From Bdellovibrionota bacterium (GTDB taxonomy: Bacteria > Bdellovibrionota > UBA1018 > CAIPTA01 > JAALKR01): a stretch of 64,000 bases of DNA. Position numbers and translations under genes: made by a program. Under the pieces are notes generated by a model that was not told the DNA's origin, did no database searches, and worked only from the letters and a program-made list of their open reading frames with translations. The stretch lies in contig CBDBMJ010000001.1 in NCBI GenBank assembly GCA_965207455.1, forward strand, positions 1 to 64,000. The letters run 5' to 3'. Below, in pieces: positions 1 to 64,000 of this stretch (position 1 is the stretch's first letter; every line of letters starts with the position of its first letter).

Positions 1-5
1 GAGCA

Positions 6-2879
6 TTGGCGTGTAAAAGCCTCAATCTCCACATAATACCGTTTATACTGTTTGCTTCCCTTGTTGGTTGTAGCAGTAGCGATTCGGGTAGTAATTCGTC
101 GCCCTCTAATTCACTGACTCCTAGTTTGCCGCCTGAATTTGCTATCGAAATAGAAGGAATTAATCCTGATGAAGGCATATACTACTCTAAGAACTCATCA
201 CCAGCTTTTAAGTTTTCCAATGTGAGGGATGGAGCATCGGTCAGCCTACATGAAATGGAGGAATGTGCTGGAGAATTAGTGAGTTCAGATTCAACCCCGG
301 TAGATGGTCAAGTGTCTGTAGGGCTAAAAAATCCCATTACTGATGATAGAGAATATACCTATTATGCAAAACATGCCAATGGGGCAGAGGTCTTTGATTG
401 CTTAGAAATAAAATACCATTTAGACACGCTAGCGCCAGCAGAACCAGCAATAGCATTTGCCGAAGGAACCACCAGTCCTTCATCTGACAATACCAATCCC
501 AGATTTCTTATTTCTAGTATAGAAATTGGAGCAATAGTTAGTCTACATACAGACAGTGCGTGCAGTGCTGAGGCAGTAGCATTAGGCACAGCTACCGATG
601 ATTCTATTACACTAACACTACAGACTGCTCTAAGTAGCGATGGAATATACAACTATTATGCAAAACAGGTGGATAGAGTTGGTAATATTTCTGACTGCTC
701 CAGTGCAGGTGTGGATTATGAGTTGGATTCAACGGCTCCTGGCGCACCAACGATAGGATTAGCTCAAGGAATCAGCAGCCCATCAAGTAATACAACACCT
801 AGTTTTGTGCTGTCTGATGTAGAAGATGGTGCTCTAGTTAGCCTACACACTGATGATCAATGTATGGAGGCAAATAAAGTAACATCAGGCACAGCTAGTG
901 GCGACTCTATTACATTAACACTACAGACTGCCCTAAGTACCAATAAAATCTATACCTATTTTGCAAAGCAGGTGGATAGAGCTAGTAATATTTCCGGCTG
1001 CTCCAGTGAAGGTTTCGAATATGAATTGGATACAAGTGTATTGACACCAACGATAGGATTAGCTCAAGGAACCGTTAACCCATCAAGCAATACAACACCT
1101 AGTTTTGTGGTATCTGATCTAGAAAATAATGCTCTAGTTAGCCTACACACTGATGATCAATGTGCAGAGGCAAGTAAAGTAGAATCAGGCACAGCTACCG
1201 GTGATTCTATTACACTAACACTACAGACTGCTCTAAGTAGTGATGGAACCTATACCTATTATGCAAAGCAAGTGGATGGAGGGAGTAATATTTCTCCCTG
1301 TTCTAATGGTATAAGTTATACATTAGACACAATAGCTCTCATACCCACCTTATCACTAGTAACATCCAGCCCCTCTAATAATCCCAATCCAGTTTTTAGT
1401 CTGGGGAATTTAGAGATTGGAGGTAGCGTTGGATTATATTCTGACGATAGTTGCAGTACCTTGGCACAAGATTCCATTGGAATAACAGCAGGAAGCATGG
1501 AAATAACTCTATCTGTGCTTTTAGTTAATTATAACACTTACTCCTATCATACGAGACAAACAGACAGTTTCGGTAATGTTTCAGATTGCTCCAGCGCTAT
1601 ATCTTATGAATTTTTCGCTCCTTTTGAATCTGTTTGGCGTGTTGGAGTTGAAGGATATAGCCATGGAGACCAAAGTGTGACTCTTCCTCTAAGAGAGTAT
1701 GATGGAAATGGAAATAACTTTGATTACGATTTCACCGTTTATTGGGGGGATGGCTCTAAAGAAACAGTTACAGCCTTTAGTAATGATATTACCCATGAAT
1801 ACACAAATCCAGGAGACTATACAATTAAAATAATAGGTCCAAAGCTTCCGGCTTGGTATTTTAATAATGGAGGAGATAAAAATAAAATAATTGAGGTAAA
1901 AAACCTTGGAATAGTAGGTTGGAAAAGCTTGCAGGCTGCTTTCTATGGTTGTGGAAAACTTACCAAATTTACTGTTGGCAACACAGATACCTCTAATGTA
2001 ACAGATATGAGCGAGATGTTTTCTAGTACTCACAGTTTAACCTCTCTTGACCTCTCTCGTTTTGTTACCTCTAATGTAATAGATATGCATAATATGTTTT
2101 CTAATGCTTCAAAACTAACTTCCCTTGATTTATCTGGTTGGGATGTTTCTAATGTAACGGATATGAGCGCTATGTTTAATGCTATTTCAAGTTTGACTTC
2201 TCTTGATTTATCTCATTTTGTTACCTCTAAAGTAATGGATATGAATAGTATGTTTTCTTTTTCTTCAAACTTATCCTCTCTTGATTTATCTCATTTTGTT
2301 ACCTCTAATGTAACAGATATGAGCGAGATGTTTTCTAGTACTCACAGTTTAACCTCTCTTGACCTCTCTCGTTTTGTTACCTCTAATGTAATAGATATGC
2401 ATAATATGTTTTCTAATGCTTCAAAACTAACTTCCCTTGATTTATCTGGTTGGGATGTTTCTAATGTAACGGATATGAGCGCTATGTTTAATGCTATTTC
2501 AAGTTTGACTTCTCTTGATTTATCTCATTTTGTTACCTCTAAAGTAATGGATATGAATAGTATGTTTTCTTTTTCTTCAAACTTATCCTCTCTTGATTTA
2601 TCTCATTTTGTTACCTCTAATGTAACTAATATGAGGCAGATGTTTTATTATGCTTCGAGTTTAACTTCCCTTGATTTATCTCATTTTGTTACCTCTGGCG
2701 TAACGGATATGAGCCATATGCTTAATTATGCTTCGAGCTTAAACTCTCTTGATTTAAGAACATGGAATGTTGATAGTGTGACAAATAAAGTTGGTATATT
2801 TAATAATACAAAAGGCAGCCTTGTTATAAAATGTAGTGCCACCCCTATTTTGGACAAAGATTGCACCGTCTCACAATAA
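6..2879 (+). CDS. Surface lipoprotein: about 5 Cys-containing Ig-like repeats, a PKD-like domain and C-terminal BspA/DUF285-type 26-aa leucine-rich repeats; true start probably upstream of the window
   Basis: Lipobox LVGC; ~100-aa repeats (..YYAKQVD..NxSxCS); FTVYWGDGS; TSNVTDMSxMF..LTSLDLS repeats. The paralog at 5702 has in-frame sequence upstream of the equivalent TTG. Confidence 0.85.
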   Translation: MACKSLNLHIIPFILFASLVGCSSSDSGSNSSPSNSLTPSLPPEFAIEIEGINPDEGIYYSKNSSPAFKFSNVRDGASVSLHEMEECAGELVSSDSTPVDGQVSVGLKNPITDDREYTYYAKHANGAEVFDCLEIKYHLDTLAPAEPAIAFAEGTTSPSSDNTNPRFLISSIEIGAIVSLHTDSACSAEAVALGTATDDSITLTLQTALSSDGIYNYYAKQVDRVGNISDCSSAGVDYELDSTAPGAPTIGLAQGISSPSSNTTPSFVLSDVEDGALVSLHTDDQCMEANKVTSGTASGDSITLTLQTALSTNKIYTYFAKQVDRASNISGCSSEGFEYELDTSVLTPTIGLAQGTVNPSSNTTPSFVVSDLENNALVSLHTDDQCAEASKVESGTATGDSITLTLQTALSSDGTYTYYAKQVDGGSNISPCSNGISYTLDTIALIPTLSLVTSSPSNNPNPVFSLGNLEIGGSVGLYSDDSCSTLAQDSIGITAGSMEITLSVLLVNYNTYSYHTRQTDSFGNVSDCSSAISYEFFAPFESVWRVGVEGYSHGDQSVTLPLREYDGNGNNFDYDFTVYWGDGSKETVTAFSNDITHEYTNPGDYTIKIIGPKLPAWYFNNGGDKNKIIEVKNLGIVGWKSLQAAFYGCGKLTKFTVGNTDTSNVTDMSEMFSSTHSLTSLDLSRFVTSNVIDMHNMFSNASKLTSLDLSGWDVSNVTDMSAMFNAISSLTSLDLSHFVTSKVMDMNSMFSFSSNLSSLDLSHFVTSNVTDMSEMFSSTHSLTSLDLSRFVTSNVIDMHNMFSNASKLTSLDLSGWDVSNVTDMSAMFNAISSLTSLDLSHFVTSKVMDMNSMFSFSSNLSSLDLSHFVTSNVTNMRQMFYYASSLTSLDLSHFVTSGVTDMSHMLNYASSLNSLDLRTWNVDSVTNKVGIFNNTKGSLVIKCSATPILDKDCTVSQ
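1989..2626 (+). repeat. Exact 312-bp in-frame tandem duplication (4 x 26-aa BspA repeats)
   Basis: acctctaatgtaacagatatgagcgagatg begins at 1989 and 2301; the period continues to 2613+. The translated 104-aa blocks are identical. Confidence 0.9.
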
Positions 2880-2920
2880 GAACGGAAATATAAAAATTTT
2901 GAATTATCTCCTATCAAAGC

Positions 2921-3706
2921 CTACTTGTCCAAACGATAATGCTTGGCTTGACCTGGATTTGCGCGAAGCTCAAAATGCACATTTGCAGCCATGCCATTTC
3001 CATCAGCGCCATATTTAATTGGCGAATACGAAAGTGGGTTCTTTGCTGTCATGTTCAGATCCTGAGCTAGGAATGTTTCTTCAATAGTAACAGTGTTGCT
3101 TACCAGTGCATCTGTCTCGTTTCTCAATTCATCAAGATTGAAATTGCTGTTTACATTTATATATTCAGCAACATAACTTTCGCTAACGATCACCAAATAT
3201 CCGTTAATTTTTCTAAATCAGATGTGTATTCAGCATGAGAGGTCGATGGTTTTTTCATCATAATTCTAAATGTTGTATTGCCGTTTTGCCAATCAGTTCG
3301 ACTGTTGAAAATATTATAAGCAGCAACTTGTTCTCTGTTTTTTGTTGTGTAATTAATATTACCAGTAAATATCTTTGGCACTAAACTTCCACTAGAGCGA
3401 ACACCATCTTTTCTGCCAAAAACATCCATATAGAGTGGACCGTAAGTTTCACCCTCTTTACCTCCAATTATTCTCAGTGGCTTGTATTCGACCTCGTTGT
3501 TATAAACAATGATTGCAATTTCATCATGCACGGCCTGAGGTTAGTTCTGACTGGTAATGATAGGTAGATAGGCCTGCAAACTTGTTTGAGCAGAGTAACT
3601 TGGCGTTGCAATATCTATCCTGACTACTGAGTATACTCGTATGTACACATTCCCAGGACTTTTCCAGGTGTGTTTCCGGGCGTTTTAAGGTGATATGAAA
3701 ATCCAC
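2921..3706 (-). pseudogene. Probably one fragmented gene of unknown function (three overlapping ORF pieces)
   Basis: ORFs 3524-3706, 3190-3531 and 2921-3196 overlap end to end in shifted frames next to the IS left end; no recognisable motif. Confidence 0.4.
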
Positions 3707-3767
3707 CCATAAGCTTTCCAGTTATCTTATCAGTACGTACTATAAAGAACGCCTTTGAGTTTTCTTC

Positions 3768-5107
3768 CGAATTGACTCATAAAAAACGTCACCAAAATGA
3801 CCTTGAGAACAGTGAGTTACGGCTCGGTTGACTCACAACGCAATTCCAGGGAAAATATAACTGTAAAATTAACATACCAAGGAGGTACATTATGAACAAA
3901 CAAGCCGTAACACAATATTTACTAACAATAGCGGAGCTTTACCGCAATAGCCTTAAGAGAGAAAAAACGAGAATACTGGATGAGGCCGTGAAGGTGTGTC
4001 CGCTAAATCGTAAGCAGATCATCAGACGGCTGCAAAAGGGCCCAGAGAGCATCGTAAGGGGACGAGGCTCTGGGAGGAGATTCCAGTACCCCAGAGGACT
4101 CCTTAAGCCCTATATTCGCAAATTATGGAAGAGGATGGGCTATCCCTGTGCCCTAATCATGCATGCAAGTATGGAAGAGTGGCTAGAGCATTTGCCTGTT
4201 GATATGAACTTTCCCAGCGCTATAAAAAGAAAGCTTTTGCAGATGAGTGCCTCTACTGTAGGCAGATTTTTAAAAGAAATTAGGGGAGATAGAAATAAAG
4301 GAAAAAGCACCACTAGGCCTGCTAGTAGTTATCTGAAGAGCAAGGTTCCCATAAATACATTGGGCTTTCGACCCAAAGAACCAGGGAACTTGCAGGCAGA
4401 TACGGTGTCTCACTGTGGAACAAATGCAGGCGGTTTATACACCTCTACCCTTACCACTACAGACGTATATTCCTCTTGGACAGAGAATAGAGCTATTCTA
4501 GGAAAAAGGGCGCATAAGGTTAGTCAGAAATTCTATGAAATTCAAAAGGAATTGCCTTTTTTAATAATAGGAATAAATACAGACTCTGGAACAGAGTTTA
4601 TCAACAATGAAGTGGTAAATTTTATGAATAGCAATGGCAGGAGAATTAATTTTACTAGGTCCAGGCCTTATTGTAAGAATGACAATTGCTTCGTGGAACA
4701 AAAGAACTTTACCCATGTAAGAGAGCTTATGGGCTACGACAGGATAGAGGATAAAGCTCACATAGATTTGATGAATGATATTTATATAAATTACTGGAAC
4801 CCGTTAAAAAACTTTTTTATTCCGTGTTTGAAATTGAAGGAGAAGTATAGAGAAAAGTCTAGAGTGATAAAAAAGTACCATAAAGCACAAACGCCCTTTA
4901 ATTGGCTAATGAAATCGGATGCTCTTTCCGAGGAGTATAAAAGGAGGTTAAGAAAAAGAAAAAAAGAACTCAATCCCTTTGTCCTGAAAAGCGAAATGGA
5001 TAAAAAACTAGACCAGCTTTTTTTATTATTGCAGCGGTCTAAGAATGGAAAAGCGGCATGATCTCAGTGCGATGCTCCTTGGTGCGTTTTCATTATGAGT
5101 CAATACG
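3768..5107 (+). mobile_element. Insertion sequence (rve/DDE transposase, ISNCY-like; family not certain) with imperfect terminal inverted repeats
   Basis: Left end cgaattgactcataaaaaacgtcaccaa (3768-) versus right end ttggtgcgttttcattatgagtcaatacg (5079-5107). No clear target-site duplication. Confidence 0.75.
3892..5061 (+). CDS. DDE-type integrase-core transposase
   Basis: Motifs QADTVSHCG, INTDSGTEFIN, FTRSRPYCKNDNCFVEQKN; SD aaggaggt upstream of the ATG. Confidence 0.9.
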   Translation: MNKQAVTQYLLTIAELYRNSLKREKTRILDEAVKVCPLNRKQIIRRLQKGPESIVRGRGSGRRFQYPRGLLKPYIRKLWKRMGYPCALIMHASMEEWLEHLPVDMNFPSAIKRKLLQMSASTVGRFLKEIRGDRNKGKSTTRPASSYLKSKVPINTLGFRPKEPGNLQADTVSHCGTNAGGLYTSTLTTTDVYSSWTENRAILGKRAHKVSQKFYEIQKELPFLIIGINTDSGTEFINNEVVNFMNSNGRRINFTRSRPYCKNDNCFVEQKNFTHVRELMGYDRIEDKAHIDLMNDIYINYWNPLKNFFIPCLKLKEKYREKSRVIKKYHKAQTPFNWLMKSDALSEEYKRRLRKRKKELNPFVLKSEMDKKLDQLFLLLQRSKNGKAA

Positions 5108-5196
5108 TATATTATATTATATTAAGCTATGACTATGATTTCTAATACACGAAATCCTCTCATTCAGTGGATAAGATTTCATTTACTTCTAGCCGC

Positions 5197-5424
5197 TTAG
5201 GCAAAAAATTGGATTAACTCATATGCCACGACCCAAAGATAGGGAGGCAGCATGATTTCAATATCAAAAACTTCAAAAGCCTTTTTCAGCACATCGTAGT
5301 AAGTACTACCTTCGCCTATCATTTCATCAGCTAGTGGACCGACATCCTGTTTCGATGAAGCAGCTACTGCCATGGAAAATGTACATAAAAAGATTAGTAC
5401 ATAAGATTTAATATTTTTCAACAC
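5197..5424 (-). pseudogene. Truncated paralog of the secreted-protein family at 57083 and 59303
   Basis: LKNIKSYVLIFLCTFSM..GPL..TYYDVLKKAF aligns with KNNIKHYVLIFLCAFSV..GPL..SYFDQLGEAF; similarity is lost after about 50 aa. Confidence 0.65.
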
Positions 5425-5491
5425 TATTTCTTGTTTCTTTGACACGAATTCTCTCCGTTTCACAAAATAATAAAAATACCTCTAAAGGTAT

Positions 5492-5791
5492 CACGGATTC
5501 CGACCGTTTTAACAAGTGTAAGTTGGAAGAATAATTTTTAGGAGACTCATAATGAATAACTTGTTTGTGAAAATGCTCGAAACTCTTTGTAGTTCATCTT
5601 GCATGTATTTAGGTTGGGTTTTGAAAAACCTACGTAGCAGTGGAACATTGCACGGATTCCGACCGTTTTAACAAGTGTAAGTTGGAAGAACTCTGAATAA
5701 CTTGTTTGTGAAAATGCTCGAAACTCTTTGTAGTTCATCTTGCATGTATTTAGGTTGGGTTTTGAAAAACCTACGTAGCAGTGGAACATTG
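5492..5791 (+). repeat. Tandem duplication (5492-5650 and 5651-5791) of the translation-start region of the second lipoprotein gene
   Basis: cacggattccgaccg... occurs at 5492 and 5651. Copy 2 lacks 14+4 nt containing the SD aggag and the A of the ATG. Confidence 0.9.
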
Positions 5792-8245
5792 GCGTGTAAG
5801 AATCTCAATCTCCACATAATACCGTTTATACTGTTTGCCGCCCTTGTTGGTTGTAGCAGTAGCGATTCGGGTAGTAATTTGTTGCCCTTTAATTCGTTTA
5901 CTCCTAATTCGCCGCCTGAATTTGCTATCGAAATAGAAGGAATTAATCCTGATGAAGGCATATACTACTCTAAGAACTCATTACCAGCTTTTAAGTTTTC
6001 CAATGTGAAGGATGGAGCATTGGTCAGCCTGCATGTAATGGAGGAATGTGCTGGAGAATCAGTGAGTTCAGATTCAACTCCGGCAGATGGTCAAGTGTCT
6101 GTAGGGCTAAAAAACTCCATTACTGCTGATGGAGAATATACTTATTATGCAAAACACGCCAATGGGGTAGAGGTCTTTGATTGCTTAGAAATAAAATACC
6201 ATTTAGACACGCTAGCGCCAGCAGAACCAGCAATAGCATTTGCCGATGGAACCACCAGCCCTTCTAACAATACTAATCTCAGCTTTCTTATTTCTAGTAT
6301 AGAAATTGGAGCAATAGTTAGTCTACATACAGACAGTGCGTGCAGTGCTGAGGCAGTAGCATTAGGCACGGCTACAGATAATACTATTACACTATCCATT
6401 GTTCTCAGTGGCGATGGACAATACAGCTATTATGCAAAACAGGTAGATAGGGCTAGTAATGCTTCTGATTGTTCCAGTGCAGATGTATACGAACTGTACT
6501 CTCTTCTTGCACCAAGAATAGCATTTGTCGAAGGAACCGCCAACCCTTCAGCTAATTTAACCCCCAGCTTTGTGGTGTCTGGTGTAGAAGATGGAGCATC
6601 GGTTAGTCTATACACAGATAGTGAGTGCCTAGAGGCAAACAAAATGGGGTCAGGTACAGCTAGCGGTGACTCTATTACATTAGTATCAACTGAACTAAGT
6701 AGTGGTGGAGAATATACCTATTATGCAAAACAGGTAGACCGGTTGGAGAATAGTTCCGATTGCTCCAGTGTAGGTGTGGAATATAATTTAGACATTGAGG
6801 CAACTGCACCAACGATAGGATTAGCTCGAGGAAGCAGCAGCCCTTCAAGTAATTTAACTCCCAGCTTTGTGGTGTCTGGTGTGGAAGATGGTGCTCTAGT
6901 TAGTCTGCACACAGACAGTGCTTGTACCAGTGAGGCAGTAAAATCAGGCAGAGCTAGTGGCAACTCTATTACATTAAAACTACAGACTGCTCTAAGTATC
7001 AATAGAACCTATACCTATTATGCAAAACAGGTGGATAAAGTTAGTAATACTTCTCCTTGTTCCAATGGTATACGTTATACGTTAGACACAATGGTTGTTG
7101 CGCCCACTTTATCGCTAGTAACGTCCAGCTCCTTTGATAATCGCATTCCAATTTTTAGTCTAAGGAATTTAGAAATTGGAGGTATCCTTGGATTGTATTC
7201 TGATGATAATTGCGGTCTCTGGATACAAAGTTTCAGTGGAATAACAGCAGAAAGCATGGAGATAGATCTACATAGACCTTTGTTTAATTACGGTATCTAT
7301 ACTTATTCTGCAAGACAAACAGATAGTTCAGGTAATGTTTCAGATTGCTCCAGCGCTATATCTTATGAATTTTTCGCTCCTTTTGAATCTGTTTGGCGTG
7401 TTGGAAACTCAGAATATGGCGATGGAGATCGAAGTGTTACCCTTCCTCTAAGAGAGAGTGATGGAGATGGAAATAACTTTGATTACGATTTCATTGTTGA
7501 TTGGGGTGATGACTCTGATGAACAAGCAGTTACTGTTTATAGCGATGATGTTACTCATACCTATGCAGATGCAGGAGACTATACCATTAAGATAAAAGGA
7601 ATACTGCCAACTTGGTATTTTAATAATGGAGGAGATAAAAATAAAATAATTGAGGTAAAAAATCTTGGAGAAGTGGGCTGGAAAAATTTAGATTCTGCTT
7701 TCATGGGGTGCAAGAAGCTCACTGAATTTACTACTGGCACCACAGACACCTCTCAAGTGACAAATATGTATGCTATGAATGCTTCAGGTTTAGAGTCCCT
7801 TGATTTATCCAATTGGGATACCTCTAATGTAATAGATATGGACTATATGTTTTATTCGACTTTGAGTTTGAGGTCCCTTAATTTATCTGGCTGGATTACC
7901 TCTCGTGTAACGACTATGGAGTATATGTTTTTGAAGACTCCGAGTTTAACTTCCCTTGATGTATCTAGTTTCGATACCTCTAGTGTGGAGAGTATGAGGG
8001 ATATGTTTCGTGCAACCTCTATAGAAGCTCTTGATTTATCTAATTTTAATACCTCTAACGTAATAGATATGCGTTATATGTTTTTGGATGCCTCTCATTT
8101 AACTTTGCTTGATTTATCTGGTTGGACTATCTCTAGTTCCACAAAATATGCTGGGATTTTTACTCGCGCTAATGCTAGTCTTGCGCTTACTTGTTCTGAG
8201 GGTGTAATTAATATTTTAGGGAAAGGCTGTGCTACTGGTAACTAG
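5702..8245 (+). CDS. Second Ig-like/PKD/BspA surface lipoprotein (paralog of 6-2879); native start region rearranged
   Basis: Near-identical N-terminus and lipobox LVGC, the same domain order, and fewer, diverged BspA repeats. Confidence 0.85.
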   Translation: MFVKMLETLCSSSCMYLGWVLKNLRSSGTLACKNLNLHIIPFILFAALVGCSSSDSGSNLLPFNSFTPNSPPEFAIEIEGINPDEGIYYSKNSLPAFKFSNVKDGALVSLHVMEECAGESVSSDSTPADGQVSVGLKNSITADGEYTYYAKHANGVEVFDCLEIKYHLDTLAPAEPAIAFADGTTSPSNNTNLSFLISSIEIGAIVSLHTDSACSAEAVALGTATDNTITLSIVLSGDGQYSYYAKQVDRASNASDCSSADVYELYSLLAPRIAFVEGTANPSANLTPSFVVSGVEDGASVSLYTDSECLEANKMGSGTASGDSITLVSTELSSGGEYTYYAKQVDRLENSSDCSSVGVEYNLDIEATAPTIGLARGSSSPSSNLTPSFVVSGVEDGALVSLHTDSACTSEAVKSGRASGNSITLKLQTALSINRTYTYYAKQVDKVSNTSPCSNGIRYTLDTMVVAPTLSLVTSSSFDNRIPIFSLRNLEIGGILGLYSDDNCGLWIQSFSGITAESMEIDLHRPLFNYGIYTYSARQTDSSGNVSDCSSAISYEFFAPFESVWRVGNSEYGDGDRSVTLPLRESDGDGNNFDYDFIVDWGDDSDEQAVTVYSDDVTHTYADAGDYTIKIKGILPTWYFNNGGDKNKIIEVKNLGEVGWKNLDSAFMGCKKLTEFTTGTTDTSQVTNMYAMNASGLESLDLSNWDTSNVIDMDYMFYSTLSLRSLNLSGWITSRVTTMEYMFLKTPSLTSLDVSSFDTSSVESMRDMFRATSIEALDLSNFNTSNVIDMRYMFLDASHLTLLDLSGWTISSSTKYAGIFTRANASLALTCSEGVINILGKGCATGN

Positions 8246-8629
8246 ATCAAACGCTATCACTTAAATAACTTACCTCTGGACTATCTAAAAGATTAGTCCA
8301 AGGGCAGACCCTGCCTGTGCGGTAGTAATATTAAGTGCCACTAGGTCGGGATAGAAAGATATTTTATTTCTGTATTTTTATTTTGTGCTCTTCCTCTACC
8401 TGTCTTATATAGTCAATCATAAGCAACTCAAATAGCTGTCCTATACCAAACCCTCTTTTTTTGCAGTTATGGGAAAAAAGATTCGAGTCTTTCTCCAGCA
8501 TCATAAAGCTACTGGTTGAGCGTTCCGTAACGGTCAAATCAGGCAGTCCATTGATTTTAGCCAGTGCTAAAAAATGACTTTCTAATAATGAAAATTAAAG
8601 GTTTTTATGCGCCGCTGCGAATTACAGAG

Positions 8630-8692
8630 CTAACGACAACTAACGACAAAAAGCCTAATCTAGCCGGGGTTTGATGTGTGTGTTTAGGCTTT
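8630..8692. repeat. 10-bp direct repeat (ctaacgacaa x2) and an aaagcctaa/ttaggcttt inverted repeat next to the tRNA 3' end
   Basis: Direct repeat at 8630-8639 and 8640-8649; inverted repeat arms at about 8650-8658 and 8684-8692. Confidence 0.55.
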
Positions 8693-8695
8693 ATT

Positions 8696-8772
8696 TGGAG
8701 CGGGAAACGGGACTCGAACCCGTGGCCTTCTGCATGGCAAGCAGATGCTCTAGCCAACTGAGCTACTCCCGC
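8696..8772 (-). tRNA. tRNA-Gly (GCC)
   Basis: The reverse complement folds as a 77-nt cloverleaf GCGGGAG..TCTGC-TTGCCAT-GCAGA..TTCGAGT..CCA; it lies downstream of pgsA, a conserved arrangement. Confidence 0.97.
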
Positions 8773-8828
8773 ACGTACTGCCTATCTTTTGGTATTATAC
8801 ATAACCTATACAATGGTTGAAGTATAGA

Positions 8829-9413
8829 TTATTTGTTCTGGCGTAAAAGTCTAAAAAAATTCCAAACGTATCGTATTAGGCTGAAAATGGAGATAGCCAC
8901 GGAAATCCAGGCTAAAACCCAGCCAACGAGGTGGCAGTCGAGAAAATCAAAAATAACAATATGCATTATTAGGAGAGGTAGAGCCACCATTTGAGTGGCA
9001 GTTTTCCATTTACCAAAGTTATCTGCTGCAATAACCACACCCCTAGAGCTAGCCAAGGTGCGTAAACCAGAAATGGCCACCTCTCGACAGACTAAGATCA
9101 TTACAAGCCAGGGGCTAATGCGGTCCAAGTGCTGGAGCATGATCAGTGCTGTGATGACGAGGAATTTGTCGGCCAGGGGGTCTAGGAGTTTTCCAGAAAT
9201 GGTTACTGTTTTGCTTATTCGTGCCAAGTATCCATCTAGGTAGTCTGTGATGGCAGCTAGGACGAAAACAACCGTCGCCCAAATATCATACAAAAATTCC
9301 TTCTGGTTTAATAAAACAATCACCAAGGGCACGGCAATCATTCGCAAGATAGTGAGTTGATTGGGCAGGGTATTCCAGGCCAAAGGGTTTGTTGGTTTGC
9401 CTTCACTTTCCAT
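8829..9413 (-). CDS. pgsA: CDP-diacylglycerol--glycerol-3-phosphate 3-phosphatidyltransferase
   Basis: LPNQLTILR; TDYLDGYLAR..GKLLDPLADK CDP-alcohol transferase motif; GKWKTATQM. Confidence 0.93.
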   Translation of the reverse strand: MESEGKPTNPLAWNTLPNQLTILRMIAVPLVIVLLNQKEFLYDIWATVVFVLAAITDYLDGYLARISKTVTISGKLLDPLADKFLVITALIMLQHLDRISPWLVMILVCREVAISGLRTLASSRGVVIAADNFGKWKTATQMVALPLLIMHIVIFDFLDCHLVGWVLAWISVAISIFSLIRYVWNFFRLLRQNK

Positions 9414-9519
9414 ACCTTTAAGTTTAGCACTGTATGTTGAAATAAAAACAAAATAGATCAAAAAAAACCTTGAGCATGCATGCGTTTACTTTTTTAGTGG
9501 ATTATAGTAATTTTTCATT

Positions 9520-10683
9520 ATGATTAAGGTCTTTTGTGGGCAGGTTTTATTCTCCTACTTTTTGCTGGTGTTCTTTTTTGCCGAGGCATGGGCATACCCT
9601 AATTTTATTGGATATGGTTATACTTCCTGTAGGACATGTCACTATAACCCTTATGGCAATGGTCCTCTTACCGACTATGGAAGAGCCCTATCTGCCACGG
9701 CAATTTCAAACAGGTGGTTTATTCATGGCAGGGATAAAGCCGAAGAGCAGATTGCTGAACACAGCGCCTTTCTTTATGGAAAACCATTGAATAATTGGCT
9801 TCGACCCTCTCTTGATTATAGGGGATTGGAACTTGCTCGCGGTGTAAATAGGGATGAGATAAAGTATAAGACAATTCATATGCAGGCAGACCTTAACGGT
9901 GTGATTCGATTCGACGGAACAGATAAATACATTGCCTCTATTTCTTTTGGTTACGCACCAACACCGCAGGGGCAAAGGGATGTTGGTAACTACAGGTCAA
10001 GAGAACACTATGTGGGTATTCGACCGAATCAGAGCTATGGCATTTACATTGGAATGATGGATAAAGTATTTGGGATTCGTCTGCCCGATCACATTGCGTT
10101 TAGTCGGTCTATAACAGGACTGGCTCAAAATGATCAGGCCCATGGAGTTTTGTTTCATTATGCAACAGAGGAATTGGAACTTGGACTGCATTCTTTTTTA
10201 GGAAACCTTACGCAAGATTCTGACCTACGACAAAAAGGCGTTTCTGCAAAAATTGAATATGCGTTCTCTAATAAATTTAAACCTGGGGTGTCCGTACTTC
10301 GATCGGAATCAGAACATGTAAGCAATTTAATATTTGCTGTACATTCTAAAATGGGTTTTTCAAAAGGATCCAGTTCTTTGCTGGAGTTTGGTGTGAAAAA
10401 TCAAGAAATTCTTTCCGCTGGAGTGGATACTCAATCGCTGTATGGATTATTACAAAATCACCTGCTCTTAGACCGAGGTGTTTTTACACTCTTTACCTTT
10501 GAATATTTCAAGCCGAACGTAGAGGAGGAAAGCAGAATATTTCGTTTTGGCCCGGGGATTCAGATATTCCCCTTTCAAGGGGTTGAGGTCAGGTTGGATA
10601 TATATAACACGAAAAGTTTTAGTAATACATCAGCCACAAAGGATAGCTGGAACGTGGGAGGGCAACTGCATTTATGGTTTTAA
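9520..10683 (+). CDS. Outer-membrane beta-barrel with an N-terminal monoheme cytochrome c motif (Cyc2-like architecture)
   Basis: Signal peptide, then YPNF..CRTCH..LTDYGR; amphipathic strands; C-terminal LHLWF. Confidence 0.7.
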   Translation: MIKVFCGQVLFSYFLLVFFFAEAWAYPNFIGYGYTSCRTCHYNPYGNGPLTDYGRALSATAISNRWFIHGRDKAEEQIAEHSAFLYGKPLNNWLRPSLDYRGLELARGVNRDEIKYKTIHMQADLNGVIRFDGTDKYIASISFGYAPTPQGQRDVGNYRSREHYVGIRPNQSYGIYIGMMDKVFGIRLPDHIAFSRSITGLAQNDQAHGVLFHYATEELELGLHSFLGNLTQDSDLRQKGVSAKIEYAFSNKFKPGVSVLRSESEHVSNLIFAVHSKMGFSKGSSSLLEFGVKNQEILSAGVDTQSLYGLLQNHLLLDRGVFTLFTFEYFKPNVEEESRIFRFGPGIQIFPFQGVEVRLDIYNTKSFSNTSATKDSWNVGGQLHLWF

Positions 10684-11522
10684 TAAGATGTAAACAACTC
10701 TTCCTTTTCCTGCTTCTCCATATATTCTGCCTTGTCTCCCATGGGCAAACAAAGAGTAACGCTGGACTGATGGCAGCCATTGATGCGCAAGTTAATCAGG
10801 AATTCTCCTCCTATTCAAACCTGCTCTCTCTCGAAGAAATTCCATTAAAATACCAAATTCTCCTTTTTAAAAAAGCCTCATACTTGGTGAAAAGAATTGA
10901 AACAACAAATAGTATCAGTCCTGGTGAGAAAAAATTATTGCAGGAGATATTTACAAAGGCGGATGACTTTGATGACTCCATTGATGATTATGATTTCGAT
11001 GAGCTTTCAGAAAAGTCCGATGCAGTGTTGCTGCTTCTTGAGAAGAAAGTTTTTCAATTAAAACATTTTGGAAACATTTCATTTATTACATGGAACTACC
11101 AGCTAGAACTCGTCGACGGATCAAACAGTGGACCGTTATATTCCAAGGAGCAAGGTATTTGCCTAGGTGGCGGAGCTTCTTATTCCAATTCGTATTGGGG
11201 TATTTCAACAGATATCTGTTACGCCCATTTGGATGCAACCGTTGCTAAGGATTTAAGCGAAACTAACGAGATAGAGTATAGAACAAATACGACCTCTGCA
11301 AATGCCGTCCTGTTGAAATCCATTGCTTACTGGAGGCCGAAAGAAGATATCAGTATTGGCTTGGGACCATTAGTGGTTTATCATAATACTAATCATTTTT
11401 CTTACGGGTGGATAATGGATGCCACATGGACTTGGGATAATTATAATGTAAGCCTTAGAATGGGCGATATAAAAAATTACAGTTCCAGTGTTTGGCAAAT
11501 GGGCGTTGGAACTATTTTTTAG
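10674..11522 (+). CDS. Hypothetical exported protein with a probable C-terminal beta-barrel
   Basis: Signal peptide; alternating aromatic/Gly strands; ends in GVGTIF; overlaps the upstream gene. Confidence 0.55.
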   Translation: MVLIRCKQLFLFLLLHIFCLVSHGQTKSNAGLMAAIDAQVNQEFSSYSNLLSLEEIPLKYQILLFKKASYLVKRIETTNSISPGEKKLLQEIFTKADDFDDSIDDYDFDELSEKSDAVLLLLEKKVFQLKHFGNISFITWNYQLELVDGSNSGPLYSKEQGICLGGGASYSNSYWGISTDICYAHLDATVAKDLSETNEIEYRTNTTSANAVLLKSIAYWRPKEDISIGLGPLVVYHNTNHFSYGWIMDATWTWDNYNVSLRMGDIKNYSSSVWQMGVGTIF

Positions 11523-11887
11523 TTTTCTATGCTGTTTATCCAGTCGACTATTTTTGCTAAATCTTCGTCGGATATTTGAGGGTTATCTTTTGGCATATTC
11601 CCTCCGTTATTTTTCAGTTTTGTCACCAATCTTGAGTTAGCTGCATCCCCAGCGTTTACCAATCCCGAAGTGACCCATGCCTGCTCTGTTTGACGGCTTT
11701 CCCAAGAGTTATGTTTTCCAGTATGACAAGATATGCAGTTTGTTTTTAATACCTCATAGGCTTCGGCAAATTTTCCTTCCATTTCTCCCGGGGGTGGCAT
11801 CAAAGATGACCCAGGCGATAGAGTCTCCGCTGAACTTCCACCACAGGAACTAACAATAAAAGCACTTAATAGAAATAGAATCTTCAT
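11519..11887 (-). CDS. Monoheme cytochrome c lipoprotein
   Basis: Lipobox VSSC; CISCH; distal GGNMP; WIN C-terminus. Confidence 0.8.
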   Translation of the reverse strand: MKILFLLSAFIVSSCGGSSAETLSPGSSLMPPPGEMEGKFAEAYEVLKTNCISCHTGKHNSWESRQTEQAWVTSGLVNAGDAANSRLVTKLKNNGGNMPKDNPQISDEDLAKIVDWINSIEN

Positions 11888-11978
11888 ATTTCTTAGTTTA
11901 TCGTCGATGGAAACACAATTCAAGGTTTCGTACTACACGCCTTATAACGTGTAAGTGGGATAACGTATGCGGTGGAGG

Positions 11979-12356
11979 TCAGGTGCTTGGAATACCGTTT
12001 ATCCAGTCCAGTATTTTTTCAAAATCTTCATCTGAGAGTTGCTCACCCTCCTGAGGCATTTCTCCTCCTCTGTTTTGTAATTGCAGGACTAATTCTGAAC
12101 CGTCAGCATTTCCAGCTTCTATATAGTCCATCCATGCCTCATCTGTAAAATTGCTGGACCAGTGGCTGTGCTCCCCCTTATGACAAGATATGCAGTTTCT
12201 TCTTAATACTATATAAGCATTAAACAGTCGCACTCCTTGTGGTGTTGATGTGTCGATGTCGATATCTTCCGAAAACAATCGATCAGATGAGCTGGAATTC
12301 GAGGATTGAATACAGGAGCTAAGAATAAAAATACTGAGTAAAGCTAGAGATTTCAT
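11979..12356 (-). CDS. Monoheme cytochrome c lipoprotein (paralog)
   Basis: Lipobox LSSC; CISCH; GGEMP. Confidence 0.8.
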   Translation of the reverse strand: MKSLALLSIFILSSCIQSSNSSSSDRLFSEDIDIDTSTPQGVRLFNAYIVLRRNCISCHKGEHSHWSSNFTDEAWMDYIEAGNADGSELVLQLQNRGGEMPQEGEQLSDEDFEKILDWINGIPST

Positions 12357-12871
12357 TTCTTTAGCTTATACTCCATCGTTATAGTAATAGTTACAATATT
12401 TTTTACACCAACACCCATATAGCGTATTCCTGCAATTTTAAATTTATCCATTGCGAGTTTAAACTTTGCTTGCGCAAAGCGATAATTGAGCTTTTTAAAT
12501 GTAAAGGGCACTGATTGCTCTTTATTTAAAACCTTAAATAAAGCTGTTCCAGAAAATTTTTTTCCACTGGCCTTCACAAGTAAAAGCTGAGCTTTCTTGT
12601 TTTGCTCGTACCCTAGCTTCTCTTTGAGATGGGTATTTCGTAACCCGATACCTGTATCCAGTGAACGCACGGGAATCCTAATATTTTTAGCAGTAATATC
12701 ACCCGCATTCGTTATAAAAACCTTTCCTTTTATTTTTCCCGACGTGATATTGAAAGATCCAAGTGGAGATAATTGAACCTTAATGTCAATACCCTTTTTG
12801 TACTCCGCTGAGAAAGCGGAAAGAGATATAAAAAAACCAACGGCGATGGCTAGGGTTTTTAATACTTTCAT
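12353..12871 (-). CDS. YceI-family periplasmic lipid/isoprenoid-binding protein
   Basis: Signal peptide; SLDTGIGLRNTHL motif. Confidence 0.75.
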   Translation of the reverse strand: MKVLKTLAIAVGFFISLSAFSAEYKKGIDIKVQLSPLGSFNITSGKIKGKVFITNAGDITAKNIRIPVRSLDTGIGLRNTHLKEKLGYEQNKKAQLLLVKASGKKFSGTALFKVLNKEQSVPFTFKKLNYRFAQAKFKLAMDKFKIAGIRYMGVGVKNIVTITITMEYKLKK

Positions 12872-12907
12872 GATTTTAAATTACTACTGTTATCAAGGAG
12901 AGTCAAA

Positions 12908-13909
12908 TTATATCCATAAATCCAGAACAGTGTACAGGCTATAAGCAAGGAGGATATAGATGGGTAATGCTTTTCCCTGTTGCTTTTGGATCAAAAGAGT
13001 TGCCACATAAGTAACGGTGAATACTAGGAGTACGGGCAAGTGGATGGTGATGAGTTCTTTGGGCACCTTCATGACTCCAAATATCGTGAGGGCACTGGGA
13101 AGGAGGAGAATATTTAATAGGCAGGTGTGGGTGATGCTCATAATGTGTATGGATTTTTGTGTGTCGGAGGAATACAGGGAGAATATAAGGCGAATAATCC
13201 AGGGGGCAAGTAGTAGAAGGGCAACAATATGTGTTCCTAGTGTGAGGGTGGAGATTCCAAGCTTGGTTGCGTTTGTTGTGATCCAATAAACTAGGGGTAG
13301 GGCGAGTAGAAAAGCAAACAGGAAAAACCCTAAGCCCATGCATAGAAAGGCGAGTCCGGGGAGGGTGCTGTTTTTAAATTCTTTGGGCACGGGTCGGGAG
13401 TTTCGTTGGTAGTATTTCCAGTCGCTGGAGAAGGTGCGGAAATAGAAGGCGTAGGCTAGGGCAAGAATACACAGCACCACAGCCTCAGGGAAAGTGATTT
13501 GATTGTCGAGACAAGTGAGTACAAAGGCGAAGGTGGCAAAGAATAAAAAAAGAGGGCTAGACATGGTTCGTATACGAAAAAAAGTTAGGGGCCCGCTCAG
13601 GAGGGCAAGGCCAAAGAGCAGTCCCAGGGCAGTGGTATTGCTTCCCACCATGGCGCCCAAGATTAGATCGGTGGATACTTTTTCCTGTCCCTTGAGTAAA
13701 AATAAGCTAGCGAGGGAGAAGGACAGGAGGGGAATCATGCCGCCAAAGGCCCAAGAAAATAGGGAAACTTTCGTCCACGCAGGGGATTGTTTTCCTGTGG
13801 TGGGGGGCCAGGTTCGTAGAAAAGTGGAAAAGTGGCGGAAGCTAGCGGCCGAGAGTTCAGAAAAGAGTATAAGGAGCACTAGGGCCAGCGCAGCAATTAA
13901 TGTGAGCAA
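12908..13909 (-). CDS. Polytopic membrane protein, Ca2+/Na+ antiporter (YrbG/CaCA)-like, divergent
   Basis: About 10 hydrophobic segments; GAMVGSN resembles the CaCA alpha-repeat. Confidence 0.55.
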   Translation of the reverse strand: MLTLIAALALVLLILFSELSAASFRHFSTFLRTWPPTTGKQSPAWTKVSLFSWAFGGMIPLLSFSLASLFLLKGQEKVSTDLILGAMVGSNTTALGLLFGLALLSGPLTFFRIRTMSSPLFLFFATFAFVLTCLDNQITFPEAVVLCILALAYAFYFRTFSSDWKYYQRNSRPVPKEFKNSTLPGLAFLCMGLGFFLFAFLLALPLVYWITTNATKLGISTLTLGTHIVALLLLAPWIIRLIFSLYSSDTQKSIHIMSITHTCLLNILLLPSALTIFGVMKVPKELITIHLPVLLVFTVTYVATLLIQKQQGKALPIYILLAYSLYTVLDLWI

Positions 13910-13974
13910 ATTGTATACCCTTCTTTGTAGTCCCCGTGTTTCATGGGGGAAATTCTATGCTATAATTATTTTTT

Positions 13975-14706
13975 ATGGAAGGTGAAATCCAGGGCACTAT
14001 GAATGGGCGAAAAGAGCAAGAGTGCCATCTCTTACCCCACTTTCCCGGTCACAAGGAGAAAGTGAAAATTCTTTTCGACGGGGTCCAAAAAAATAGAGTC
14101 CAAAAAAATGAGACCCAAGGAAAAGTCTTTGCCCTAAAGAATATTTCCCTAGACGAGGTGGCAGTGGAGCTGCTGGCCTCAGAGGAGCCCCTTCCCCTTT
14201 CCAAGGGAGAACGCTGCAAGGCAGAAGTTCAATTGATGGACCAAGTCTATCCATTGGATCTGGAGGTTTTATCCGTTCAGGAGGATTCGGCCCATTTTCG
14301 TATTTTTGATCTGGAGGAGGAAGTCAAGGATGCGGTTTTGCAAGTCCTGGATCCTCGCTACATCGCGCGTAGTTTACAGGAGATTTCCATCGACCTTGTT
14401 CCTGAAAACTTTGGTGAGGGGATTACCCAGTGGTTTCATGGCAATATCAACTCGGACCTGTATATTTGGAAAATGAATTCGGGTACTTGGTTGCGAGTGG
14501 TACTGGCGTGGAATGGTTGCTTTTGGGAGTGGTCTGAGGCCAAGGGAGTGCGTACAGGAAATTTAGATAGGGACGCTAAGGGGCGGGGGCGCATGGCCTA
14601 TCATTCCAAGCCGTTGCATCGTATTCAGCACCAGACTAGAAAAATCCTTGAGAATATGGAGGCATTGGACTACCGTTTGGTGGAATTCCTTTTAGGGCAT
14701 TTATAG
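13975..14706 (+). CDS. Hypothetical protein (possible PilZ-like N-terminal half)
   Basis: 243-aa ORF at the head of the glpX operon; LKNISLDEVAVEL resembles PilZ D/NxSxxG only weakly. Confidence 0.5.
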   Translation: MEGEIQGTMNGRKEQECHLLPHFPGHKEKVKILFDGVQKNRVQKNETQGKVFALKNISLDEVAVELLASEEPLPLSKGERCKAEVQLMDQVYPLDLEVLSVQEDSAHFRIFDLEEEVKDAVLQVLDPRYIARSLQEISIDLVPENFGEGITQWFHGNINSDLYIWKMNSGTWLRVVLAWNGCFWEWSEAKGVRTGNLDRDAKGRGRMAYHSKPLHRIQHQTRKILENMEALDYRLVEFLLGHL

Positions 14707-14736
14707 TTTGTCATTTTTTATAGAAAGGCCTTTCCC

Positions 14737-15690
14737 ATGAATAGAAACTTTGCTTTGGAGTTTGTTCGAGTAACAGAGATTGCGGCTATCAGCAGTGCCC
14801 GCTGGGTGGGTCGTGGCGACGAAAAGGAAGCGGATCAGGCTGCAGTTACCTCCATGCGGAAGATGTTTCAGTCTATTGATTTTTCTGGAGAGGTTGTGAT
14901 TGGAGAGGGAGAGCGAGACAGGGCTCCCATGCTATATATTGGAGAAAAAGTGGGTTCGGGGAAGGGGCCCAACTTGGATTTAGCACTGGACCCTTTAGAG
15001 GGAACCACCATTTGTGCCCATGGCGGGAATAACGCCCTATCCGTGATTGCCATTGCGGACAAGGGAAATTTTCTGCACGCTCCGGATACATATATGGAAA
15101 AGATTGCGGTTGGTCCGGAGGCTGCCACTGCCATTAGTTTAGAGCGAACGCCTACGGAAAATTTAAAGAACATTGCTAGGGCGAAAAAAAAAGAGGTGAG
15201 TAATTTAACGGTGGTGGTTTTGGATCGTCCACGTCATGAGTTTCTTATTAAGGAAGTTCGGGCCACGGGAGCTAGGATTAATTTAATCCAAGACGGAGAT
15301 GTGAGTGCGGCTATTTCCACGGCCACGGCGAATTCTGGGGTAGATGTTTTGATGGGTACGGGTGGAGCTCCTGAGGGTGTTATTTCAGCGGCAGCTTTGC
15401 GGTGTTTGGGAGGCGCTATGTATGGTCGACTGTGTTTTCGTAATCCGGAAGAGGTGAGTAGGGCCAAAAAAATGGGAATTCAGGATATGGATAAAATTTA
15501 TTCCATGAACGAGATGGCCAATGGAAACGTAATGTTTTGTGCTACGGGGGTGACTGCGGGTCATTTCTTAGACGGAGTTGTATTTACTTCCCAAGGGGCA
15601 AAGACCCATTCCATGGTTATGCGATCAGAGACGGGAACCATTCGACACATTCGTGCCGAGCATGTATTTGATCGAAAGCCTGGATTGTAA
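14737..15690 (+). CDS. glpX: Class II fructose-1,6-bisphosphatase
   Basis: VIGEGERDRAPMLYIGE, DPLEGT, APDTYM, GGAPEGV. Confidence 0.97.
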   Translation: MNRNFALEFVRVTEIAAISSARWVGRGDEKEADQAAVTSMRKMFQSIDFSGEVVIGEGERDRAPMLYIGEKVGSGKGPNLDLALDPLEGTTICAHGGNNALSVIAIADKGNFLHAPDTYMEKIAVGPEAATAISLERTPTENLKNIARAKKKEVSNLTVVVLDRPRHEFLIKEVRATGARINLIQDGDVSAAISTATANSGVDVLMGTGGAPEGVISAAALRCLGGAMYGRLCFRNPEEVSRAKKMGIQDMDKIYSMNEMANGNVMFCATGVTAGHFLDGVVFTSQGAKTHSMVMRSETGTIRHIRAEHVFDRKPGL

Positions 15691-15725
15691 CAAATAGATG
15701 AAATAAGCAGAGAAGGAGAAAAAAA

Positions 15726-16184
15726 ATGTCAAAAGCATCTAGAAAAAAAGTAATGAACGTGTCCATGGAGGATCTTTGGGACGTTATTACCGACTATGAG
15801 AGCTATCCTGATTTTGTGGACACTGTGGAATCCCTTGAGGTCTTGGGAAGAAGGGGCAACAAGGTAACAGCAGAGTATGAAGTAAATATGGTGAAAAAAA
15901 TCACTTATACCTTGGAGCACACTGAGACGAAGCCCAACAAGATGACGTGGAAGATGATAGAGGGAGAGTTATTCACCAGCAACGATGGTGGTTGGAAGTT
16001 AAAGAGTATGGGTGAGAACAAGGTGGAGGCTGAGTATTTTGTGGACGTGGGGCTTCCCCTATTTGTTCCCAAGTCCATTATAAAGGGGCTGGTGGGCCAG
16101 AGTTTGCCAGAGATGTTGGAAAAATTTGAGGCCAGAGCAAAAGCCAGAGCAAAAAAAGGACCAAAGAAAGGACCAAAGGCCTAG
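15726..16184 (+). CDS. SRPBCC/polyketide cyclase-like (RatA/Coq10-type) protein
   Basis: LWDVITDYESYPDFV..NDGGW; SD aaggag. Confidence 0.8.
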   Translation: MSKASRKKVMNVSMEDLWDVITDYESYPDFVDTVESLEVLGRRGNKVTAEYEVNMVKKITYTLEHTETKPNKMTWKMIEGELFTSNDGGWKLKSMGENKVEAEYFVDVGLPLFVPKSIIKGLVGQSLPEMLEKFEARAKARAKKGPKKGPKA

Positions 16185-16208
16185 AGCCCTTGGATACACA
16201 CACACACT

Positions 16209-17618
16209 ATGAAGGAGCAAGCCCTAGAAAAATCCTACTTCATCAAGACCTTTGGTTGTCAGATGAATCATCATGACACGGATCGTATGTCCTTCCTGCT
16301 CCAAGAAAATGGCTATACACCGTCGAAAGAAATGAGAGACGCCAATTTAATTTTATTTAATACCTGTTCCATTCGGGATAAGGCTCACAACAAGGGTGTG
16401 TCCAGTTTGGGTATGATGTGCAAGTTGAAAAGAAGCCGGCCCCATTTAAAGTTAGGTTTTACGGGTTGTGTGGCCCAACATGAAAAAAGTCGAGTGTTTA
16501 AAAAATTTCCTGAATTGAATTTTGTTTTAGGTACGGATAATATCGACGCTCTTCCTGAAGTGCTATACCGCATGGATCGAGGAGAAAAAAACATTTCGCT
16601 CACGGGCTTTGATCCGTCGCAAAATTATTCCATAGAAACCAAGGTGCTTCCTGGAAGTGCTTCCGTTTTTATGAACATTATGAAGGGTTGTGATAATTTC
16701 TGTACGTACTGTATTGTTCCCTTTACCCGGGGACGGGAGAAGAGCCGACGACTGGGAGAAGTGGTGGCAGACATCGAGCAGTTTTTATTGAAGGACGTTG
16801 TGGAGGTGACCCTCTTGGGTCAGAATGTAAACTCCTATGGAAAAAGTTTGGGTGGAGAAAAAGAAGGTCAAACCTTCCCCCTTCTCCTTCGTGCCATTGA
16901 GAAAATGGCAGATCGTTTGGACAGAGAGGGAGTTACGGATCCCACGGGAAAGGATGGAAAGCCACGCGGGTTACGTCGATTGCGTTATACCACTTCCCAT
17001 CCCAAGGATTTTGATGAGGAGATGATCGCTTGTCACAAGGATTTAAAGCGATTGGTTCCCCACCTGCACCTGCCGGTGCAATCCGGCTCTGAGGCAGTGT
17101 TAAAGCGAATGAAACGTTTTCTTCCCATAGGTGTCTATCTCGACCGAATCCAAAAGCTCCGCGCCCATGTTCCTGGAATTTCTATTACTACGGACATGAT
17201 TGTGGGTTTCTCAGGGGAAACTCAGCAAGAGTTTGAGGAAACAATGGATTTGATTAATACGGTTCAGTTTAATGGAATTTATGCTTACACCTATTCTCCC
17301 AGACCGGGCACGAAGGCCATAGCCTTAGGAGATACGGTGCCCGACGAGGTGAAAAAAGAACGTCTTCATTGTTTGCACCGTCGTCAACGGCAAATTCAAG
17401 AGGAGAAAAATGCAATACTGGAGGGGAAAGTAATGGAAGTATTGGTTGAGGGTGCTTCGAAAAGTAATGCCACCTTTGCCACAGGTCGTATTCCTCAGTG
17501 GACAACGGTTAATTTTTCTGCGGGTGATGCCGTAACCATTTCAAAAATGAAGGGTAGGTTTTTGCCCGTACGAATTATATCCTCTACGGCGTTTGCCCTC
17601 CAAGGACAGTTATTATGA
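16209..17618 (+). CDS. miaB: tRNA-2-methylthio-N6-isopentenyladenosine synthase
   Basis: KTFGCQMN, NTCSIR, radical SAM GCDNFCTYC, HLPVQSGS, YSPRPGT. Confidence 0.95.
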   Translation: MKEQALEKSYFIKTFGCQMNHHDTDRMSFLLQENGYTPSKEMRDANLILFNTCSIRDKAHNKGVSSLGMMCKLKRSRPHLKLGFTGCVAQHEKSRVFKKFPELNFVLGTDNIDALPEVLYRMDRGEKNISLTGFDPSQNYSIETKVLPGSASVFMNIMKGCDNFCTYCIVPFTRGREKSRRLGEVVADIEQFLLKDVVEVTLLGQNVNSYGKSLGGEKEGQTFPLLLRAIEKMADRLDREGVTDPTGKDGKPRGLRRLRYTTSHPKDFDEEMIACHKDLKRLVPHLHLPVQSGSEAVLKRMKRFLPIGVYLDRIQKLRAHVPGISITTDMIVGFSGETQQEFEETMDLINTVQFNGIYAYTYSPRPGTKAIALGDTVPDEVKKERLHCLHRRQRQIQEEKNAILEGKVMEVLVEGASKSNATFATGRIPQWTTVNFSAGDAVTISKMKGRFLPVRIISSTAFALQGQLL

Positions 17619-18145
17619 TTGCATCGGTAAAGGGGTTCACACCCAAAATCCATAAAAGTGTATTCGTGGCTCCAAGTGCCGACGTGATGGGCGACGTAAC
17701 CATCGGTGAGCATTCCAGCATTTGGTTTCAATCCGTACTTCGTGGAGATGTTCACTGGATTCGTATTGGAAGTCATACAAATATTCAAGATGGCTGTGTC
17801 CTCCATGTCACGAATGGGCAGTTTCCCCTATCCATTGGATCCAGGGTTACGGTAGGTCACAAAGCTTGTCTCCATGGTTGTACCATCGAGGATGATAGCT
17901 TAATTGGCATGGGATCTGTGGTATTGGACAACGCCATTATTCGCTCCGGTTCCATGGTAGCTGCAGGAGCACTGGTAACTCCAGGCAAGGATTTCCCTTC
18001 CAACTCTTTGATTAAGGGCAGTCCTGCCAAGGCCGTACGTACTTTGACTCCGGAGGAGCGTACGCTGTTTATAGAAGAGGGCTGGCAGGGTTATTGTGCG
18101 AACCTAAAGGATTTTCAAAATACTTTTCAGCTCATAGAATCTTAA
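17615..18145 (+). CDS. Gamma-carbonic anhydrase family hexapeptide-repeat protein
   Basis: [27 protein letters not shown]. Confidence 0.92.
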
Positions 18146-18150
18146 AGTAA

Positions 18151-21197
<3,047 letters not shown>

Positions 21198-24100
21198 AGA
21201 GTCCCCTCAATATGTGCCCCTGCATTTGCATACACTGTATTCTCCTTTAGGGAGTACAGTACGCTTGCCCGATCTATTCCAAAAATGTAAGGAACGGGGA
21301 TTTCCGTCGGTGGCGATTACGGATCATGGGAGTCTTTGTGGAGCCATTGATTTTTATAAGGAGGGGAAAAAGGCTGGGATTCGTCCCATCTTTGGTTGCG
21401 ACGTGTATGTGCAACCCCCGGAAAACATCCAATCTCACAACCAGTCTCACCGTAGCGCTGCCACTTCCCTGCGGGTCACTCGCCTCGTCCTATTGGCGCA
21501 AAACCGCTCAGGCTACCAGGCTCTTTTACGTCTCATTTCCCGTGCCTACTTAGAAAACTTCAAAGGGGGTCGTCCCCTACTGGATCCCAAGTGGCTAGAG
21601 GGCGACGAGGGTAAACATTTAATTGCCATCTCCGGGGGATTGAAAAGTCCCATGGGATGGAATGTTCTCCATGGGGATATGGAGAGGGCAGCCCAGGAGT
21701 TTGAATTTTTACATCGTACCTTTGGGGATCGTTTTTATGGAGAGCTACAAGCCTCCCACTTGTCAGAGATGGAAGTAGTGAATAAGTGGATTTTAAAGGA
21801 GTGTAAAAAAAGAGGAGTAAAGCCAGTGGCCACTTCCAATGTACATTATTTGGAGAAAGAGGAGGCTGCCTCCTATGATGTGCTCACTTGTATTAAGTTA
21901 GGCAAAAACATTACAGATATAAAACGTAGATTGGTGTGTGAGGATTTTTGGTTACAGGACAGTAAAACCATGGGAGATTTTTTCTCCCATTGCCCTGACG
22001 CTTTGGCAAATACACTGGAGGTGGCAGATCGTTGCCAAGTGGAGTTGGAGTTTTCCAATGATAGGGGAGAGCCTATTTATCACCTTCCCACTTTTGAGAT
22101 TCCTGAAGAAGAGAAACCCACCACCTTGGAAGAGTACTTGCGTACGGAGGCGGAAAGGGGATTGAAAAAACGATTTCATCAGGGTGGTATCGAGGAGAAA
22201 ACAAAATATTACGATCGTTTGGATGTAGAGGTAAAGATGATCCAAAAAACAGGTTTTGCGGGATATTTTTTAATCGTTTACGACTTTATCCGTTGGGCAA
22301 AATCCAATGGAATTCCTGTGGGCCCTGGGCGAGGGTCAGGAGCGGGATCCCTTGTGGCTTGGGCATTAGAGATAACCAATATCGATCCCATTCCCTACAA
22401 CTTACTCTTTGAGCGATTTATCAATCCAGAGCGAGTTTCCATGCCTGACTTTGATGTGGACTTTTGCCCCACTCGAAGAGAAGAGGTGATTGATTATGTA
22501 AAAGAAAAGTATGGAAAAGAGAACGTGTCTCAGATTATTACTTTTGGTCGACTGCAAGCCAAGAACTGTATTCGGGATGTGGGTAGAGTGTTGGGCATGC
22601 CTTACGATGAGGTGGATAAAATTGCCAAGCTCGTTCCTGATCGTTTGGGAATTAAGCTCCAGGAAGCCCTGTCTCAGGAAGAGAAACTGCAGAAACTATG
22701 CGACGAGAACAGCACCGTTGCCAGTTTATTTCACCACGCCCTAAAGTTAGAGGGATTGATTCGAAACTTTGGAAAGCACGCAGGTGGAGTGATTATCACG
22801 GACCAGCCCATTACCAGTTACTCGCCTCTTTGCGTGGACACGGACGGCAACGTGATGACCCAGTTTGATAAAGACTCAGGGGAGATGGTTGGTCTGGTGA
22901 AGTTTGATTTTTTAGGCTTAAAGACGCTTACGCAAATAGAGAACACATTGGAATTGATTAACTCCGATCGTAAGGATCCCCTAAGTGTGGAAAATATTAT
23001 TCCGGACGAAAGCGCCCCCTTTGATCTTGTTTCTCGAGGAGAAACCATTGGAATTTTTCAATTGGAGTCTGGGGGAATGGTGGACCTTTGTAAGCGTATC
23101 GACCCCTGCAACTTAGATGAATTAGCTGTCATCAGTGCGCTGTATAGACCGGGTCCTTTGGAGTCGGGGATGGTTACGGATTTTATTGAGAGAAAGCATG
23201 GTCGTGTTCCCATCGAGTATTCCGTACAGAAATTGGAGCTCATACTCAAGGAAACATTTGGTGTGATTGTGTACCAGGAGCAAGTGATGCGTGTGGCGCA
23301 ACTTCTGGCCGGTTATACGTTGGGGGAGGCGGATATTCTTCGTCGTGCCATGGGGAAAAAGAAGGTCAAAGAAATGGCCGACCAAAAGGAACGTTTTGTA
23401 AAGGGTGCGCGGGAGAAAGAGAATATTTCAGAGGAAATTTCGGGTGCTATTTTTGAATTGATTGAGAAGTTTGCAGGTTACGGTTTTAACAAATCCCACG
23501 CAACAGCGTATGCCTATATTTCTTACCAGACGGCGTATTTAAAGCACCACTATCCGGCGCAATTTTTTGCAGGACTCTTGACTACGGATATGTCGGACAC
23601 GGATCGTTTAGCAAAGATCATTGGCAACGCAAAGGAGTCTGGGGTTCGGGTATTGGGTCCAGACATTAACGAGTCCAGGAGATTTTTCACGGTATTGGGT
23701 ACGGGCAAGGATCAAAAAATACGTTTTGGTTTAGAGGCCATTAAGTCGGTGGGTTATGGTGCGGTGGAGGATATACAAAGAGAGCGTAAGGAGAATGGTC
23801 CTTTTCATTCCTTGGCTAATTTTTGTAGTCGTATTTCCACTCGTAAGGTCAGTCGAAAGACAAGGGAAGCGCTCATTCAAGCGGGAGCGTTCGATGCCAT
23901 ACATGAGAGTGTGGGTAGTCGTAAGGCTTTGTTTGAGGCATTGCCTGCCATTATTAATTGGGGGTTAAGGGAGCAAGAGCATAAGGCTATGGGGCAGGAG
24001 AGTCTTTCCTTTGATACGGATGATGGACCGGGGTTACGGGGAGCCGAGCCTGAAGTGAAAAAAATTCCGGACTGGGAGCACGGGGAGCGATTGGATATGG

Positions 24101-24745
24101 AGCGAAGCCTTATGGGCTTTTATGTGAGTGGGCATCCAGTGGAGGCCTATGTTCCTTTGATTAAAACCCTTACCGATATGTCTATTGGAAGTGTGCAGGA
24201 GAAGGCTGCCACAAGCAGTGTTTTTGTGCCCTCTCCCGACGCCAAGCCCTGGCAAAATCGGTCGAAAAATGAATACACGTTAGTGGGTTTAGTGACGACT
24301 TTTCGTGAGATCCACACCAAAAAAGGTCAGCGCATGGCATTTGCCACCATGGAGGATTTAAGTGGTAAAATTGAGATGATTTGTTTTCCCAGGGTTTATG
24401 AGAAGTTTGGAGAGGAGATGCGGGTGGGGAAACTCATCGTGGCAAGAGGAAACATAGAGGCCAAGGAGAAAATAGCTAAAATTCTTCTTTCTTCTGTGCG
24501 ACCGTTAGCAGAGTATAGTGAGAAAGAAAGGCAAGACCCACCCATGGTTTTTTTCCGACTGGACAGCGAGCAGACCACGAGAGGTCAGCTCCAAGCGCTC
24601 CATGATATTTGCAGGAGACATAAGGGAAAAAGTAAGGCTATAATTGAATACTCTATGGGTAATGAGGTTAAGGCAAAGATGGAGTTACCGGGGGATCTAA
24701 AGGTTTCACCTGGATGTGAGTTTATTAATGAAGTAAGGAGGGTTT

Positions 24746-25951
24746 TTGGTGCGGACATTTTATCTTTTCATTAGGCGAAGAATATTGCTCTTTGCTGCTT
24801 TGGTTTCCATTTTTTTATGCTCGTTTTCCGTATTGGCAACGAATCTATATAGTCTTGTTGTCAGTGGCACCACGATTGACGCAGCTTTGATCACCGCACT
24901 GGAGATAGCATTGAGGAAAAACATTTCCCTTCCTGGGAAAACACGGAAGAGGATACTGGAAGCAGAAATTATTCCCATGGTTGGTCAGTTTATCCCCAGC
25001 CATCGAGTGGTTCAGGATAGAGGGGACGGGGATGAGTTAATCATTCGTGCGAGGGTGGATTTGGATTCGCTCAACGCGATTTTCTCCTTAGTGCAGAAAA
25101 AACCCACTAGGGCTGCTATTTTTATCAAAGGGCATAAGGATGGCATGCCTTGGAAAAGTGTTCCCTATGAGGAGAGGGAAGAGTTGTTAGTGGGTCGAAT
25201 AGAAAAGATGGCCACTGGTTATTTTTTGAGAAGAGGAATAAAAACCACAGCTCGAACAAACTCCCACTTGGAATATATAAATTTTGATAGTGTTTCTGAA
25301 GATTCTGGAGCTATGTTAAGGGCTGTGGCAGAAAAACAAGGATTGGATTTTGTTTTATTTATCCATACTTACTTTCAGAGAAAGAATATTAAAAATAGTA
25401 GTCGCAGGGTGCTTCGCATGTATATGGATACCGAGCTGTACGATAAAAAGAATAGCCTGCTTTTGGCTTCCTACCAGGGGAGTATTCCCATGTCCTTGGG
25501 TGCTAGGGCCATTGAAAGTACCTACCCGGGTGTGCAGGAGCAAGTGGATTCTCTTATAAAAAATACACTTTATAATTTATTTATAAAATCGGGTAGAAAC
25601 TATTTAGCTACCATAAAAAGTCAATCCTATCTCACTCTTAGGGTGTTGAATCCTTTGAGTTATGGATCGCTGGAGAAATTGCAGGCAGCTGTGGCAGAAT
25701 TGCCTAAAGTGAAATCCATCGTACCTAGAGCAGCTCAGCAGGGACGTTTTGATTACTGGATCGACATTCCTCGTAGCTATATACCCAAGCTCATGAAGGC
25801 AATTGCAAACATAAAGATAGAGGGTTTTACTGTTTTTAGTGTGATCAATCGAACTGAGAATTCTAACAACCCCACCATAGCCCTGCGTATGGAAAAGAAA
25901 CCCATAACAGGGGCAGGCAGCAAAGGAGAAAAAAGTGAAAATAAAAATTAA
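24746..25951 (+). CDS. Hypothetical exported protein
   Basis: Signal peptide; 401-aa ORF overlapping both neighbours. Confidence 0.6.
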   Translation: MVRTFYLFIRRRILLFAALVSIFLCSFSVLATNLYSLVVSGTTIDAALITALEIALRKNISLPGKTRKRILEAEIIPMVGQFIPSHRVVQDRGDGDELIIRARVDLDSLNAIFSLVQKKPTRAAIFIKGHKDGMPWKSVPYEEREELLVGRIEKMATGYFLRRGIKTTARTNSHLEYINFDSVSEDSGAMLRAVAEKQGLDFVLFIHTYFQRKNIKNSSRRVLRMYMDTELYDKKNSLLLASYQGSIPMSLGARAIESTYPGVQEQVDSLIKNTLYNLFIKSGRNYLATIKSQSYLTLRVLNPLSYGSLEKLQAAVAELPKVKSIVPRAAQQGRFDYWIDIPRSYIPKLMKAIANIKIEGFTVFSVINRTENSNNPTIALRMEKKPITGAGSKGEKSENKN

Positions 25952-26957
25952 ATATTTTTTATTTTTGTCGTGTTCAGCGTTTGTTCTATGGAGTTGTGCC
26001 AAGTCCAATGTGTATAGAAAGGATCAGGCCTTGAGGCAGCGACTAGAATCCTTGGAGCAAGAGCAAGTGGAGTTAAAGGGAAAATTACAGATACGCCTAG
26101 CGCGCGCTCGATCACAAAAAAAAGCCCTCTCCAAGTCTGAGGGAAAAAATAAGGAAATTATATTGAAAAAAAGTACGGTGCTTCTTCCTTTCTGGAATAG
26201 CTCAGATAAGAAAGGTGATGTCCCTCTCGCACTTCACGAAGAGATTCTTGAGTTTTTGGAAAGTGAGCCAGAATTTAAAGTTATACATCGAGACAAAATT
26301 TTTAAGGTGAGTAGGGATTTCTACAACGATAAGAAAGAAATTAAATTGCAGAAGTTGGTAAAGTTAGGCATGGATTTGGACGCTTCCTTAATTGTTATGG
26401 GTCGCATTGGAAGTATCCATGTTCATAAAAAAGATGAGAGTGTGGGGTTTGTTCGTCCAAAAACATATGGGTTGAGCGTAGAATTGGAAGCCCGTTTGAT
26501 TAGTATAAACGACGCGAGACAGATGGCTGTGATACGCAAAAGAGCTACAAAGTCCATAAGATCCTTGAGCTTTATGGATGGAGACTCTAAGATGAGTCAG
26601 GATATATACCAAACTATGTTAGGGATAGTACTTAGGGATGCAACTCGAAAGATACTATCCGAACTTCCTCGAATAGCGAGTCGTGTTGACTGGCAAGGAA
26701 AAATAGCTAAGGTTGACGGAGATAAGATTTATATTACTGCGGGGCAGTCCACGGGTTTAGAGTTAGGAGATATATTGAAAGTTGTTTCCAAAAGTGAAGA
26801 CATATTGGATCCTCAAACGGGCAGGTTCTTAGGTAAAACGAGAGGAACGGTAAAGGGAACAGTGGAGATAACGGGTTATTTTGGTACAGACGGATCGATC
26901 ACACGGCTTCACTCTGGAGGTAGCTTCCAGCGAAACGATACAGTGAGGCTTTACTAA
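25935..26957 (+). CDS. Lipoprotein with a CsgG-like middle and a FlgT-like C-terminal domain
   Basis: Lipobox LWSC; WQGKIAKVDGDKIYITAG..GLELGD..DPQTG..LG. Confidence 0.65.
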   Translation: MKIKIKYFLFLSCSAFVLWSCAKSNVYRKDQALRQRLESLEQEQVELKGKLQIRLARARSQKKALSKSEGKNKEIILKKSTVLLPFWNSSDKKGDVPLALHEEILEFLESEPEFKVIHRDKIFKVSRDFYNDKKEIKLQKLVKLGMDLDASLIVMGRIGSIHVHKKDESVGFVRPKTYGLSVELEARLISINDARQMAVIRKRATKSIRSLSFMDGDSKMSQDIYQTMLGIVLRDATRKILSELPRIASRVDWQGKIAKVDGDKIYITAGQSTGLELGDILKVVSKSEDILDPQTGRFLGKTRGTVKGTVEITGYFGTDGSITRLHSGGSFQRNDTVRLY

Positions 26958-28045
26958 TGAATGACATAGAAGCAAGAGTTATCATCCTACCGTATAAAAA
27001 AATCATTCTAGGTACCTGCGCCTTTGTCCTAGTTGTCAGCTTTTTATTGAGTTTTCCCTATTTAAATAATGTTTATATCCCAGCGCTAGTGAGTTATTTC
27101 CTGGCTTTTCTTCTCAGTCCCACGGTGGACTATGCGGAAAAAAGAGGGTTTGGTCGTGTTGGTCCCATTGCTGTTTTGCTGCTTTTTTTCTTTTTCGCTC
27201 TTGTTTTCATGATTATATTGATCGTGCCCAGGCTTACCATTCAGCTCAAGGATCTATTTCATGAAGTGCCCAGTCTTGTGGACAGTCTCACTTTTTGGTT
27301 CGTCCCCTATTCCATAGAATATTTAGGTTACGATATTTTCAGTGATTGGAAAAAATTTATTGGAGATATTTTACCTCAGATCAGTACCCTGCCCGCAAAC
27401 GCCATTGTGAGTAACCTGTTTAACAGTACGATTCATGCCTTGGGTACCCTTGTTTCCGTGCTCCTAGTACCTGTTCTTACCTTTTATATGCTCAAGGATT
27501 ACCATCTTATCAATGCATCTATTTTGAAGCTCATGCCCCGCAGGCATGTGCCGGCTGTGCAGGAAGTATCCCGTAGACTTGCGCTCGTACTCGGTGGTTT
27601 AATTAGGGGGCAGTTCCTAGTGTGTGCCATTTTAGCTACTTTTTATATGATTGCTCTCACTGCTGTGGGTATGGATTTGAGTTTAATTATTGGTATCCTT
27701 GCGGGAATTTTAAATATTATTCCTTTTGTGGGTCCGTTGATTGCTTTGGTATTTTCCATACTCATTAGTGTGCTTGGAGGTAAAGGGCTTTCACTTTGTG
27801 CTGGTATAGTGGGTGTGTTTCTAGTGGCTAACCTATTAGACAATACCGTGTTGACTCCTAAAATCGTGGGTAAAAAAATGGGAGTGAGTTCACTCACTGT
27901 TATTTTAGTTTTAATTGCAGGAGGAGAGCTGCTAGGGTTTTTAGGTATGCTGTTGGCCCTGCCCGTTACTGCAATGGTTAAAGTCTTGAGTGGGTATATG
28001 ATAGAGCAATATTTTTCTACCCCTTATTACAAAAGTAGTGAGTAG
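26957..28045 (+). CDS. AI-2E family transporter
   Basis: FLLSPTV, IRGQ, IPFVGP, LTPKIVG, GFLGMLLALP. Confidence 0.9.
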   Translation: MNDIEARVIILPYKKIILGTCAFVLVVSFLLSFPYLNNVYIPALVSYFLAFLLSPTVDYAEKRGFGRVGPIAVLLLFFFFALVFMIILIVPRLTIQLKDLFHEVPSLVDSLTFWFVPYSIEYLGYDIFSDWKKFIGDILPQISTLPANAIVSNLFNSTIHALGTLVSVLLVPVLTFYMLKDYHLINASILKLMPRRHVPAVQEVSRRLALVLGGLIRGQFLVCAILATFYMIALTAVGMDLSLIIGILAGILNIIPFVGPLIALVFSILISVLGGKGLSLCAGIVGVFLVANLLDNTVLTPKIVGKKMGVSSLTVILVLIAGGELLGFLGMLLALPVTAMVKVLSGYMIEQYFSTPYYKSSE

Positions 28046-28083
28046 GGAAAATATATGTTACATACAGTAATGAGAGATAGAAA

Positions 28084-28842
28084 ATGAACGAAAAAAAATT
28101 TTTAGAATATAGACAAAAATGCACTTATGAGCAAGCTCTTCGTTACCAAGGATTTTTAAACGAAGAAAACCATACGGGTCTATTTGCTTTTTCTTGTCCA
28201 CCTACGATCACATTGGGAATTGCTTCCGACACGGAAAAAGAACTTTTAGTGTCACCTGCTTTTTTAAAGGAGAAAAATTTTACTATTTTACAAACAGATC
28301 GGGGAGGTAAGGCTACTTTCCACGGTCCTGGGCAACTCCTGGCTTTTCCTTTAGGCAATTTAAAAACATTATATAACGATCGGTTTGCGGCACGTAGGTT
28401 CACAGAGGAGCTTCTTCTTGGTCTTGCCCATGCTTGTGCGGCCCTTGGGGTGCGAAGTGTGGAAGCGAGAAAAGGTTTTCCCGGCATTTGGACAAGTAGA
28501 GGAAAGCTTATTTCCATGGGGTTTGCCATAAAAGATGGTTATATTTTTCATGGATTTTCCATAAACATTACGAACCAATGTTTAGGAGGGTTTAGTGTAA
28601 TACAACCTTGTGGTGTAAATAACTGTCCCATTACTTCCTTGGAAGCAGAAAATGTTTCCGTTAAAGATCCTTTGGAGCTTACCCAAACGATTGCTCCCTA
28701 TTTAAGTAATTTATTTAGCCGCACGGATGGGCAAGAAAGATTTAATTATAAGGATGTTTATCCCAGCATTGAGTCTATTTTTTCTAAAGATTATGTGTCT
28801 TCAAAAAAAATAGGCATTAAGGAAAGCCATGCTGAAAATTGA
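28084..28842 (+). CDS. lipB: Lipoyl(octanoyl) transferase
   Basis: TDRGGKATFHGPGQL, KLISMG, HGFSIN, QPCG. Confidence 0.9.
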   Translation: MNEKKFLEYRQKCTYEQALRYQGFLNEENHTGLFAFSCPPTITLGIASDTEKELLVSPAFLKEKNFTILQTDRGGKATFHGPGQLLAFPLGNLKTLYNDRFAARRFTEELLLGLAHACAALGVRSVEARKGFPGIWTSRGKLISMGFAIKDGYIFHGFSINITNQCLGGFSVIQPCGVNNCPITSLEAENVSVKDPLELTQTIAPYLSNLFSRTDGQERFNYKDVYPSIESIFSKDYVSSKKIGIKESHAEN

Positions 28843-29725
28843 TTTGAGTGGGAAGTTAGCTTTAGTGGCAGGTGTTGCTGACGATCAAGGTTTTGGTTGG
28901 GCGATTACTAAATCCTTAGCAGCAGCGGGAGCGAAAATTATTCTTGCAGCTTGGCCTCCTGCCTTTAAGATATTGGAAATGTCCCTTAATCGAGGAAAGC
29001 TGAACACAGCCTTACCCGAAGGCAAAGAACTGTCTGTGGAACATATCTATCCCTTGGACGCTGTCTACGATCGACGCGAAGATGCTCCAGAAGAAATACG
29101 CACCAATAAAAGATATTCCAACCTAGGTGATTTCAGTATTCAGGGTTTGCGAAAAAACATAGAGCGAGATTATGGAAAAGACAGTCTTGCCGTTGTAGTG
29201 CATTCGTTAGCCAATGGTCCTGAGGTGTCCAAGCCCCTTATGCAAACCTCCCGTACTGGTTACTTGGCAGCGAACTCTGCCAGTGCCTATTCGTTTGTAA
29301 GTATGATCCAAAACCTATCGCCCATAATGCCCAAGGGAGGAGCTTTTTTAGCCCTATCTTACTTGGCAGCCCATAGGGCGGTTCCGGGTTACGGTGGAGG
29401 AATGTCATCGGCAAAAGCTAGCCTAGAATCAGATACAAAAACTCTTTCCTACGAGGCAGGACGTGAGTTTGGTCATCGTGTAAATACAATTAGTGCTGGA
29501 CCACTGGCTTCCCGAGCAGCCCGCTCCATTGGCTTTGTGGATGCAATGATATCGTACAGTGAAGCCCATGCACCACTACAGGATTCCCTCAAAGCGGCAG
29601 ATGTGGGAAACACCGCTGCCTTTCTTTGCTCCCCCTTAGCGGCAGGTATTACGGGCAGTACGGTGTATGTGGACAAAGGCATGCACGTTATGGGACCAGA
29701 TCCCGACGATGAAAGTGCGCTCTAG
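28829..29725 (+). CDS. fabI: Enoyl-ACP reductase, plant/chlamydial-type, copy 1
   Basis: GVADDQGFGWAI, HSLANGPEV, GYGGGMSSAK, NTISAGPL. Confidence 0.93.
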   Translation: MLKIDLSGKLALVAGVADDQGFGWAITKSLAAAGAKIILAAWPPAFKILEMSLNRGKLNTALPEGKELSVEHIYPLDAVYDRREDAPEEIRTNKRYSNLGDFSIQGLRKNIERDYGKDSLAVVVHSLANGPEVSKPLMQTSRTGYLAANSASAYSFVSMIQNLSPIMPKGGAFLALSYLAAHRAVPGYGGGMSSAKASLESDTKTLSYEAGREFGHRVNTISAGPLASRAARSIGFVDAMISYSEAHAPLQDSLKAADVGNTAAFLCSPLAAGITGSTVYVDKGMHVMGPDPDDESAL

Positions 29726-29740
29726 CCTAATTTTAGGCAC

Positions 29741-29777
29741 AAAAAAAGCCTTCTTCATTTCTAAAGAAAGCTTTCTT
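29741..29777 (-). terminator. Intrinsic terminator of cassette gene 1 (also present in unit 3 at about 34982-35018; absent in unit 2)
   Basis: Minus-strand stem AAGCUUUCUU/AAGAAGGCUU running into a U-tract. Confidence 0.7.
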
Positions 29778-29850
29778 GTATTCTAGAGTAAATAAATACT
29801 TATCGGTCGAGGCCAAGCATTCGTCTGACATTATCGGCTGGATCAGTTTT

Positions 29851-30627
29851 TTATTCTTTTAATTTTTGTGCTTCCGCCTTAACAGATTCAAGTATTGGTT
29901 GAAGCGTCGGCGAATTCCTCTCATAAGCCTCATGAGCCGCTTCTAGTGCCTCACTGTCAGTAGGTGTCGAAGCAACTGCCACAAAAGCAACTAGGTCTTT
30001 ACCAGAGAATCCTGTTAGCCACCTGATTATGCTTTCCCCAATTATTTTATTTTGCTCATCAGAAAATTCCTCTGTTTTGAAAGAATCAAAAATCCTTTTT
30101 GGTATAGTATTGCGAAAAAGTATTAGCAGTTTGGTTGGTGTACTTTGCCATATTTCCCATATTTCTTCGTACATTACTTCTTTTGTTGGATCTTCTGTAG
30201 GTGCACAATAACCTTCAACAAAATTATTCTCCAAGTTCTTCCAAGGTGAAGAAGCCACTCTGTAACGAGCCAAGTCATAATCGAATGCTACTGGCATTTC
30301 ATTCACAATACAGCTTGCCGTGCCAAAAGATAACTGACCTGGTTTGTCTCCATGGGTAACAGTGCAATTATTCAATTTTGAAATTTCCTGACTCTCCATA
30401 TTGTGGGTTTTACTATTATATATAACCATTCTTCCCAATTTCACTTTTGTAGTGACACCAGCAGGGACGCTTTCTGGGATATGATCGAGGGCAAGCGTAT
30501 TTCGATACTCTCTAAGAACATAGTTTGTTCCTTTTAATTCCATATCACAAAAATACTTTTCCTCTTCCGCTAACGCTACATTTGAACATAGGGCTATTAA
30601 ACCCACTCCTATAATTATATTTTTCAT
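29851..30627 (-). CDS. Unknown secreted protein, cassette allele A (258 aa)
   Basis: SD aaaggag; signal peptide MKNIIIGVGLIALCSNVALA; four conserved Cys in the mature region. Confidence 0.8.
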   Translation of the reverse strand: MKNIIIGVGLIALCSNVALAEEEKYFCDMELKGTNYVLREYRNTLALDHIPESVPAGVTTKVKLGRMVIYNSKTHNMESQEISKLNNCTVTHGDKPGQLSFGTASCIVNEMPVAFDYDLARYRVASSPWKNLENNFVEGYCAPTEDPTKEVMYEEIWEIWQSTPTKLLILFRNTIPKRIFDSFKTEEFSDEQNKIIGESIIRWLTGFSGKDLVAFVAVASTPTDSEALEAAHEAYERNSPTLQPILESVKAEAQKLKE

Positions 30628-30651
30628 CTTTCGTTCTCCTTTATTATATGG

Positions 30652-30734
30652 GTTGCGCTGCCGCTTATGAGACAACGCAACGCATTTTTGTTTTAATTGA
30701 TTTACATCATAGAGGAGGTATTGCGATAAGTCAA
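30652..30734 (-). promoter_or_regulatory. Sigma70-type promoter plus 5'UTR hairpin of the cassette gene (repeated at +2922 and +5214)
   Basis: TTGACT-17nt-TATGAT at 30734-30706; 11-bp stem GUUGCGUUGUC/GGCAGCGCAAC at 30681-30652. Confidence 0.75.
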
Positions 30735-30814
30735 ATATTTTTTGAAGCAAAGCAAAAAAAATAAATGCCTGATTTTATTGGATTATTTGAGAAATTTAGC
30801 TCTTTTTATTCAAT

Positions 30815-31161
30815 GTAGAGGAAAGCTTATTTCCATGGGGTTTGCCATAAAAGATGGTTATATTTTTCATGGATTTTCCATAAACATTACGAACCAATGT
30901 TTAGGAGGGTTTAGTGTAATACAACCTTGTGGTGTAAATAACTGTCCCATTACTTCCTTGGAAGCAGAAAATGTTTCCGTTAAAGATCCTTTGGAGCTTA
31001 CCCAAACGATTGCTCCCTATTTAAGTAATTTATTTAGCCGCACGGATGGGCAAGAAAGATTTAATTATAAGGATGTTTATCCCAGCATTGAGTCTATTTT
31101 TTCTAAAGATTATGTGTCTTCAAAAAAAATAGGCATTAAGGAAAGCCATGCTGAAAATTGA
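30815..31161 (+). pseudogene. lipB: 3' fragment of lipB (duplicated)
   Basis: Identical to 28496-28842; lacks the N-terminal RGGxxTxHGPGQ half. Confidence 0.9.
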
Positions 31162-32044
31162 TTTGAGTGGGAAGTTAGCTTTAGTGGCAGGTGTTGCTGA
31201 CGATCAAGGTTTTGGTTGGGCGATTACTAAATCCTTAGCAGCAGCGGGAGCGAAAATTATTCTTGCAGCTTGGCCTCCTGCCTTTAAGATATTGGAAATG
31301 TCCCTTAATCGAGGAAAGCTGAACACAGCCTTACCCGAAGGCAAAGAACTGTCTGTGGAACATATCTATCCCTTGGACGCTGTCTACGATCGACGCGAAG
31401 ATGCTCCAGAAGAAATACGCACCAATAAAAGATATTCCAACCTAGGTGATTTCAGTATTCAGGGTTTGCGAAAAAACATAGAGCGAGATTATGGAAAAGA
31501 CAGTCTTGCCGTTGTAGTGCATTCGTTAGCCAATGGTCCTGAGGTGTCCAAGCCCCTTATGCAAACCTCCCGTACTGGTTACTTGGCAGCGAACTCTGCC
31601 AGTGCCTATTCGTTTGTAAGTATGATCCAAAACCTATCGCCCATAATGCCCAAGGGAGGAGCTTTTTTAGCCCTATCTTACTTGGCAGCCCATAGGGCAG
31701 TTCCGGGTTACGGTGGAGGAATGTCATCGGCAAAAGCTAGCCTAGAATCAGATACAAAAACTCTTTCCTACGAGGCAGGACGTGAGTTTAGTCATCGTGT
31801 AAATACAATTAGTGCTGGACCACTGGCTTCCCGAGCAGCCCGCTCCATTGGCTTTGTGGATGCAATGATATCGTACAGTGAAGCCCATGCACCACTACAG
31901 GATTCCCTCAAAGCGGCAGATGTGGGAAACACCGCTGCCTTTCTTTGCTCCCCCTTAGCGGCAGGCATTACGGGCAGTACGGTGTACGTGGACAAAGGCA
32001 TGCACGTTATGGGACCAGATCCCGACGATGAAAGTGCGCTCTAG
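31148..32044 (+). CDS. fabI: Enoyl-ACP reductase, copy 2
   Basis: Identical protein to copy 1 except REFG>REFS. Confidence 0.92.
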   Translation: MLKIDLSGKLALVAGVADDQGFGWAITKSLAAAGAKIILAAWPPAFKILEMSLNRGKLNTALPEGKELSVEHIYPLDAVYDRREDAPEEIRTNKRYSNLGDFSIQGLRKNIERDYGKDSLAVVVHSLANGPEVSKPLMQTSRTGYLAANSASAYSFVSMIQNLSPIMPKGGAFLALSYLAAHRAVPGYGGGMSSAKASLESDTKTLSYEAGREFSHRVNTISAGPLASRAARSIGFVDAMISYSEAHAPLQDSLKAADVGNTAAFLCSPLAAGITGSTVYVDKGMHVMGPDPDDESAL

Positions 32045-32086
32045 CCTAATTTTTTCTATAACGGCGTGATTTGAAATTACTTGGCA

Positions 32087-33549
32087 TTATTCTTTTAATA
32101 GAGCAGGTTCCTCATCAGGCTTTTCTGACATGAATCGGATAAAATCTTCTACTGATCCGGAAACAGGAAGATTGAAATGTGTAGTAACCCTAGAAGAATT
32201 GGAATCCTTCCAACTACTAACTGTCTTGTCACTGTAAGCACTTAAGGAAACCAGATCTTTAAAACTTCTAACAAACTTTGTTTTCTCCAATGCTGTTTTA
32301 AATCTTTCAAGAAATTTAAAATACTCATAATCGTCTATATGCGGGCGCTCTCTGGATTTTGTCAATAAAAACCAGTAACCCATTTTATAATCATGACTCT
32401 TTTCCATTCTTTCCATAATCTCTGAATCTAGTTTGTTTGTGGCTTTTCTTAACTCAGCAGCGCTTTGGCATGTAAACTCAAAGTTAGGGTTAGCTCTTAA
32501 TGCCGCATCATTGCGTAACAGAGCAACAGGGTGAGTATAAATTATGTTAAAGTTAACCATTATTCCTTCATATGCATATCTGGAATTTAGTGTATCCGTA
32601 ATTTTTCCAGAATTCACCACATCCACAAATTTTTTCATTTCGTAATTAGACATTTCGCTAGTATATACTGAAAGACTTCTCATCAAGTCTTTTTTGTCCT
32701 CATCACATAAATGTTCAAACTCATCCGGCACTCTTTTTAACTCATCGGGAACTTGTCTTTCAAGCTGTTAAGAGTAATTTCTTCTAAAATATCTTGTTTT
32801 GCTATCTGTTGAGACCAAATTTGTGCTTCTGTCATAACAGATTCAGCTATTGACTGAAGTTTCGCCTGATCTCTCATTATAAGTTTTTGTATAGATCTTG
32901 CTCCTCCATCCATCATAGTTATGTCCTCAGCAGAGAGTGTCACCATCCACCTCCACGTAGTTTCCTGCGCCATTTCCTCATCAGACGTTCCATCTCCTCT
33001 GTAAGGATCAAACGCCTCTTTTTGCGCAGCGCCACGAAACATTATTACTATTTTGGTTGGTGTACGTTGCCATATTTCCCATATTTCTTTAAATGTTACT
33101 TTTCTTGTTGGCTCTTCCGTATATCCACAATTTACATTAGAAAGAGTACTCACAAATTTCCTCCAAGATGAAGAATCTAGTCTGTAGCTCATTGAATGAG
33201 GATTGACTGCTACTGACACTTCATTCACAGTACAGTTCTTCGTGCCAAAAGATAATTGACCTGGTCTGTCTTCATAAGTAACAGTGCAATTATTCAACTT
33301 TGAAATTTCCCGACTCTCCATTTTATGAGTTTTATTATTATACATAACCACCTTTCCCAACTTCGCTCTTGTAGTTACACCAGTAGGGAGGCTTTCTGGC
33401 AAAGCATCGAGACTAAACGTATTATTATATTCTCTAAGAACGTAATTTGTTCCTGTTAATTCTAGGTCACAAAAATACTTTTCCTCTTCCGCTAACGCTA
33501 CATTTGAACATAGGGCTATTAAACCCACTCCTATAATTATATTTTTCAT
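32087..33549 (-). pseudogene. Cassette allele B: long form (about 487 aa if repaired) split by a 1-nt frameshift near 32740-32768
   Basis: ORF 33549-32737 followed by -1 frame ORF ..QVPDELKRVPDEF..LLKE*; ends in the same TTAAAAGAATAA as alleles A and C. Confidence 0.65.
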
Positions 33550-33736
33550 CTTTCGTTCTCCTTTATTATATGGGTTGCGCTGCCGCTTATGAGACAACGC
33601 AACGCGTTTTTGTTTTAATTGATTTACATCATAGAGGAGGTATTGCGATAAGTCAAATATTTTTTGAAGCAAAGCAAAAAAAATAAATGCCTGATTTTAT
33701 TGGATTATTTGAGAAATTTAGCTCTTTTTATTCAAT

Positions 33737-34083
33737 GTAGAGGAAAGCTTATTTCCATGGGGTTTGCCATAAAAGATGGTTATATTTTTCATGGATTTTC
33801 CATAAACATTACGAACCAATGTTTAGGAGGGTTTAGTGTAATACAACCTTGTGGTGTAAATAACTGTCCCATTACTTCCTTGGAAGCAGAAAATGTTTCC
33901 GTTAAAGATCCTTTGGAGCTTACCCAAACGATTGCTCCCTATTTAAGTAATTTATTTAGCCGCACGGATGGGCAAGAAAGATTTAATTATAAGGATGTTT
34001 ATCCCAGCATTGAGTCTATTTTTTCTAAAGATTATGTGTCTTCAAAAAAAATAGGCATTAAGGAAAGCCATGCTGAAAATTGA
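33737..34083 (+). pseudogene. lipB: 3' fragment of lipB (duplicated)
   Basis: Identical to 30815-31161. Confidence 0.9.
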
Positions 34084-34966
34084 TTTGAGTGGGAAGTTAG
34101 CTTTAGTGGCAGGTGTTGCTGACGATCAAGGTTTTGGTTGGGCGATTACTAAATCCTTAGCAGCAGCGGGAGCGAAAATTATTCTTGCAGCTTGGCCTCC
34201 TGCCTTTAAGATATTGGAAATGTCCCTTAATCGAGGAAAGCTGAACACAGCCTTACCCGAAGGCAAAGAACTGTCTGTGGAACATATCTATCCCTTGGAC
34301 GCTGTCTACGATCGACGCGAAGATGCTCCAGAAGAAATACGCACCAATAAAAGATACTCTGCCTTAGGTGATTTCAGTATTCAGGGTTTGCGAAAAAACA
34401 TAGAGCGAGATTATGGAAAAGACAGTCTTGCCGTTGTAGTGCATTCGTTAGCCAATGGTCCTGAGGTGTCCAAGCCCCTTATGCAAACCTCCCGTACTGG
34501 TTACTTGGCAGCGAACTCTGCCAGTGCCTATTCGTTTGTAAGTATGATCCAAAACCTATCGCCCATAATGCCCAAGGGAGGAGCTTTTTTAGCCCTATCT
34601 TACTTGGCAGCCCATAGGGCAGTTCCGGGTTACGGTGGAGGAATGTCATCGGCAAAAGCTAGCCTAGAATCAGATACAAAAACTCTTTCCTACGAGGCAG
34701 GACGTGAGTTTGGTCATCGTGTAAATACAATTAGTGCTGGACCACTGGCTTCCCGAGCAGCCCGCTCCATTGGCTTTGTGGATGCAATGATATCGTACAG
34801 TGAAGCCCATGCACCACTACAGGATTCCCTCAAAGCGGCAGATGTGGGAAACACCGCTGCCTTTCTTTGCTCCCCCTTAGCGGCAGGTATTACGGGCAGT
34901 ACGGTGTATGTGGACAAAGGCATGCACGTTATGGGACCAGATCCCGACGATGAAAGTGCGCTCTAG
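34070..34966 (+). CDS. fabI: Enoyl-ACP reductase, copy 3
   Basis: Identical protein to copy 1 except YSNL>YSAL. Confidence 0.92.
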   Translation: MLKIDLSGKLALVAGVADDQGFGWAITKSLAAAGAKIILAAWPPAFKILEMSLNRGKLNTALPEGKELSVEHIYPLDAVYDRREDAPEEIRTNKRYSALGDFSIQGLRKNIERDYGKDSLAVVVHSLANGPEVSKPLMQTSRTGYLAANSASAYSFVSMIQNLSPIMPKGGAFLALSYLAAHRAVPGYGGGMSSAKASLESDTKTLSYEAGREFGHRVNTISAGPLASRAARSIGFVDAMISYSEAHAPLQDSLKAADVGNTAAFLCSPLAAGITGSTVYVDKGMHVMGPDPDDESAL

Positions 34967-35091
34967 CCTAATTTTAGGCACAAAAAAAGCCTTCTTCATT
35001 TCTAAAGAAAGCTTTCTTGTATTCTAGAGTAAATAAATACTTATCGGTCGAGGCCAAGCATTCGTCTGACATTATCGGCTGGATCAGTTTT

Positions 35092-35841
35092 TTATTCTTT
35101 TAATTTTTGTGCTTCCGCCTTAACAGATTCAGCTATTGACTGAAGTTTCGCCTGATCTCTCATTATAAGCTTTTGTATAGATCTTGCTCCTCCATCCATA
35201 TCCATCATAGTTATGTCCTCAGCAGAGAGTGTCACCATCCACCTCCACGTAGTTTCCTGCGTCATTTCCTCATCAGACGTTCCATCTCCTCTGTAAGGAT
35301 CAAACGCCTCTTTTTGCGCAGCGCCACGAAGCATTATTACTATTTTGGTTGGTGTACGTTGCCATATTTCCCATATTTCTTTAAATGTTACTTTTCTTGT
35401 TGGCTCTTCCGTATATCCACAATTTACATTAGAAAGAGTACTCACAAATTTCCTCCAAGATGAAGAATCTAGTCTGTAGCTCATTGAATGAGGATTGACT
35501 GCTACTGACACTTCATCTACAGTACAGTTCTTCGTGCCAAAAGATAATTGACCTGGTCTGTCTTCATAAGTAACAGTGCAATTATTCAACTTTGAAATTT
35601 CCCGACTCTCCATTTTATGAGTTTTATTATTATACATAACCACCTTTCCCAACTTCACTCTTGTAGTTACACCAGTAGGGAGGCTTTCTGGCAAAGCATC
35701 GAGACTAAACGTATTATTATATTCTCTAAGAACGTAATTTGTTCCTGTTAATTCTAGGTCACAAAAATACTTTTCCTCTTCCGCTAACGCTACATTTGAA
35801 CATAGGGCTATTAAACCCACTCCTATAATTATATTTTTCAT
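35092..35841 (-). CDS. Unknown secreted protein, cassette allele C (249 aa; body like B, tail like A)
   Basis: Near-identical to allele B up to ..QSIAESV, then KAEAQKLKE* and a downstream region identical to allele A. Confidence 0.8.
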   Translation of the reverse strand: MKNIIIGVGLIALCSNVALAEEEKYFCDLELTGTNYVLREYNNTFSLDALPESLPTGVTTRVKLGKVVMYNNKTHKMESREISKLNNCTVTYEDRPGQLSFGTKNCTVDEVSVAVNPHSMSYRLDSSSWRKFVSTLSNVNCGYTEEPTRKVTFKEIWEIWQRTPTKIVIMLRGAAQKEAFDPYRGDGTSDEEMTQETTWRWMVTLSAEDITMMDMDGGARSIQKLIMRDQAKLQSIAESVKAEAQKLKE

Positions 35842-36020
35842 CTTTCGTTCTCCTTTATTATATGGGTTGCGCTGCCGCTTATGAGACAACGCAACGCGTT
35901 TTTGTTTTAATTGATTTACATCATAGAGGAGGTATTGCGATAAGTCAAATATTTTTTGAAGCAAAGCAAAAAAAAATAAATGCCTGATTTTATTGGATTA
36001 TTTGAGAAGTTCAGCTCTTT

Positions 36021-36818
36021 TTATTCAATTGGGAGTTGAAAAAGATGGATGGTATTTTTTCGCGTAACTTGTGCCACTTCTTCCAGAGTCACTCCTTTGA
36101 TTTCTGCAACTTTTTCTGCGACCTCACGGGTGTACTGAGGTTTGTTTTTTTTTCCCCGGTAGGGGATGGGAGCTAAAAAGGGCGAGTCTGTTTCCACCAG
36201 CATTTTATCCAAAGGAACAATATCTCGAACAGTGGCACGGACCTCGTCGGCTTTTTTAAATGTAATCATACCAGAAAAGGAAACATAGTAGCCAAGCTCT
36301 AAGGCTTTTTCAGCTAACCAACCTTGGGAACTAAAGCAATGGAGAACGCCGGGGGGGCGGTTAGAGGGTTTCCACGCTTGGGAGTGTTCTTTGAGTAGGG
36401 GAAGGGTGTCGTCCTCTGACTCTCGGGTGTGGAGAACAATGGGCTTTTCACTTTCTACGGATAACTCCAACTGTCTTTGCATGGCCGTTTGTTGCGCTTT
36501 TTTGGGAGAGTGGTTGTAGTGGTAGTCTAGGCCAAGTTCTCCAATGGCAACACAACGCTTGCTCTTAGCGTAGTGCTTTACCTTTTCAAATAAATCGTCG
36601 GTGAGGTCTTTGGCTTCGTGGGGATGGATTCCTGAAGTATGAAATACGTTATCAAAGGTGGAGGCAATGGAATGGGCGCGCTCCAGGCTGTCGGGTTCTG
36701 CTGAGATGGTAATAATATGCTCAATGCCTGCTTCTTTTGCGTCGTCTATGAGGGTTTGGGTGCTGACGTCGTAGTCGTAGTCGAGGTGGGCGTGGCTATC
36801 AATCAGTCCTAGTTTCAT
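36021..36818 (-). CDS. tatD: TatD-family hydrolase
   Basis: IDSHAHL, GIHPH, IGELGLDY, LHCF, ETDSPFL; TAATG overlap with the upstream gene. Confidence 0.93.
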   Translation of the reverse strand: MKLGLIDSHAHLDYDYDVSTQTLIDDAKEAGIEHIITISAEPDSLERAHSIASTFDNVFHTSGIHPHEAKDLTDDLFEKVKHYAKSKRCVAIGELGLDYHYNHSPKKAQQTAMQRQLELSVESEKPIVLHTRESEDDTLPLLKEHSQAWKPSNRPPGVLHCFSSQGWLAEKALELGYYVSFSGMITFKKADEVRATVRDIVPLDKMLVETDSPFLAPIPYRGKKNKPQYTREVAEKVAEIKGVTLEEVAQVTRKNTIHLFQLPIE

Positions 36819-38035
36819 TATTTTTTTTCTTGTTTGGCTACAAAATCTAGAAGTGCTTGCCACTGTTCTGGAGAAAGTCCACCTCCCATTTTTCGTCCAT
36901 TTACCCAGTAGGTTGGAGTGGAATTTACGTCGATGGACGCACCCCAAGCAATATCTCTCTCTATACTTTCTTTTGTTTTTTTATCCGTTAAGCAGGATGT
37001 GTCTATGCCTAATCTTTTCATTTCTTCGTCTATCCATTCCTTGGAGAGGTCCTCTTGTTTATCGAAGATACGATTATGAGCGTTTTGGAACATGCCTTTT
37101 TTTCCAGCACAGTAAGATGCAGCCGCCGCCGTACAAGCCATAAGGTGGTTTCCACCCGACGCATTGGGGTTGCAGGTGCTGTCCAGGGGAAAGTGACGGT
37201 ATACGAACAGCACTCGATCTTTATTTTTTAGAAAAAAGGGTTTAAATGCCTGCGAGGCTTTTTTACAGGCAGGACACTGGAAGTCGCTAAACTTTACAAT
37301 TTTTAATATGGCCTTGTCTTTCTTTGCACCTTTGGCAGAAGGACCCTCAAAAGCTTCTTCGGGTAAAAAGACAGGGCTTGTTTGGGTATATTTTAAAATT
37401 CCACGATTTAAAGCACCACTGTTGTATTTTGCTTTTGTATTGGACTCCACAGCGGTGGAAAACCCAGCCGCTCCTAATACTAATACTGTTGCCAGTATGT
37501 ATGCACTCTTTACGCGTGGGAAGTTTAACTGCATGTCTTTATGGGAAAAGGTTTCCCCATTAGCCATAAGAGCATTTCCCCAATGTAATCCCAAGGCTTT
37601 TACTAAGACGGGCCAAATGCATAGATTGATCAACCAAAGGGCAGCACATCCCACACAAAAGCCTCCCACGATAAAGCGGGAAATAAATGCCATAACCATA
37701 GTTACGATAATGGCAACGGTGGCAAGGTTAAAGGCAGTGTATAGTGGCTCAAAACGGGTTTGCACATTCTGCATGGACCACACGAAGAGACTCATTAAGG
37801 CGATGTAGTAACCTAGGGCAATACCAGCTAAGGGAAAAATCCAAACCTTGGAAAAGGGGGATAGGGCAATTTCCTCACAGCCAGAGGAGGCGTCTGTGAA
37901 AATAGAGCAGCTGCTTTCCAAGCTTCCCGTGCCTGTGATCAGTTCAATATGGATGGTCAGGAGCCAGACGGAAACTGCGGCTCCAGCAAGGGCAAGGAAT
38001 AAAAGTATTCGTAAAAAAAGTTTTTCATTGTTCAT
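36818..38035 (-). CDS. VKOR-DsbA/thioredoxin fusion
   Basis: VKOR Cys loop and FCVGC; FSDFQCPAC; RHFPL; NSTPT. Confidence 0.88.
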   Translation of the reverse strand: MNNEKLFLRILLFLALAGAAVSVWLLTIHIELITGTGSLESSCSIFTDASSGCEEIALSPFSKVWIFPLAGIALGYYIALMSLFVWSMQNVQTRFEPLYTAFNLATVAIIVTMVMAFISRFIVGGFCVGCAALWLINLCIWPVLVKALGLHWGNALMANGETFSHKDMQLNFPRVKSAYILATVLVLGAAGFSTAVESNTKAKYNSGALNRGILKYTQTSPVFLPEEAFEGPSAKGAKKDKAILKIVKFSDFQCPACKKASQAFKPFFLKNKDRVLFVYRHFPLDSTCNPNASGGNHLMACTAAAASYCAGKKGMFQNAHNRIFDKQEDLSKEWIDEEMKRLGIDTSCLTDKKTKESIERDIAWGASIDVNSTPTYWVNGRKMGGGLSPEQWQALLDFVAKQEKK

Positions 38036-38044
38036 ATGGATAAT

Positions 38045-38722
38045 TTATCCCAGCATAGAAATGAAAGCAAGAATCCGTTCTTGACCCGGTCCGTCGCGAC
38101 GGTAGGAAGGAAATTCTGTGGGATTGCTATAGGTGCAAGCTCCTAAACAATCCACCTCCAAGGGGATATCCAACTGTTTTGCAGCGGTCTGTAACTGCTC
38201 CTTGTTCTCTCTTTCCAAGTTAAATAAATATTTTTTCTTCCCGAGAAGTTTTAAACAGGAGGGAGAGAAATGTTGAGCCACCTCTTTTCCCACCTCAAAG
38301 ACTTTGAAACTAATGCAAGGGCCGATGCAAGCATGCACACCGCTTATTTCTGTTTGTATTTCTGCTTGCTCCACCAAGCTATGCAAGCTTTTTCCAGCGA
38401 TATTCTTTGCCGTTCCGCGCCAGCCAGCATGAACAGCCATGATGGCCCTTGCTTTTTGATTCTTATCCACAGCACATAATAAAATGGGTGCACAATCGGC
38501 AACACGCACTCCTATGGGTAGGGTTCTTTCTTCGGTTGCAATGGCATCTGCCTCTTTTTCTCGAAAAGGTTTGGAACGAATCCAATTAATAGTATCTCCA
38601 TGTACTTGCTTGGGGAAACTCACAAAGCCCCCGAAGTCAATCCTGTCTGAGCTTTGACTTTTGCGTGTGATAAAGCCATGGCGTAAATTTTTTATTTTTT
38701 CTAACTGGGTGGAATGTATCAT
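38045..38722 (-). CDS. pgeF: Laccase-domain protein YfiH/PgeF
   Basis: QVHG, VADCAPI, VHAGWRG, IGPCI, SYRR. Confidence 0.9.
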   Translation of the reverse strand: MIHSTQLEKIKNLRHGFITRKSQSSDRIDFGGFVSFPKQVHGDTINWIRSKPFREKEADAIATEERTLPIGVRVADCAPILLCAVDKNQKARAIMAVHAGWRGTAKNIAGKSLHSLVEQAEIQTEISGVHACIGPCISFKVFEVGKEVAQHFSPSCLKLLGKKKYLFNLERENKEQLQTAAKQLDIPLEVDCLGACTYSNPTEFPSYRRDGPGQERILAFISMLG

Positions 38723-39732
38723 AATTTACTTTCTTGTTTTGTGGCTCGAAGCTGATTCAGTATACTCTGAAAACTCTTGGGACTTGCTATGGAAAATTCA
38801 CATTTTTCTTTTTTTATGGGGTGATAGAAGGATAAAAAAGAGGAGTGGAGGAGTTGTTGACATTCCGACTCATGATCTTTAATAGCTTTACTCAGTTCAG
38901 GATGGTGCCTAGAAATGGATTGAAGTCCGCTATGGGCTTGTTTGCGAGCGGCTCTTGTGGAGTTATAGTATATGCTGTCTCCCAATAGGGGGTAGCCGTG
39001 GTGGGCTGCATGCACTCGAATTTGATGGGTGCGCCCTGTTTTTAACTGGGCAGAAAAAAAAGAAGATAGGGTAAACTCCTCTATACGTTTAAATGTGGTG
39101 TGAGCATTTTTTCCGTCGGCTTGAACACTCATTTTCCGACGTTGCTTTTTACTCCGTCCAATAGACTCATCCCAAACTCCCTCAGGCGGAAGCACCCCCC
39201 AGCATATCCCCAAGTAGATTCGTTTGACGGTTCGGGATTGGAACTGTTTGGATAGGGCCGTTTGCACGGCATCTGTTTTAGCAATGAGAAGTAAGCCACT
39301 GGTGTTTTTATCGATACGGTGTACGATGCCCGGTCTTTTTTCCTCTCCCATGGAAAGTACTCCACTTTGAATTTCTTTCCTACAGTGGTACATAATGGCG
39401 TTTACCACAGTGCCAGTCCAATTCCCTATTGCTGGATGCACCACCATTCCCGTGGGCTTGTTAATGACTAAAAGGGATTCATCTTCATGGACCACAGAAA
39501 GAGGGATATTCTCTTCTATTAGGGTGGTGGACGAATCCTTGGGAAAGTAAACAGAAATGCTCATCCCCACTGCCACAGAGGCACTCGCTTTTACTTTTTT
39601 TTGATTCAAGCAAGCATGGCCTTCTCGAATTAATTGCTGGGCGTAAGAGCGGCTAATGTCAGGAAAATAAAGAGCTAGATAGGCATCGAAACGTGAACTT
39701 TTTTCTTTTGCTATATGTTCTGAATCTTCCAT
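38719..39732 (-). CDS. rluD: RluA/RluD-family pseudouridine synthase
   Basis: S4 domain, NKPTGMVVHP, GIVHRIDKNTSG, TGRTHQIRVH. Confidence 0.88.
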   Translation of the reverse strand: MEDSEHIAKEKSSRFDAYLALYFPDISRSYAQQLIREGHACLNQKKVKASASVAVGMSISVYFPKDSSTTLIEENIPLSVVHEDESLLVINKPTGMVVHPAIGNWTGTVVNAIMYHCRKEIQSGVLSMGEEKRPGIVHRIDKNTSGLLLIAKTDAVQTALSKQFQSRTVKRIYLGICWGVLPPEGVWDESIGRSKKQRRKMSVQADGKNAHTTFKRIEEFTLSSFFSAQLKTGRTHQIRVHAAHHGYPLLGDSIYYNSTRAARKQAHSGLQSISRHHPELSKAIKDHESECQQLLHSSFLSFYHPIKKEKCEFSIASPKSFQSILNQLRATKQESKL

Positions 39733-39734
39733 AC

Positions 39735-40403
39735 TTAGGTTTTTTGAATGGACTGGAGTTGACGTATATAAATTGGAGCTATTCGTTCACTATTGAGTTG
39801 CAAGCCCTTTGCATATTGAGTAACAAAACCTCGAACATAGACCAAGGCAGGTAGCATTTGAATATTCATTTCCTCCATGGCCGTAATATAGCGCTCCGTG
39901 AGTTTTGTATATGTCATCATTTCCTTTATGGTTATATTTTTATACTCGCGTACAGATTTTAGAAAATCACCGTCTATTAGGTCCGCCTTTTCAATTTTTT
40001 CTTCCATTTTAAGGTCCGTAGTATATTCCTTATGAATGTATAGGTCAAAGCTCGCCACACTGGGTTTTTTTAGGTGGACTGGGGTCTGGGGTTCTTGTGC
40101 TTCTGGCTCTATACTTGTTTGCACCTTCAAGTTAGTCACATCTTGCAAACCCTTGGAGTACCACTGGTCCTGTACGTTGTCGTATTTTTTTCGAAGAGTG
40201 GGATTGGTTAGGGTCTTGTAGGCCTGGGATAATTCCTCCAGTATGGCTTTAGGCTGTTCGGAGTCCATTAAACCATAGGATGCTAGGGAATTGGATCGGA
40301 GAGAACTCTTTGCTTCGAAATAGGCTTTTTCGATCACTTCCCTAGAAGCGCTGGGGGAAATATTTAAAATAGCATAGTATGAATCCATATTTGTTTTGTC
40401 CAT
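39735..40403 (-). CDS. DnaJ-like N-terminal domain fused to a RodZ-type HTH
   Basis: YYAILNISPSAS..IEKAY..AYKTL..R..YD (no HPD); LKSVRE..YVRGFVTQYA. Confidence 0.75.
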   Translation of the reverse strand: MDKTNMDSYYAILNISPSASREVIEKAYFEAKSSLRSNSLASYGLMDSEQPKAILEELSQAYKTLTNPTLRKKYDNVQDQWYSKGLQDVTNLKVQTSIEPEAQEPQTPVHLKKPSVASFDLYIHKEYTTDLKMEEKIEKADLIDGDFLKSVREYKNITIKEMMTYTKLTERYITAMEEMNIQMLPALVYVRGFVTQYAKGLQLNSERIAPIYIRQLQSIQKT

Positions 40404-40418
40404 TGAGCTTCCTTTCTT

Positions 40419-41453
40419 TTAGTACTTTCGATAAGCTTGTTCTTTTTCTTCCTCTAGCAGAGTATCTATAAAGCCTTGGATTTTCGGCAGTAGTGGGCTG
40501 GAGGGAAATGCTAGAGCAAGGGGACGACGGCTTCGGACAGACTGCCAAACAGCGCTGTCGTATTCTAAGTAGCCCAAGTAATCCATATGAATACCAAAGT
40601 ACTTACGACATACGTTTCGAATACCAATACCGAGTTCTCCGTCCATTTGGGTGCGCGCCTGGTTAATAGCAAATTTTATATTAAAATCAGTAATTGCTTC
40701 TCGAACCTCCCCCCCAAGCTCAGGGTATTGTCGTTCTAACTCCACTAAAAATCCCGCCGGGGTGGCAATATTTAACTTACCCTGTGAATCCACACGATCT
40801 TTGAGTTCGTTGATAATCTTGTTGGAATTTTCATCACGAGCAACCGTATTGAGTTTTCGAAAGAAAGCACTTTTAATAAAACGATACGTGTTTTCTATGC
40901 TGGTGGGTTCAGGAAGAATTGTTAAAATGCCCACATCCCCTGCTAGAAAAAAATCCAATGTATTAAAGGAAGTTCCTGCACCCAAGTCGAGGATAACGTA
41001 GTCTGCCTTTAAGTTTTTAATTTGAGCTAAGAAGCTTTGTTTTTGGTCGTGGGTGATGTTGGCCACATGGAGTGTGTCGCAAGCACCGCTAATCATGGAT
41101 AGGTTGGGAATGTTTGTGGGGCAAACGATGTCGGAAAATTGCTTTACTTTTTGCTCAAAGAAATCGGTAAGGGTGGGTAGACTTTCGTTGTAAGGTTCTC
41201 CTAGACAGGTGTGCATATTGGCAGCTCCCAGATCCAAATCTATTACGATAACGGAAAATTTCCTTTGTGCTAGGGCAATGCTGAGGTTGGCAGCAAGGAG
41301 CGTTTTGCCCACACCACCCTTTCCTCCACCAACGGACCAAATTTTTAGGCTCCGAGTATCTCGTTTCGCGGACAGCTCGTTTTCGCCTGTGGGAAAGGGA
41401 AACTCAAACTGCTCATCCGCTGTAGTTAACTCTTCTTTTTGCAATGCATCCAT
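40419..41453 (-). CDS. MinD/FlhG(ParA)-family P-loop ATPase
   Basis: GGKGGVGKT, DLDLGAAN, DLGAGT, PEPTSIEN. Confidence 0.88.
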   Translation of the reverse strand: MDALQKEELTTADEQFEFPFPTGENELSAKRDTRSLKIWSVGGGKGGVGKTLLAANLSIALAQRKFSVIVIDLDLGAANMHTCLGEPYNESLPTLTDFFEQKVKQFSDIVCPTNIPNLSMISGACDTLHVANITHDQKQSFLAQIKNLKADYVILDLGAGTSFNTLDFFLAGDVGILTILPEPTSIENTYRFIKSAFFRKLNTVARDENSNKIINELKDRVDSQGKLNIATPAGFLVELERQYPELGGEVREAITDFNIKFAINQARTQMDGELGIGIRNVCRKYFGIHMDYLGYLEYDSAVWQSVRSRRPLALAFPSSPLLPKIQGFIDTLLEEEKEQAYRKY

Positions 41454-41585
41454 GATCGTTCCCTATCTTTTCCTGTTTTTTCCTATTTTTTCCCCTAACT
41501 TAAATTATTCCTTGCAGCAACGCATAAAGTCAACAACTAAGATGAATTTTCAGTTGCGAAAAGAATATTTTTTGCGCATCTTTAA

Positions 41586-42233
41586 GTGATTATGGAGGAA
41601 ATAAATTTACACCAACGTAGTGATTTACACTTATTAAGGAAAACCTTTCATATTTGCTTTGGTATCGCCTTGCTCTACCCCCTCTGGTACGAGCAAAAAA
41701 GTAGGGAATGGATGGCTGCCTTTTTGGGTACTTTGCTGGCTTTGGTGATGTCCATTGAATATATGCGCAGCCACTGGAAAGAGGTTAATCAATGGATGGT
41801 ACGGATTATGGGTCCTGTAATGCGGGAGAGTGAGGTGACGGCTATTTCTGGTATTCCTTTCTACCTTGGCTCTTTCCTCTTTTCCGTGTTGGTTTTCCCG
41901 GAACACATTACAATCATCGCTATGCTACACCTTATATTTGGAGACCCCAGTTCCAGTTTTTTTGGTGTCCTGTGGGGACGGGACAAACTGTTTCCCCATA
42001 AAAGTCTTCAGGGTGCTTTGGGTGGCTTTGCTGTGTGTACAACCACAACGGCCCTTTACCTGCATATAGCTCAGATCGGGGATGGGAAAATTGTGATTCT
42101 TTCGATCATTGGTGGATTGGCAGGTGCCATTGCAGAGTTATTGCCTTTAAATATTGATGATAACTTTTCCATCCCAGTTGTGAGCGGAGGGATTATATCT
42201 CTAACGTTTTGGTGTGGAGGGATAGTGGTCTAG
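41586..42233 (+). CDS. CTP-dependent diacylglycerol/polyprenol kinase family membrane protein
   Basis: RKTFH, GDPSSSFFG, KSLQG, DDNFSIP. Confidence 0.82.
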   Translation: MIMEEINLHQRSDLHLLRKTFHICFGIALLYPLWYEQKSREWMAAFLGTLLALVMSIEYMRSHWKEVNQWMVRIMGPVMRESEVTAISGIPFYLGSFLFSVLVFPEHITIIAMLHLIFGDPSSSFFGVLWGRDKLFPHKSLQGALGGFAVCTTTTALYLHIAQIGDGKIVILSIIGGLAGAIAELLPLNIDDNFSIPVVSGGIISLTFWCGGIVV

Positions 42234-44113
42234 TCTTCTTTAGTATCCGTTGCTGGCGTTTCTTCTTCTGCTGCTTTTTTTGCTGGTGCTTTCTCTGCTG
42301 GTTCTTTTTTTGCTGCCGGTTTTGTTTTCAACTTGAGTTTGCCGCCAAATAACTTTCCTAACGTACTGGTAGTAGTTTTCTTTTCTCCCATATAGGTTTC
42401 AATATCAGCTCGCTCTTTCATTTCTTTGTAAGCTTTAACGGAGAGGTTGATTTTGCGTTCCTTGGGATCGATGGTGGTGATTTGTGCTTTGGTAACGTCG
42501 CCCACGTTTAGCACATCGGTTATTTTGTCTACTTTCTCAGGTGAGCCTGTCTCGGAAATATGAATAAAGCCCTCCAGACGAGTCTCTATTTCTAAAAAGG
42601 CACCATGGTTATTCGTTCTTGTAATTTTGCCTTCTATCACTTGACCCATCTTGTATCGATCTTTAACGCCTTCCCATGGGTCATGCTCCAATTGCTTGAT
42701 ACCCAGAGAAAACTTTTCCGTTTCTTTGTCGATGGAAAGTACCAGGGCTTGAATTTTTTGGCCTTTTTCTAACATTTCAGAAGGGTGGTTTACTTTCTTT
42801 GTCCAAGAAAGGTCGCTCACATGAACGAGACCGTCAATTTTTTCATCAATGTCCACGAAGGCACCAAAATCAGTGACATTTTTAACAGTACCCTCAACCG
42901 TAGATCCAACAGGGAATTTTTGCTCCAAGAGATCCCATGGGTTTACTGTCAACTGCTTTAAGCCCAGAGAAATGCGGTGGTTTTTAACATCAACATCGAG
43001 AACTTGACATTCCAACTCTTCATTTTCATCGGTGTTAAGCATTTTTGATGGATGCTTAACCCGGTTTGTCCAACTCATCTCACTCACATGGATTAAGCCC
43101 TCAATACCATCTTGCAATTCCACAAAAACGCCGTAGTCCTTAACGGAGATTACCTTACCTTTAACTTTATCGCCGATCTGGTAAACTTCTCCAACCTTGT
43201 CCCATGGGTTATCTTGAACTTGCTTTATGCCAAGGGATACTCGCTCGCGCTCTTTGTCGTATTTTAAAATTCTAACGGTGATTTCATCGCCCACACTAAA
43301 TATTTCCGTGGGGTGCTTGATGCGTCCCCAACTCATATCTGTAATGTGAAGAAGACCATCCATACCGCCAAGGTCGACAAAGGCACCATAGTCAGTGATA
43401 TTTTTCACCACACCTTGAACCACTTGCCCTTCTTGTAATTGTCCCAATGTTTCCTCTCTAAGTTTTTCATGCTCTTTTAATAGAAGAGTCTTACGGGAGA
43501 GAACAATATTTCCTCGCTGCTTATTGAATTTGATTACTTTAAAATTTAGTTTTTTCCCAACATATTTATCCAAATTGCGGACAGGGCGAATGTCTATTTG
43601 TGAGCCGGGAAGGAATGCCTTGACTCCAATATCCACAGACAAGCCTCCTTTTATCTTAGAGAGAACGGTGCCAGAAATAATCTCGTCTTTTTCACAGGCA
43701 TGGGCAATGGTATCCCAAGCTAACATTACCTCTGCCTTGTCTTTAGAGAGGATCATGTGACCACTCTCATTCTCCACACATTCAAGGTAGACACTGATCG
43801 TATCCCCTGGAACAACAGACACTTCATTTCTTATATTGCGAAACTCTGCGATGGGAACCAGCCCTTCACTTTTGTAACCAATGTCCACGGTTACATAGTC
43901 GTTCATAACAGTGATTACTTTTCCTTGAACAACTTCGCCTTCTTTAATTCCAGAAAGGCCGTCATCGCCTTTTTCAAACAGCTCTTTAAACGAAGGTCCC
44001 GTATCTCCTGTGGCAAATTGTTTTTTATCCCGAGCTTCAATATCCTGCTGGTCGATTTGATTCGCTTCATCCAGGCCTACTGTCTCAAAATCGTTTATCC
44101 ACTTATTTTCCAT
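42230..44113 (-). CDS. rpsA: 30S ribosomal protein S1 (possible upstream ATC start at 44173)
   Basis: Six S1 domains; DIGYKSEG, AFLPGSQID, DGLLHITDMSW. Confidence 0.96.
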   Translation of the reverse strand: MENKWINDFETVGLDEANQIDQQDIEARDKKQFATGDTGPSFKELFEKGDDGLSGIKEGEVVQGKVITVMNDYVTVDIGYKSEGLVPIAEFRNIRNEVSVVPGDTISVYLECVENESGHMILSKDKAEVMLAWDTIAHACEKDEIISGTVLSKIKGGLSVDIGVKAFLPGSQIDIRPVRNLDKYVGKKLNFKVIKFNKQRGNIVLSRKTLLLKEHEKLREETLGQLQEGQVVQGVVKNITDYGAFVDLGGMDGLLHITDMSWGRIKHPTEIFSVGDEITVRILKYDKERERVSLGIKQVQDNPWDKVGEVYQIGDKVKGKVISVKDYGVFVELQDGIEGLIHVSEMSWTNRVKHPSKMLNTDENEELECQVLDVDVKNHRISLGLKQLTVNPWDLLEQKFPVGSTVEGTVKNVTDFGAFVDIDEKIDGLVHVSDLSWTKKVNHPSEMLEKGQKIQALVLSIDKETEKFSLGIKQLEHDPWEGVKDRYKMGQVIEGKITRTNNHGAFLEIETRLEGFIHISETGSPEKVDKITDVLNVGDVTKAQITTIDPKERKINLSVKAYKEMKERADIETYMGEKKTTTSTLGKLFGGKLKLKTKPAAKKEPAEKAPAKKAAEEETPATDTKED

Positions 44114-44397
44114 TTTTTTGTGTTGTCTTAGATTGGCTTTATCTGAAGAAGCCGTATTCGATGTAGTGCTGATTGTAGAGTCCCCCTTTCAAAGGTCTTG
44201 ATACCCTTTAAAACATAAAAAACCGAATTGATCAATAAATTTTATGCGCCTGCCAGAAACACTTAGCAGAGACGCCCACCAGAGACACCTACCAGAGGCA
44301 TGGCGTAAGAAAGCCACATATAGATAGGGCAGAAAGTGGAATATTTTATTAAGTTAAGGAAAACAGGGATTTAGAAAAAATACGGTCCTGGTTACAA

Positions 44398-44437
44398 TAG
44401 TACTTGACTAATTAAATGATTTGATGCATGATGCGCT
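44398..44437 (+). promoter_or_regulatory. Sigma70-like promoter, possibly giving a leaderless mRNA
   Basis: TTGACT-17nt-CATGAT, ending 5 nt before ATG 44438; no SD. Confidence 0.5.
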
Positions 44438-44887
44438 ATGGAAGAAGAGAAGACGAAAAAGCAAAAAATACATTATGCCTATTTAGGTCTACTACGTATT
44501 CTCAGCCTTACGGCAGCGATGCTGCTGTATACATATAGCATTGGTTCTACAGGGAAAGATCAGAGAAATTATTCTGATACAGGTGATTGCAAATTTCACC
44601 TTCCGTCGCAAGACATCTTATCCCAAATAGGACAGGGCAATCATCAAAGAGATTACGAAATTATAGTCGAAGAGTGCGGTGCCACAGCATCTACAGTAGA
44701 GGACTATGTGAGCGGTAATATTTACGATGCTTACAACTACAAGGGGGAAATAATTGAGAACTATAGCAGCTATGGTTGCGCCGGCTATAGAGCCTCTCTA
44801 GACAAAAACCGGGCAAGCATACAGAATCTCGATGATCGGAAGGTATGCGAAACAAACACTGATTATTACTCTCTGTACAATAGGTAG
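44438..44887 (+). CDS. Hypothetical membrane-anchored protein
   Basis: N-terminal hydrophobic segment; four Cys. Confidence 0.55.
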   Translation: MEEEKTKKQKIHYAYLGLLRILSLTAAMLLYTYSIGSTGKDQRNYSDTGDCKFHLPSQDILSQIGQGNHQRDYEIIVEECGATASTVEDYVSGNIYDAYNYKGEIIENYSSYGCAGYRASLDKNRASIQNLDDRKVCETNTDYYSLYNR

Positions 44888-44976
44888 AGAGAGATTTCGG
44901 CAGCCAGAAACAAAAAAATATCAGATTAAATTAATAAAAACAATAGGTTATAAATTTCTGATAAAAACAGTCAAAG

Positions 44977-45013
44977 TAGTACTTGACCGTCACTGTATTT
45001 TATGGCATAATGC
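44977..45013 (+). promoter_or_regulatory. Sigma70-like promoter sharing a motif with the one at 44398
   Basis: tagtacTTGACC-17nt-CATAATgc. Confidence 0.5.
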
Positions 45014-45085
45014 ACCATACTGGCTTTGATGCATAGTGCGTCTTTGGCAGCAGAAATTAATAAACTAACAAATGGGGATAAGAAA

Positions 45086-45364
45086 ATGAAGAAACAAAAT
45101 AATACAATAGTAATAGCAACAGCAATGCTTGCAATAGCATTATCAGGGTGTGGTGGATTGTCTGGATCTAAGCAACAGGATTGGAAGCCTGTGATCGAGC
45201 AATCTGATACCTTGGAATTAGAAAACAGATCTGATGATAATGGAAATTTCAGCTTAGCAGATGATGAGGGAAATATCATCGTAGCAGATGATGAGGGAAA
45301 TGCTAAAGGAAGAGTACAAATAACAATAGGAAGATTTCCATCTTTTGGAAATCCCAACTTGTAA
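45086..45364 (+). CDS. Small hypothetical lipoprotein with a 9-aa xDDxGN repeat
   Basis: Lipobox LSGC; SDDNGNFSL-ADDEGNIIV-ADDEGNAKG. Confidence 0.65.
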   Translation: MKKQNNTIVIATAMLAIALSGCGGLSGSKQQDWKPVIEQSDTLELENRSDDNGNFSLADDEGNIIVADDEGNAKGRVQITIGRFPSFGNPNL

Positions 45365-45524
45365 TGTGGATAGTGCTGTAGTAATTGATTACCTTCAAAA
45401 ACAATAGATCAGCATTCATTCAATACTCAGGTTTCGTGAAAATATTCAGGAAAAGGCTTGCAATTTAATGCGATGCAGTGTACTGTTTGTAGGTAATTTT
45501 TAATGAATAAAAGGATGGTTTCCC

Positions 45525-45818
45525 ATGGGTACAGTTATTTCTCTACAAGCATACAAAAAGCTTAAAGAATGCCACAAGCGTTGCTTGGGCTATCAGAAAA
45601 AGCTGATGGGTATGGACAATATGGAGCTAATTTTGGAACTGGAGCGCTATAGCGAGGAGTTTGATAAAGACTCCCATAGCTTTATGACGGTTGTGAAGGG
45701 GAGGCTTTTGATGAGGATTCTTAAGCAAAAATCTCTTACCAATATATTGAAGAAGTATGTGGCCAGTGAGGAGGCTCGGATTCAGAATCGGCAGCGGTGG
45801 ATATCCGAGGAGATCTAA
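45525..45818 (+). CDS. Hypothetical protein
   Basis: SD aagga; upstream TTGCAA-17nt-TACTGT (45458-45486). Confidence 0.6.
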   Translation: MGTVISLQAYKKLKECHKRCLGYQKKLMGMDNMELILELERYSEEFDKDSHSFMTVVKGRLLMRILKQKSLTNILKKYVASEEARIQNRQRWISEEI

Positions 45819-45826
45819 TTGTGGTT

Positions 45827-47179
45827 TTACATAAGGTGTGTGGCCAGTTCTGAGAGCTCAGATCGTTCCCCTTTTGTGAGTATCACGCTTCCAGCGATGG
45901 CTTCATTTTTAAAGCGTTCCACCACATAGCTTAGGCCGTTGCTTGCTTCATCGAGGTAGGGGCTATCGATTTGGAGAGTGTCTCCAGTGATCACAATTTT
46001 TGTACGTTCTCCAGCCCGGGTGATGATGGTTTTCATTTCGTGGGGGGAGAGGTTTTGGGCTTCGTCGATAATCATAAATTGTTGGGGGATGGATCGTCCC
46101 CGGATATAGGTCAGTGGTTCGATATTTAGGATTCCCTGATCCACGAGTTCTTGGCAGCCCCTATCGATACTTCCCCTTCGTCGGTTTTTTGTGACGGAGC
46201 TTGAACCCAGGAGGAAGTCGATATTATCAAATACGGGTTGCATATAGGGGTGGAGTTTTTCCTCTACGGTTCCAGGGAGGAAGCCGATGTCCTTACCAAG
46301 GGGCATGACGGGTCTACTCACCAGTAGGCGATTGTATATATTATCGTCCACGGTTTTCGACAATCCAGCGGCAAGCGTGAGGAGGGTCTTTCCCGTGCCT
46401 GCTTTGCCCACTAGGCTTACGAGTTTTATTTTGTCGTTGAGTAGCAGATCGACGGCAAAGGTTTGCTCCACATTTCTGGGAAAAATACCCCAGAGTCCTT
46501 TTACAAATTTATGGACGGGAACAATCGCGTCCTCCTCTTTGTCAAAACGACCAATGGCTGTGTGGGTGGGGTTGCTCTCGTCCTTTAATACGACAAACTG
46601 ATTGGGGAATAATTGGATCTTGGGGAGAGTTAGCTTTTTCTCTAAGAAAAGTGTGTCGATACTTTCTCCTGGGACAAGCTGGGTGCTGATGCCCGAAAAG
46701 AGTTGATCGTCTCCTTCCTGGTCCATTTGGCCAGAGAATTGTTTGAGCTGGTAGTCTTGCGCTTGAATGCCAAAGGCGTCCGCCTTGATACGAAGGTTTA
46801 TATCCTTGGAAATAAGCTTGGTTTGGTGGTCTGGGTGTTCTTCCTGGAGATTGGCTGCTACGGAAAGCATTTGATTGTCCGCTTTACTCACATCAAAGCC
46901 TGGACCCAAGGCAGAGACATTTGTCATTTCCACCCTCAGGAGTCCGCCTCCATTGGGTAGGGTAACTCCTTTGTTGAGAGCTCCCTGTTTGCGAAGTCCA
47001 TCGATGAGGCGAGAGAAGGTGCGAGCACTACGTCCGTTTTCCGTCATGCTGTGCTTGAAGCGGTCAATTTCCTCAATGACGATAATGGGGATAACCACAT
47101 CATTTTTTTGAAATTTAAAAATAGCGTGGGGGTCGAAGAGAACAACGTTGGTATCAATAACGACAATAGATTTTTTCAA
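45827..47179 (-). CDS. PIN-PhoH (PhoH2-type) protein
   Basis: VIDTNV PIN domain; GKAGTGKT, RGRSI, DEAQN; SD ggagg before the TTG. Confidence 0.92.
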   Translation of the reverse strand: MKKSIVVIDTNVVLFDPHAIFKFQKNDVVIPIIVIEEIDRFKHSMTENGRSARTFSRLIDGLRKQGALNKGVTLPNGGGLLRVEMTNVSALGPGFDVSKADNQMLSVAANLQEEHPDHQTKLISKDINLRIKADAFGIQAQDYQLKQFSGQMDQEGDDQLFSGISTQLVPGESIDTLFLEKKLTLPKIQLFPNQFVVLKDESNPTHTAIGRFDKEEDAIVPVHKFVKGLWGIFPRNVEQTFAVDLLLNDKIKLVSLVGKAGTGKTLLTLAAGLSKTVDDNIYNRLLVSRPVMPLGKDIGFLPGTVEEKLHPYMQPVFDNIDFLLGSSSVTKNRRRGSIDRGCQELVDQGILNIEPLTYIRGRSIPQQFMIIDEAQNLSPHEMKTIITRAGERTKIVITGDTLQIDSPYLDEASNGLSYVVERFKNEAIAGSVILTKGERSELSELATHLM

Positions 47180-47334
47180 TATTCCTCCAGCTGGGTTAAC
47201 TCATAGCATTATGTTGGGTTTTCCAAAGCTCCCCACCACATACTAATAAAATAGTATCTTAGGTGGAGCATTTTGCGCAAGAGGGGAGAAAAGTGTGGCA
47301 TTTTTTTTTATTCTATCGTACCTTTCTATTACTT

Positions 47335-47529
47335 ATGGCTGTTCCAAAGAAAAAAATATCCCAATCTCGAAGAGACATGCGCCGTTACTCCAATCGCTGG
47401 AAGCTAGAGGCCGTACATACTGTAGCGTGTTCCCATTGCAGCGGACCTGTTCGTCCACACTGCATCTGCGATAACTGCGGCTACTACTCCAAACGCCTAG
47501 CCATTCATCCTCAAAACGGAGATGTATAG
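47335..47529 (+). CDS. rpmF: 50S ribosomal protein L32
   Basis: MAVPKKKISQSRRDMRR; CxxC..CxxCGYY. Confidence 0.95.
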   Translation: MAVPKKKISQSRRDMRRYSNRWKLEAVHTVACSHCSGPVRPHCICDNCGYYSKRLAIHPQNGDV

Positions 47530-47547
47530 TTTTTCTAGGATTTTTAA

Positions 47548-48609
47548 ATGAATACCCCTACTGCCACAATTTATTTGGATGCTATGGGAGGCGACCTAGC
47601 TCCTGGTATTAATATTCAGGGTGCGGTACTTGCCCTAGAAGCCTGTAACTCTACGGTTGTACTGGTGGGAGATCGCGCTCAAATTGAGCCGCTACTGGAA
47701 GAGGCAATAAAAAAAAGTAATCTCCAAGATACGGCTCATCGGATTCGCATAGAGCACACCACTGAGGTGATTGCCATGGACGATCATCCCTCCAAGGCAG
47801 TGCGTTCTAAAAAAAATGCATCCCTAAATATAGCCATGCGATTGGCTGCTGCCGATAAGAATTCAGCTTTTTTAAGCGCAGGAAATTCTGGAGCCGCGCT
47901 TGCCTCAGGAGTGTTTCACATGAAGCGTCTGCCAGGAGTAGAGCGTCCTGCCATTGCAGCATCCTTGCCAACAAGGACGGATCACCGTACTTTATTGGTG
48001 GATGCGGGAGCCAATACTCAGTGCAATCCCAGTCAATTGGTTCAGTTTGCCCTCTTGGGTTCCACAATGGTCCAACAGCTTTTTCCCGGTCGTGAGGGTT
48101 CCATTGGAGTATTGTCCAACGGGGAGGAAGACACGAAGGGAACGGATCTTACGCGAGAGACGAGTCGTATTTTAAGAAAACTGGAATCCATGGACCTTAT
48201 TCCTAAGGGGATCTTTCGTGGGTATACCGAGGGAAAAAAATGTATTGATGGTGCGGTGGATGTGCTAGTTTGCGACGGTTTCACAGGTAATATTTTACTG
48301 AAATCCTTGGAGGGTTGTGTTTCCACGGTAGCCTATATCCTCAAGGAAGCAGTGAGGACAAACTACTTAGCAAAAATTGGCATGCTCTTGGCAAGCGGAC
48401 CGCTGAAAAAATTACGAGCCAAGCTGGACTACTCTGAGGTGGGAGGGGCTCCTCTGATTGGCCTGAATGGGCAGGCATTTATTGCCCATGGAGGCTCCCA
48501 ACCCCGAGCCATTAAAAATGCAATTTTACAAGCATCTAGGGCAGTGGAAACTAATTTACCCGATATGTTAGTTAGCATTATTAATAAAACAAAGCCCCAT
48601 CTGCAGTGA
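47548..48609 (+). CDS. plsX: Phosphate acyltransferase
   Basis: DAMGGD, SAGNSGA, CDGFTGN, GGAPLIG. Confidence 0.95.
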   Translation: MNTPTATIYLDAMGGDLAPGINIQGAVLALEACNSTVVLVGDRAQIEPLLEEAIKKSNLQDTAHRIRIEHTTEVIAMDDHPSKAVRSKKNASLNIAMRLAAADKNSAFLSAGNSGAALASGVFHMKRLPGVERPAIAASLPTRTDHRTLLVDAGANTQCNPSQLVQFALLGSTMVQQLFPGREGSIGVLSNGEEDTKGTDLTRETSRILRKLESMDLIPKGIFRGYTEGKKCIDGAVDVLVCDGFTGNILLKSLEGCVSTVAYILKEAVRTNYLAKIGMLLASGPLKKLRAKLDYSEVGGAPLIGLNGQAFIAHGGSQPRAIKNAILQASRAVETNLPDMLVSIINKTKPHLQ

Positions 48610-48628
48610 TGATTTATGGAGGTATTCC

Positions 48629-49615
48629 TTGCAGCATTCTAAAGTTCTTTCTCTGGGGTCTTATTTCCCTGAGCAAATTGTAACAAATCGTGATTTAGAA
48701 AAAATAATAGATACCACAGATGAATGGATTGCGGACCGTTCTGGAATTCATGCTCGTCGAAAAATAGCTCCAGGACAAAGCAATAGTGATATGGGTGCCA
48801 TTGCTGCTAAACAGGCTCTTAAGAGAGCAAATGTGGACCCCATGGACGTGGACCTTATCATCTACTGTACCGCTTCTCCAGATAAGCTATTGCCCAGCAC
48901 GGGTTGTATTATGCAACCAAAAATTGGAGCCATGAATGCGGCTGCCTTTGATTTAGCGGCTGCTTGTTGTGGCTGGTTGCTGGGTCTTTCCGTGGCGGAT
49001 CAGTATATTCGCTCAGGAGCCTATAAAAATATTTTAATCATGGGTGTGGAGGCCCTTTCTCGTGTAACAAACTGGAAGGATCGCAATACTTGTGTGCTAT
49101 TTGGAGATGGAGCTGGTTGTTGCCTTTTAACTCCTAGGGAGCAGGGGGAGTCCAGTCAAATATACTCTCCGCACATGAAATCCGATGGACGCTATGAAGG
49201 GATTTTAGATATACCCGCTGGGGGATCGAGCACGTCTCTCACTAAGGAACTTTTAGAGGCGAATGAGCACTGTATACACATGAGGGGCAGGGAAGTGTTT
49301 AAGCTGGCAGTAACAGCCCTAGCAGAGCGCTCTCAGGAAGCCCTAGACGGTGCTGGGTATTCGGTTGACGATGTTGACTGGTTTATTCCCCACCAAGCCA
49401 ATATTCGCATCATCGAGGTGGTGGCAAAAAAGCTCAATGTTCCTAAAGAAAAGATTCTTATTAACTTAGATAGGTACGGAAACACAAGTGCTGCCACCAT
49501 TCCAACAGTAATGGATGAGGCTGTGGAGCAGGGAAAAATTAAACGGGGTCAACTGCTTTTGCTGGCCTCCTTTGGTGGAGGACTCACTTCGGCGGGTCAG
49601 TTGATTCGATGGTAG
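48629..49615 (+). CDS. fabH: 3-oxoacyl-ACP synthase III
   Basis: AAC, FGDGAG, PHQANIRI, GNTSAA. Confidence 0.95.
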   Translation: MQHSKVLSLGSYFPEQIVTNRDLEKIIDTTDEWIADRSGIHARRKIAPGQSNSDMGAIAAKQALKRANVDPMDVDLIIYCTASPDKLLPSTGCIMQPKIGAMNAAAFDLAAACCGWLLGLSVADQYIRSGAYKNILIMGVEALSRVTNWKDRNTCVLFGDGAGCCLLTPREQGESSQIYSPHMKSDGRYEGILDIPAGGSSTSLTKELLEANEHCIHMRGREVFKLAVTALAERSQEALDGAGYSVDDVDWFIPHQANIRIIEVVAKKLNVPKEKILINLDRYGNTSAATIPTVMDEAVEQGKIKRGQLLLLASFGGGLTSAGQLIRW

Positions 49616-49621
49616 AAATAG

Positions 49622-50407
49622 ATGGTCGGTATGAATAAAAAATATTTAGAAGGAAAGACTGCGATTGTTACGGGCGCCTCCCAAGGGATTGGAGCAGCCA
49701 TTGCTATTAAGCTTGCAAGAGCAGGTGCTTGGGTACTGATCAATTGTTCTAAAAGTAGGGATAAGGCAGAGGGTGTGTTGGAGGAAATAATGCGCCTAAA
49801 GGCGGAAAAGTTAGCGCCAGAGAGCGCTGGGGGTGCGGTGAGCCTGTTTTCCGTTTCCGACGCCACAGCCGTCAATGAGGCTGTTACCACGCTTTGTAAG
49901 GAAAGGGGTGGAGTCCAAGTGCTGGTCAACAATGCAGGTATTACACGCGATGGGCTTGTGATTCGTCAAAGTGAGGAAGATTGGAATGCGGTTATGGACA
50001 CGAACCTCAAGGGAGCGTTTCTTTGCACAAAGGCTTTGGCTCGTCCCATGCTAAAGGCACGGCAAGGATCCATTATCAATATCAGCAGTGTGGTGGGTGA
50101 GATGGGAAACCCAGGACAGGTATCCTACTGTGCCAGTAAGGCTGGGATGCTAGGACTCACAAAGTCCATGGCAAAGGAGCTGGGGCCTAGGGGAATTCGG
50201 GTCAATGCAATTACCCCTGGTTTTATAGAAACAAAAATGACGAGCGGCATCGATCCTGCCTCTAAAGAAAAAATGTTGGAAAATGTGTATTTAAGGCGTT
50301 TTGGGCGACCGGAAGAGGTTGCAAACCTTGTGGCTTGGTTGGCTTCTGAGGAGAGCAGTTATTTAACTGGGCAAGTCATTGGGGTAAACGGAGGACTTTA
50401 TATGTAA
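49622..50407 (+). CDS. fabG: 3-oxoacyl-ACP reductase
   Basis: TGASQGIG, NNAGITRD, YCASK, VNGGLYM. Confidence 0.95.
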   Translation: MVGMNKKYLEGKTAIVTGASQGIGAAIAIKLARAGAWVLINCSKSRDKAEGVLEEIMRLKAEKLAPESAGGAVSLFSVSDATAVNEAVTTLCKERGGVQVLVNNAGITRDGLVIRQSEEDWNAVMDTNLKGAFLCTKALARPMLKARQGSIINISSVVGEMGNPGQVSYCASKAGMLGLTKSMAKELGPRGIRVNAITPGFIETKMTSGIDPASKEKMLENVYLRRFGRPEEVANLVAWLASEESSYLTGQVIGVNGGLYM

Positions 50408-50487
50408 CTTGGCATCAAGCCTCTTGCACCCACGGAAAAGGGGTGTTATGGAATCATTGAAACGTAAACCTTAGGATATTTAAAATT

Positions 50488-50724
50488 ATGAATGTTGAAG
50501 ATCGAGTAAAAAATATTGTTTGTGAGCAATTAGCTGTAGAGGCAGATAAGGTGACAGAAACTGCTTCTTTTATCGACGATTTAGGGGCAGATAGCCTCGA
50601 CATTGTGGAGCTAGTAATGGTTATGGAAGAGCGCTTTGAGGTGGATATACCCGACTCAGATGCGGAGAAGATGCAAACCGTTGGCGATGCCATTAACTAC
50701 ATTAAAGAAAAAAAAGCTAATTAA
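50488..50724 (+). CDS. acpP: Acyl carrier protein
   Basis: [15 protein letters not shown]. Confidence 0.97.
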
Positions 50725-50738
50725 ACAGGAGGAACTCT

Positions 50739-52010
50739 GTGAGCCTAGCAAATTGGCCTCACTTAGGTCGTAGAGTTGTTGTTACAGGTCTGGGTGCTAT
50801 TACCCCCTTGGGGCATACGGTCTCTGAGACTTGGACAAATTTAATAGCCGGAAAATCTGGTGCTGCTCCTATTACCCTATTTGATGCCGCAGAACATTCT
50901 GTGCGTTTTGCCTGTGAAGTAAAAGACTATTCTTTTGACCAGCATCTCTCTAGGAAAGAACAGCGAAAAATGGGTCGCTTTATGCGGTTTGGTGTATGCG
51001 CATCTCTAGATGCTTGGAAAGACGCCGGTTTTGAGGGACGATCTGAGAATAATAAATTGGATCCTTTTCGTGTGGGCACCTATTTGGGTTCTGGCATAGG
51101 CGGTATTACTCTTATTGAAAATGCCTACAAGACAGCCATGGAGAAATCTCCCAAGCGAATTAGTACTTTCTTTATTCCGGGAACTATTTCTAATTTAATT
51201 AGCGGTCATGTGTCCATTTTATTAGGAGCCCAAGCCCATTGCGCCAGTGTGGTGAGTGCCTGTGCTTCTGGAAATCACAGCATTGGAGAGTCTGCCCTTT
51301 TAATCTCCAGAGGAGACGCAGATATTATGATCGCAGGAGGTGCAGAAGAAGGGGTGGGTATATGTAGTGTGGGAGGATTTGCTTCCATGAAAGCTCTTTC
51401 TACCCGTAACGACGATCCATCTAGGGCTTCCCGTCCCTTCGATAGGGATAGAGATGGTTTTGTGGTGGGTGAGGGCAGTGGAGTTCTTGTTTTAGAGGAG
51501 TATGAACATGCAAAGAAAAGAAATGCCCGCATTTATGGGGAGGTTACAGGTTATGCCAGCAATGCAGATGCCTACCATATGACTGCACCTAGTCCCAGTG
51601 GCGGTGGTGCCTATCACTGCATGAAACAAGCACTTGCTCACGGAAAGATTTCCTTAGAGTCGGTGGATTATATCAATACCCACGGTACATCTACTCCTTT
51701 AGGAGATCTTACCGAGTCTCAGAATATTGAATTATTATTCCAGGATCATGCAAAGAAAATGGCTTTATCGTCTACAAAAAGTATGACAGGGCACTTATTA
51801 GGTGCGGCTGGAGGAATAGAATCCTGCTTTAGTCTTAAGGCTTTAGAAACAGGAGAAATTCCTCCCACAATTAATTTAGAGAACCAGGATGAGGAGTGTC
51901 GCTTGAACTATACACCCAACGAGGCTGTACAGAAAAAATGCACAACAGTGCTCAATAACAGTTTTGGTTTTGGTGGCACCAATTCTTGTTTGGTTTTTTC
52001 TAAGGTATGA
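50739..52010 (+). CDS. fabF: 3-oxoacyl-ACP synthase II
   Basis: RRVVVTGLG, SACAS, HGTST, KSMTGHLLGAAG, NSFGFGG. Confidence 0.96.
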   Translation: MSLANWPHLGRRVVVTGLGAITPLGHTVSETWTNLIAGKSGAAPITLFDAAEHSVRFACEVKDYSFDQHLSRKEQRKMGRFMRFGVCASLDAWKDAGFEGRSENNKLDPFRVGTYLGSGIGGITLIENAYKTAMEKSPKRISTFFIPGTISNLISGHVSILLGAQAHCASVVSACASGNHSIGESALLISRGDADIMIAGGAEEGVGICSVGGFASMKALSTRNDDPSRASRPFDRDRDGFVVGEGSGVLVLEEYEHAKKRNARIYGEVTGYASNADAYHMTAPSPSGGGAYHCMKQALAHGKISLESVDYINTHGTSTPLGDLTESQNIELLFQDHAKKMALSSTKSMTGHLLGAAGGIESCFSLKALETGEIPPTINLENQDEECRLNYTPNEAVQKKCTTVLNNSFGFGGTNSCLVFSKV

Positions 52011-52021
52011 GGGTCTAGGGT

Positions 52022-52486
52022 ATGGAGAAATTATTTATTGCTGCCGATCATGCAGGCAAAGCGCTGAAAGATTTTTTATGCAATAACCTCAAAGAGTATA
52101 GTGTGGAAAACTTGGGCACTAATTTATTAGAACCAATGGACTATCCCGACCTTGCCAAACAACTATGTGAAAAAATCAAGGAAGGGAACGCCAAAGGTAT
52201 TTTAATTTGTGGCAGTGGAATTGGTATGAGTATTGCTGCTAATAAATGCACGGGTATTCGTGCAGCCCATGTGGAGAGTTTGCTCACAGCACGTTTAGCA
52301 GGAGAGCATAATCGAGCCAATGTGCTTTGTTTAGGGGAGCGAATAACTGCCCCTCACCATGCATTGGAAATTAGTAGGGCCTGGTTAACGGCAGAATTCG
52401 GAGGCAAAGGGGACGACGAAGCTGCAAAGTCCCGTCACCAAAGGCGCATTGATAAAATACACGACCTAGAAAGAGAGTCCCATTGA
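52022..52486 (+). CDS. rpiB: Ribose-5-phosphate isomerase B
   Basis: DHAG, DYPD, CGSGIGM, HNRAN, RHQRR. Confidence 0.93.
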
Positions 52487-53808
52487 AAGAGTCTGTGTTT
52501 TCTTATTCTTTGCCAAATTTTTTAAAGGAACAGGATCCGGAAATTGCCCAAGCTATGGGTTTAGAGCTTTCTCGTCAGGAGGAGGGTTTAGAACTCATTG
52601 CTTCGGAAAATTATGTGAGTGAATCGGTGATGGCTGCCATGGGTTCCATACTTACCAATAAATATGCGGAAGGCTATCCAGGTAAACGCTACTATGGAGG
52701 CTGCCAGCATGTGGATACCTGTGAGACCCTTGCCTGTGATCGACTACGAGAACTTTTTTCTTGCGACGATAACTCTTCCCATCCCTATATGGCAAATGTT
52801 CAGCCCCATAGTGGAGCTCAGGCCAATATGGCTGTGTTTTTAGCCATGCTGGAACCAGGGGATAGTTTGTTGGGTTTGGATTTAAGTCATGGTGGTCACC
52901 TCACCCACGGTTCTCCCGTAAATTTTTCTGGAAAATTATTCCGCTCCCATCACTATGAAGTGGATAAAGAAACGGAACTCCTAAACTACGAGTCTATTTA
53001 TAGGCAAGCCATGGAGTTCAAACCAAAAATGATTATAGGGGGAGCTAGTGCCTATTCCCAGTTATGGGATTTTGAAAAACTAAGCAAGATTGCAAAAGAA
53101 GCAAACGCATACTTGCTGGTAGACATGGCTCATATTGCTGGACTTGTGGCCGCAGGCCTGCACCCATCGCCCATTGGTCACGCCGACTTTATAACTAGCA
53201 CTACCCACAAAACTCTCCGAGGTCCCCGGGGAGGAATTATTTTGTCCAAGCCGGAGTATGCAAAAAAAATAAACTCCGCTGTATTTCCGGGCATGCAGGG
53301 TGGTCCACTGATGCATGTGATTGGAGCAAAAGCAGTTGCCTTTCAAGAGGCGCTCTCTCCTAAGTTTAAGCAATACCAAGGGAGGGTTTTGGAAAATGCC
53401 TCTGCCTTGGCAAACAGTTTAGCGTCTGGGGGCTTACGTATTGTCAGTGGGGGAACAAAAAATCACCTTGTTTGTGTGCACACCAAGGAACTTACGGGTA
53501 AGGAAGTGGAGCGAGTACTGGATACTGTGCATATTACCGTGAATAAAAATACAATTCCCTTTGAAACCCGATCTCCTTTTGTTACCAGCGGAATTCGTTT
53601 GGGCACTCCTGCGGTAACCACCCGTGGGCTGGGTGTGAAGGAAATGAACCAAATAGGCCAGGCCATTGCTACCGTATGCAAAGAATTAGCCCAACAAACA
53701 GACACTACACAGGAGCGCACACTTTCAAGTGCCACCACGAGGAATGTGCAAGAGTTGGTGGCAGAAATATGCTATGCATTTCCTGTGTATGGTTTGAAAA
53801 CGCGTTAG
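52483..53808 (+). CDS. glyA: Serine hydroxymethyltransferase
   Basis: [34 protein letters not shown]. Confidence 0.97.
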
Positions 53809-53818
53809 GGAGAGAGCA

Positions 53819-54757
53819 ATGAATATTCTTATTGTATCGGATCCTATTCAAGGTCTTCATCCCGAATCGGACACAGGACTATCCATGCTTCGTTATTCTT
53901 TGATGAAAGGAAGTTCAGTCTTTTGGTGTATTGTCGATGATATTTCCGCAGAAAATTTCACTCTGGTGGTGCAAGCTCAAAAGGTGCAGTCCTGTGAGAG
54001 AAAACAATTGCCAGAGTTGGATCCACCTGAGCCACAAAACCTTGATTTTTTTCATACGGTTTGGATTCGTAAGGACCCTCCTTTCGACGGGTCGTATGTA
54101 ACCCTTTGTTGGTTGTTATGCTTGCGGGAAGGGAAGCAGCTTTTTATTAACTCACCATCGCTACTTCTTCGTCACCATGAAAAGTTTCTTCCGTTAGAGG
54201 CACTGGATGGCGGCTTTCTTTTGGAAAGGGATATTATTCCCACATGGGTTTGTGGTTCTTCTAGTGGAGACAGTAAGTCGCCTAGCTTTCTTTCTGGAGA
54301 GGTGATCCGCAAGCCATGGTTTGGTCATGGGGGCGCAGGAGTGCAAAAATTTTCATCCATAGAAGAGGCATTGAAAGATAGCTCTTCCCTTCATTATATT
54401 TACCAACCCTTTCTTCCCATGGTTACCCAAACAGGAGACAAAAGAATTTTTTTCTTCGACGGTGAGTATATGGGAGATTTTGTGCGTATTCCGAAAAAAG
54501 GCTCCATAGTGGCAAACCTTGCCCAAGGGGGGCATGGAATTTTAAAACCATTGAAGCCAGAGGAAAAAAATACCTGCGATCGGGTGGGTAAATTTTTAAA
54601 GCATTTGGGCATTGCTATTGCTGGAGTGGACATGATCGACGGGAAAATTTCAGAAATTAATATTACTGCACCCACTGGTTTTGAAACATTAAGAGAATTG
54701 GGTGGTCCTCCCATGGATGAAAAATTTTTTCAAATGGTGGAACGTCAACTTACATAA
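53819..54757 (+). CDS. gshB: Glutathione synthetase (ATP-grasp)
   Basis: RKDPPFD, EK, GDKRI, NLAQGG, EINITAPTG. Confidence 0.85.
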   Translation: MNILIVSDPIQGLHPESDTGLSMLRYSLMKGSSVFWCIVDDISAENFTLVVQAQKVQSCERKQLPELDPPEPQNLDFFHTVWIRKDPPFDGSYVTLCWLLCLREGKQLFINSPSLLLRHHEKFLPLEALDGGFLLERDIIPTWVCGSSSGDSKSPSFLSGEVIRKPWFGHGGAGVQKFSSIEEALKDSSSLHYIYQPFLPMVTQTGDKRIFFFDGEYMGDFVRIPKKGSIVANLAQGGHGILKPLKPEEKNTCDRVGKFLKHLGIAIAGVDMIDGKISEINITAPTGFETLRELGGPPMDEKFFQMVERQLT

Positions 54758-54767
54758 GCTGGGAAAT

Positions 54768-56036
54768 TTAGGAAAAATGCTTTTTAGCTAGGTTGGAAAA
54801 GGCTTGCCCCCGTTCTTCAAAGTTTTTAAATTCGTCATAGCTCGTACCACCTGGGCTTAATAATACGGTATCTCCTGGTTTCGTTATGGATGGAATATTT
54901 TCCATGGCGCTTGCTAAAGAAGAGCATTCCATGCCCTCCATGCCTGTACGTGTTTTAATCTTTTGAGCCGACTCTCCAAAAAACACACAATAAAGATTGG
55001 GAAGGGAATGGAGGTATTGCAATTCCTCCCAGGGAAGGTTTTTATCTCGACCACCTAAGAGGAGAATAGTCTTTTTCCCCTGCTCTTGGCCTAAACTTTC
55101 CACAGCCGTGCGTATGCTTTGAATAGTAGTGGACTTGCTGTCGTTGATAAAAGAAATATTTTTATATTGCCCCACATTTTCCATGCGATGGGGAAGACCG
55201 GAAAAATCGAGCATGCCTTTTTTATAGGATTCTGGCCAGCCACAATTTTTGGCAATCGTACTGGCAAGGGCAAGGTTGTCTTTACCGTGTTTGCCTAAAA
55301 GTTTGGCATGTTTCCATTCCTCCTGTGTGAACGTGTCTTCCTTTGACCAGACAAAAGGGATGGAAATGTGGTTTTGTGCGTATTTTTTTAAATCACCTCC
55401 CCTAGCGTTTCCAAACATTTTTTTCTTTGTATGGCGAGTAAGGGACCACTTACAAGCATAATAGACGTTTAAATCTTTATACCTTTCCAGATGGTTGGGA
55501 GCAAAATAGGTAAACACACCATAATCGCACTCTAATCCCTTAGAATTTTCCAATTGAAAACTGGAGAGTTCCAATACAATCCATTGTGCTCGTTCTCTTT
55601 TCTTTTTTCTGAGAGCCAGCGCATAATCACCCAAAGGGATTCCGATATTTCCTCCCATACAATACGGTAAGCGGGAAGTTTCCAGCCCTGCGCCCAAAAG
55701 GGAAACAACGGTGCTTTTTCCCAGCGACCCGGTAACTCCAATAATTTTCTCGTCGCTGATATCTTCAAGCGCTAGACTTAATTCACTACTAATGTGATGG
55801 CCTTCTTGTTTGGCAAAGGTTTGGATCCATGGGGTGCTAAGGGGTATGCCTGGAGAGACAATTAATGTTCGAGGATTAGCTTTTTGAAGCATTTTTTTCT
55901 CGCATTGGAATTCTCCAAGGGAGGGGTCTTTATCAAAGGTTACTAATTTGTTGTTGGGAATTCCCCGTGCTTGTAATAGGGCGTGGGCAGATTGTCCGCT
56001 CAATCCCATACCAATGAGGGCAATTGGATTGTCCAT
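54768..56036 (-). CDS. murD: UDP-N-acetylmuramoyl-L-alanine--D-glutamate ligase
   Basis: SPGI, GVTGSLGKST, ELSSFQL, HRME, NDSKST, GGRDK, LLSPG..F..RG. Confidence 0.93.
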   Translation of the reverse strand: MDNPIALIGMGLSGQSAHALLQARGIPNNKLVTFDKDPSLGEFQCEKKMLQKANPRTLIVSPGIPLSTPWIQTFAKQEGHHISSELSLALEDISDEKIIGVTGSLGKSTVVSLLGAGLETSRLPYCMGGNIGIPLGDYALALRKKKRERAQWIVLELSSFQLENSKGLECDYGVFTYFAPNHLERYKDLNVYYACKWSLTRHTKKKMFGNARGGDLKKYAQNHISIPFVWSKEDTFTQEEWKHAKLLGKHGKDNLALASTIAKNCGWPESYKKGMLDFSGLPHRMENVGQYKNISFINDSKSTTIQSIRTAVESLGQEQGKKTILLLGGRDKNLPWEELQYLHSLPNLYCVFFGESAQKIKTRTGMEGMECSSLASAMENIPSITKPGDTVLLSPGGTSYDEFKNFEERGQAFSNLAKKHFS

Positions 56037-56037
56037 C

Positions 56038-56805
56038 TTATTGGAAGTCATTCTTGAGTTTCCGTATTTTTGTAAATACATCCACGGGATTGGATCCCAA
56101 CATATTCAGGCGCTGTTGTATTTCAGTGGTATCGGCTCTCAGGAAAGGGTTCGCTTCGCACTCGTCCTGTAGGGTTGTGGGGACAGTGGGAAGTCCTGCA
56201 TTTGCCTGCTTCTGGGCTCTTTTCACATATTTTTTTAGTTTTGCATTTTCCGGGTCAATATACTCGGCAAACCTGGCATTCTTTACTGTATATTCATGAC
56301 CGCAGTAGACTTTGGTGTCGGCAGGTAGTTTCCGCAAGCGGTCTAGGCTATGCCACATTTGTTGGGGAGTGCCTTCAAATAAAAAGCCACAACCTAGGGT
56401 GAAGAGAGTGTCTCCACAGAACAAGGCCTTGGATTGGGAAAAATAAAAAGCGGTGTGCCCGGTGGTATGTCCCGGAACATGTATGGCTGTTGCTGGAGAA
56501 CCTTTCCAGTTAAAACTTTCTCCGTCGCCCAGAGTATGGTCTATTCCTGGAATGCGATCTTTATCTGAGGCCGGTCCCACAATAGTACAGCCCGTGGCTT
56601 TTTTTATTTCCAGATTGCCATTTGTATGATCCCAGTGGTGATGAGTATTGAGAATGAAATCTAATTTTTTCTTTTTTTGCTCCAGCAGCTCCAAAATAGG
56701 GGCACTCTCGGAAGGATCAATGATGGCAGTTTGACCCGCAGTATCTTCCAGAAAATAAGCGTAGTTATCTTCTAAAAGAGGAATAAGCTCGATAGCCATG
56801 GTCAT
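56038..56805 (-). CDS. gloB: Hydroxyacylglutathione hydrolase (glyoxalase II)
   Basis: THHHWDH, GHTTGH, GDTLFTLGCG, CGHEYT, NPFLR. Confidence 0.95.
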   Translation of the reverse strand: MTMAIELIPLLEDNYAYFLEDTAGQTAIIDPSESAPILELLEQKKKKLDFILNTHHHWDHTNGNLEIKKATGCTIVGPASDKDRIPGIDHTLGDGESFNWKGSPATAIHVPGHTTGHTAFYFSQSKALFCGDTLFTLGCGFLFEGTPQQMWHSLDRLRKLPADTKVYCGHEYTVKNARFAEYIDPENAKLKKYVKRAQKQANAGLPTVPTTLQDECEANPFLRADTTEIQQRLNMLGSNPVDVFTKIRKLKNDFQ

Positions 56806-57082
56806 AGCTTCTTTATATCATATTATGATATTTTTTTACATTGCGTAGTATACAGCACCCACTTGGCTGTTGAAAAATAGTATAGTCGAATAAAAATTCA
56901 ATATGATATTTGCTCAATGAGAAGATATGGCAAATTCTAAACTGCCGAGTGCGTTAAAATATTCTTTATTTAGTTGTGCCAAGAACATAGTGTGTTGAAT
57001 AAATTGCAAAATTCATCGATAAAATGATTAAAAATACGATTAAAAACAAAATAAACGAAACTAAAATAAAGGAGAATAAAAA

Positions 57083-57643
57083 ATGATGAAAAATAATATA
57101 AAACACTATGTACTGATATTTTTATGTGCGTTTTCTGTGTCAGCAATGGCCGATGTACAGAATAATGGTCCGTTAGATCATGGGGCGAGTGATAAATCTT
57201 ACTTCGATCAACTGGGAGAGGCTTTTGACAATGCAGCACCAGTACAGGAGAGTGATGTTCTTGATTGGACAAGTGGACGATGCTTTTATAAAAGCACACC
57301 AAACAGGGCTAGGAACTCATTAATTGCTGGATTTATTGATGATGATTTGGTTGATTACGGCTTAACTCCGCGACATAAATATTCAATCATTGAGAGTAGC
57401 TCCACACATGCGAACTACTTTGATAATTTTATTGATGACAATCCTAACTTAGTAGAACTTATGGAGAGTCTTATAATAAATGAAGCAAAACCATCAACTC
57501 AGGAGGACGGAAGCCTTGTAGCTTATTTTAGTTCTAATACTAGATGGAATGTAAGGAAAGGAACAATAGGTCTAGAGTCAGATACAGAATATCTTTTGTT
57601 AGGAATATCCTATCCAGATGGCACAAAAGTCACTCCATACTGA
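57083..57643 (+). CDS. Orphan secreted protein; last codons truncated by the IS630 remnant
   Basis: SD aaggag; signal peptide; paralog of 59303-59887; stops at the position of the paralog's YCYY motif. Confidence 0.7.
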   Translation: MMKNNIKHYVLIFLCAFSVSAMADVQNNGPLDHGASDKSYFDQLGEAFDNAAPVQESDVLDWTSGRCFYKSTPNRARNSLIAGFIDDDLVDYGLTPRHKYSIIESSSTHANYFDNFIDDNPNLVELMESLIINEAKPSTQEDGSLVAYFSSNTRWNVRKGTIGLESDTEYLLLGISYPDGTKVTPY

Positions 57644-58876
57644 AAATAACTATGACGATCCGTGAACTTGATATATCCGTTCGATAATACGAAAGTGTAG
57701 CAGATTCCCCGGATGGCTCACCATCTGGATAAAATTAAGTCATTTTTCATCTGAGCCATAGATATGAACTGCCTGTAATAAACTCAAGCCACGTCTTTTT
57801 GCGGAATGGATCTTAAAATATGAGAGTTTCTAAAGTCCGAGTGCAGAGCTTCTTAATAGCCGTCACTATCACAGAATGGATTCCATGCTTCACAACAGGT
57901 ATTCACAATATGCTCATAGTTTTTAAAACAAGTATTAGATAATTTTATTTTCCGGAGCTGTTGCCATACTTGCGTAGGATTGAGTCTCTGGGGTGGAGGT
58001 ACATTAAGGAAATATTTTTGGGAATAATCAATGCTCTGTTGTATGCCAGCTTGCCCTATCCATTAGAATAATCCCATGGTACCCCTCTTGAACTTCTTCG
58101 GAAATTTGCAAGTGAATTTTCATTCCAGAATTACATTCCGGCAAAATAAGTGCACAGCCAACATCTCTGTTGGGCAAACTGCTCCAAAAATATAGGTCGA
58201 TAAAAATTGTCTTCTTGGTCTTGTTCCCTTCGCAGCCCAAATTCTAGAAAGACTTCCCTGTTGCCCTACCCGGCATTCATCTTGCCACCAAATCTCTATT
58301 TTTTCAGAATCCAGCTTTTCTTTTATTTTCTCCGTTGCCTCTGGGAACTTTGCCTTTGTTCAATTGCTTCCACTTTGCTTGTCCGGATATCCAAACAATA
58401 TTAAGCCTATCTAGGAGAGCATACACTCCCGATAACGAATAACAGGAGTCGAATTTATTGCTAATAAATCCCGAATCTCCTGTTATCCTTCCACCATCCT
58501 TAGATTCTTGGAGATCCAGCTCTAATTTTGATTCCTCTGCATCAGGGGGTAAGCGAGGCTTTCTGCCACGACCTTCTCTACATATAAGACCCTCATAGTC
58601 ATAGGCTGCAAAACGCTCTAGCCAAGATTTCACAGATTTGTCACTATACCGAACAATACATGCAACTTCCTCGACTGTTTTCCCTTCTTGAAAATTTAAT
58701 AGAGCCAGCAACTTTACTTTTATTGAAGTTCTTTCCACCTTGTAGGTAGCTAAGAAATTATAATCATGAATTTTACTGGTTAGTTCCTTTATTTTTAGCA
58801 CTCAAAAAGAATAACCCCATTTTATCAAAAACACTCCCAGTGCGTCAGAAAACCGTAGTTATTTTCTGTAAGTATA
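57637..58876 (-). mobile_element. Decayed IS630-family element (multiply frameshifted transposase)
   Basis: HTH part 58304-58801 (GRGRKPRL..YSLSGVYALL..IVWISG); DDE fragments WWQDECRVGQQG and MDRASWH; end repeats gaaaataacta (57642) and tagttattttc (58856). Confidence 0.8.
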
Positions 58877-58887
58877 ATAAACAACAA

Positions 58888-58919
58888 AATCCTCTGTCCT
58901 CGTAATAGGCAGGGGATTT
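58888..58919 (+). terminator. Terminator originally belonging to the 57083 gene
   Basis: aaatcctctgtcctcgtaataggcaggggattt, homologous to the terminator at 59913. Confidence 0.6.
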
Positions 58920-59302
58920 GAACGCAAATGCAGGGCTGCGACGCGTGAGGTCTCTGTGACAAAAAAATCTCGAGAAAGTTATCCCTATTAAAGCAATTTA
59001 AAAAAGGAAGAAAAACTTACTATATAGGTTCTGGGTTTCATTTAGGTAATTAAACGCCTGTTACTTTGCTTTGTTTCCATTTCTGCTTTTATATTCAAAG
59101 CAATTTTTTTGTAATATTCCATCATTTGTGGATCCTTGGATTAACGCTAATTGACATAAATTTTTTTTATTACAGGGAACAAATAATATCATTATATTTA
59201 TTTTTAAGTTTGTCCGATAGTAACTACAGAAGCAAAATCAATTTAACATGGCTTATGGACACTTGCTTTCGTGTATTAAGTCAAAAAGAAAGGAATAGAA
59301 TT

Positions 59303-59887
59303 ATGAAAAGTATAATAGCAGTAATTTTTTTATGTACGTTTTCCGTAACAGCAGCAGCAACAATGCAGGAGCGAGATAATGGTCCGTTAGATCATGGGGC
59401 AAGTGATAACACTTACTTCGGTCAACTAGAAGAGGCTTTCAATAATGCAGCGCCAGCACAGGAGAGTGATGTTCTTGGTTGGACAGCTGGACGATGCTTT
59501 TATAAAGATCAACCAAACTTTGCTAAGAACGGAGCACTTGCTGGATTTACGGCTAGCGGTCATCCAGCTGGTCCTGGATTAGAGTCAGATCATATGTATG
59601 TAACCATGAACTCTCCGCTCAAAGCAGAGAGTTATTATGACGATTTTGCGCCGTCTGGCCACGACAATCTTATGGCAATAGTTGCCGCATCAAGATCAGC
59701 GCAGAGGGATGGAAGTCTTGTGGAGAGTCATCCTAGATTCGCTAACACGCACGCCATAAGAAAGGGAGTGATAATAGGTCCAAAATCAGATACAGAGTAT
59801 CTCCTGTCAAGAGGCAATAATAAACATGTTATCGGAGTCGCCTACAGCTACTGCTATTACTTTAAGAAATTAGATTTTAAAGACTAA
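59303..59887 (+). CDS. Orphan secreted protein (intact paralog)
   Basis: SD aagga; signal peptide; NGPLDHGASD..AAPAQESDVLGWTAGRCFYK shared with 57083. Confidence 0.75.
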   Translation: MKSIIAVIFLCTFSVTAAATMQERDNGPLDHGASDNTYFGQLEEAFNNAAPAQESDVLGWTAGRCFYKDQPNFAKNGALAGFTASGHPAGPGLESDHMYVTMNSPLKAESYYDDFAPSGHDNLMAIVAASRSAQRDGSLVESHPRFANTHAIRKGVIIGPKSDTEYLLSRGNNKHVIGVAYSYCYYFKKLDFKD

Positions 59888-59912
59888 AAATATTCCAATA
59901 GCAAATCAAAAT

Positions 59913-59948
59913 GAAATCCTCTGCTTAGTAACAGGCAGGGGATTTTTT
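59913..59948 (+). terminator. Intrinsic terminator
   Basis: aaatcctctgctt..aggcaggggatttttt. Confidence 0.7.
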
Positions 59949-60059
59949 GTTTCATGTCTTGGCTATCAACGCAAATAAAAACATTGGATATTAAAAATAG
60001 AATTTTTTTTCATCTTATAGTAGTTTAGGAGCTATATAAAAACAGATAGGAGACTTTAT

Positions 60060-60410
60060 ATGAACAATGAAAATCGAGAAAAAAATGATTTAGGTATTTG
60101 GGAGATAGGGGTAGACGAGGTGCGTGAGAACCGTAACGCTCTTCAATTAGTGGACGTGCGAGAGCCAGACGAGTTTGTGGGAGAACTGGGTCATATCGAC
60201 GGAGCAAACTCATCTTCCATACAAACAGCCCTAATGGATTACCTTCCCACCCTGTCCAAAGAACAAACCTATGTATTTATTTGCAGGAGCGGTAAGCGTT
60301 CTTCCCGAGCGGCTAAGCTGGCAGTAGAGCAAGGCTTCCCCCATGTTTATAATATGAAGGGTGGCATGATGGAGTGGAATCGCCGTTCTTTTCCCGTAAC
60401 CTCGGATTAA
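60060..60410 (+). CDS. Rhodanese-like domain protein
   Basis: [29 protein letters not shown]. Confidence 0.9.
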
Positions 60411-62527
60411 AGGCGGTAGGGCTTGTGGTCCTCAGCCATTTTCTTTAATTTTTTTATTTCTGTTGTGGGTTGCTTGCAGGTATGGTTTTCACAAACATAG
60501 GCAGTGGTTTTTTTATCGATTATTTTCTTTCCCCAAAATAGGGGAGAGGAGCTTTTATCCTCGAAGGGAGTTCCTTGTCCCATGGCCACCACTTTGTTTG
60601 GTAAAAAAGAATGATATATCCAAGAACGCATTTCGTTTGTTGGGGTAAGGGCAGATTTTTCGTCTATAATTACTAATTCTTTGGTTTGGTCCAGGTAGTA
60701 GTCCAGTGCTATGAGTCCTTGGGCGTAGCCGCTGGGAGATCGCACATAAAATCGAGAAAGAAATGTTAGTAATTCCTTGGCTCTTTGTTTATAGGTTTCT
60801 TGAAAGGTAAAACCTTGGAGTCGCAAAAGATTTAAGGCAGCAATGGTATTGCCGGAGGGGATGGCTCCATCGTAGGTATCTTTGCGTTTGTAGATGAGGG
60901 TGCTGTCCGACGATTCGCTGGTAAAGTATCCACCTTCCTTAGTGTCCCAGAAAAGCTTGTCCTGTGTTTTTTGCAGGTCGATAGCCCAGTCTAGCCACTC
61001 TTGATTGAAGTCACTTTCATATAAATGGAGTAGGCCATAGATGAGAAAAGCATAATCGCTAATTGTTCCAGAGAACCGACTATCTCCATCCCTATATCGT
61101 CTCAGTAATACATTATTTTTCCAAAGATTTTCTTTCAAAAATCGTGCACTTTTTTGAGCTGCTTTTTTGTAGCGAACATCTTGGGTAATTTGAAATCCTC
61201 GAGACAGAGCCGCAATCATTAAGCCGTTCCAGGCAGTGAGCACTTTGTCGTCCTTATGGGGATTTTCTCGCTGAGAACGTTTTTGAAAGAGTTTTTTTCT
61301 AGCTGCAACCATGGGCGCTTGCTGGCTTTTATTCCAATCTGTTTCGGGATCAATATTTAAAATACTATGTCCTTCAAAATTTCCTTTGGAGGTAACACCA
61401 TAAAAAGAAATGAGTGGAGCAGCGTTTGTTTTACCTAAGATTTGTTCTATCTCCTCCATTGTCCAAACATAAAACTCACCTTCTTTGCCCACCTCTCCTG
61501 CATCTTGGGCAGAATAAAATCCACCTTGTGGATGGGTCATTTCTTTTAGCACATAATCTAGGGTTTCCTTTGCCACTGACTTGTACATTTCTTTTTTTGT
61601 TACTTGCCATGCCTCTAAGTAGGTAAAGGCAAGGAGTGCATTATCATAGAGCATTTTTTCAAAATGGGGAGCTAGCCATTTCTTGTCTGTGGAATAGCGA
61701 TGAAAGCCTCCTCCCAGTTGATCATAGATGCCTCCGGAGGCCATGCTATCCAAGGTATGGGTGACCATTTGTAGGGCCTCTTTGTTTCCTGTTCGACGAT
61801 AAATTCTTAATAAAAGAGAAATTCCCATGCTGGGGGGAAATTTAGGAGCGGATCCAAAGCCACCGTCGATGGGATCGAATCGACCTTTTAGTTCCAAGAA
61901 CGCCTTCTTTAATGTTTCTTCACTTAAACTAATGGGAGAGTTCAGTTGTGCTTTTTCAAAATGGTCAAGAATTTTTTGTCCTGAATCTATTATGGCAGGT
62001 TGATCGTTTTTCCAAGCGTTTTGTATTTGTGACAGGAGGTTTAGAAACTGATCTTTGGGAAAATAGGTTCCACCAAAAAAAGGGTTTCCGTTGGGTGTTA
62101 AAAACACGCTCATGGGCCATCCACCTCTACCCGTAAGTGCTGTAACGGCATCCATATAAATATCATCCACATCCGGGCGTTCTTCTCTATCCACTTTAAT
62201 ACTAATGAAATTACGATTTAAAACATCAGCCACGTCCTGTTGTTCAAAAGATTCTTTTTCCATTACATGGCACCAGTAGCAAGTGGAATAGCCGATGGAC
62301 AGAAAAATGGGTTTATTTTCTTTTTGAGCGGACTGGAAGGCTTCCTCTCCCCAAGCATACCAATGCACGGGGTTTTCCCTGTGTTGTAATAGGTAAGGGC
62401 TTTTCTCTTTTCCCAGTCGGTTGTATTTTTTCTCCATATTTATACCTCCCGTATCCACATAATACCCGAAAGCTACCCAAAGGGAGAGACAAAGGAAGGA
62501 GCTTAGGAGAATTATTTTTTTATTCAT
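60407..62527 (-). CDS. YyaL/SPATA20 (DUF255) thioredoxin-domain protein; alternative start at 62437
   Basis: [49 protein letters not shown]. Confidence 0.92.
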
Positions 62528-63272
62528 TTGTTACGTTAGAAATCTTTAGGCAATGATGCTGTATAAGAAATTGGATTAGGTTTGTTATTTGAAGTTTTGT
62601 TTTTTCTTGTTCTATAAGTTGGGCTAGGGATTTTAGGGGAGTACTCTTCTGCGCACTCAACAAGAAAGACCAAAGATCCAGGCTAAATGTTTGGTAATAT
62701 ATTGTTTCCTGCTGACGAACAATTACCAGAACGCTTTCTTTTTCTGGGGTAATTTCTCCTTCTTTGCGGTGGAGTGTGGCTAACCAAATTTGTTGCACAG
62801 GATGGGATATTTTCATGATCTTTGCATTCACTAGTCGTATGCTTTGATCATCTTCTAATTGGTTGAGTTCTCGTACATATTCTGTTTGCGGTGTCTCTAG
62901 GAAGAGTTCTTTTATTTTCCATTCCAAGCGGGCGAGTTCAGGTAGGAATGGAATTTCTTCTACCAGTTCTTTCAGGCTGTGGAGGTAGTCGGGAAAGGAA
63001 GAACCGTAATCGATAATGTTTGGGCTTACTAACGAGTTCGTTTGAATATAGCGAGGAGTAATTTTTTTAAAGAAATCTTCTCCCAGTATTTCTTGAATGG
63101 CTTCAAATGTATTGGCAAGAGATTCATTTAGATTTTGAAAATAATTATTTTGATAGATACTGATAGCTTGACTTACAGATAGATCACCACATGCAGTTAA
63201 TGTTTCTGAGGAGATGGGAGTGTTTTTTCCAAAATGTAAAAATTTTTCCTGAAATTCTGTATTAGTTTTCAT
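62520..63272 (-). CDS. DUF2063 (HvfC/BufC-like) partner protein
   Basis: IYQNNY..L...F....LGE..F....YI..YG..F..L..ELARLEW; directly downstream of DUF692. Confidence 0.75.
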
Positions 63273-64000
63273 TATAAATAGCGTCTACTGTTTTTACTTC
63301 GTTCAGCATGCTGTCTAGAGAGGGTATATTGCTATCCCTCTCAATTGTGGCAGGTGTGTGAGGAATATCTTTTGCGATTCTCCTATACAATTCCAGCACT
63401 GGAGGATGGATATTTTCTCCGTGTGTATCAATAATATGGGAGCCATAATCCGTATAACCGGCTAGGTGAATTTGTTGAATGGAGTTTTTTGGGAGACGGC
63501 AAAAAGCTTCATAAGCATCAAAGTGAAAGTTTGTGCTATTGACATAGATATTATTCACATCCAGAAGTAAAGAGCAATTATACCTTTGGGTGAGTTGGTG
63601 GAGGAATTCTTCTTCAGTACTGCGTTCTTCTTTTTCACGCAAGTATACGGAGACATTTTCCACTAGGAAGGGAATTTGGAGCAGATCCTGGATTTGTTTA
63701 ATTTTCTCTCCTATTCGTTGGAGCATTTTATCTGTATAGGCAATGGGTAATAGATCGGGGCTGTACTCACCGTGGTTACCGCAAAAGCATAGGTGATCGG
63801 ATATCCATTTTGGTTGAAAGGTTTTTACTAAGGTGTGCATGCCTTCCAAGTAAGATTTATGTAGAGGTTCGGGGGAACCCAGATTAAAACCGACACAATG
63901 AAATACAAGGGGATAAATATCCGCCAAGCGCTCTAATTTATCGTAGGCTGGTGATCCTTTGTATTGATAATTATCTGCCAACACCTCGATCCAAGGCACT
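63262..64000 (-). CDS. DUF692 multinuclear non-heme iron oxidative enzyme (5' end outside the window)
   Basis: EVLADNY, FHCVG, SDHLCF, DLLP, VENVS, LLDVNNIYVN, IHLAG, IDTH, IERD. Confidence 0.9.
   Translation of the reverse strand, partial: VPWIEVLADNYQYKGSPAYDKLERLADIYPLVFHCVGFNLGSPEPLHKSYLEGMHTLVKTFQPKWISDHLCFCGNHGEYSPDLLPIAYTDKMLQRIGEKIKQIQDLLQIPFLVENVSVYLREKEERSTEEEFLHQLTQRYNCSLLLDVNNIYVNSTNFHFDAYEAFCRLPKNSIQQIHLAGYTDYGSHIIDTHGENIHPPVLELYRRIAKDIPHTPATIERDSNIPSLDSMLNEVKTVDAIYNEN

Follow-up and report, generated by a model that had tools for sequence, protein, structure and literature searches.

A tandem array of an orphan exported-protein gene and fabI in a Bdellovibrionota genome: a probable gene accordion

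We describe a compact tandem array from a Bdellovibrionota genome, in which copies of a gene for an orphan exported protein alternate with near-identical housekeeping DNA that includes an intact fabI. The array probably works as a gene accordion, expanding, contracting and shuffling the exported-protein gene by RecA-type recombination, with fabI a likely passenger. The window analysed is the first 64 kb (64,000 nucleotides) of its contig.

Array organization

The array (28496-36029) consists of three head-to-tail units, 28496-30814, 30815-33736 and 33737-36029 (2319, 2922 and 2293 bp), and starts within the full copy of a lipB-like gene. Each unit has an arm of 1239 bp, made of 347 bp of the lipB 3' part and an intact fabI, then a convergent secreted-protein gene (the cassette) and a leader of about 270 bp that comprises the gene's first 83 nt and 187 bp upstream; the sizes, the intact fabI and the convergent gene are as given in a preliminary description of this DNA. 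The FabI is of the plant/Chlamydia enoyl-ACP reductase type. In window coordinates, the features are:

28084..28842, + strand: lipB-like lipoyl ligase, full copy (ORF list; Pfam PF21948, LplA-B_cat, E 4.7e-20)
28496..29734, + strand: arm 1, lipB 3' part and fabI, 1239 bp
28829..29725, + strand: fabI copy 1, intact, in operon context behind lipB (Pfam enoyl-ACP reductase)
29731..29849, - strand: cassette A 3' module, vestigial C-terminal codons and a terminator-like hairpin (29741-29782)
29851..30627, - strand: allele A, 258 aa, orphan family
30545..30814, - strand: leader 1, promoter module with sigma70-like site (30734-30706) and signal-peptide codons
30785..30844: junction 1 (30814/30815), from tatD end and leader edge to mid-lipB
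30815..32053, + strand: arm 2, with fabI copy 2 at 31148-32044
32087..32731, - strand: 214-aa frame directly behind B
32737..33549, - strand: allele B, N-terminal 270 aa
33467..33736, - strand: leader 2, sigma70-like site 33656-33628
33737..34975, + strand: arm 3, with fabI copy 3 at 34070-34966
34972..35090, - strand: cassette C 3' module, identical to that of A
35092..35841, - strand: allele C, 249 aa
35759..36029, - strand: leader 3, sigma70-like site 35948-35920; the native copy, overlapping the final 9 nt of tatD
36021..36818, - strand: tatD, full copy, right flank (Pfam PF01026, E 5.8e-77)

Both junctions fuse the last 9 nt of tatD to mid-lipB, exact homology being absent at the join, and the leader is joined directly to lipB, without an IS. 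The second junction (33736/33737) is letter-identical to the first, bearing out the earlier observation that the same junction occurs twice. Among the ORFs listed for the first 64 kb, none next to the array encodes an integrase or belongs to an IS, and a search of the genome (94.7% complete) for RVT_1 was negative, in agreement with the earlier remark that neither an integrase nor a reverse transcriptase lies beside it; of the genome's nine tyrosine recombinases, the nearest lies at 178 kb. The hairpin of the 3' module is A/U-rich and was missed by an automated terminator scan.

Two cassette lineages and a mosaic

Allele A has a predicted signal peptide, judged from its sequence, and four conserved Cys. 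At the amino-acid level A and C are 55% identical, and B and C 97% over 245 aa. A map of informative sites gives C an A-type 3' end and a B-type body, with the switch inside an 11-bp identity at 35121-35131. The old lineages are two, A and B, and C is a mosaic of both; the three different alleles first reported thus amount to two lineages and one mosaic. The B frame is broken between 32731 and about 32765, where a contig of the public run treated below differs by a one-base indel, and the 214-aa frame is likely the C-terminal half of B. Its last ~125 aa correspond to the N-terminal domain of this genome's secreted S8 (subtilisin) proteases. Neither this frame nor the A/B mosaic nature of C had been noticed in the first reading.

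Cassette dS is 0.42 and dN 0.36, against a dS of 0.014-0.024 for fabI, which agrees with the earlier argument that the divergence goes beyond a plain recent amplification. Along the cassette dN/dS climbs towards the C-terminus (0.48, 1.03, 1.3); overall it is 0.88, so that positive selection is not shown. The arms differ pairwise by 4, 6 and 8 bases (99.4-99.7% identity), the leaders by 1-3 substitutions, and the lipB stub by 0 in 347 bp, and their description as near-invariant holds. In arm 2, all three private SNPs lie within the last 265 bp, beside the cassette (p about 0.01, post hoc). Arm 3 has five changes in 8 bp (34357-34364), three of them synonymous and one turning Asn to Ala at a variable site. 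This patch and the clustered unit-2 SNPs show signs of being the leftover of older arm divergence. The cassettes thus appear much older than the arms, which leaves two possibilities, ongoing homogenisation of the arms or import of the cassettes; the stub, identical at 347 of 347 positions, would have to be homogenised often, unless the array is young and its cassettes came from elsewhere.

A second mosaic in a public sequencing run

One public run, X1, kept as contigs, may be the source sample; its contigs differ from the window at a few places. A 60-bp contig crosses the junction with 0 differences at a depth of 20.2, its 30 letters on each side being one below our 31-letter rule for bridging. 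The arm is one collapsed contig at depth 36.1, the leader has 32.3, and the flanks have 14.8 and 21.4, a 1.4-fold spread that makes depth a rough measure. The run also holds an in-frame hybrid missing from the assembly, A', with the body of A and the start of B and C. It switches at a 6-bp identity, 30484..30489 (codons 47-48), with equivalents at 33406-33411 and 35698-35703. The evidence for A' consists of a loose contig end, the depth bins and the frame; its depth is about 8 (8.2) and that of pure A is 9.

Seven depth models were fitted. A-B-C at 9.3 plus A' at 8.0 gave an RMSE of 1.6 and a predicted flank of 17.3, and A-B-C only gave 4.5. Near-equal fits came from A-B-C + A' (1.60), A-C + A'-B (1.62) and A-B + A'-C (1.67), and all fitting models require two haplotypes. 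C-specific depth was excluded from the fit (10.8 from one bin, with about 19 in the adjacent one). By the fit, the population would be about half A-B-C and half a single hybrid copy, or would consist of two two-copy haplotypes.

Other arrays in the genome

A similar layout, with broken pieces of ppdK and epmA as arms, is found elsewhere in the genome. In the ppdK array, three copies of the ppdK 3' half (DNA 99.5-99.9% identical) lie between four DUF285/Big_13 lipoprotein-like genes, which are 65-67% identical in amino acids by best segment, and the junction carries a 1905-bp IS. The parallel is imperfect, since block by block its cassettes are 92-99% alike at the DNA level and their divergence is mostly repeat shuffling. 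In the epmA array, epmA pieces lie between three small secreted genes. The genome has 85 local tandem paralog groups (22-100% identity), in which 118 of 212 members look secreted by a crude rule, against 582 of 1956 ORFs. One signal-peptide type is common to 43 ORFs in 31 mature clusters, 17 of the 43 with the terminator; the hairpin family has 27 matches.

Origin of the array

The gene accordion would have started when, in a single non-homologous event, the promoter edge of the cassette was joined to mid-lipB, giving a duplication from whose single junction both present ones would descend. The two cassette copies may then have diverged in place into lineages A and B, with B acquiring its tail domain from the secreted subtilisins of the genome. 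Recurrent exchange would have held the 1.2-kb arm and the 0.27-kb leader near-identical, and the cassette may have grown too divergent to be overwritten whole. Unequal crossovers at short identities within the cassette would have followed, yielding hybrids whose 3' part is A-type and whose 5' part is B-type. Two such products are present, C, with its switch near the stop, and A', and their polarity is the one expected when an A-then-B tandem collapses. The result would be a population of mixed copy number, with a mean of about two copies. The genome has recA. It also has mutS and mutL, which suppress recombination when the two sequences share only about 80% likeness and so count against the accordion reading; nor does a random join explain why the junction coincides with the edge of a shared module, discussed below.

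The proposal of an accordion-like repertoire was part of the preliminary description, and with the junction real, the hybrid in X1 and the RMSE of 4.5 versus 1.6, the array is indeed recombining. The special role as recombination arm that was assigned to an essential gene fares worse: the two crossovers that could be placed used identities of 6 bp and 11 bp within the cassette and not the long arms, and the broken ppdK and epmA arms of the other arrays make fabI likely a passenger.

A rather unlikely alternative, the capture model of the preliminary description, takes A and B for long-standing alleles that different strains carry at a single-copy locus, and has transformation place B beside A as a heterozygous duplication; arm likeness would then reflect strain likeness, with later shuffling as in the accordion reading. 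Consistent with this, comEC is present in the genome, the lipB stub is 100% identical, and the SNPs clustered beside B in unit 2 and the mostly synonymous patch in unit 3 resemble imported tracts. In pneumococcus, transformation yields tandem merodiploids, according to PMC3784515, but the route given there requires border repeats, and the fabI-array junction has none. Moreover, no second strain with allelic diversity at the locus was found in the genomes and databases searched, the B tail and both module ends have relatives within the same genome, and many paralog pairs in the genome have diverged side by side. Alleles from other strains may still have been imported into the array.

The junction falls precisely on the 5' edge of a promoter module common to an unrelated cassette 1.14 Mb away. 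Of 1955 upstream regions compared with the leader, the three best matches other than self belong to the epmA-array cassettes; these encode a protein unrelated to A and also carry the 3' module, itself common to other secreted-gene loci (for the module of A, 86% likeness across 119 bp with C1:1174887-1175004). The likeness starts at one and the same base in four upstream contexts that are unrelated to each other, two of them duplication junctions; between loci, 32-37 of 45 positions match downstream of the edge and 7-18 of 45 upstream. A wider idea, which we regard as improbable, is that of a mobile expression frame, a fixed-5'-edge promoter module plus shared terminator that a trans-acting enzyme joins site-specifically, seeding duplications beside housekeeping genes and exchanging unrelated secreted ORFs or domains; it would generate exported-protein diversity genome-wide, with the fabI array as one live example. 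As the explanation of this array, such a promoter and terminator frame, with a trans-acting enzyme linking its defined 5' edge to new DNA, strikes us as quite doubtful. Besides the shared module and edge, the nine tyrosine recombinases speak for it, one of them, on contig C2, being coupled to a secreted-protein gene that carries the family terminator. However, the edge is seen at two loci only, its first 60 bases have no other match in the genome, IS ends included, its 11-letter motif occurs 25 times, mostly within genes, no enzyme lies near the array, and the hybrids A' and C arose away from the edge.

Selection for fabI dosage, for instance against a FabI inhibitor, with the secreted gene as the passenger, is very unlikely: none of the three copies is damaged, and they evolve under purifying selection (dN/dS 0.11-0.19, from very few changes), but copies 2 and 3 are severed from the start of the operon and the plus strand before them showed no sigma70 consensus, whereas each cassette keeps its promoter. 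Other arrays amplify broken housekeeping pieces beside secreted genes, dosage leaves cassette divergence unexplained, and none of 113 related fabI loci (50 of them at least 6 kb) has a second fabI, or lipB, tatD or the cassette.

Equally hard to credit is that the assembler concatenated single-copy alleles of co-occurring strains, the reading that the preliminary description had set against its own: no listed X1 piece covers two units and the mismatches with X1 contigs imply window errors or strain differences, but the junction has its own contig, at about flank depth, the arm is at about twice flank depth, and four single-copy strains gave the worst of the seven fits (RMSE 6.5). In a milder form, a genuine two-copy tandem may have been written as three.

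Comparison with known systems

Silent-cassette antigenic variation of the vlsE, pilS or msp2 type relies on donor copies that are partial or have no promoter, and on a single expression site. Judged by sequence, this pattern is absent from the fabI array, all of whose cassette copies keep their start, signal-peptide codons and the same sigma70-like site. Integron cassette arrays have an adjacent integrase and attC-type sites at unit borders, unlike the fabI array, which has no integrase in the first 64 kb and 0 inverted repeats of at least 30 bp in 24-41 kb. A diversity-generating retroelement would have a reverse transcriptase and adenine-biased changes.

Closer parallels come from Staphylococcus aureus. 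The csa1 lipoprotein array underwent a first duplication and then RecA-linked expansion or loss (Belikova et al. 2020, PMC7360770). It shares with the fabI array tandem secreted or surface paralogs and mixed copy number in a population; the fabI-array unit differs in carrying along a 1.2-kb housekeeping stretch, intact fabI included, and in its orphan protein. In the esaG/tipC immunity arrays (Garrett et al. 2022, PMC9484751) and the lpl cluster (Tsuru and Kobayashi 2008, PMC2568036), conserved stretches separate the variable ones, and a single mosaic gene remains when the DNA between two paralogs is deleted. In the fabI array, too, conserved blocks (arms and leader, 98-100% alike) flank the variable regions, and the mosaics C and A' match the product of a paralog deletion. 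The esaG/lpl blocks in these accounts are 55-130 nt, inside or beside the paralogs, whereas those of the fabI array are a neighbouring housekeeping gene and a leader, with crossovers at 6-11-bp identities. The fabI array works like the lpl/esaG-type arrays without being a member: A, B and C match 0 Pfam families at E 0.1, those of Lpl, Csa1 and EsaG included.

The Bartonella trwL and trwJIH tandem repeats repeat a multi-gene unit in varying copy number (PMC2883598, PMC2610397). There too the exposed gene diversifies far beyond its co-duplicated neighbours, although the trw neighbours belong to one machine and nothing evident ties fabI and the lipB stub to the cassette. Non-canonical amplifications joined by an IS arise, according to Yelin and Kishony (2026, PMC13423834), by one new junction followed by homologous-recombination amplification; one new junction is a feature here too, with an IS at the junction of the ppdK array only and not at that of fabI. 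Among papers outside subscription, we found none on the fabI-array locus or on housekeeping-gene arms.

On the favoured reading, the array is a compact natural accordion shown with its products, namely a long-standing tandem of two alleles, a mosaic that is fixed, and a further mosaic found in the population sequenced. Housekeeping DNA with no relation to the cassette, a functionless stub included, can remain near-identical while a neighbour gene reaches dS 0.4, and this mismatch between arm identity and cassette age matters when duplications are dated or arrays called recent. Should the shared promoter edge prove to be a recombination site, it would be a new route for mobilising secreted genes.

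The exported protein

Allele C had a match in none of 10 genomes of the order, and a family profile had none in 126 of the class; a family search of 745 candidates returned the window's own proteins only. A search of 1.84 billion representatives gave three matches, two of the same family; the third, a 61-aa-repeat protein, was rejected as spurious. A longer-form search found two variants of C3 paralogs, from another 37-kb contig; for the B tail, 1995 candidates included no longer match. In the ESM Atlas the best score for A was 0.77, with no usable match to the B tail, and the best E in a PDB sequence search was 0.022. The AlphaFold model of A was unusable (pLDDT 46.5); that of the B tail (pLDDT 74.7) had as its best match 8i0k_C (Z 6.5, rmsd 3.6 over 101 residues), below trust level.

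Most likely, the A/B/C protein is a putative variable binding protein outside the cytoplasm, contacting prey, host or competitors. As these searches turned up neither a homolog outside this organism nor a usable fold, the earlier label of effector or surface antigen is conjectural. VirB4 and the T6SS protein VipA were not found in the genome, and four secretins were. More broadly, the wealth of orphan exported-protein arrays in this genome of a little-known Bdellovibrionota lineage points to strong prey, host or phage interaction.

Array structure and its support in sequencing contigs

The fabI array lies on contig C1 of the genome (three contigs, 2.38 Mb, completeness 94.7%), whose first 64 kb form the window, and comprises three units:

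28496-30814, unit 1
30815-33736, unit 2
33737-36029, unit 3

Every unit combines three parts: an arm of 1239 bp, made up of fabI and 347 bp of lipB; a convergent gene, the cassette, encoding a predicted secreted protein (alleles A, B and C); and a ~270-bp leader with promoter and signal-peptide codons. Arm copies differ from one another at 4, 6 and 8 bases. The two junctions are letter-identical, running from the last 9 nt of tatD into mid-lipB, and comparison of the junction sequences found no exact homology at the join. The preliminary description of a three-unit array with a repeated tatD/lipB junction was thus accurate as to coordinates, arms, junctions and allele divergence, as was its statement that no integrase or reverse transcriptase lies alongside: there is no adjacent integrase, and RVT_1 was not found in the genome (94.7% complete). 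VirB4 and T6SS VipA were likewise not found. Genes for recA, mutS, mutL and comEC were found.

One public sequencing run, kept as contigs (X1), contains 0.90 of the sampled words; since it may be the source sample, it serves as an assembly check rather than as an independent population. Its graph breaks fall exactly at the arm ends. Depths are 14.8 and 21.4 in the left and right flanks, 36.1 in the arm, 32.3 in the leader and 27 in the A/C terminator; among cassette bodies they are 17 (A), 10 (B-only part) and 18.5 (B/C). None of the X1 pieces listed spans two units, so the A-B-C order is known from the assembly alone, as a pure assembly artefact would have it. Such an artefact is nonetheless very improbable: the junction is present as its own 60-bp contig (0 differences, depth 20.2; 30 letters on either side, one below the bridge criterion), and a model of four single-copy strains gave the worst depth fit of seven (RMSE 6.5). 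X1 contigs mismatch the window at 36009, 36012, 32477 and 30753/33675, reflecting strain differences or assembly errors.

At 30489 the A path in X1 forks into a branch that stays A (115 bp, depth 9) and a second, seen as a loose end, that carries B/C letters and rejoins the B/C path (depth 29.6). This hybrid, A', has depth 8.2 by each of two depth bins. The switch is in frame and falls within a stretch of 6 identical bp at codons 47-48. Read off the A/B/C alignment, A' accordingly joins the body of A to an N-terminal part in which five residues are of B/C type. An A-B-C haplotype at 9.3 with a lone A' at 8.0 fits the ten depths with RMSE 1.6 (predicted flank 17.3); two two-copy haplotypes fit equally well (RMSE 1.62 and 1.67), and A-B-C alone fits poorly (RMSE 4.5). 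The population in X1 is mixed, and a lone A' is the expected remnant of a deletion between A and C.

Two cassette lineages

The preliminary description counted three different alleles; judged by sequence, the cassette lineages are two. Amino-acid identity is 55% between A and C and 97% (over 245 aa) between B and C. C is a mosaic: its 3' module and final codons are those of A, from 35132 onward it equals B, and the switch sits in an 11-bp identity. C and A' have a common polarity (3' part A-type, 5' part B-type), from which we infer collapse of an A-then-B tandem.

For the mature part, A versus C gives dS 0.42 and dN 0.36, whereas dS among fabI copies is 0.014-0.024; the cassettes are therefore ~20 times older than the apparent age of the arms. 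By thirds, from N- to C-terminal, dN/dS is 0.48, 1.03 and 1.3; as the overall ratio is 0.88, positive selection on the C-terminus is suggested only. The third fabI copy has five changes within 8 bp (34357-34364, three synonymous), a patch resembling a short tract of foreign or older sequence, and arm 2 has three private SNPs, all within its last 265 bp. Both are traces of older arm divergence, which incomplete homogenisation and imported tracts explain equally well. Capture of alleles from other strains, to which imported tracts would belong, is possible but rather unlikely.

Other arrays and the role of fabI

We found 79 clusters of nearby direct repeats in the genome, and 85 local paralog groups in which secreted-looking members make up 118/212, versus 582/1956 ORFs (p 7.5e-17; crude signal rule and gene calls). 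Two arrays share the fabI-array layout, with broken housekeeping arms:

C3:1207-31970 (C3:1.2-32 kb), ppdK array: ppdK 3' half three times, with four DUF285/Big_13 lipoprotein-like genes
C1:1174033-1181523, epmA array: three small secreted genes, epmA-like fragments and an IS

In the former, a ppdK 3' half in convergent orientation lies behind each DUF285/Big_13 gene (1193-1563 aa), ppdK being full only in the last case. A 1905-bp IS lies at the junction; the array is an amplification joined by an IS, in which repeat domains have been shuffled. The epmA array adjoins an S8 protease that has the tail domain of B; its older stub has decayed to 94%, with leaders still 99-100% alike.

Each fabI-array cassette retains a sigma70-like site; on the plus strand, no such site was found upstream of fabI 2 or fabI 3. 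Given this and the broken-arm arrays, fabI is likely a passenger, and the special arm role earlier proposed for a conserved essential gene is not supported. On the same two grounds, selection for fabI dosage is scarcely credible. The window holds two further tandem pairs of diverged secreted-type paralogs, at 1-8245 (65% aa identity) and 57083-59887 (46%).

A shared promoter edge and terminator

The three best non-self matches of the leader among 1955 upstream regions are the cassettes of the epmA array. The A/C 3' module is 86% like theirs and retains vestigial codons corresponding to the end of one such cassette, although the epmA-cassette protein is unrelated to A. In each of four contexts unrelated to one another, leader likeness sets in at the same base: at the end of tatD, at the lipB junction, at the epmA stub and in a region behind another gene. 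Two of the four are duplication junctions. The family to which the terminator hairpin of the 3' module belongs numbers 27 hits, and the hairpin pattern was found in 0/10 order relatives. Genome-wide, 43 ORFs with one signal-peptide type (from an iterative profile, with drift possible) form 31 mature clusters, and 17 of the 43 have the hairpin; these are small secreted orphans, one of them in the window at 45086-45364. Shared edge, 3' module and hairpin family would together support a mobile expression frame joined site-specifically, but no IS end matching the edge was found and we consider such a module improbable. The 5.6-kb contig C2 (C2:1-5588) encodes a tyrosine integrase, a MerR-like protein (by eye) and a secreted-family protein with the family terminator, and is a possible vehicle for these cassettes.

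Proposed mechanism and known systems

We regard a gene accordion with passenger arms as the probable explanation. A single non-homologous duplication would have founded the array; cassettes would then diverge in place while exchange keeps arms and leader alike, and unequal crossovers would yield hybrids. The protein may have a variable binding role outside the cytoplasm. Of the recombining allele repertoire first proposed, the junction, the contrast in divergence between cassettes and arms, the mosaics and the mixed population speak in favour; its three alleles reduce to two lineages and a mosaic, and its special essential-gene arm is not supported.

The array works like the csa1 accordion (PMC7360770), like the esaG (PMC9484751) and lpl (PMC2568036) arrays, where a mosaic gene remains after deletion between paralogs, and like Bartonella trwJIH (PMC2883598, PMC2610397), where one gene within the repeated unit diversifies most. 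Its protein is outside those families. The array has no silent cassettes, adjacent integrase or IS at the junction. A literature search limited to listings turned up no paper about the locus or about arms made of housekeeping genes.

Allele B and protein relatives

Allele B appears to be a fusion, with a 214-aa frame directly behind it (32087-32731). The frame break, between 32731 and ~32765, may be an assembly error, since an X1 contig shows a one-base indel relative to the window there. Over its final 125 residues the frame matches a domain that occurs N-terminally four times in one secreted S8 protease (C1:1169857-1173117), a single time in another (C1:483254), and also in 1/126 class relatives, likewise in an S8 protease. 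The predicted model of the tail has pLDDT 74.7, and its best fold match (Z 6.5) is not convincing.

Homolog and profile searches of order and class genomes (including the 126) and wider databases found no relative of the cassette protein outside the source organism. The closest named FabI relatives (64-70% identity) are titled Oligoflexia or Bdellovibrionales bacterium. FabI (28829-29725) is of the plant/Chlamydia type in 10/10 order relatives; 20 other class genomes gave only distant short-chain reductase matches.

The N-terminal domain of A, B and C, with four conserved Cys, also begins three long repeat proteins at 483-495 kb of C3. There a three-gene unit is triplicated (C3:483449-496470), the long protein ending in Cys-rich repeats of variable number, and variants of these proteins (P0003, P0005) occur on another contig of 37 kb.
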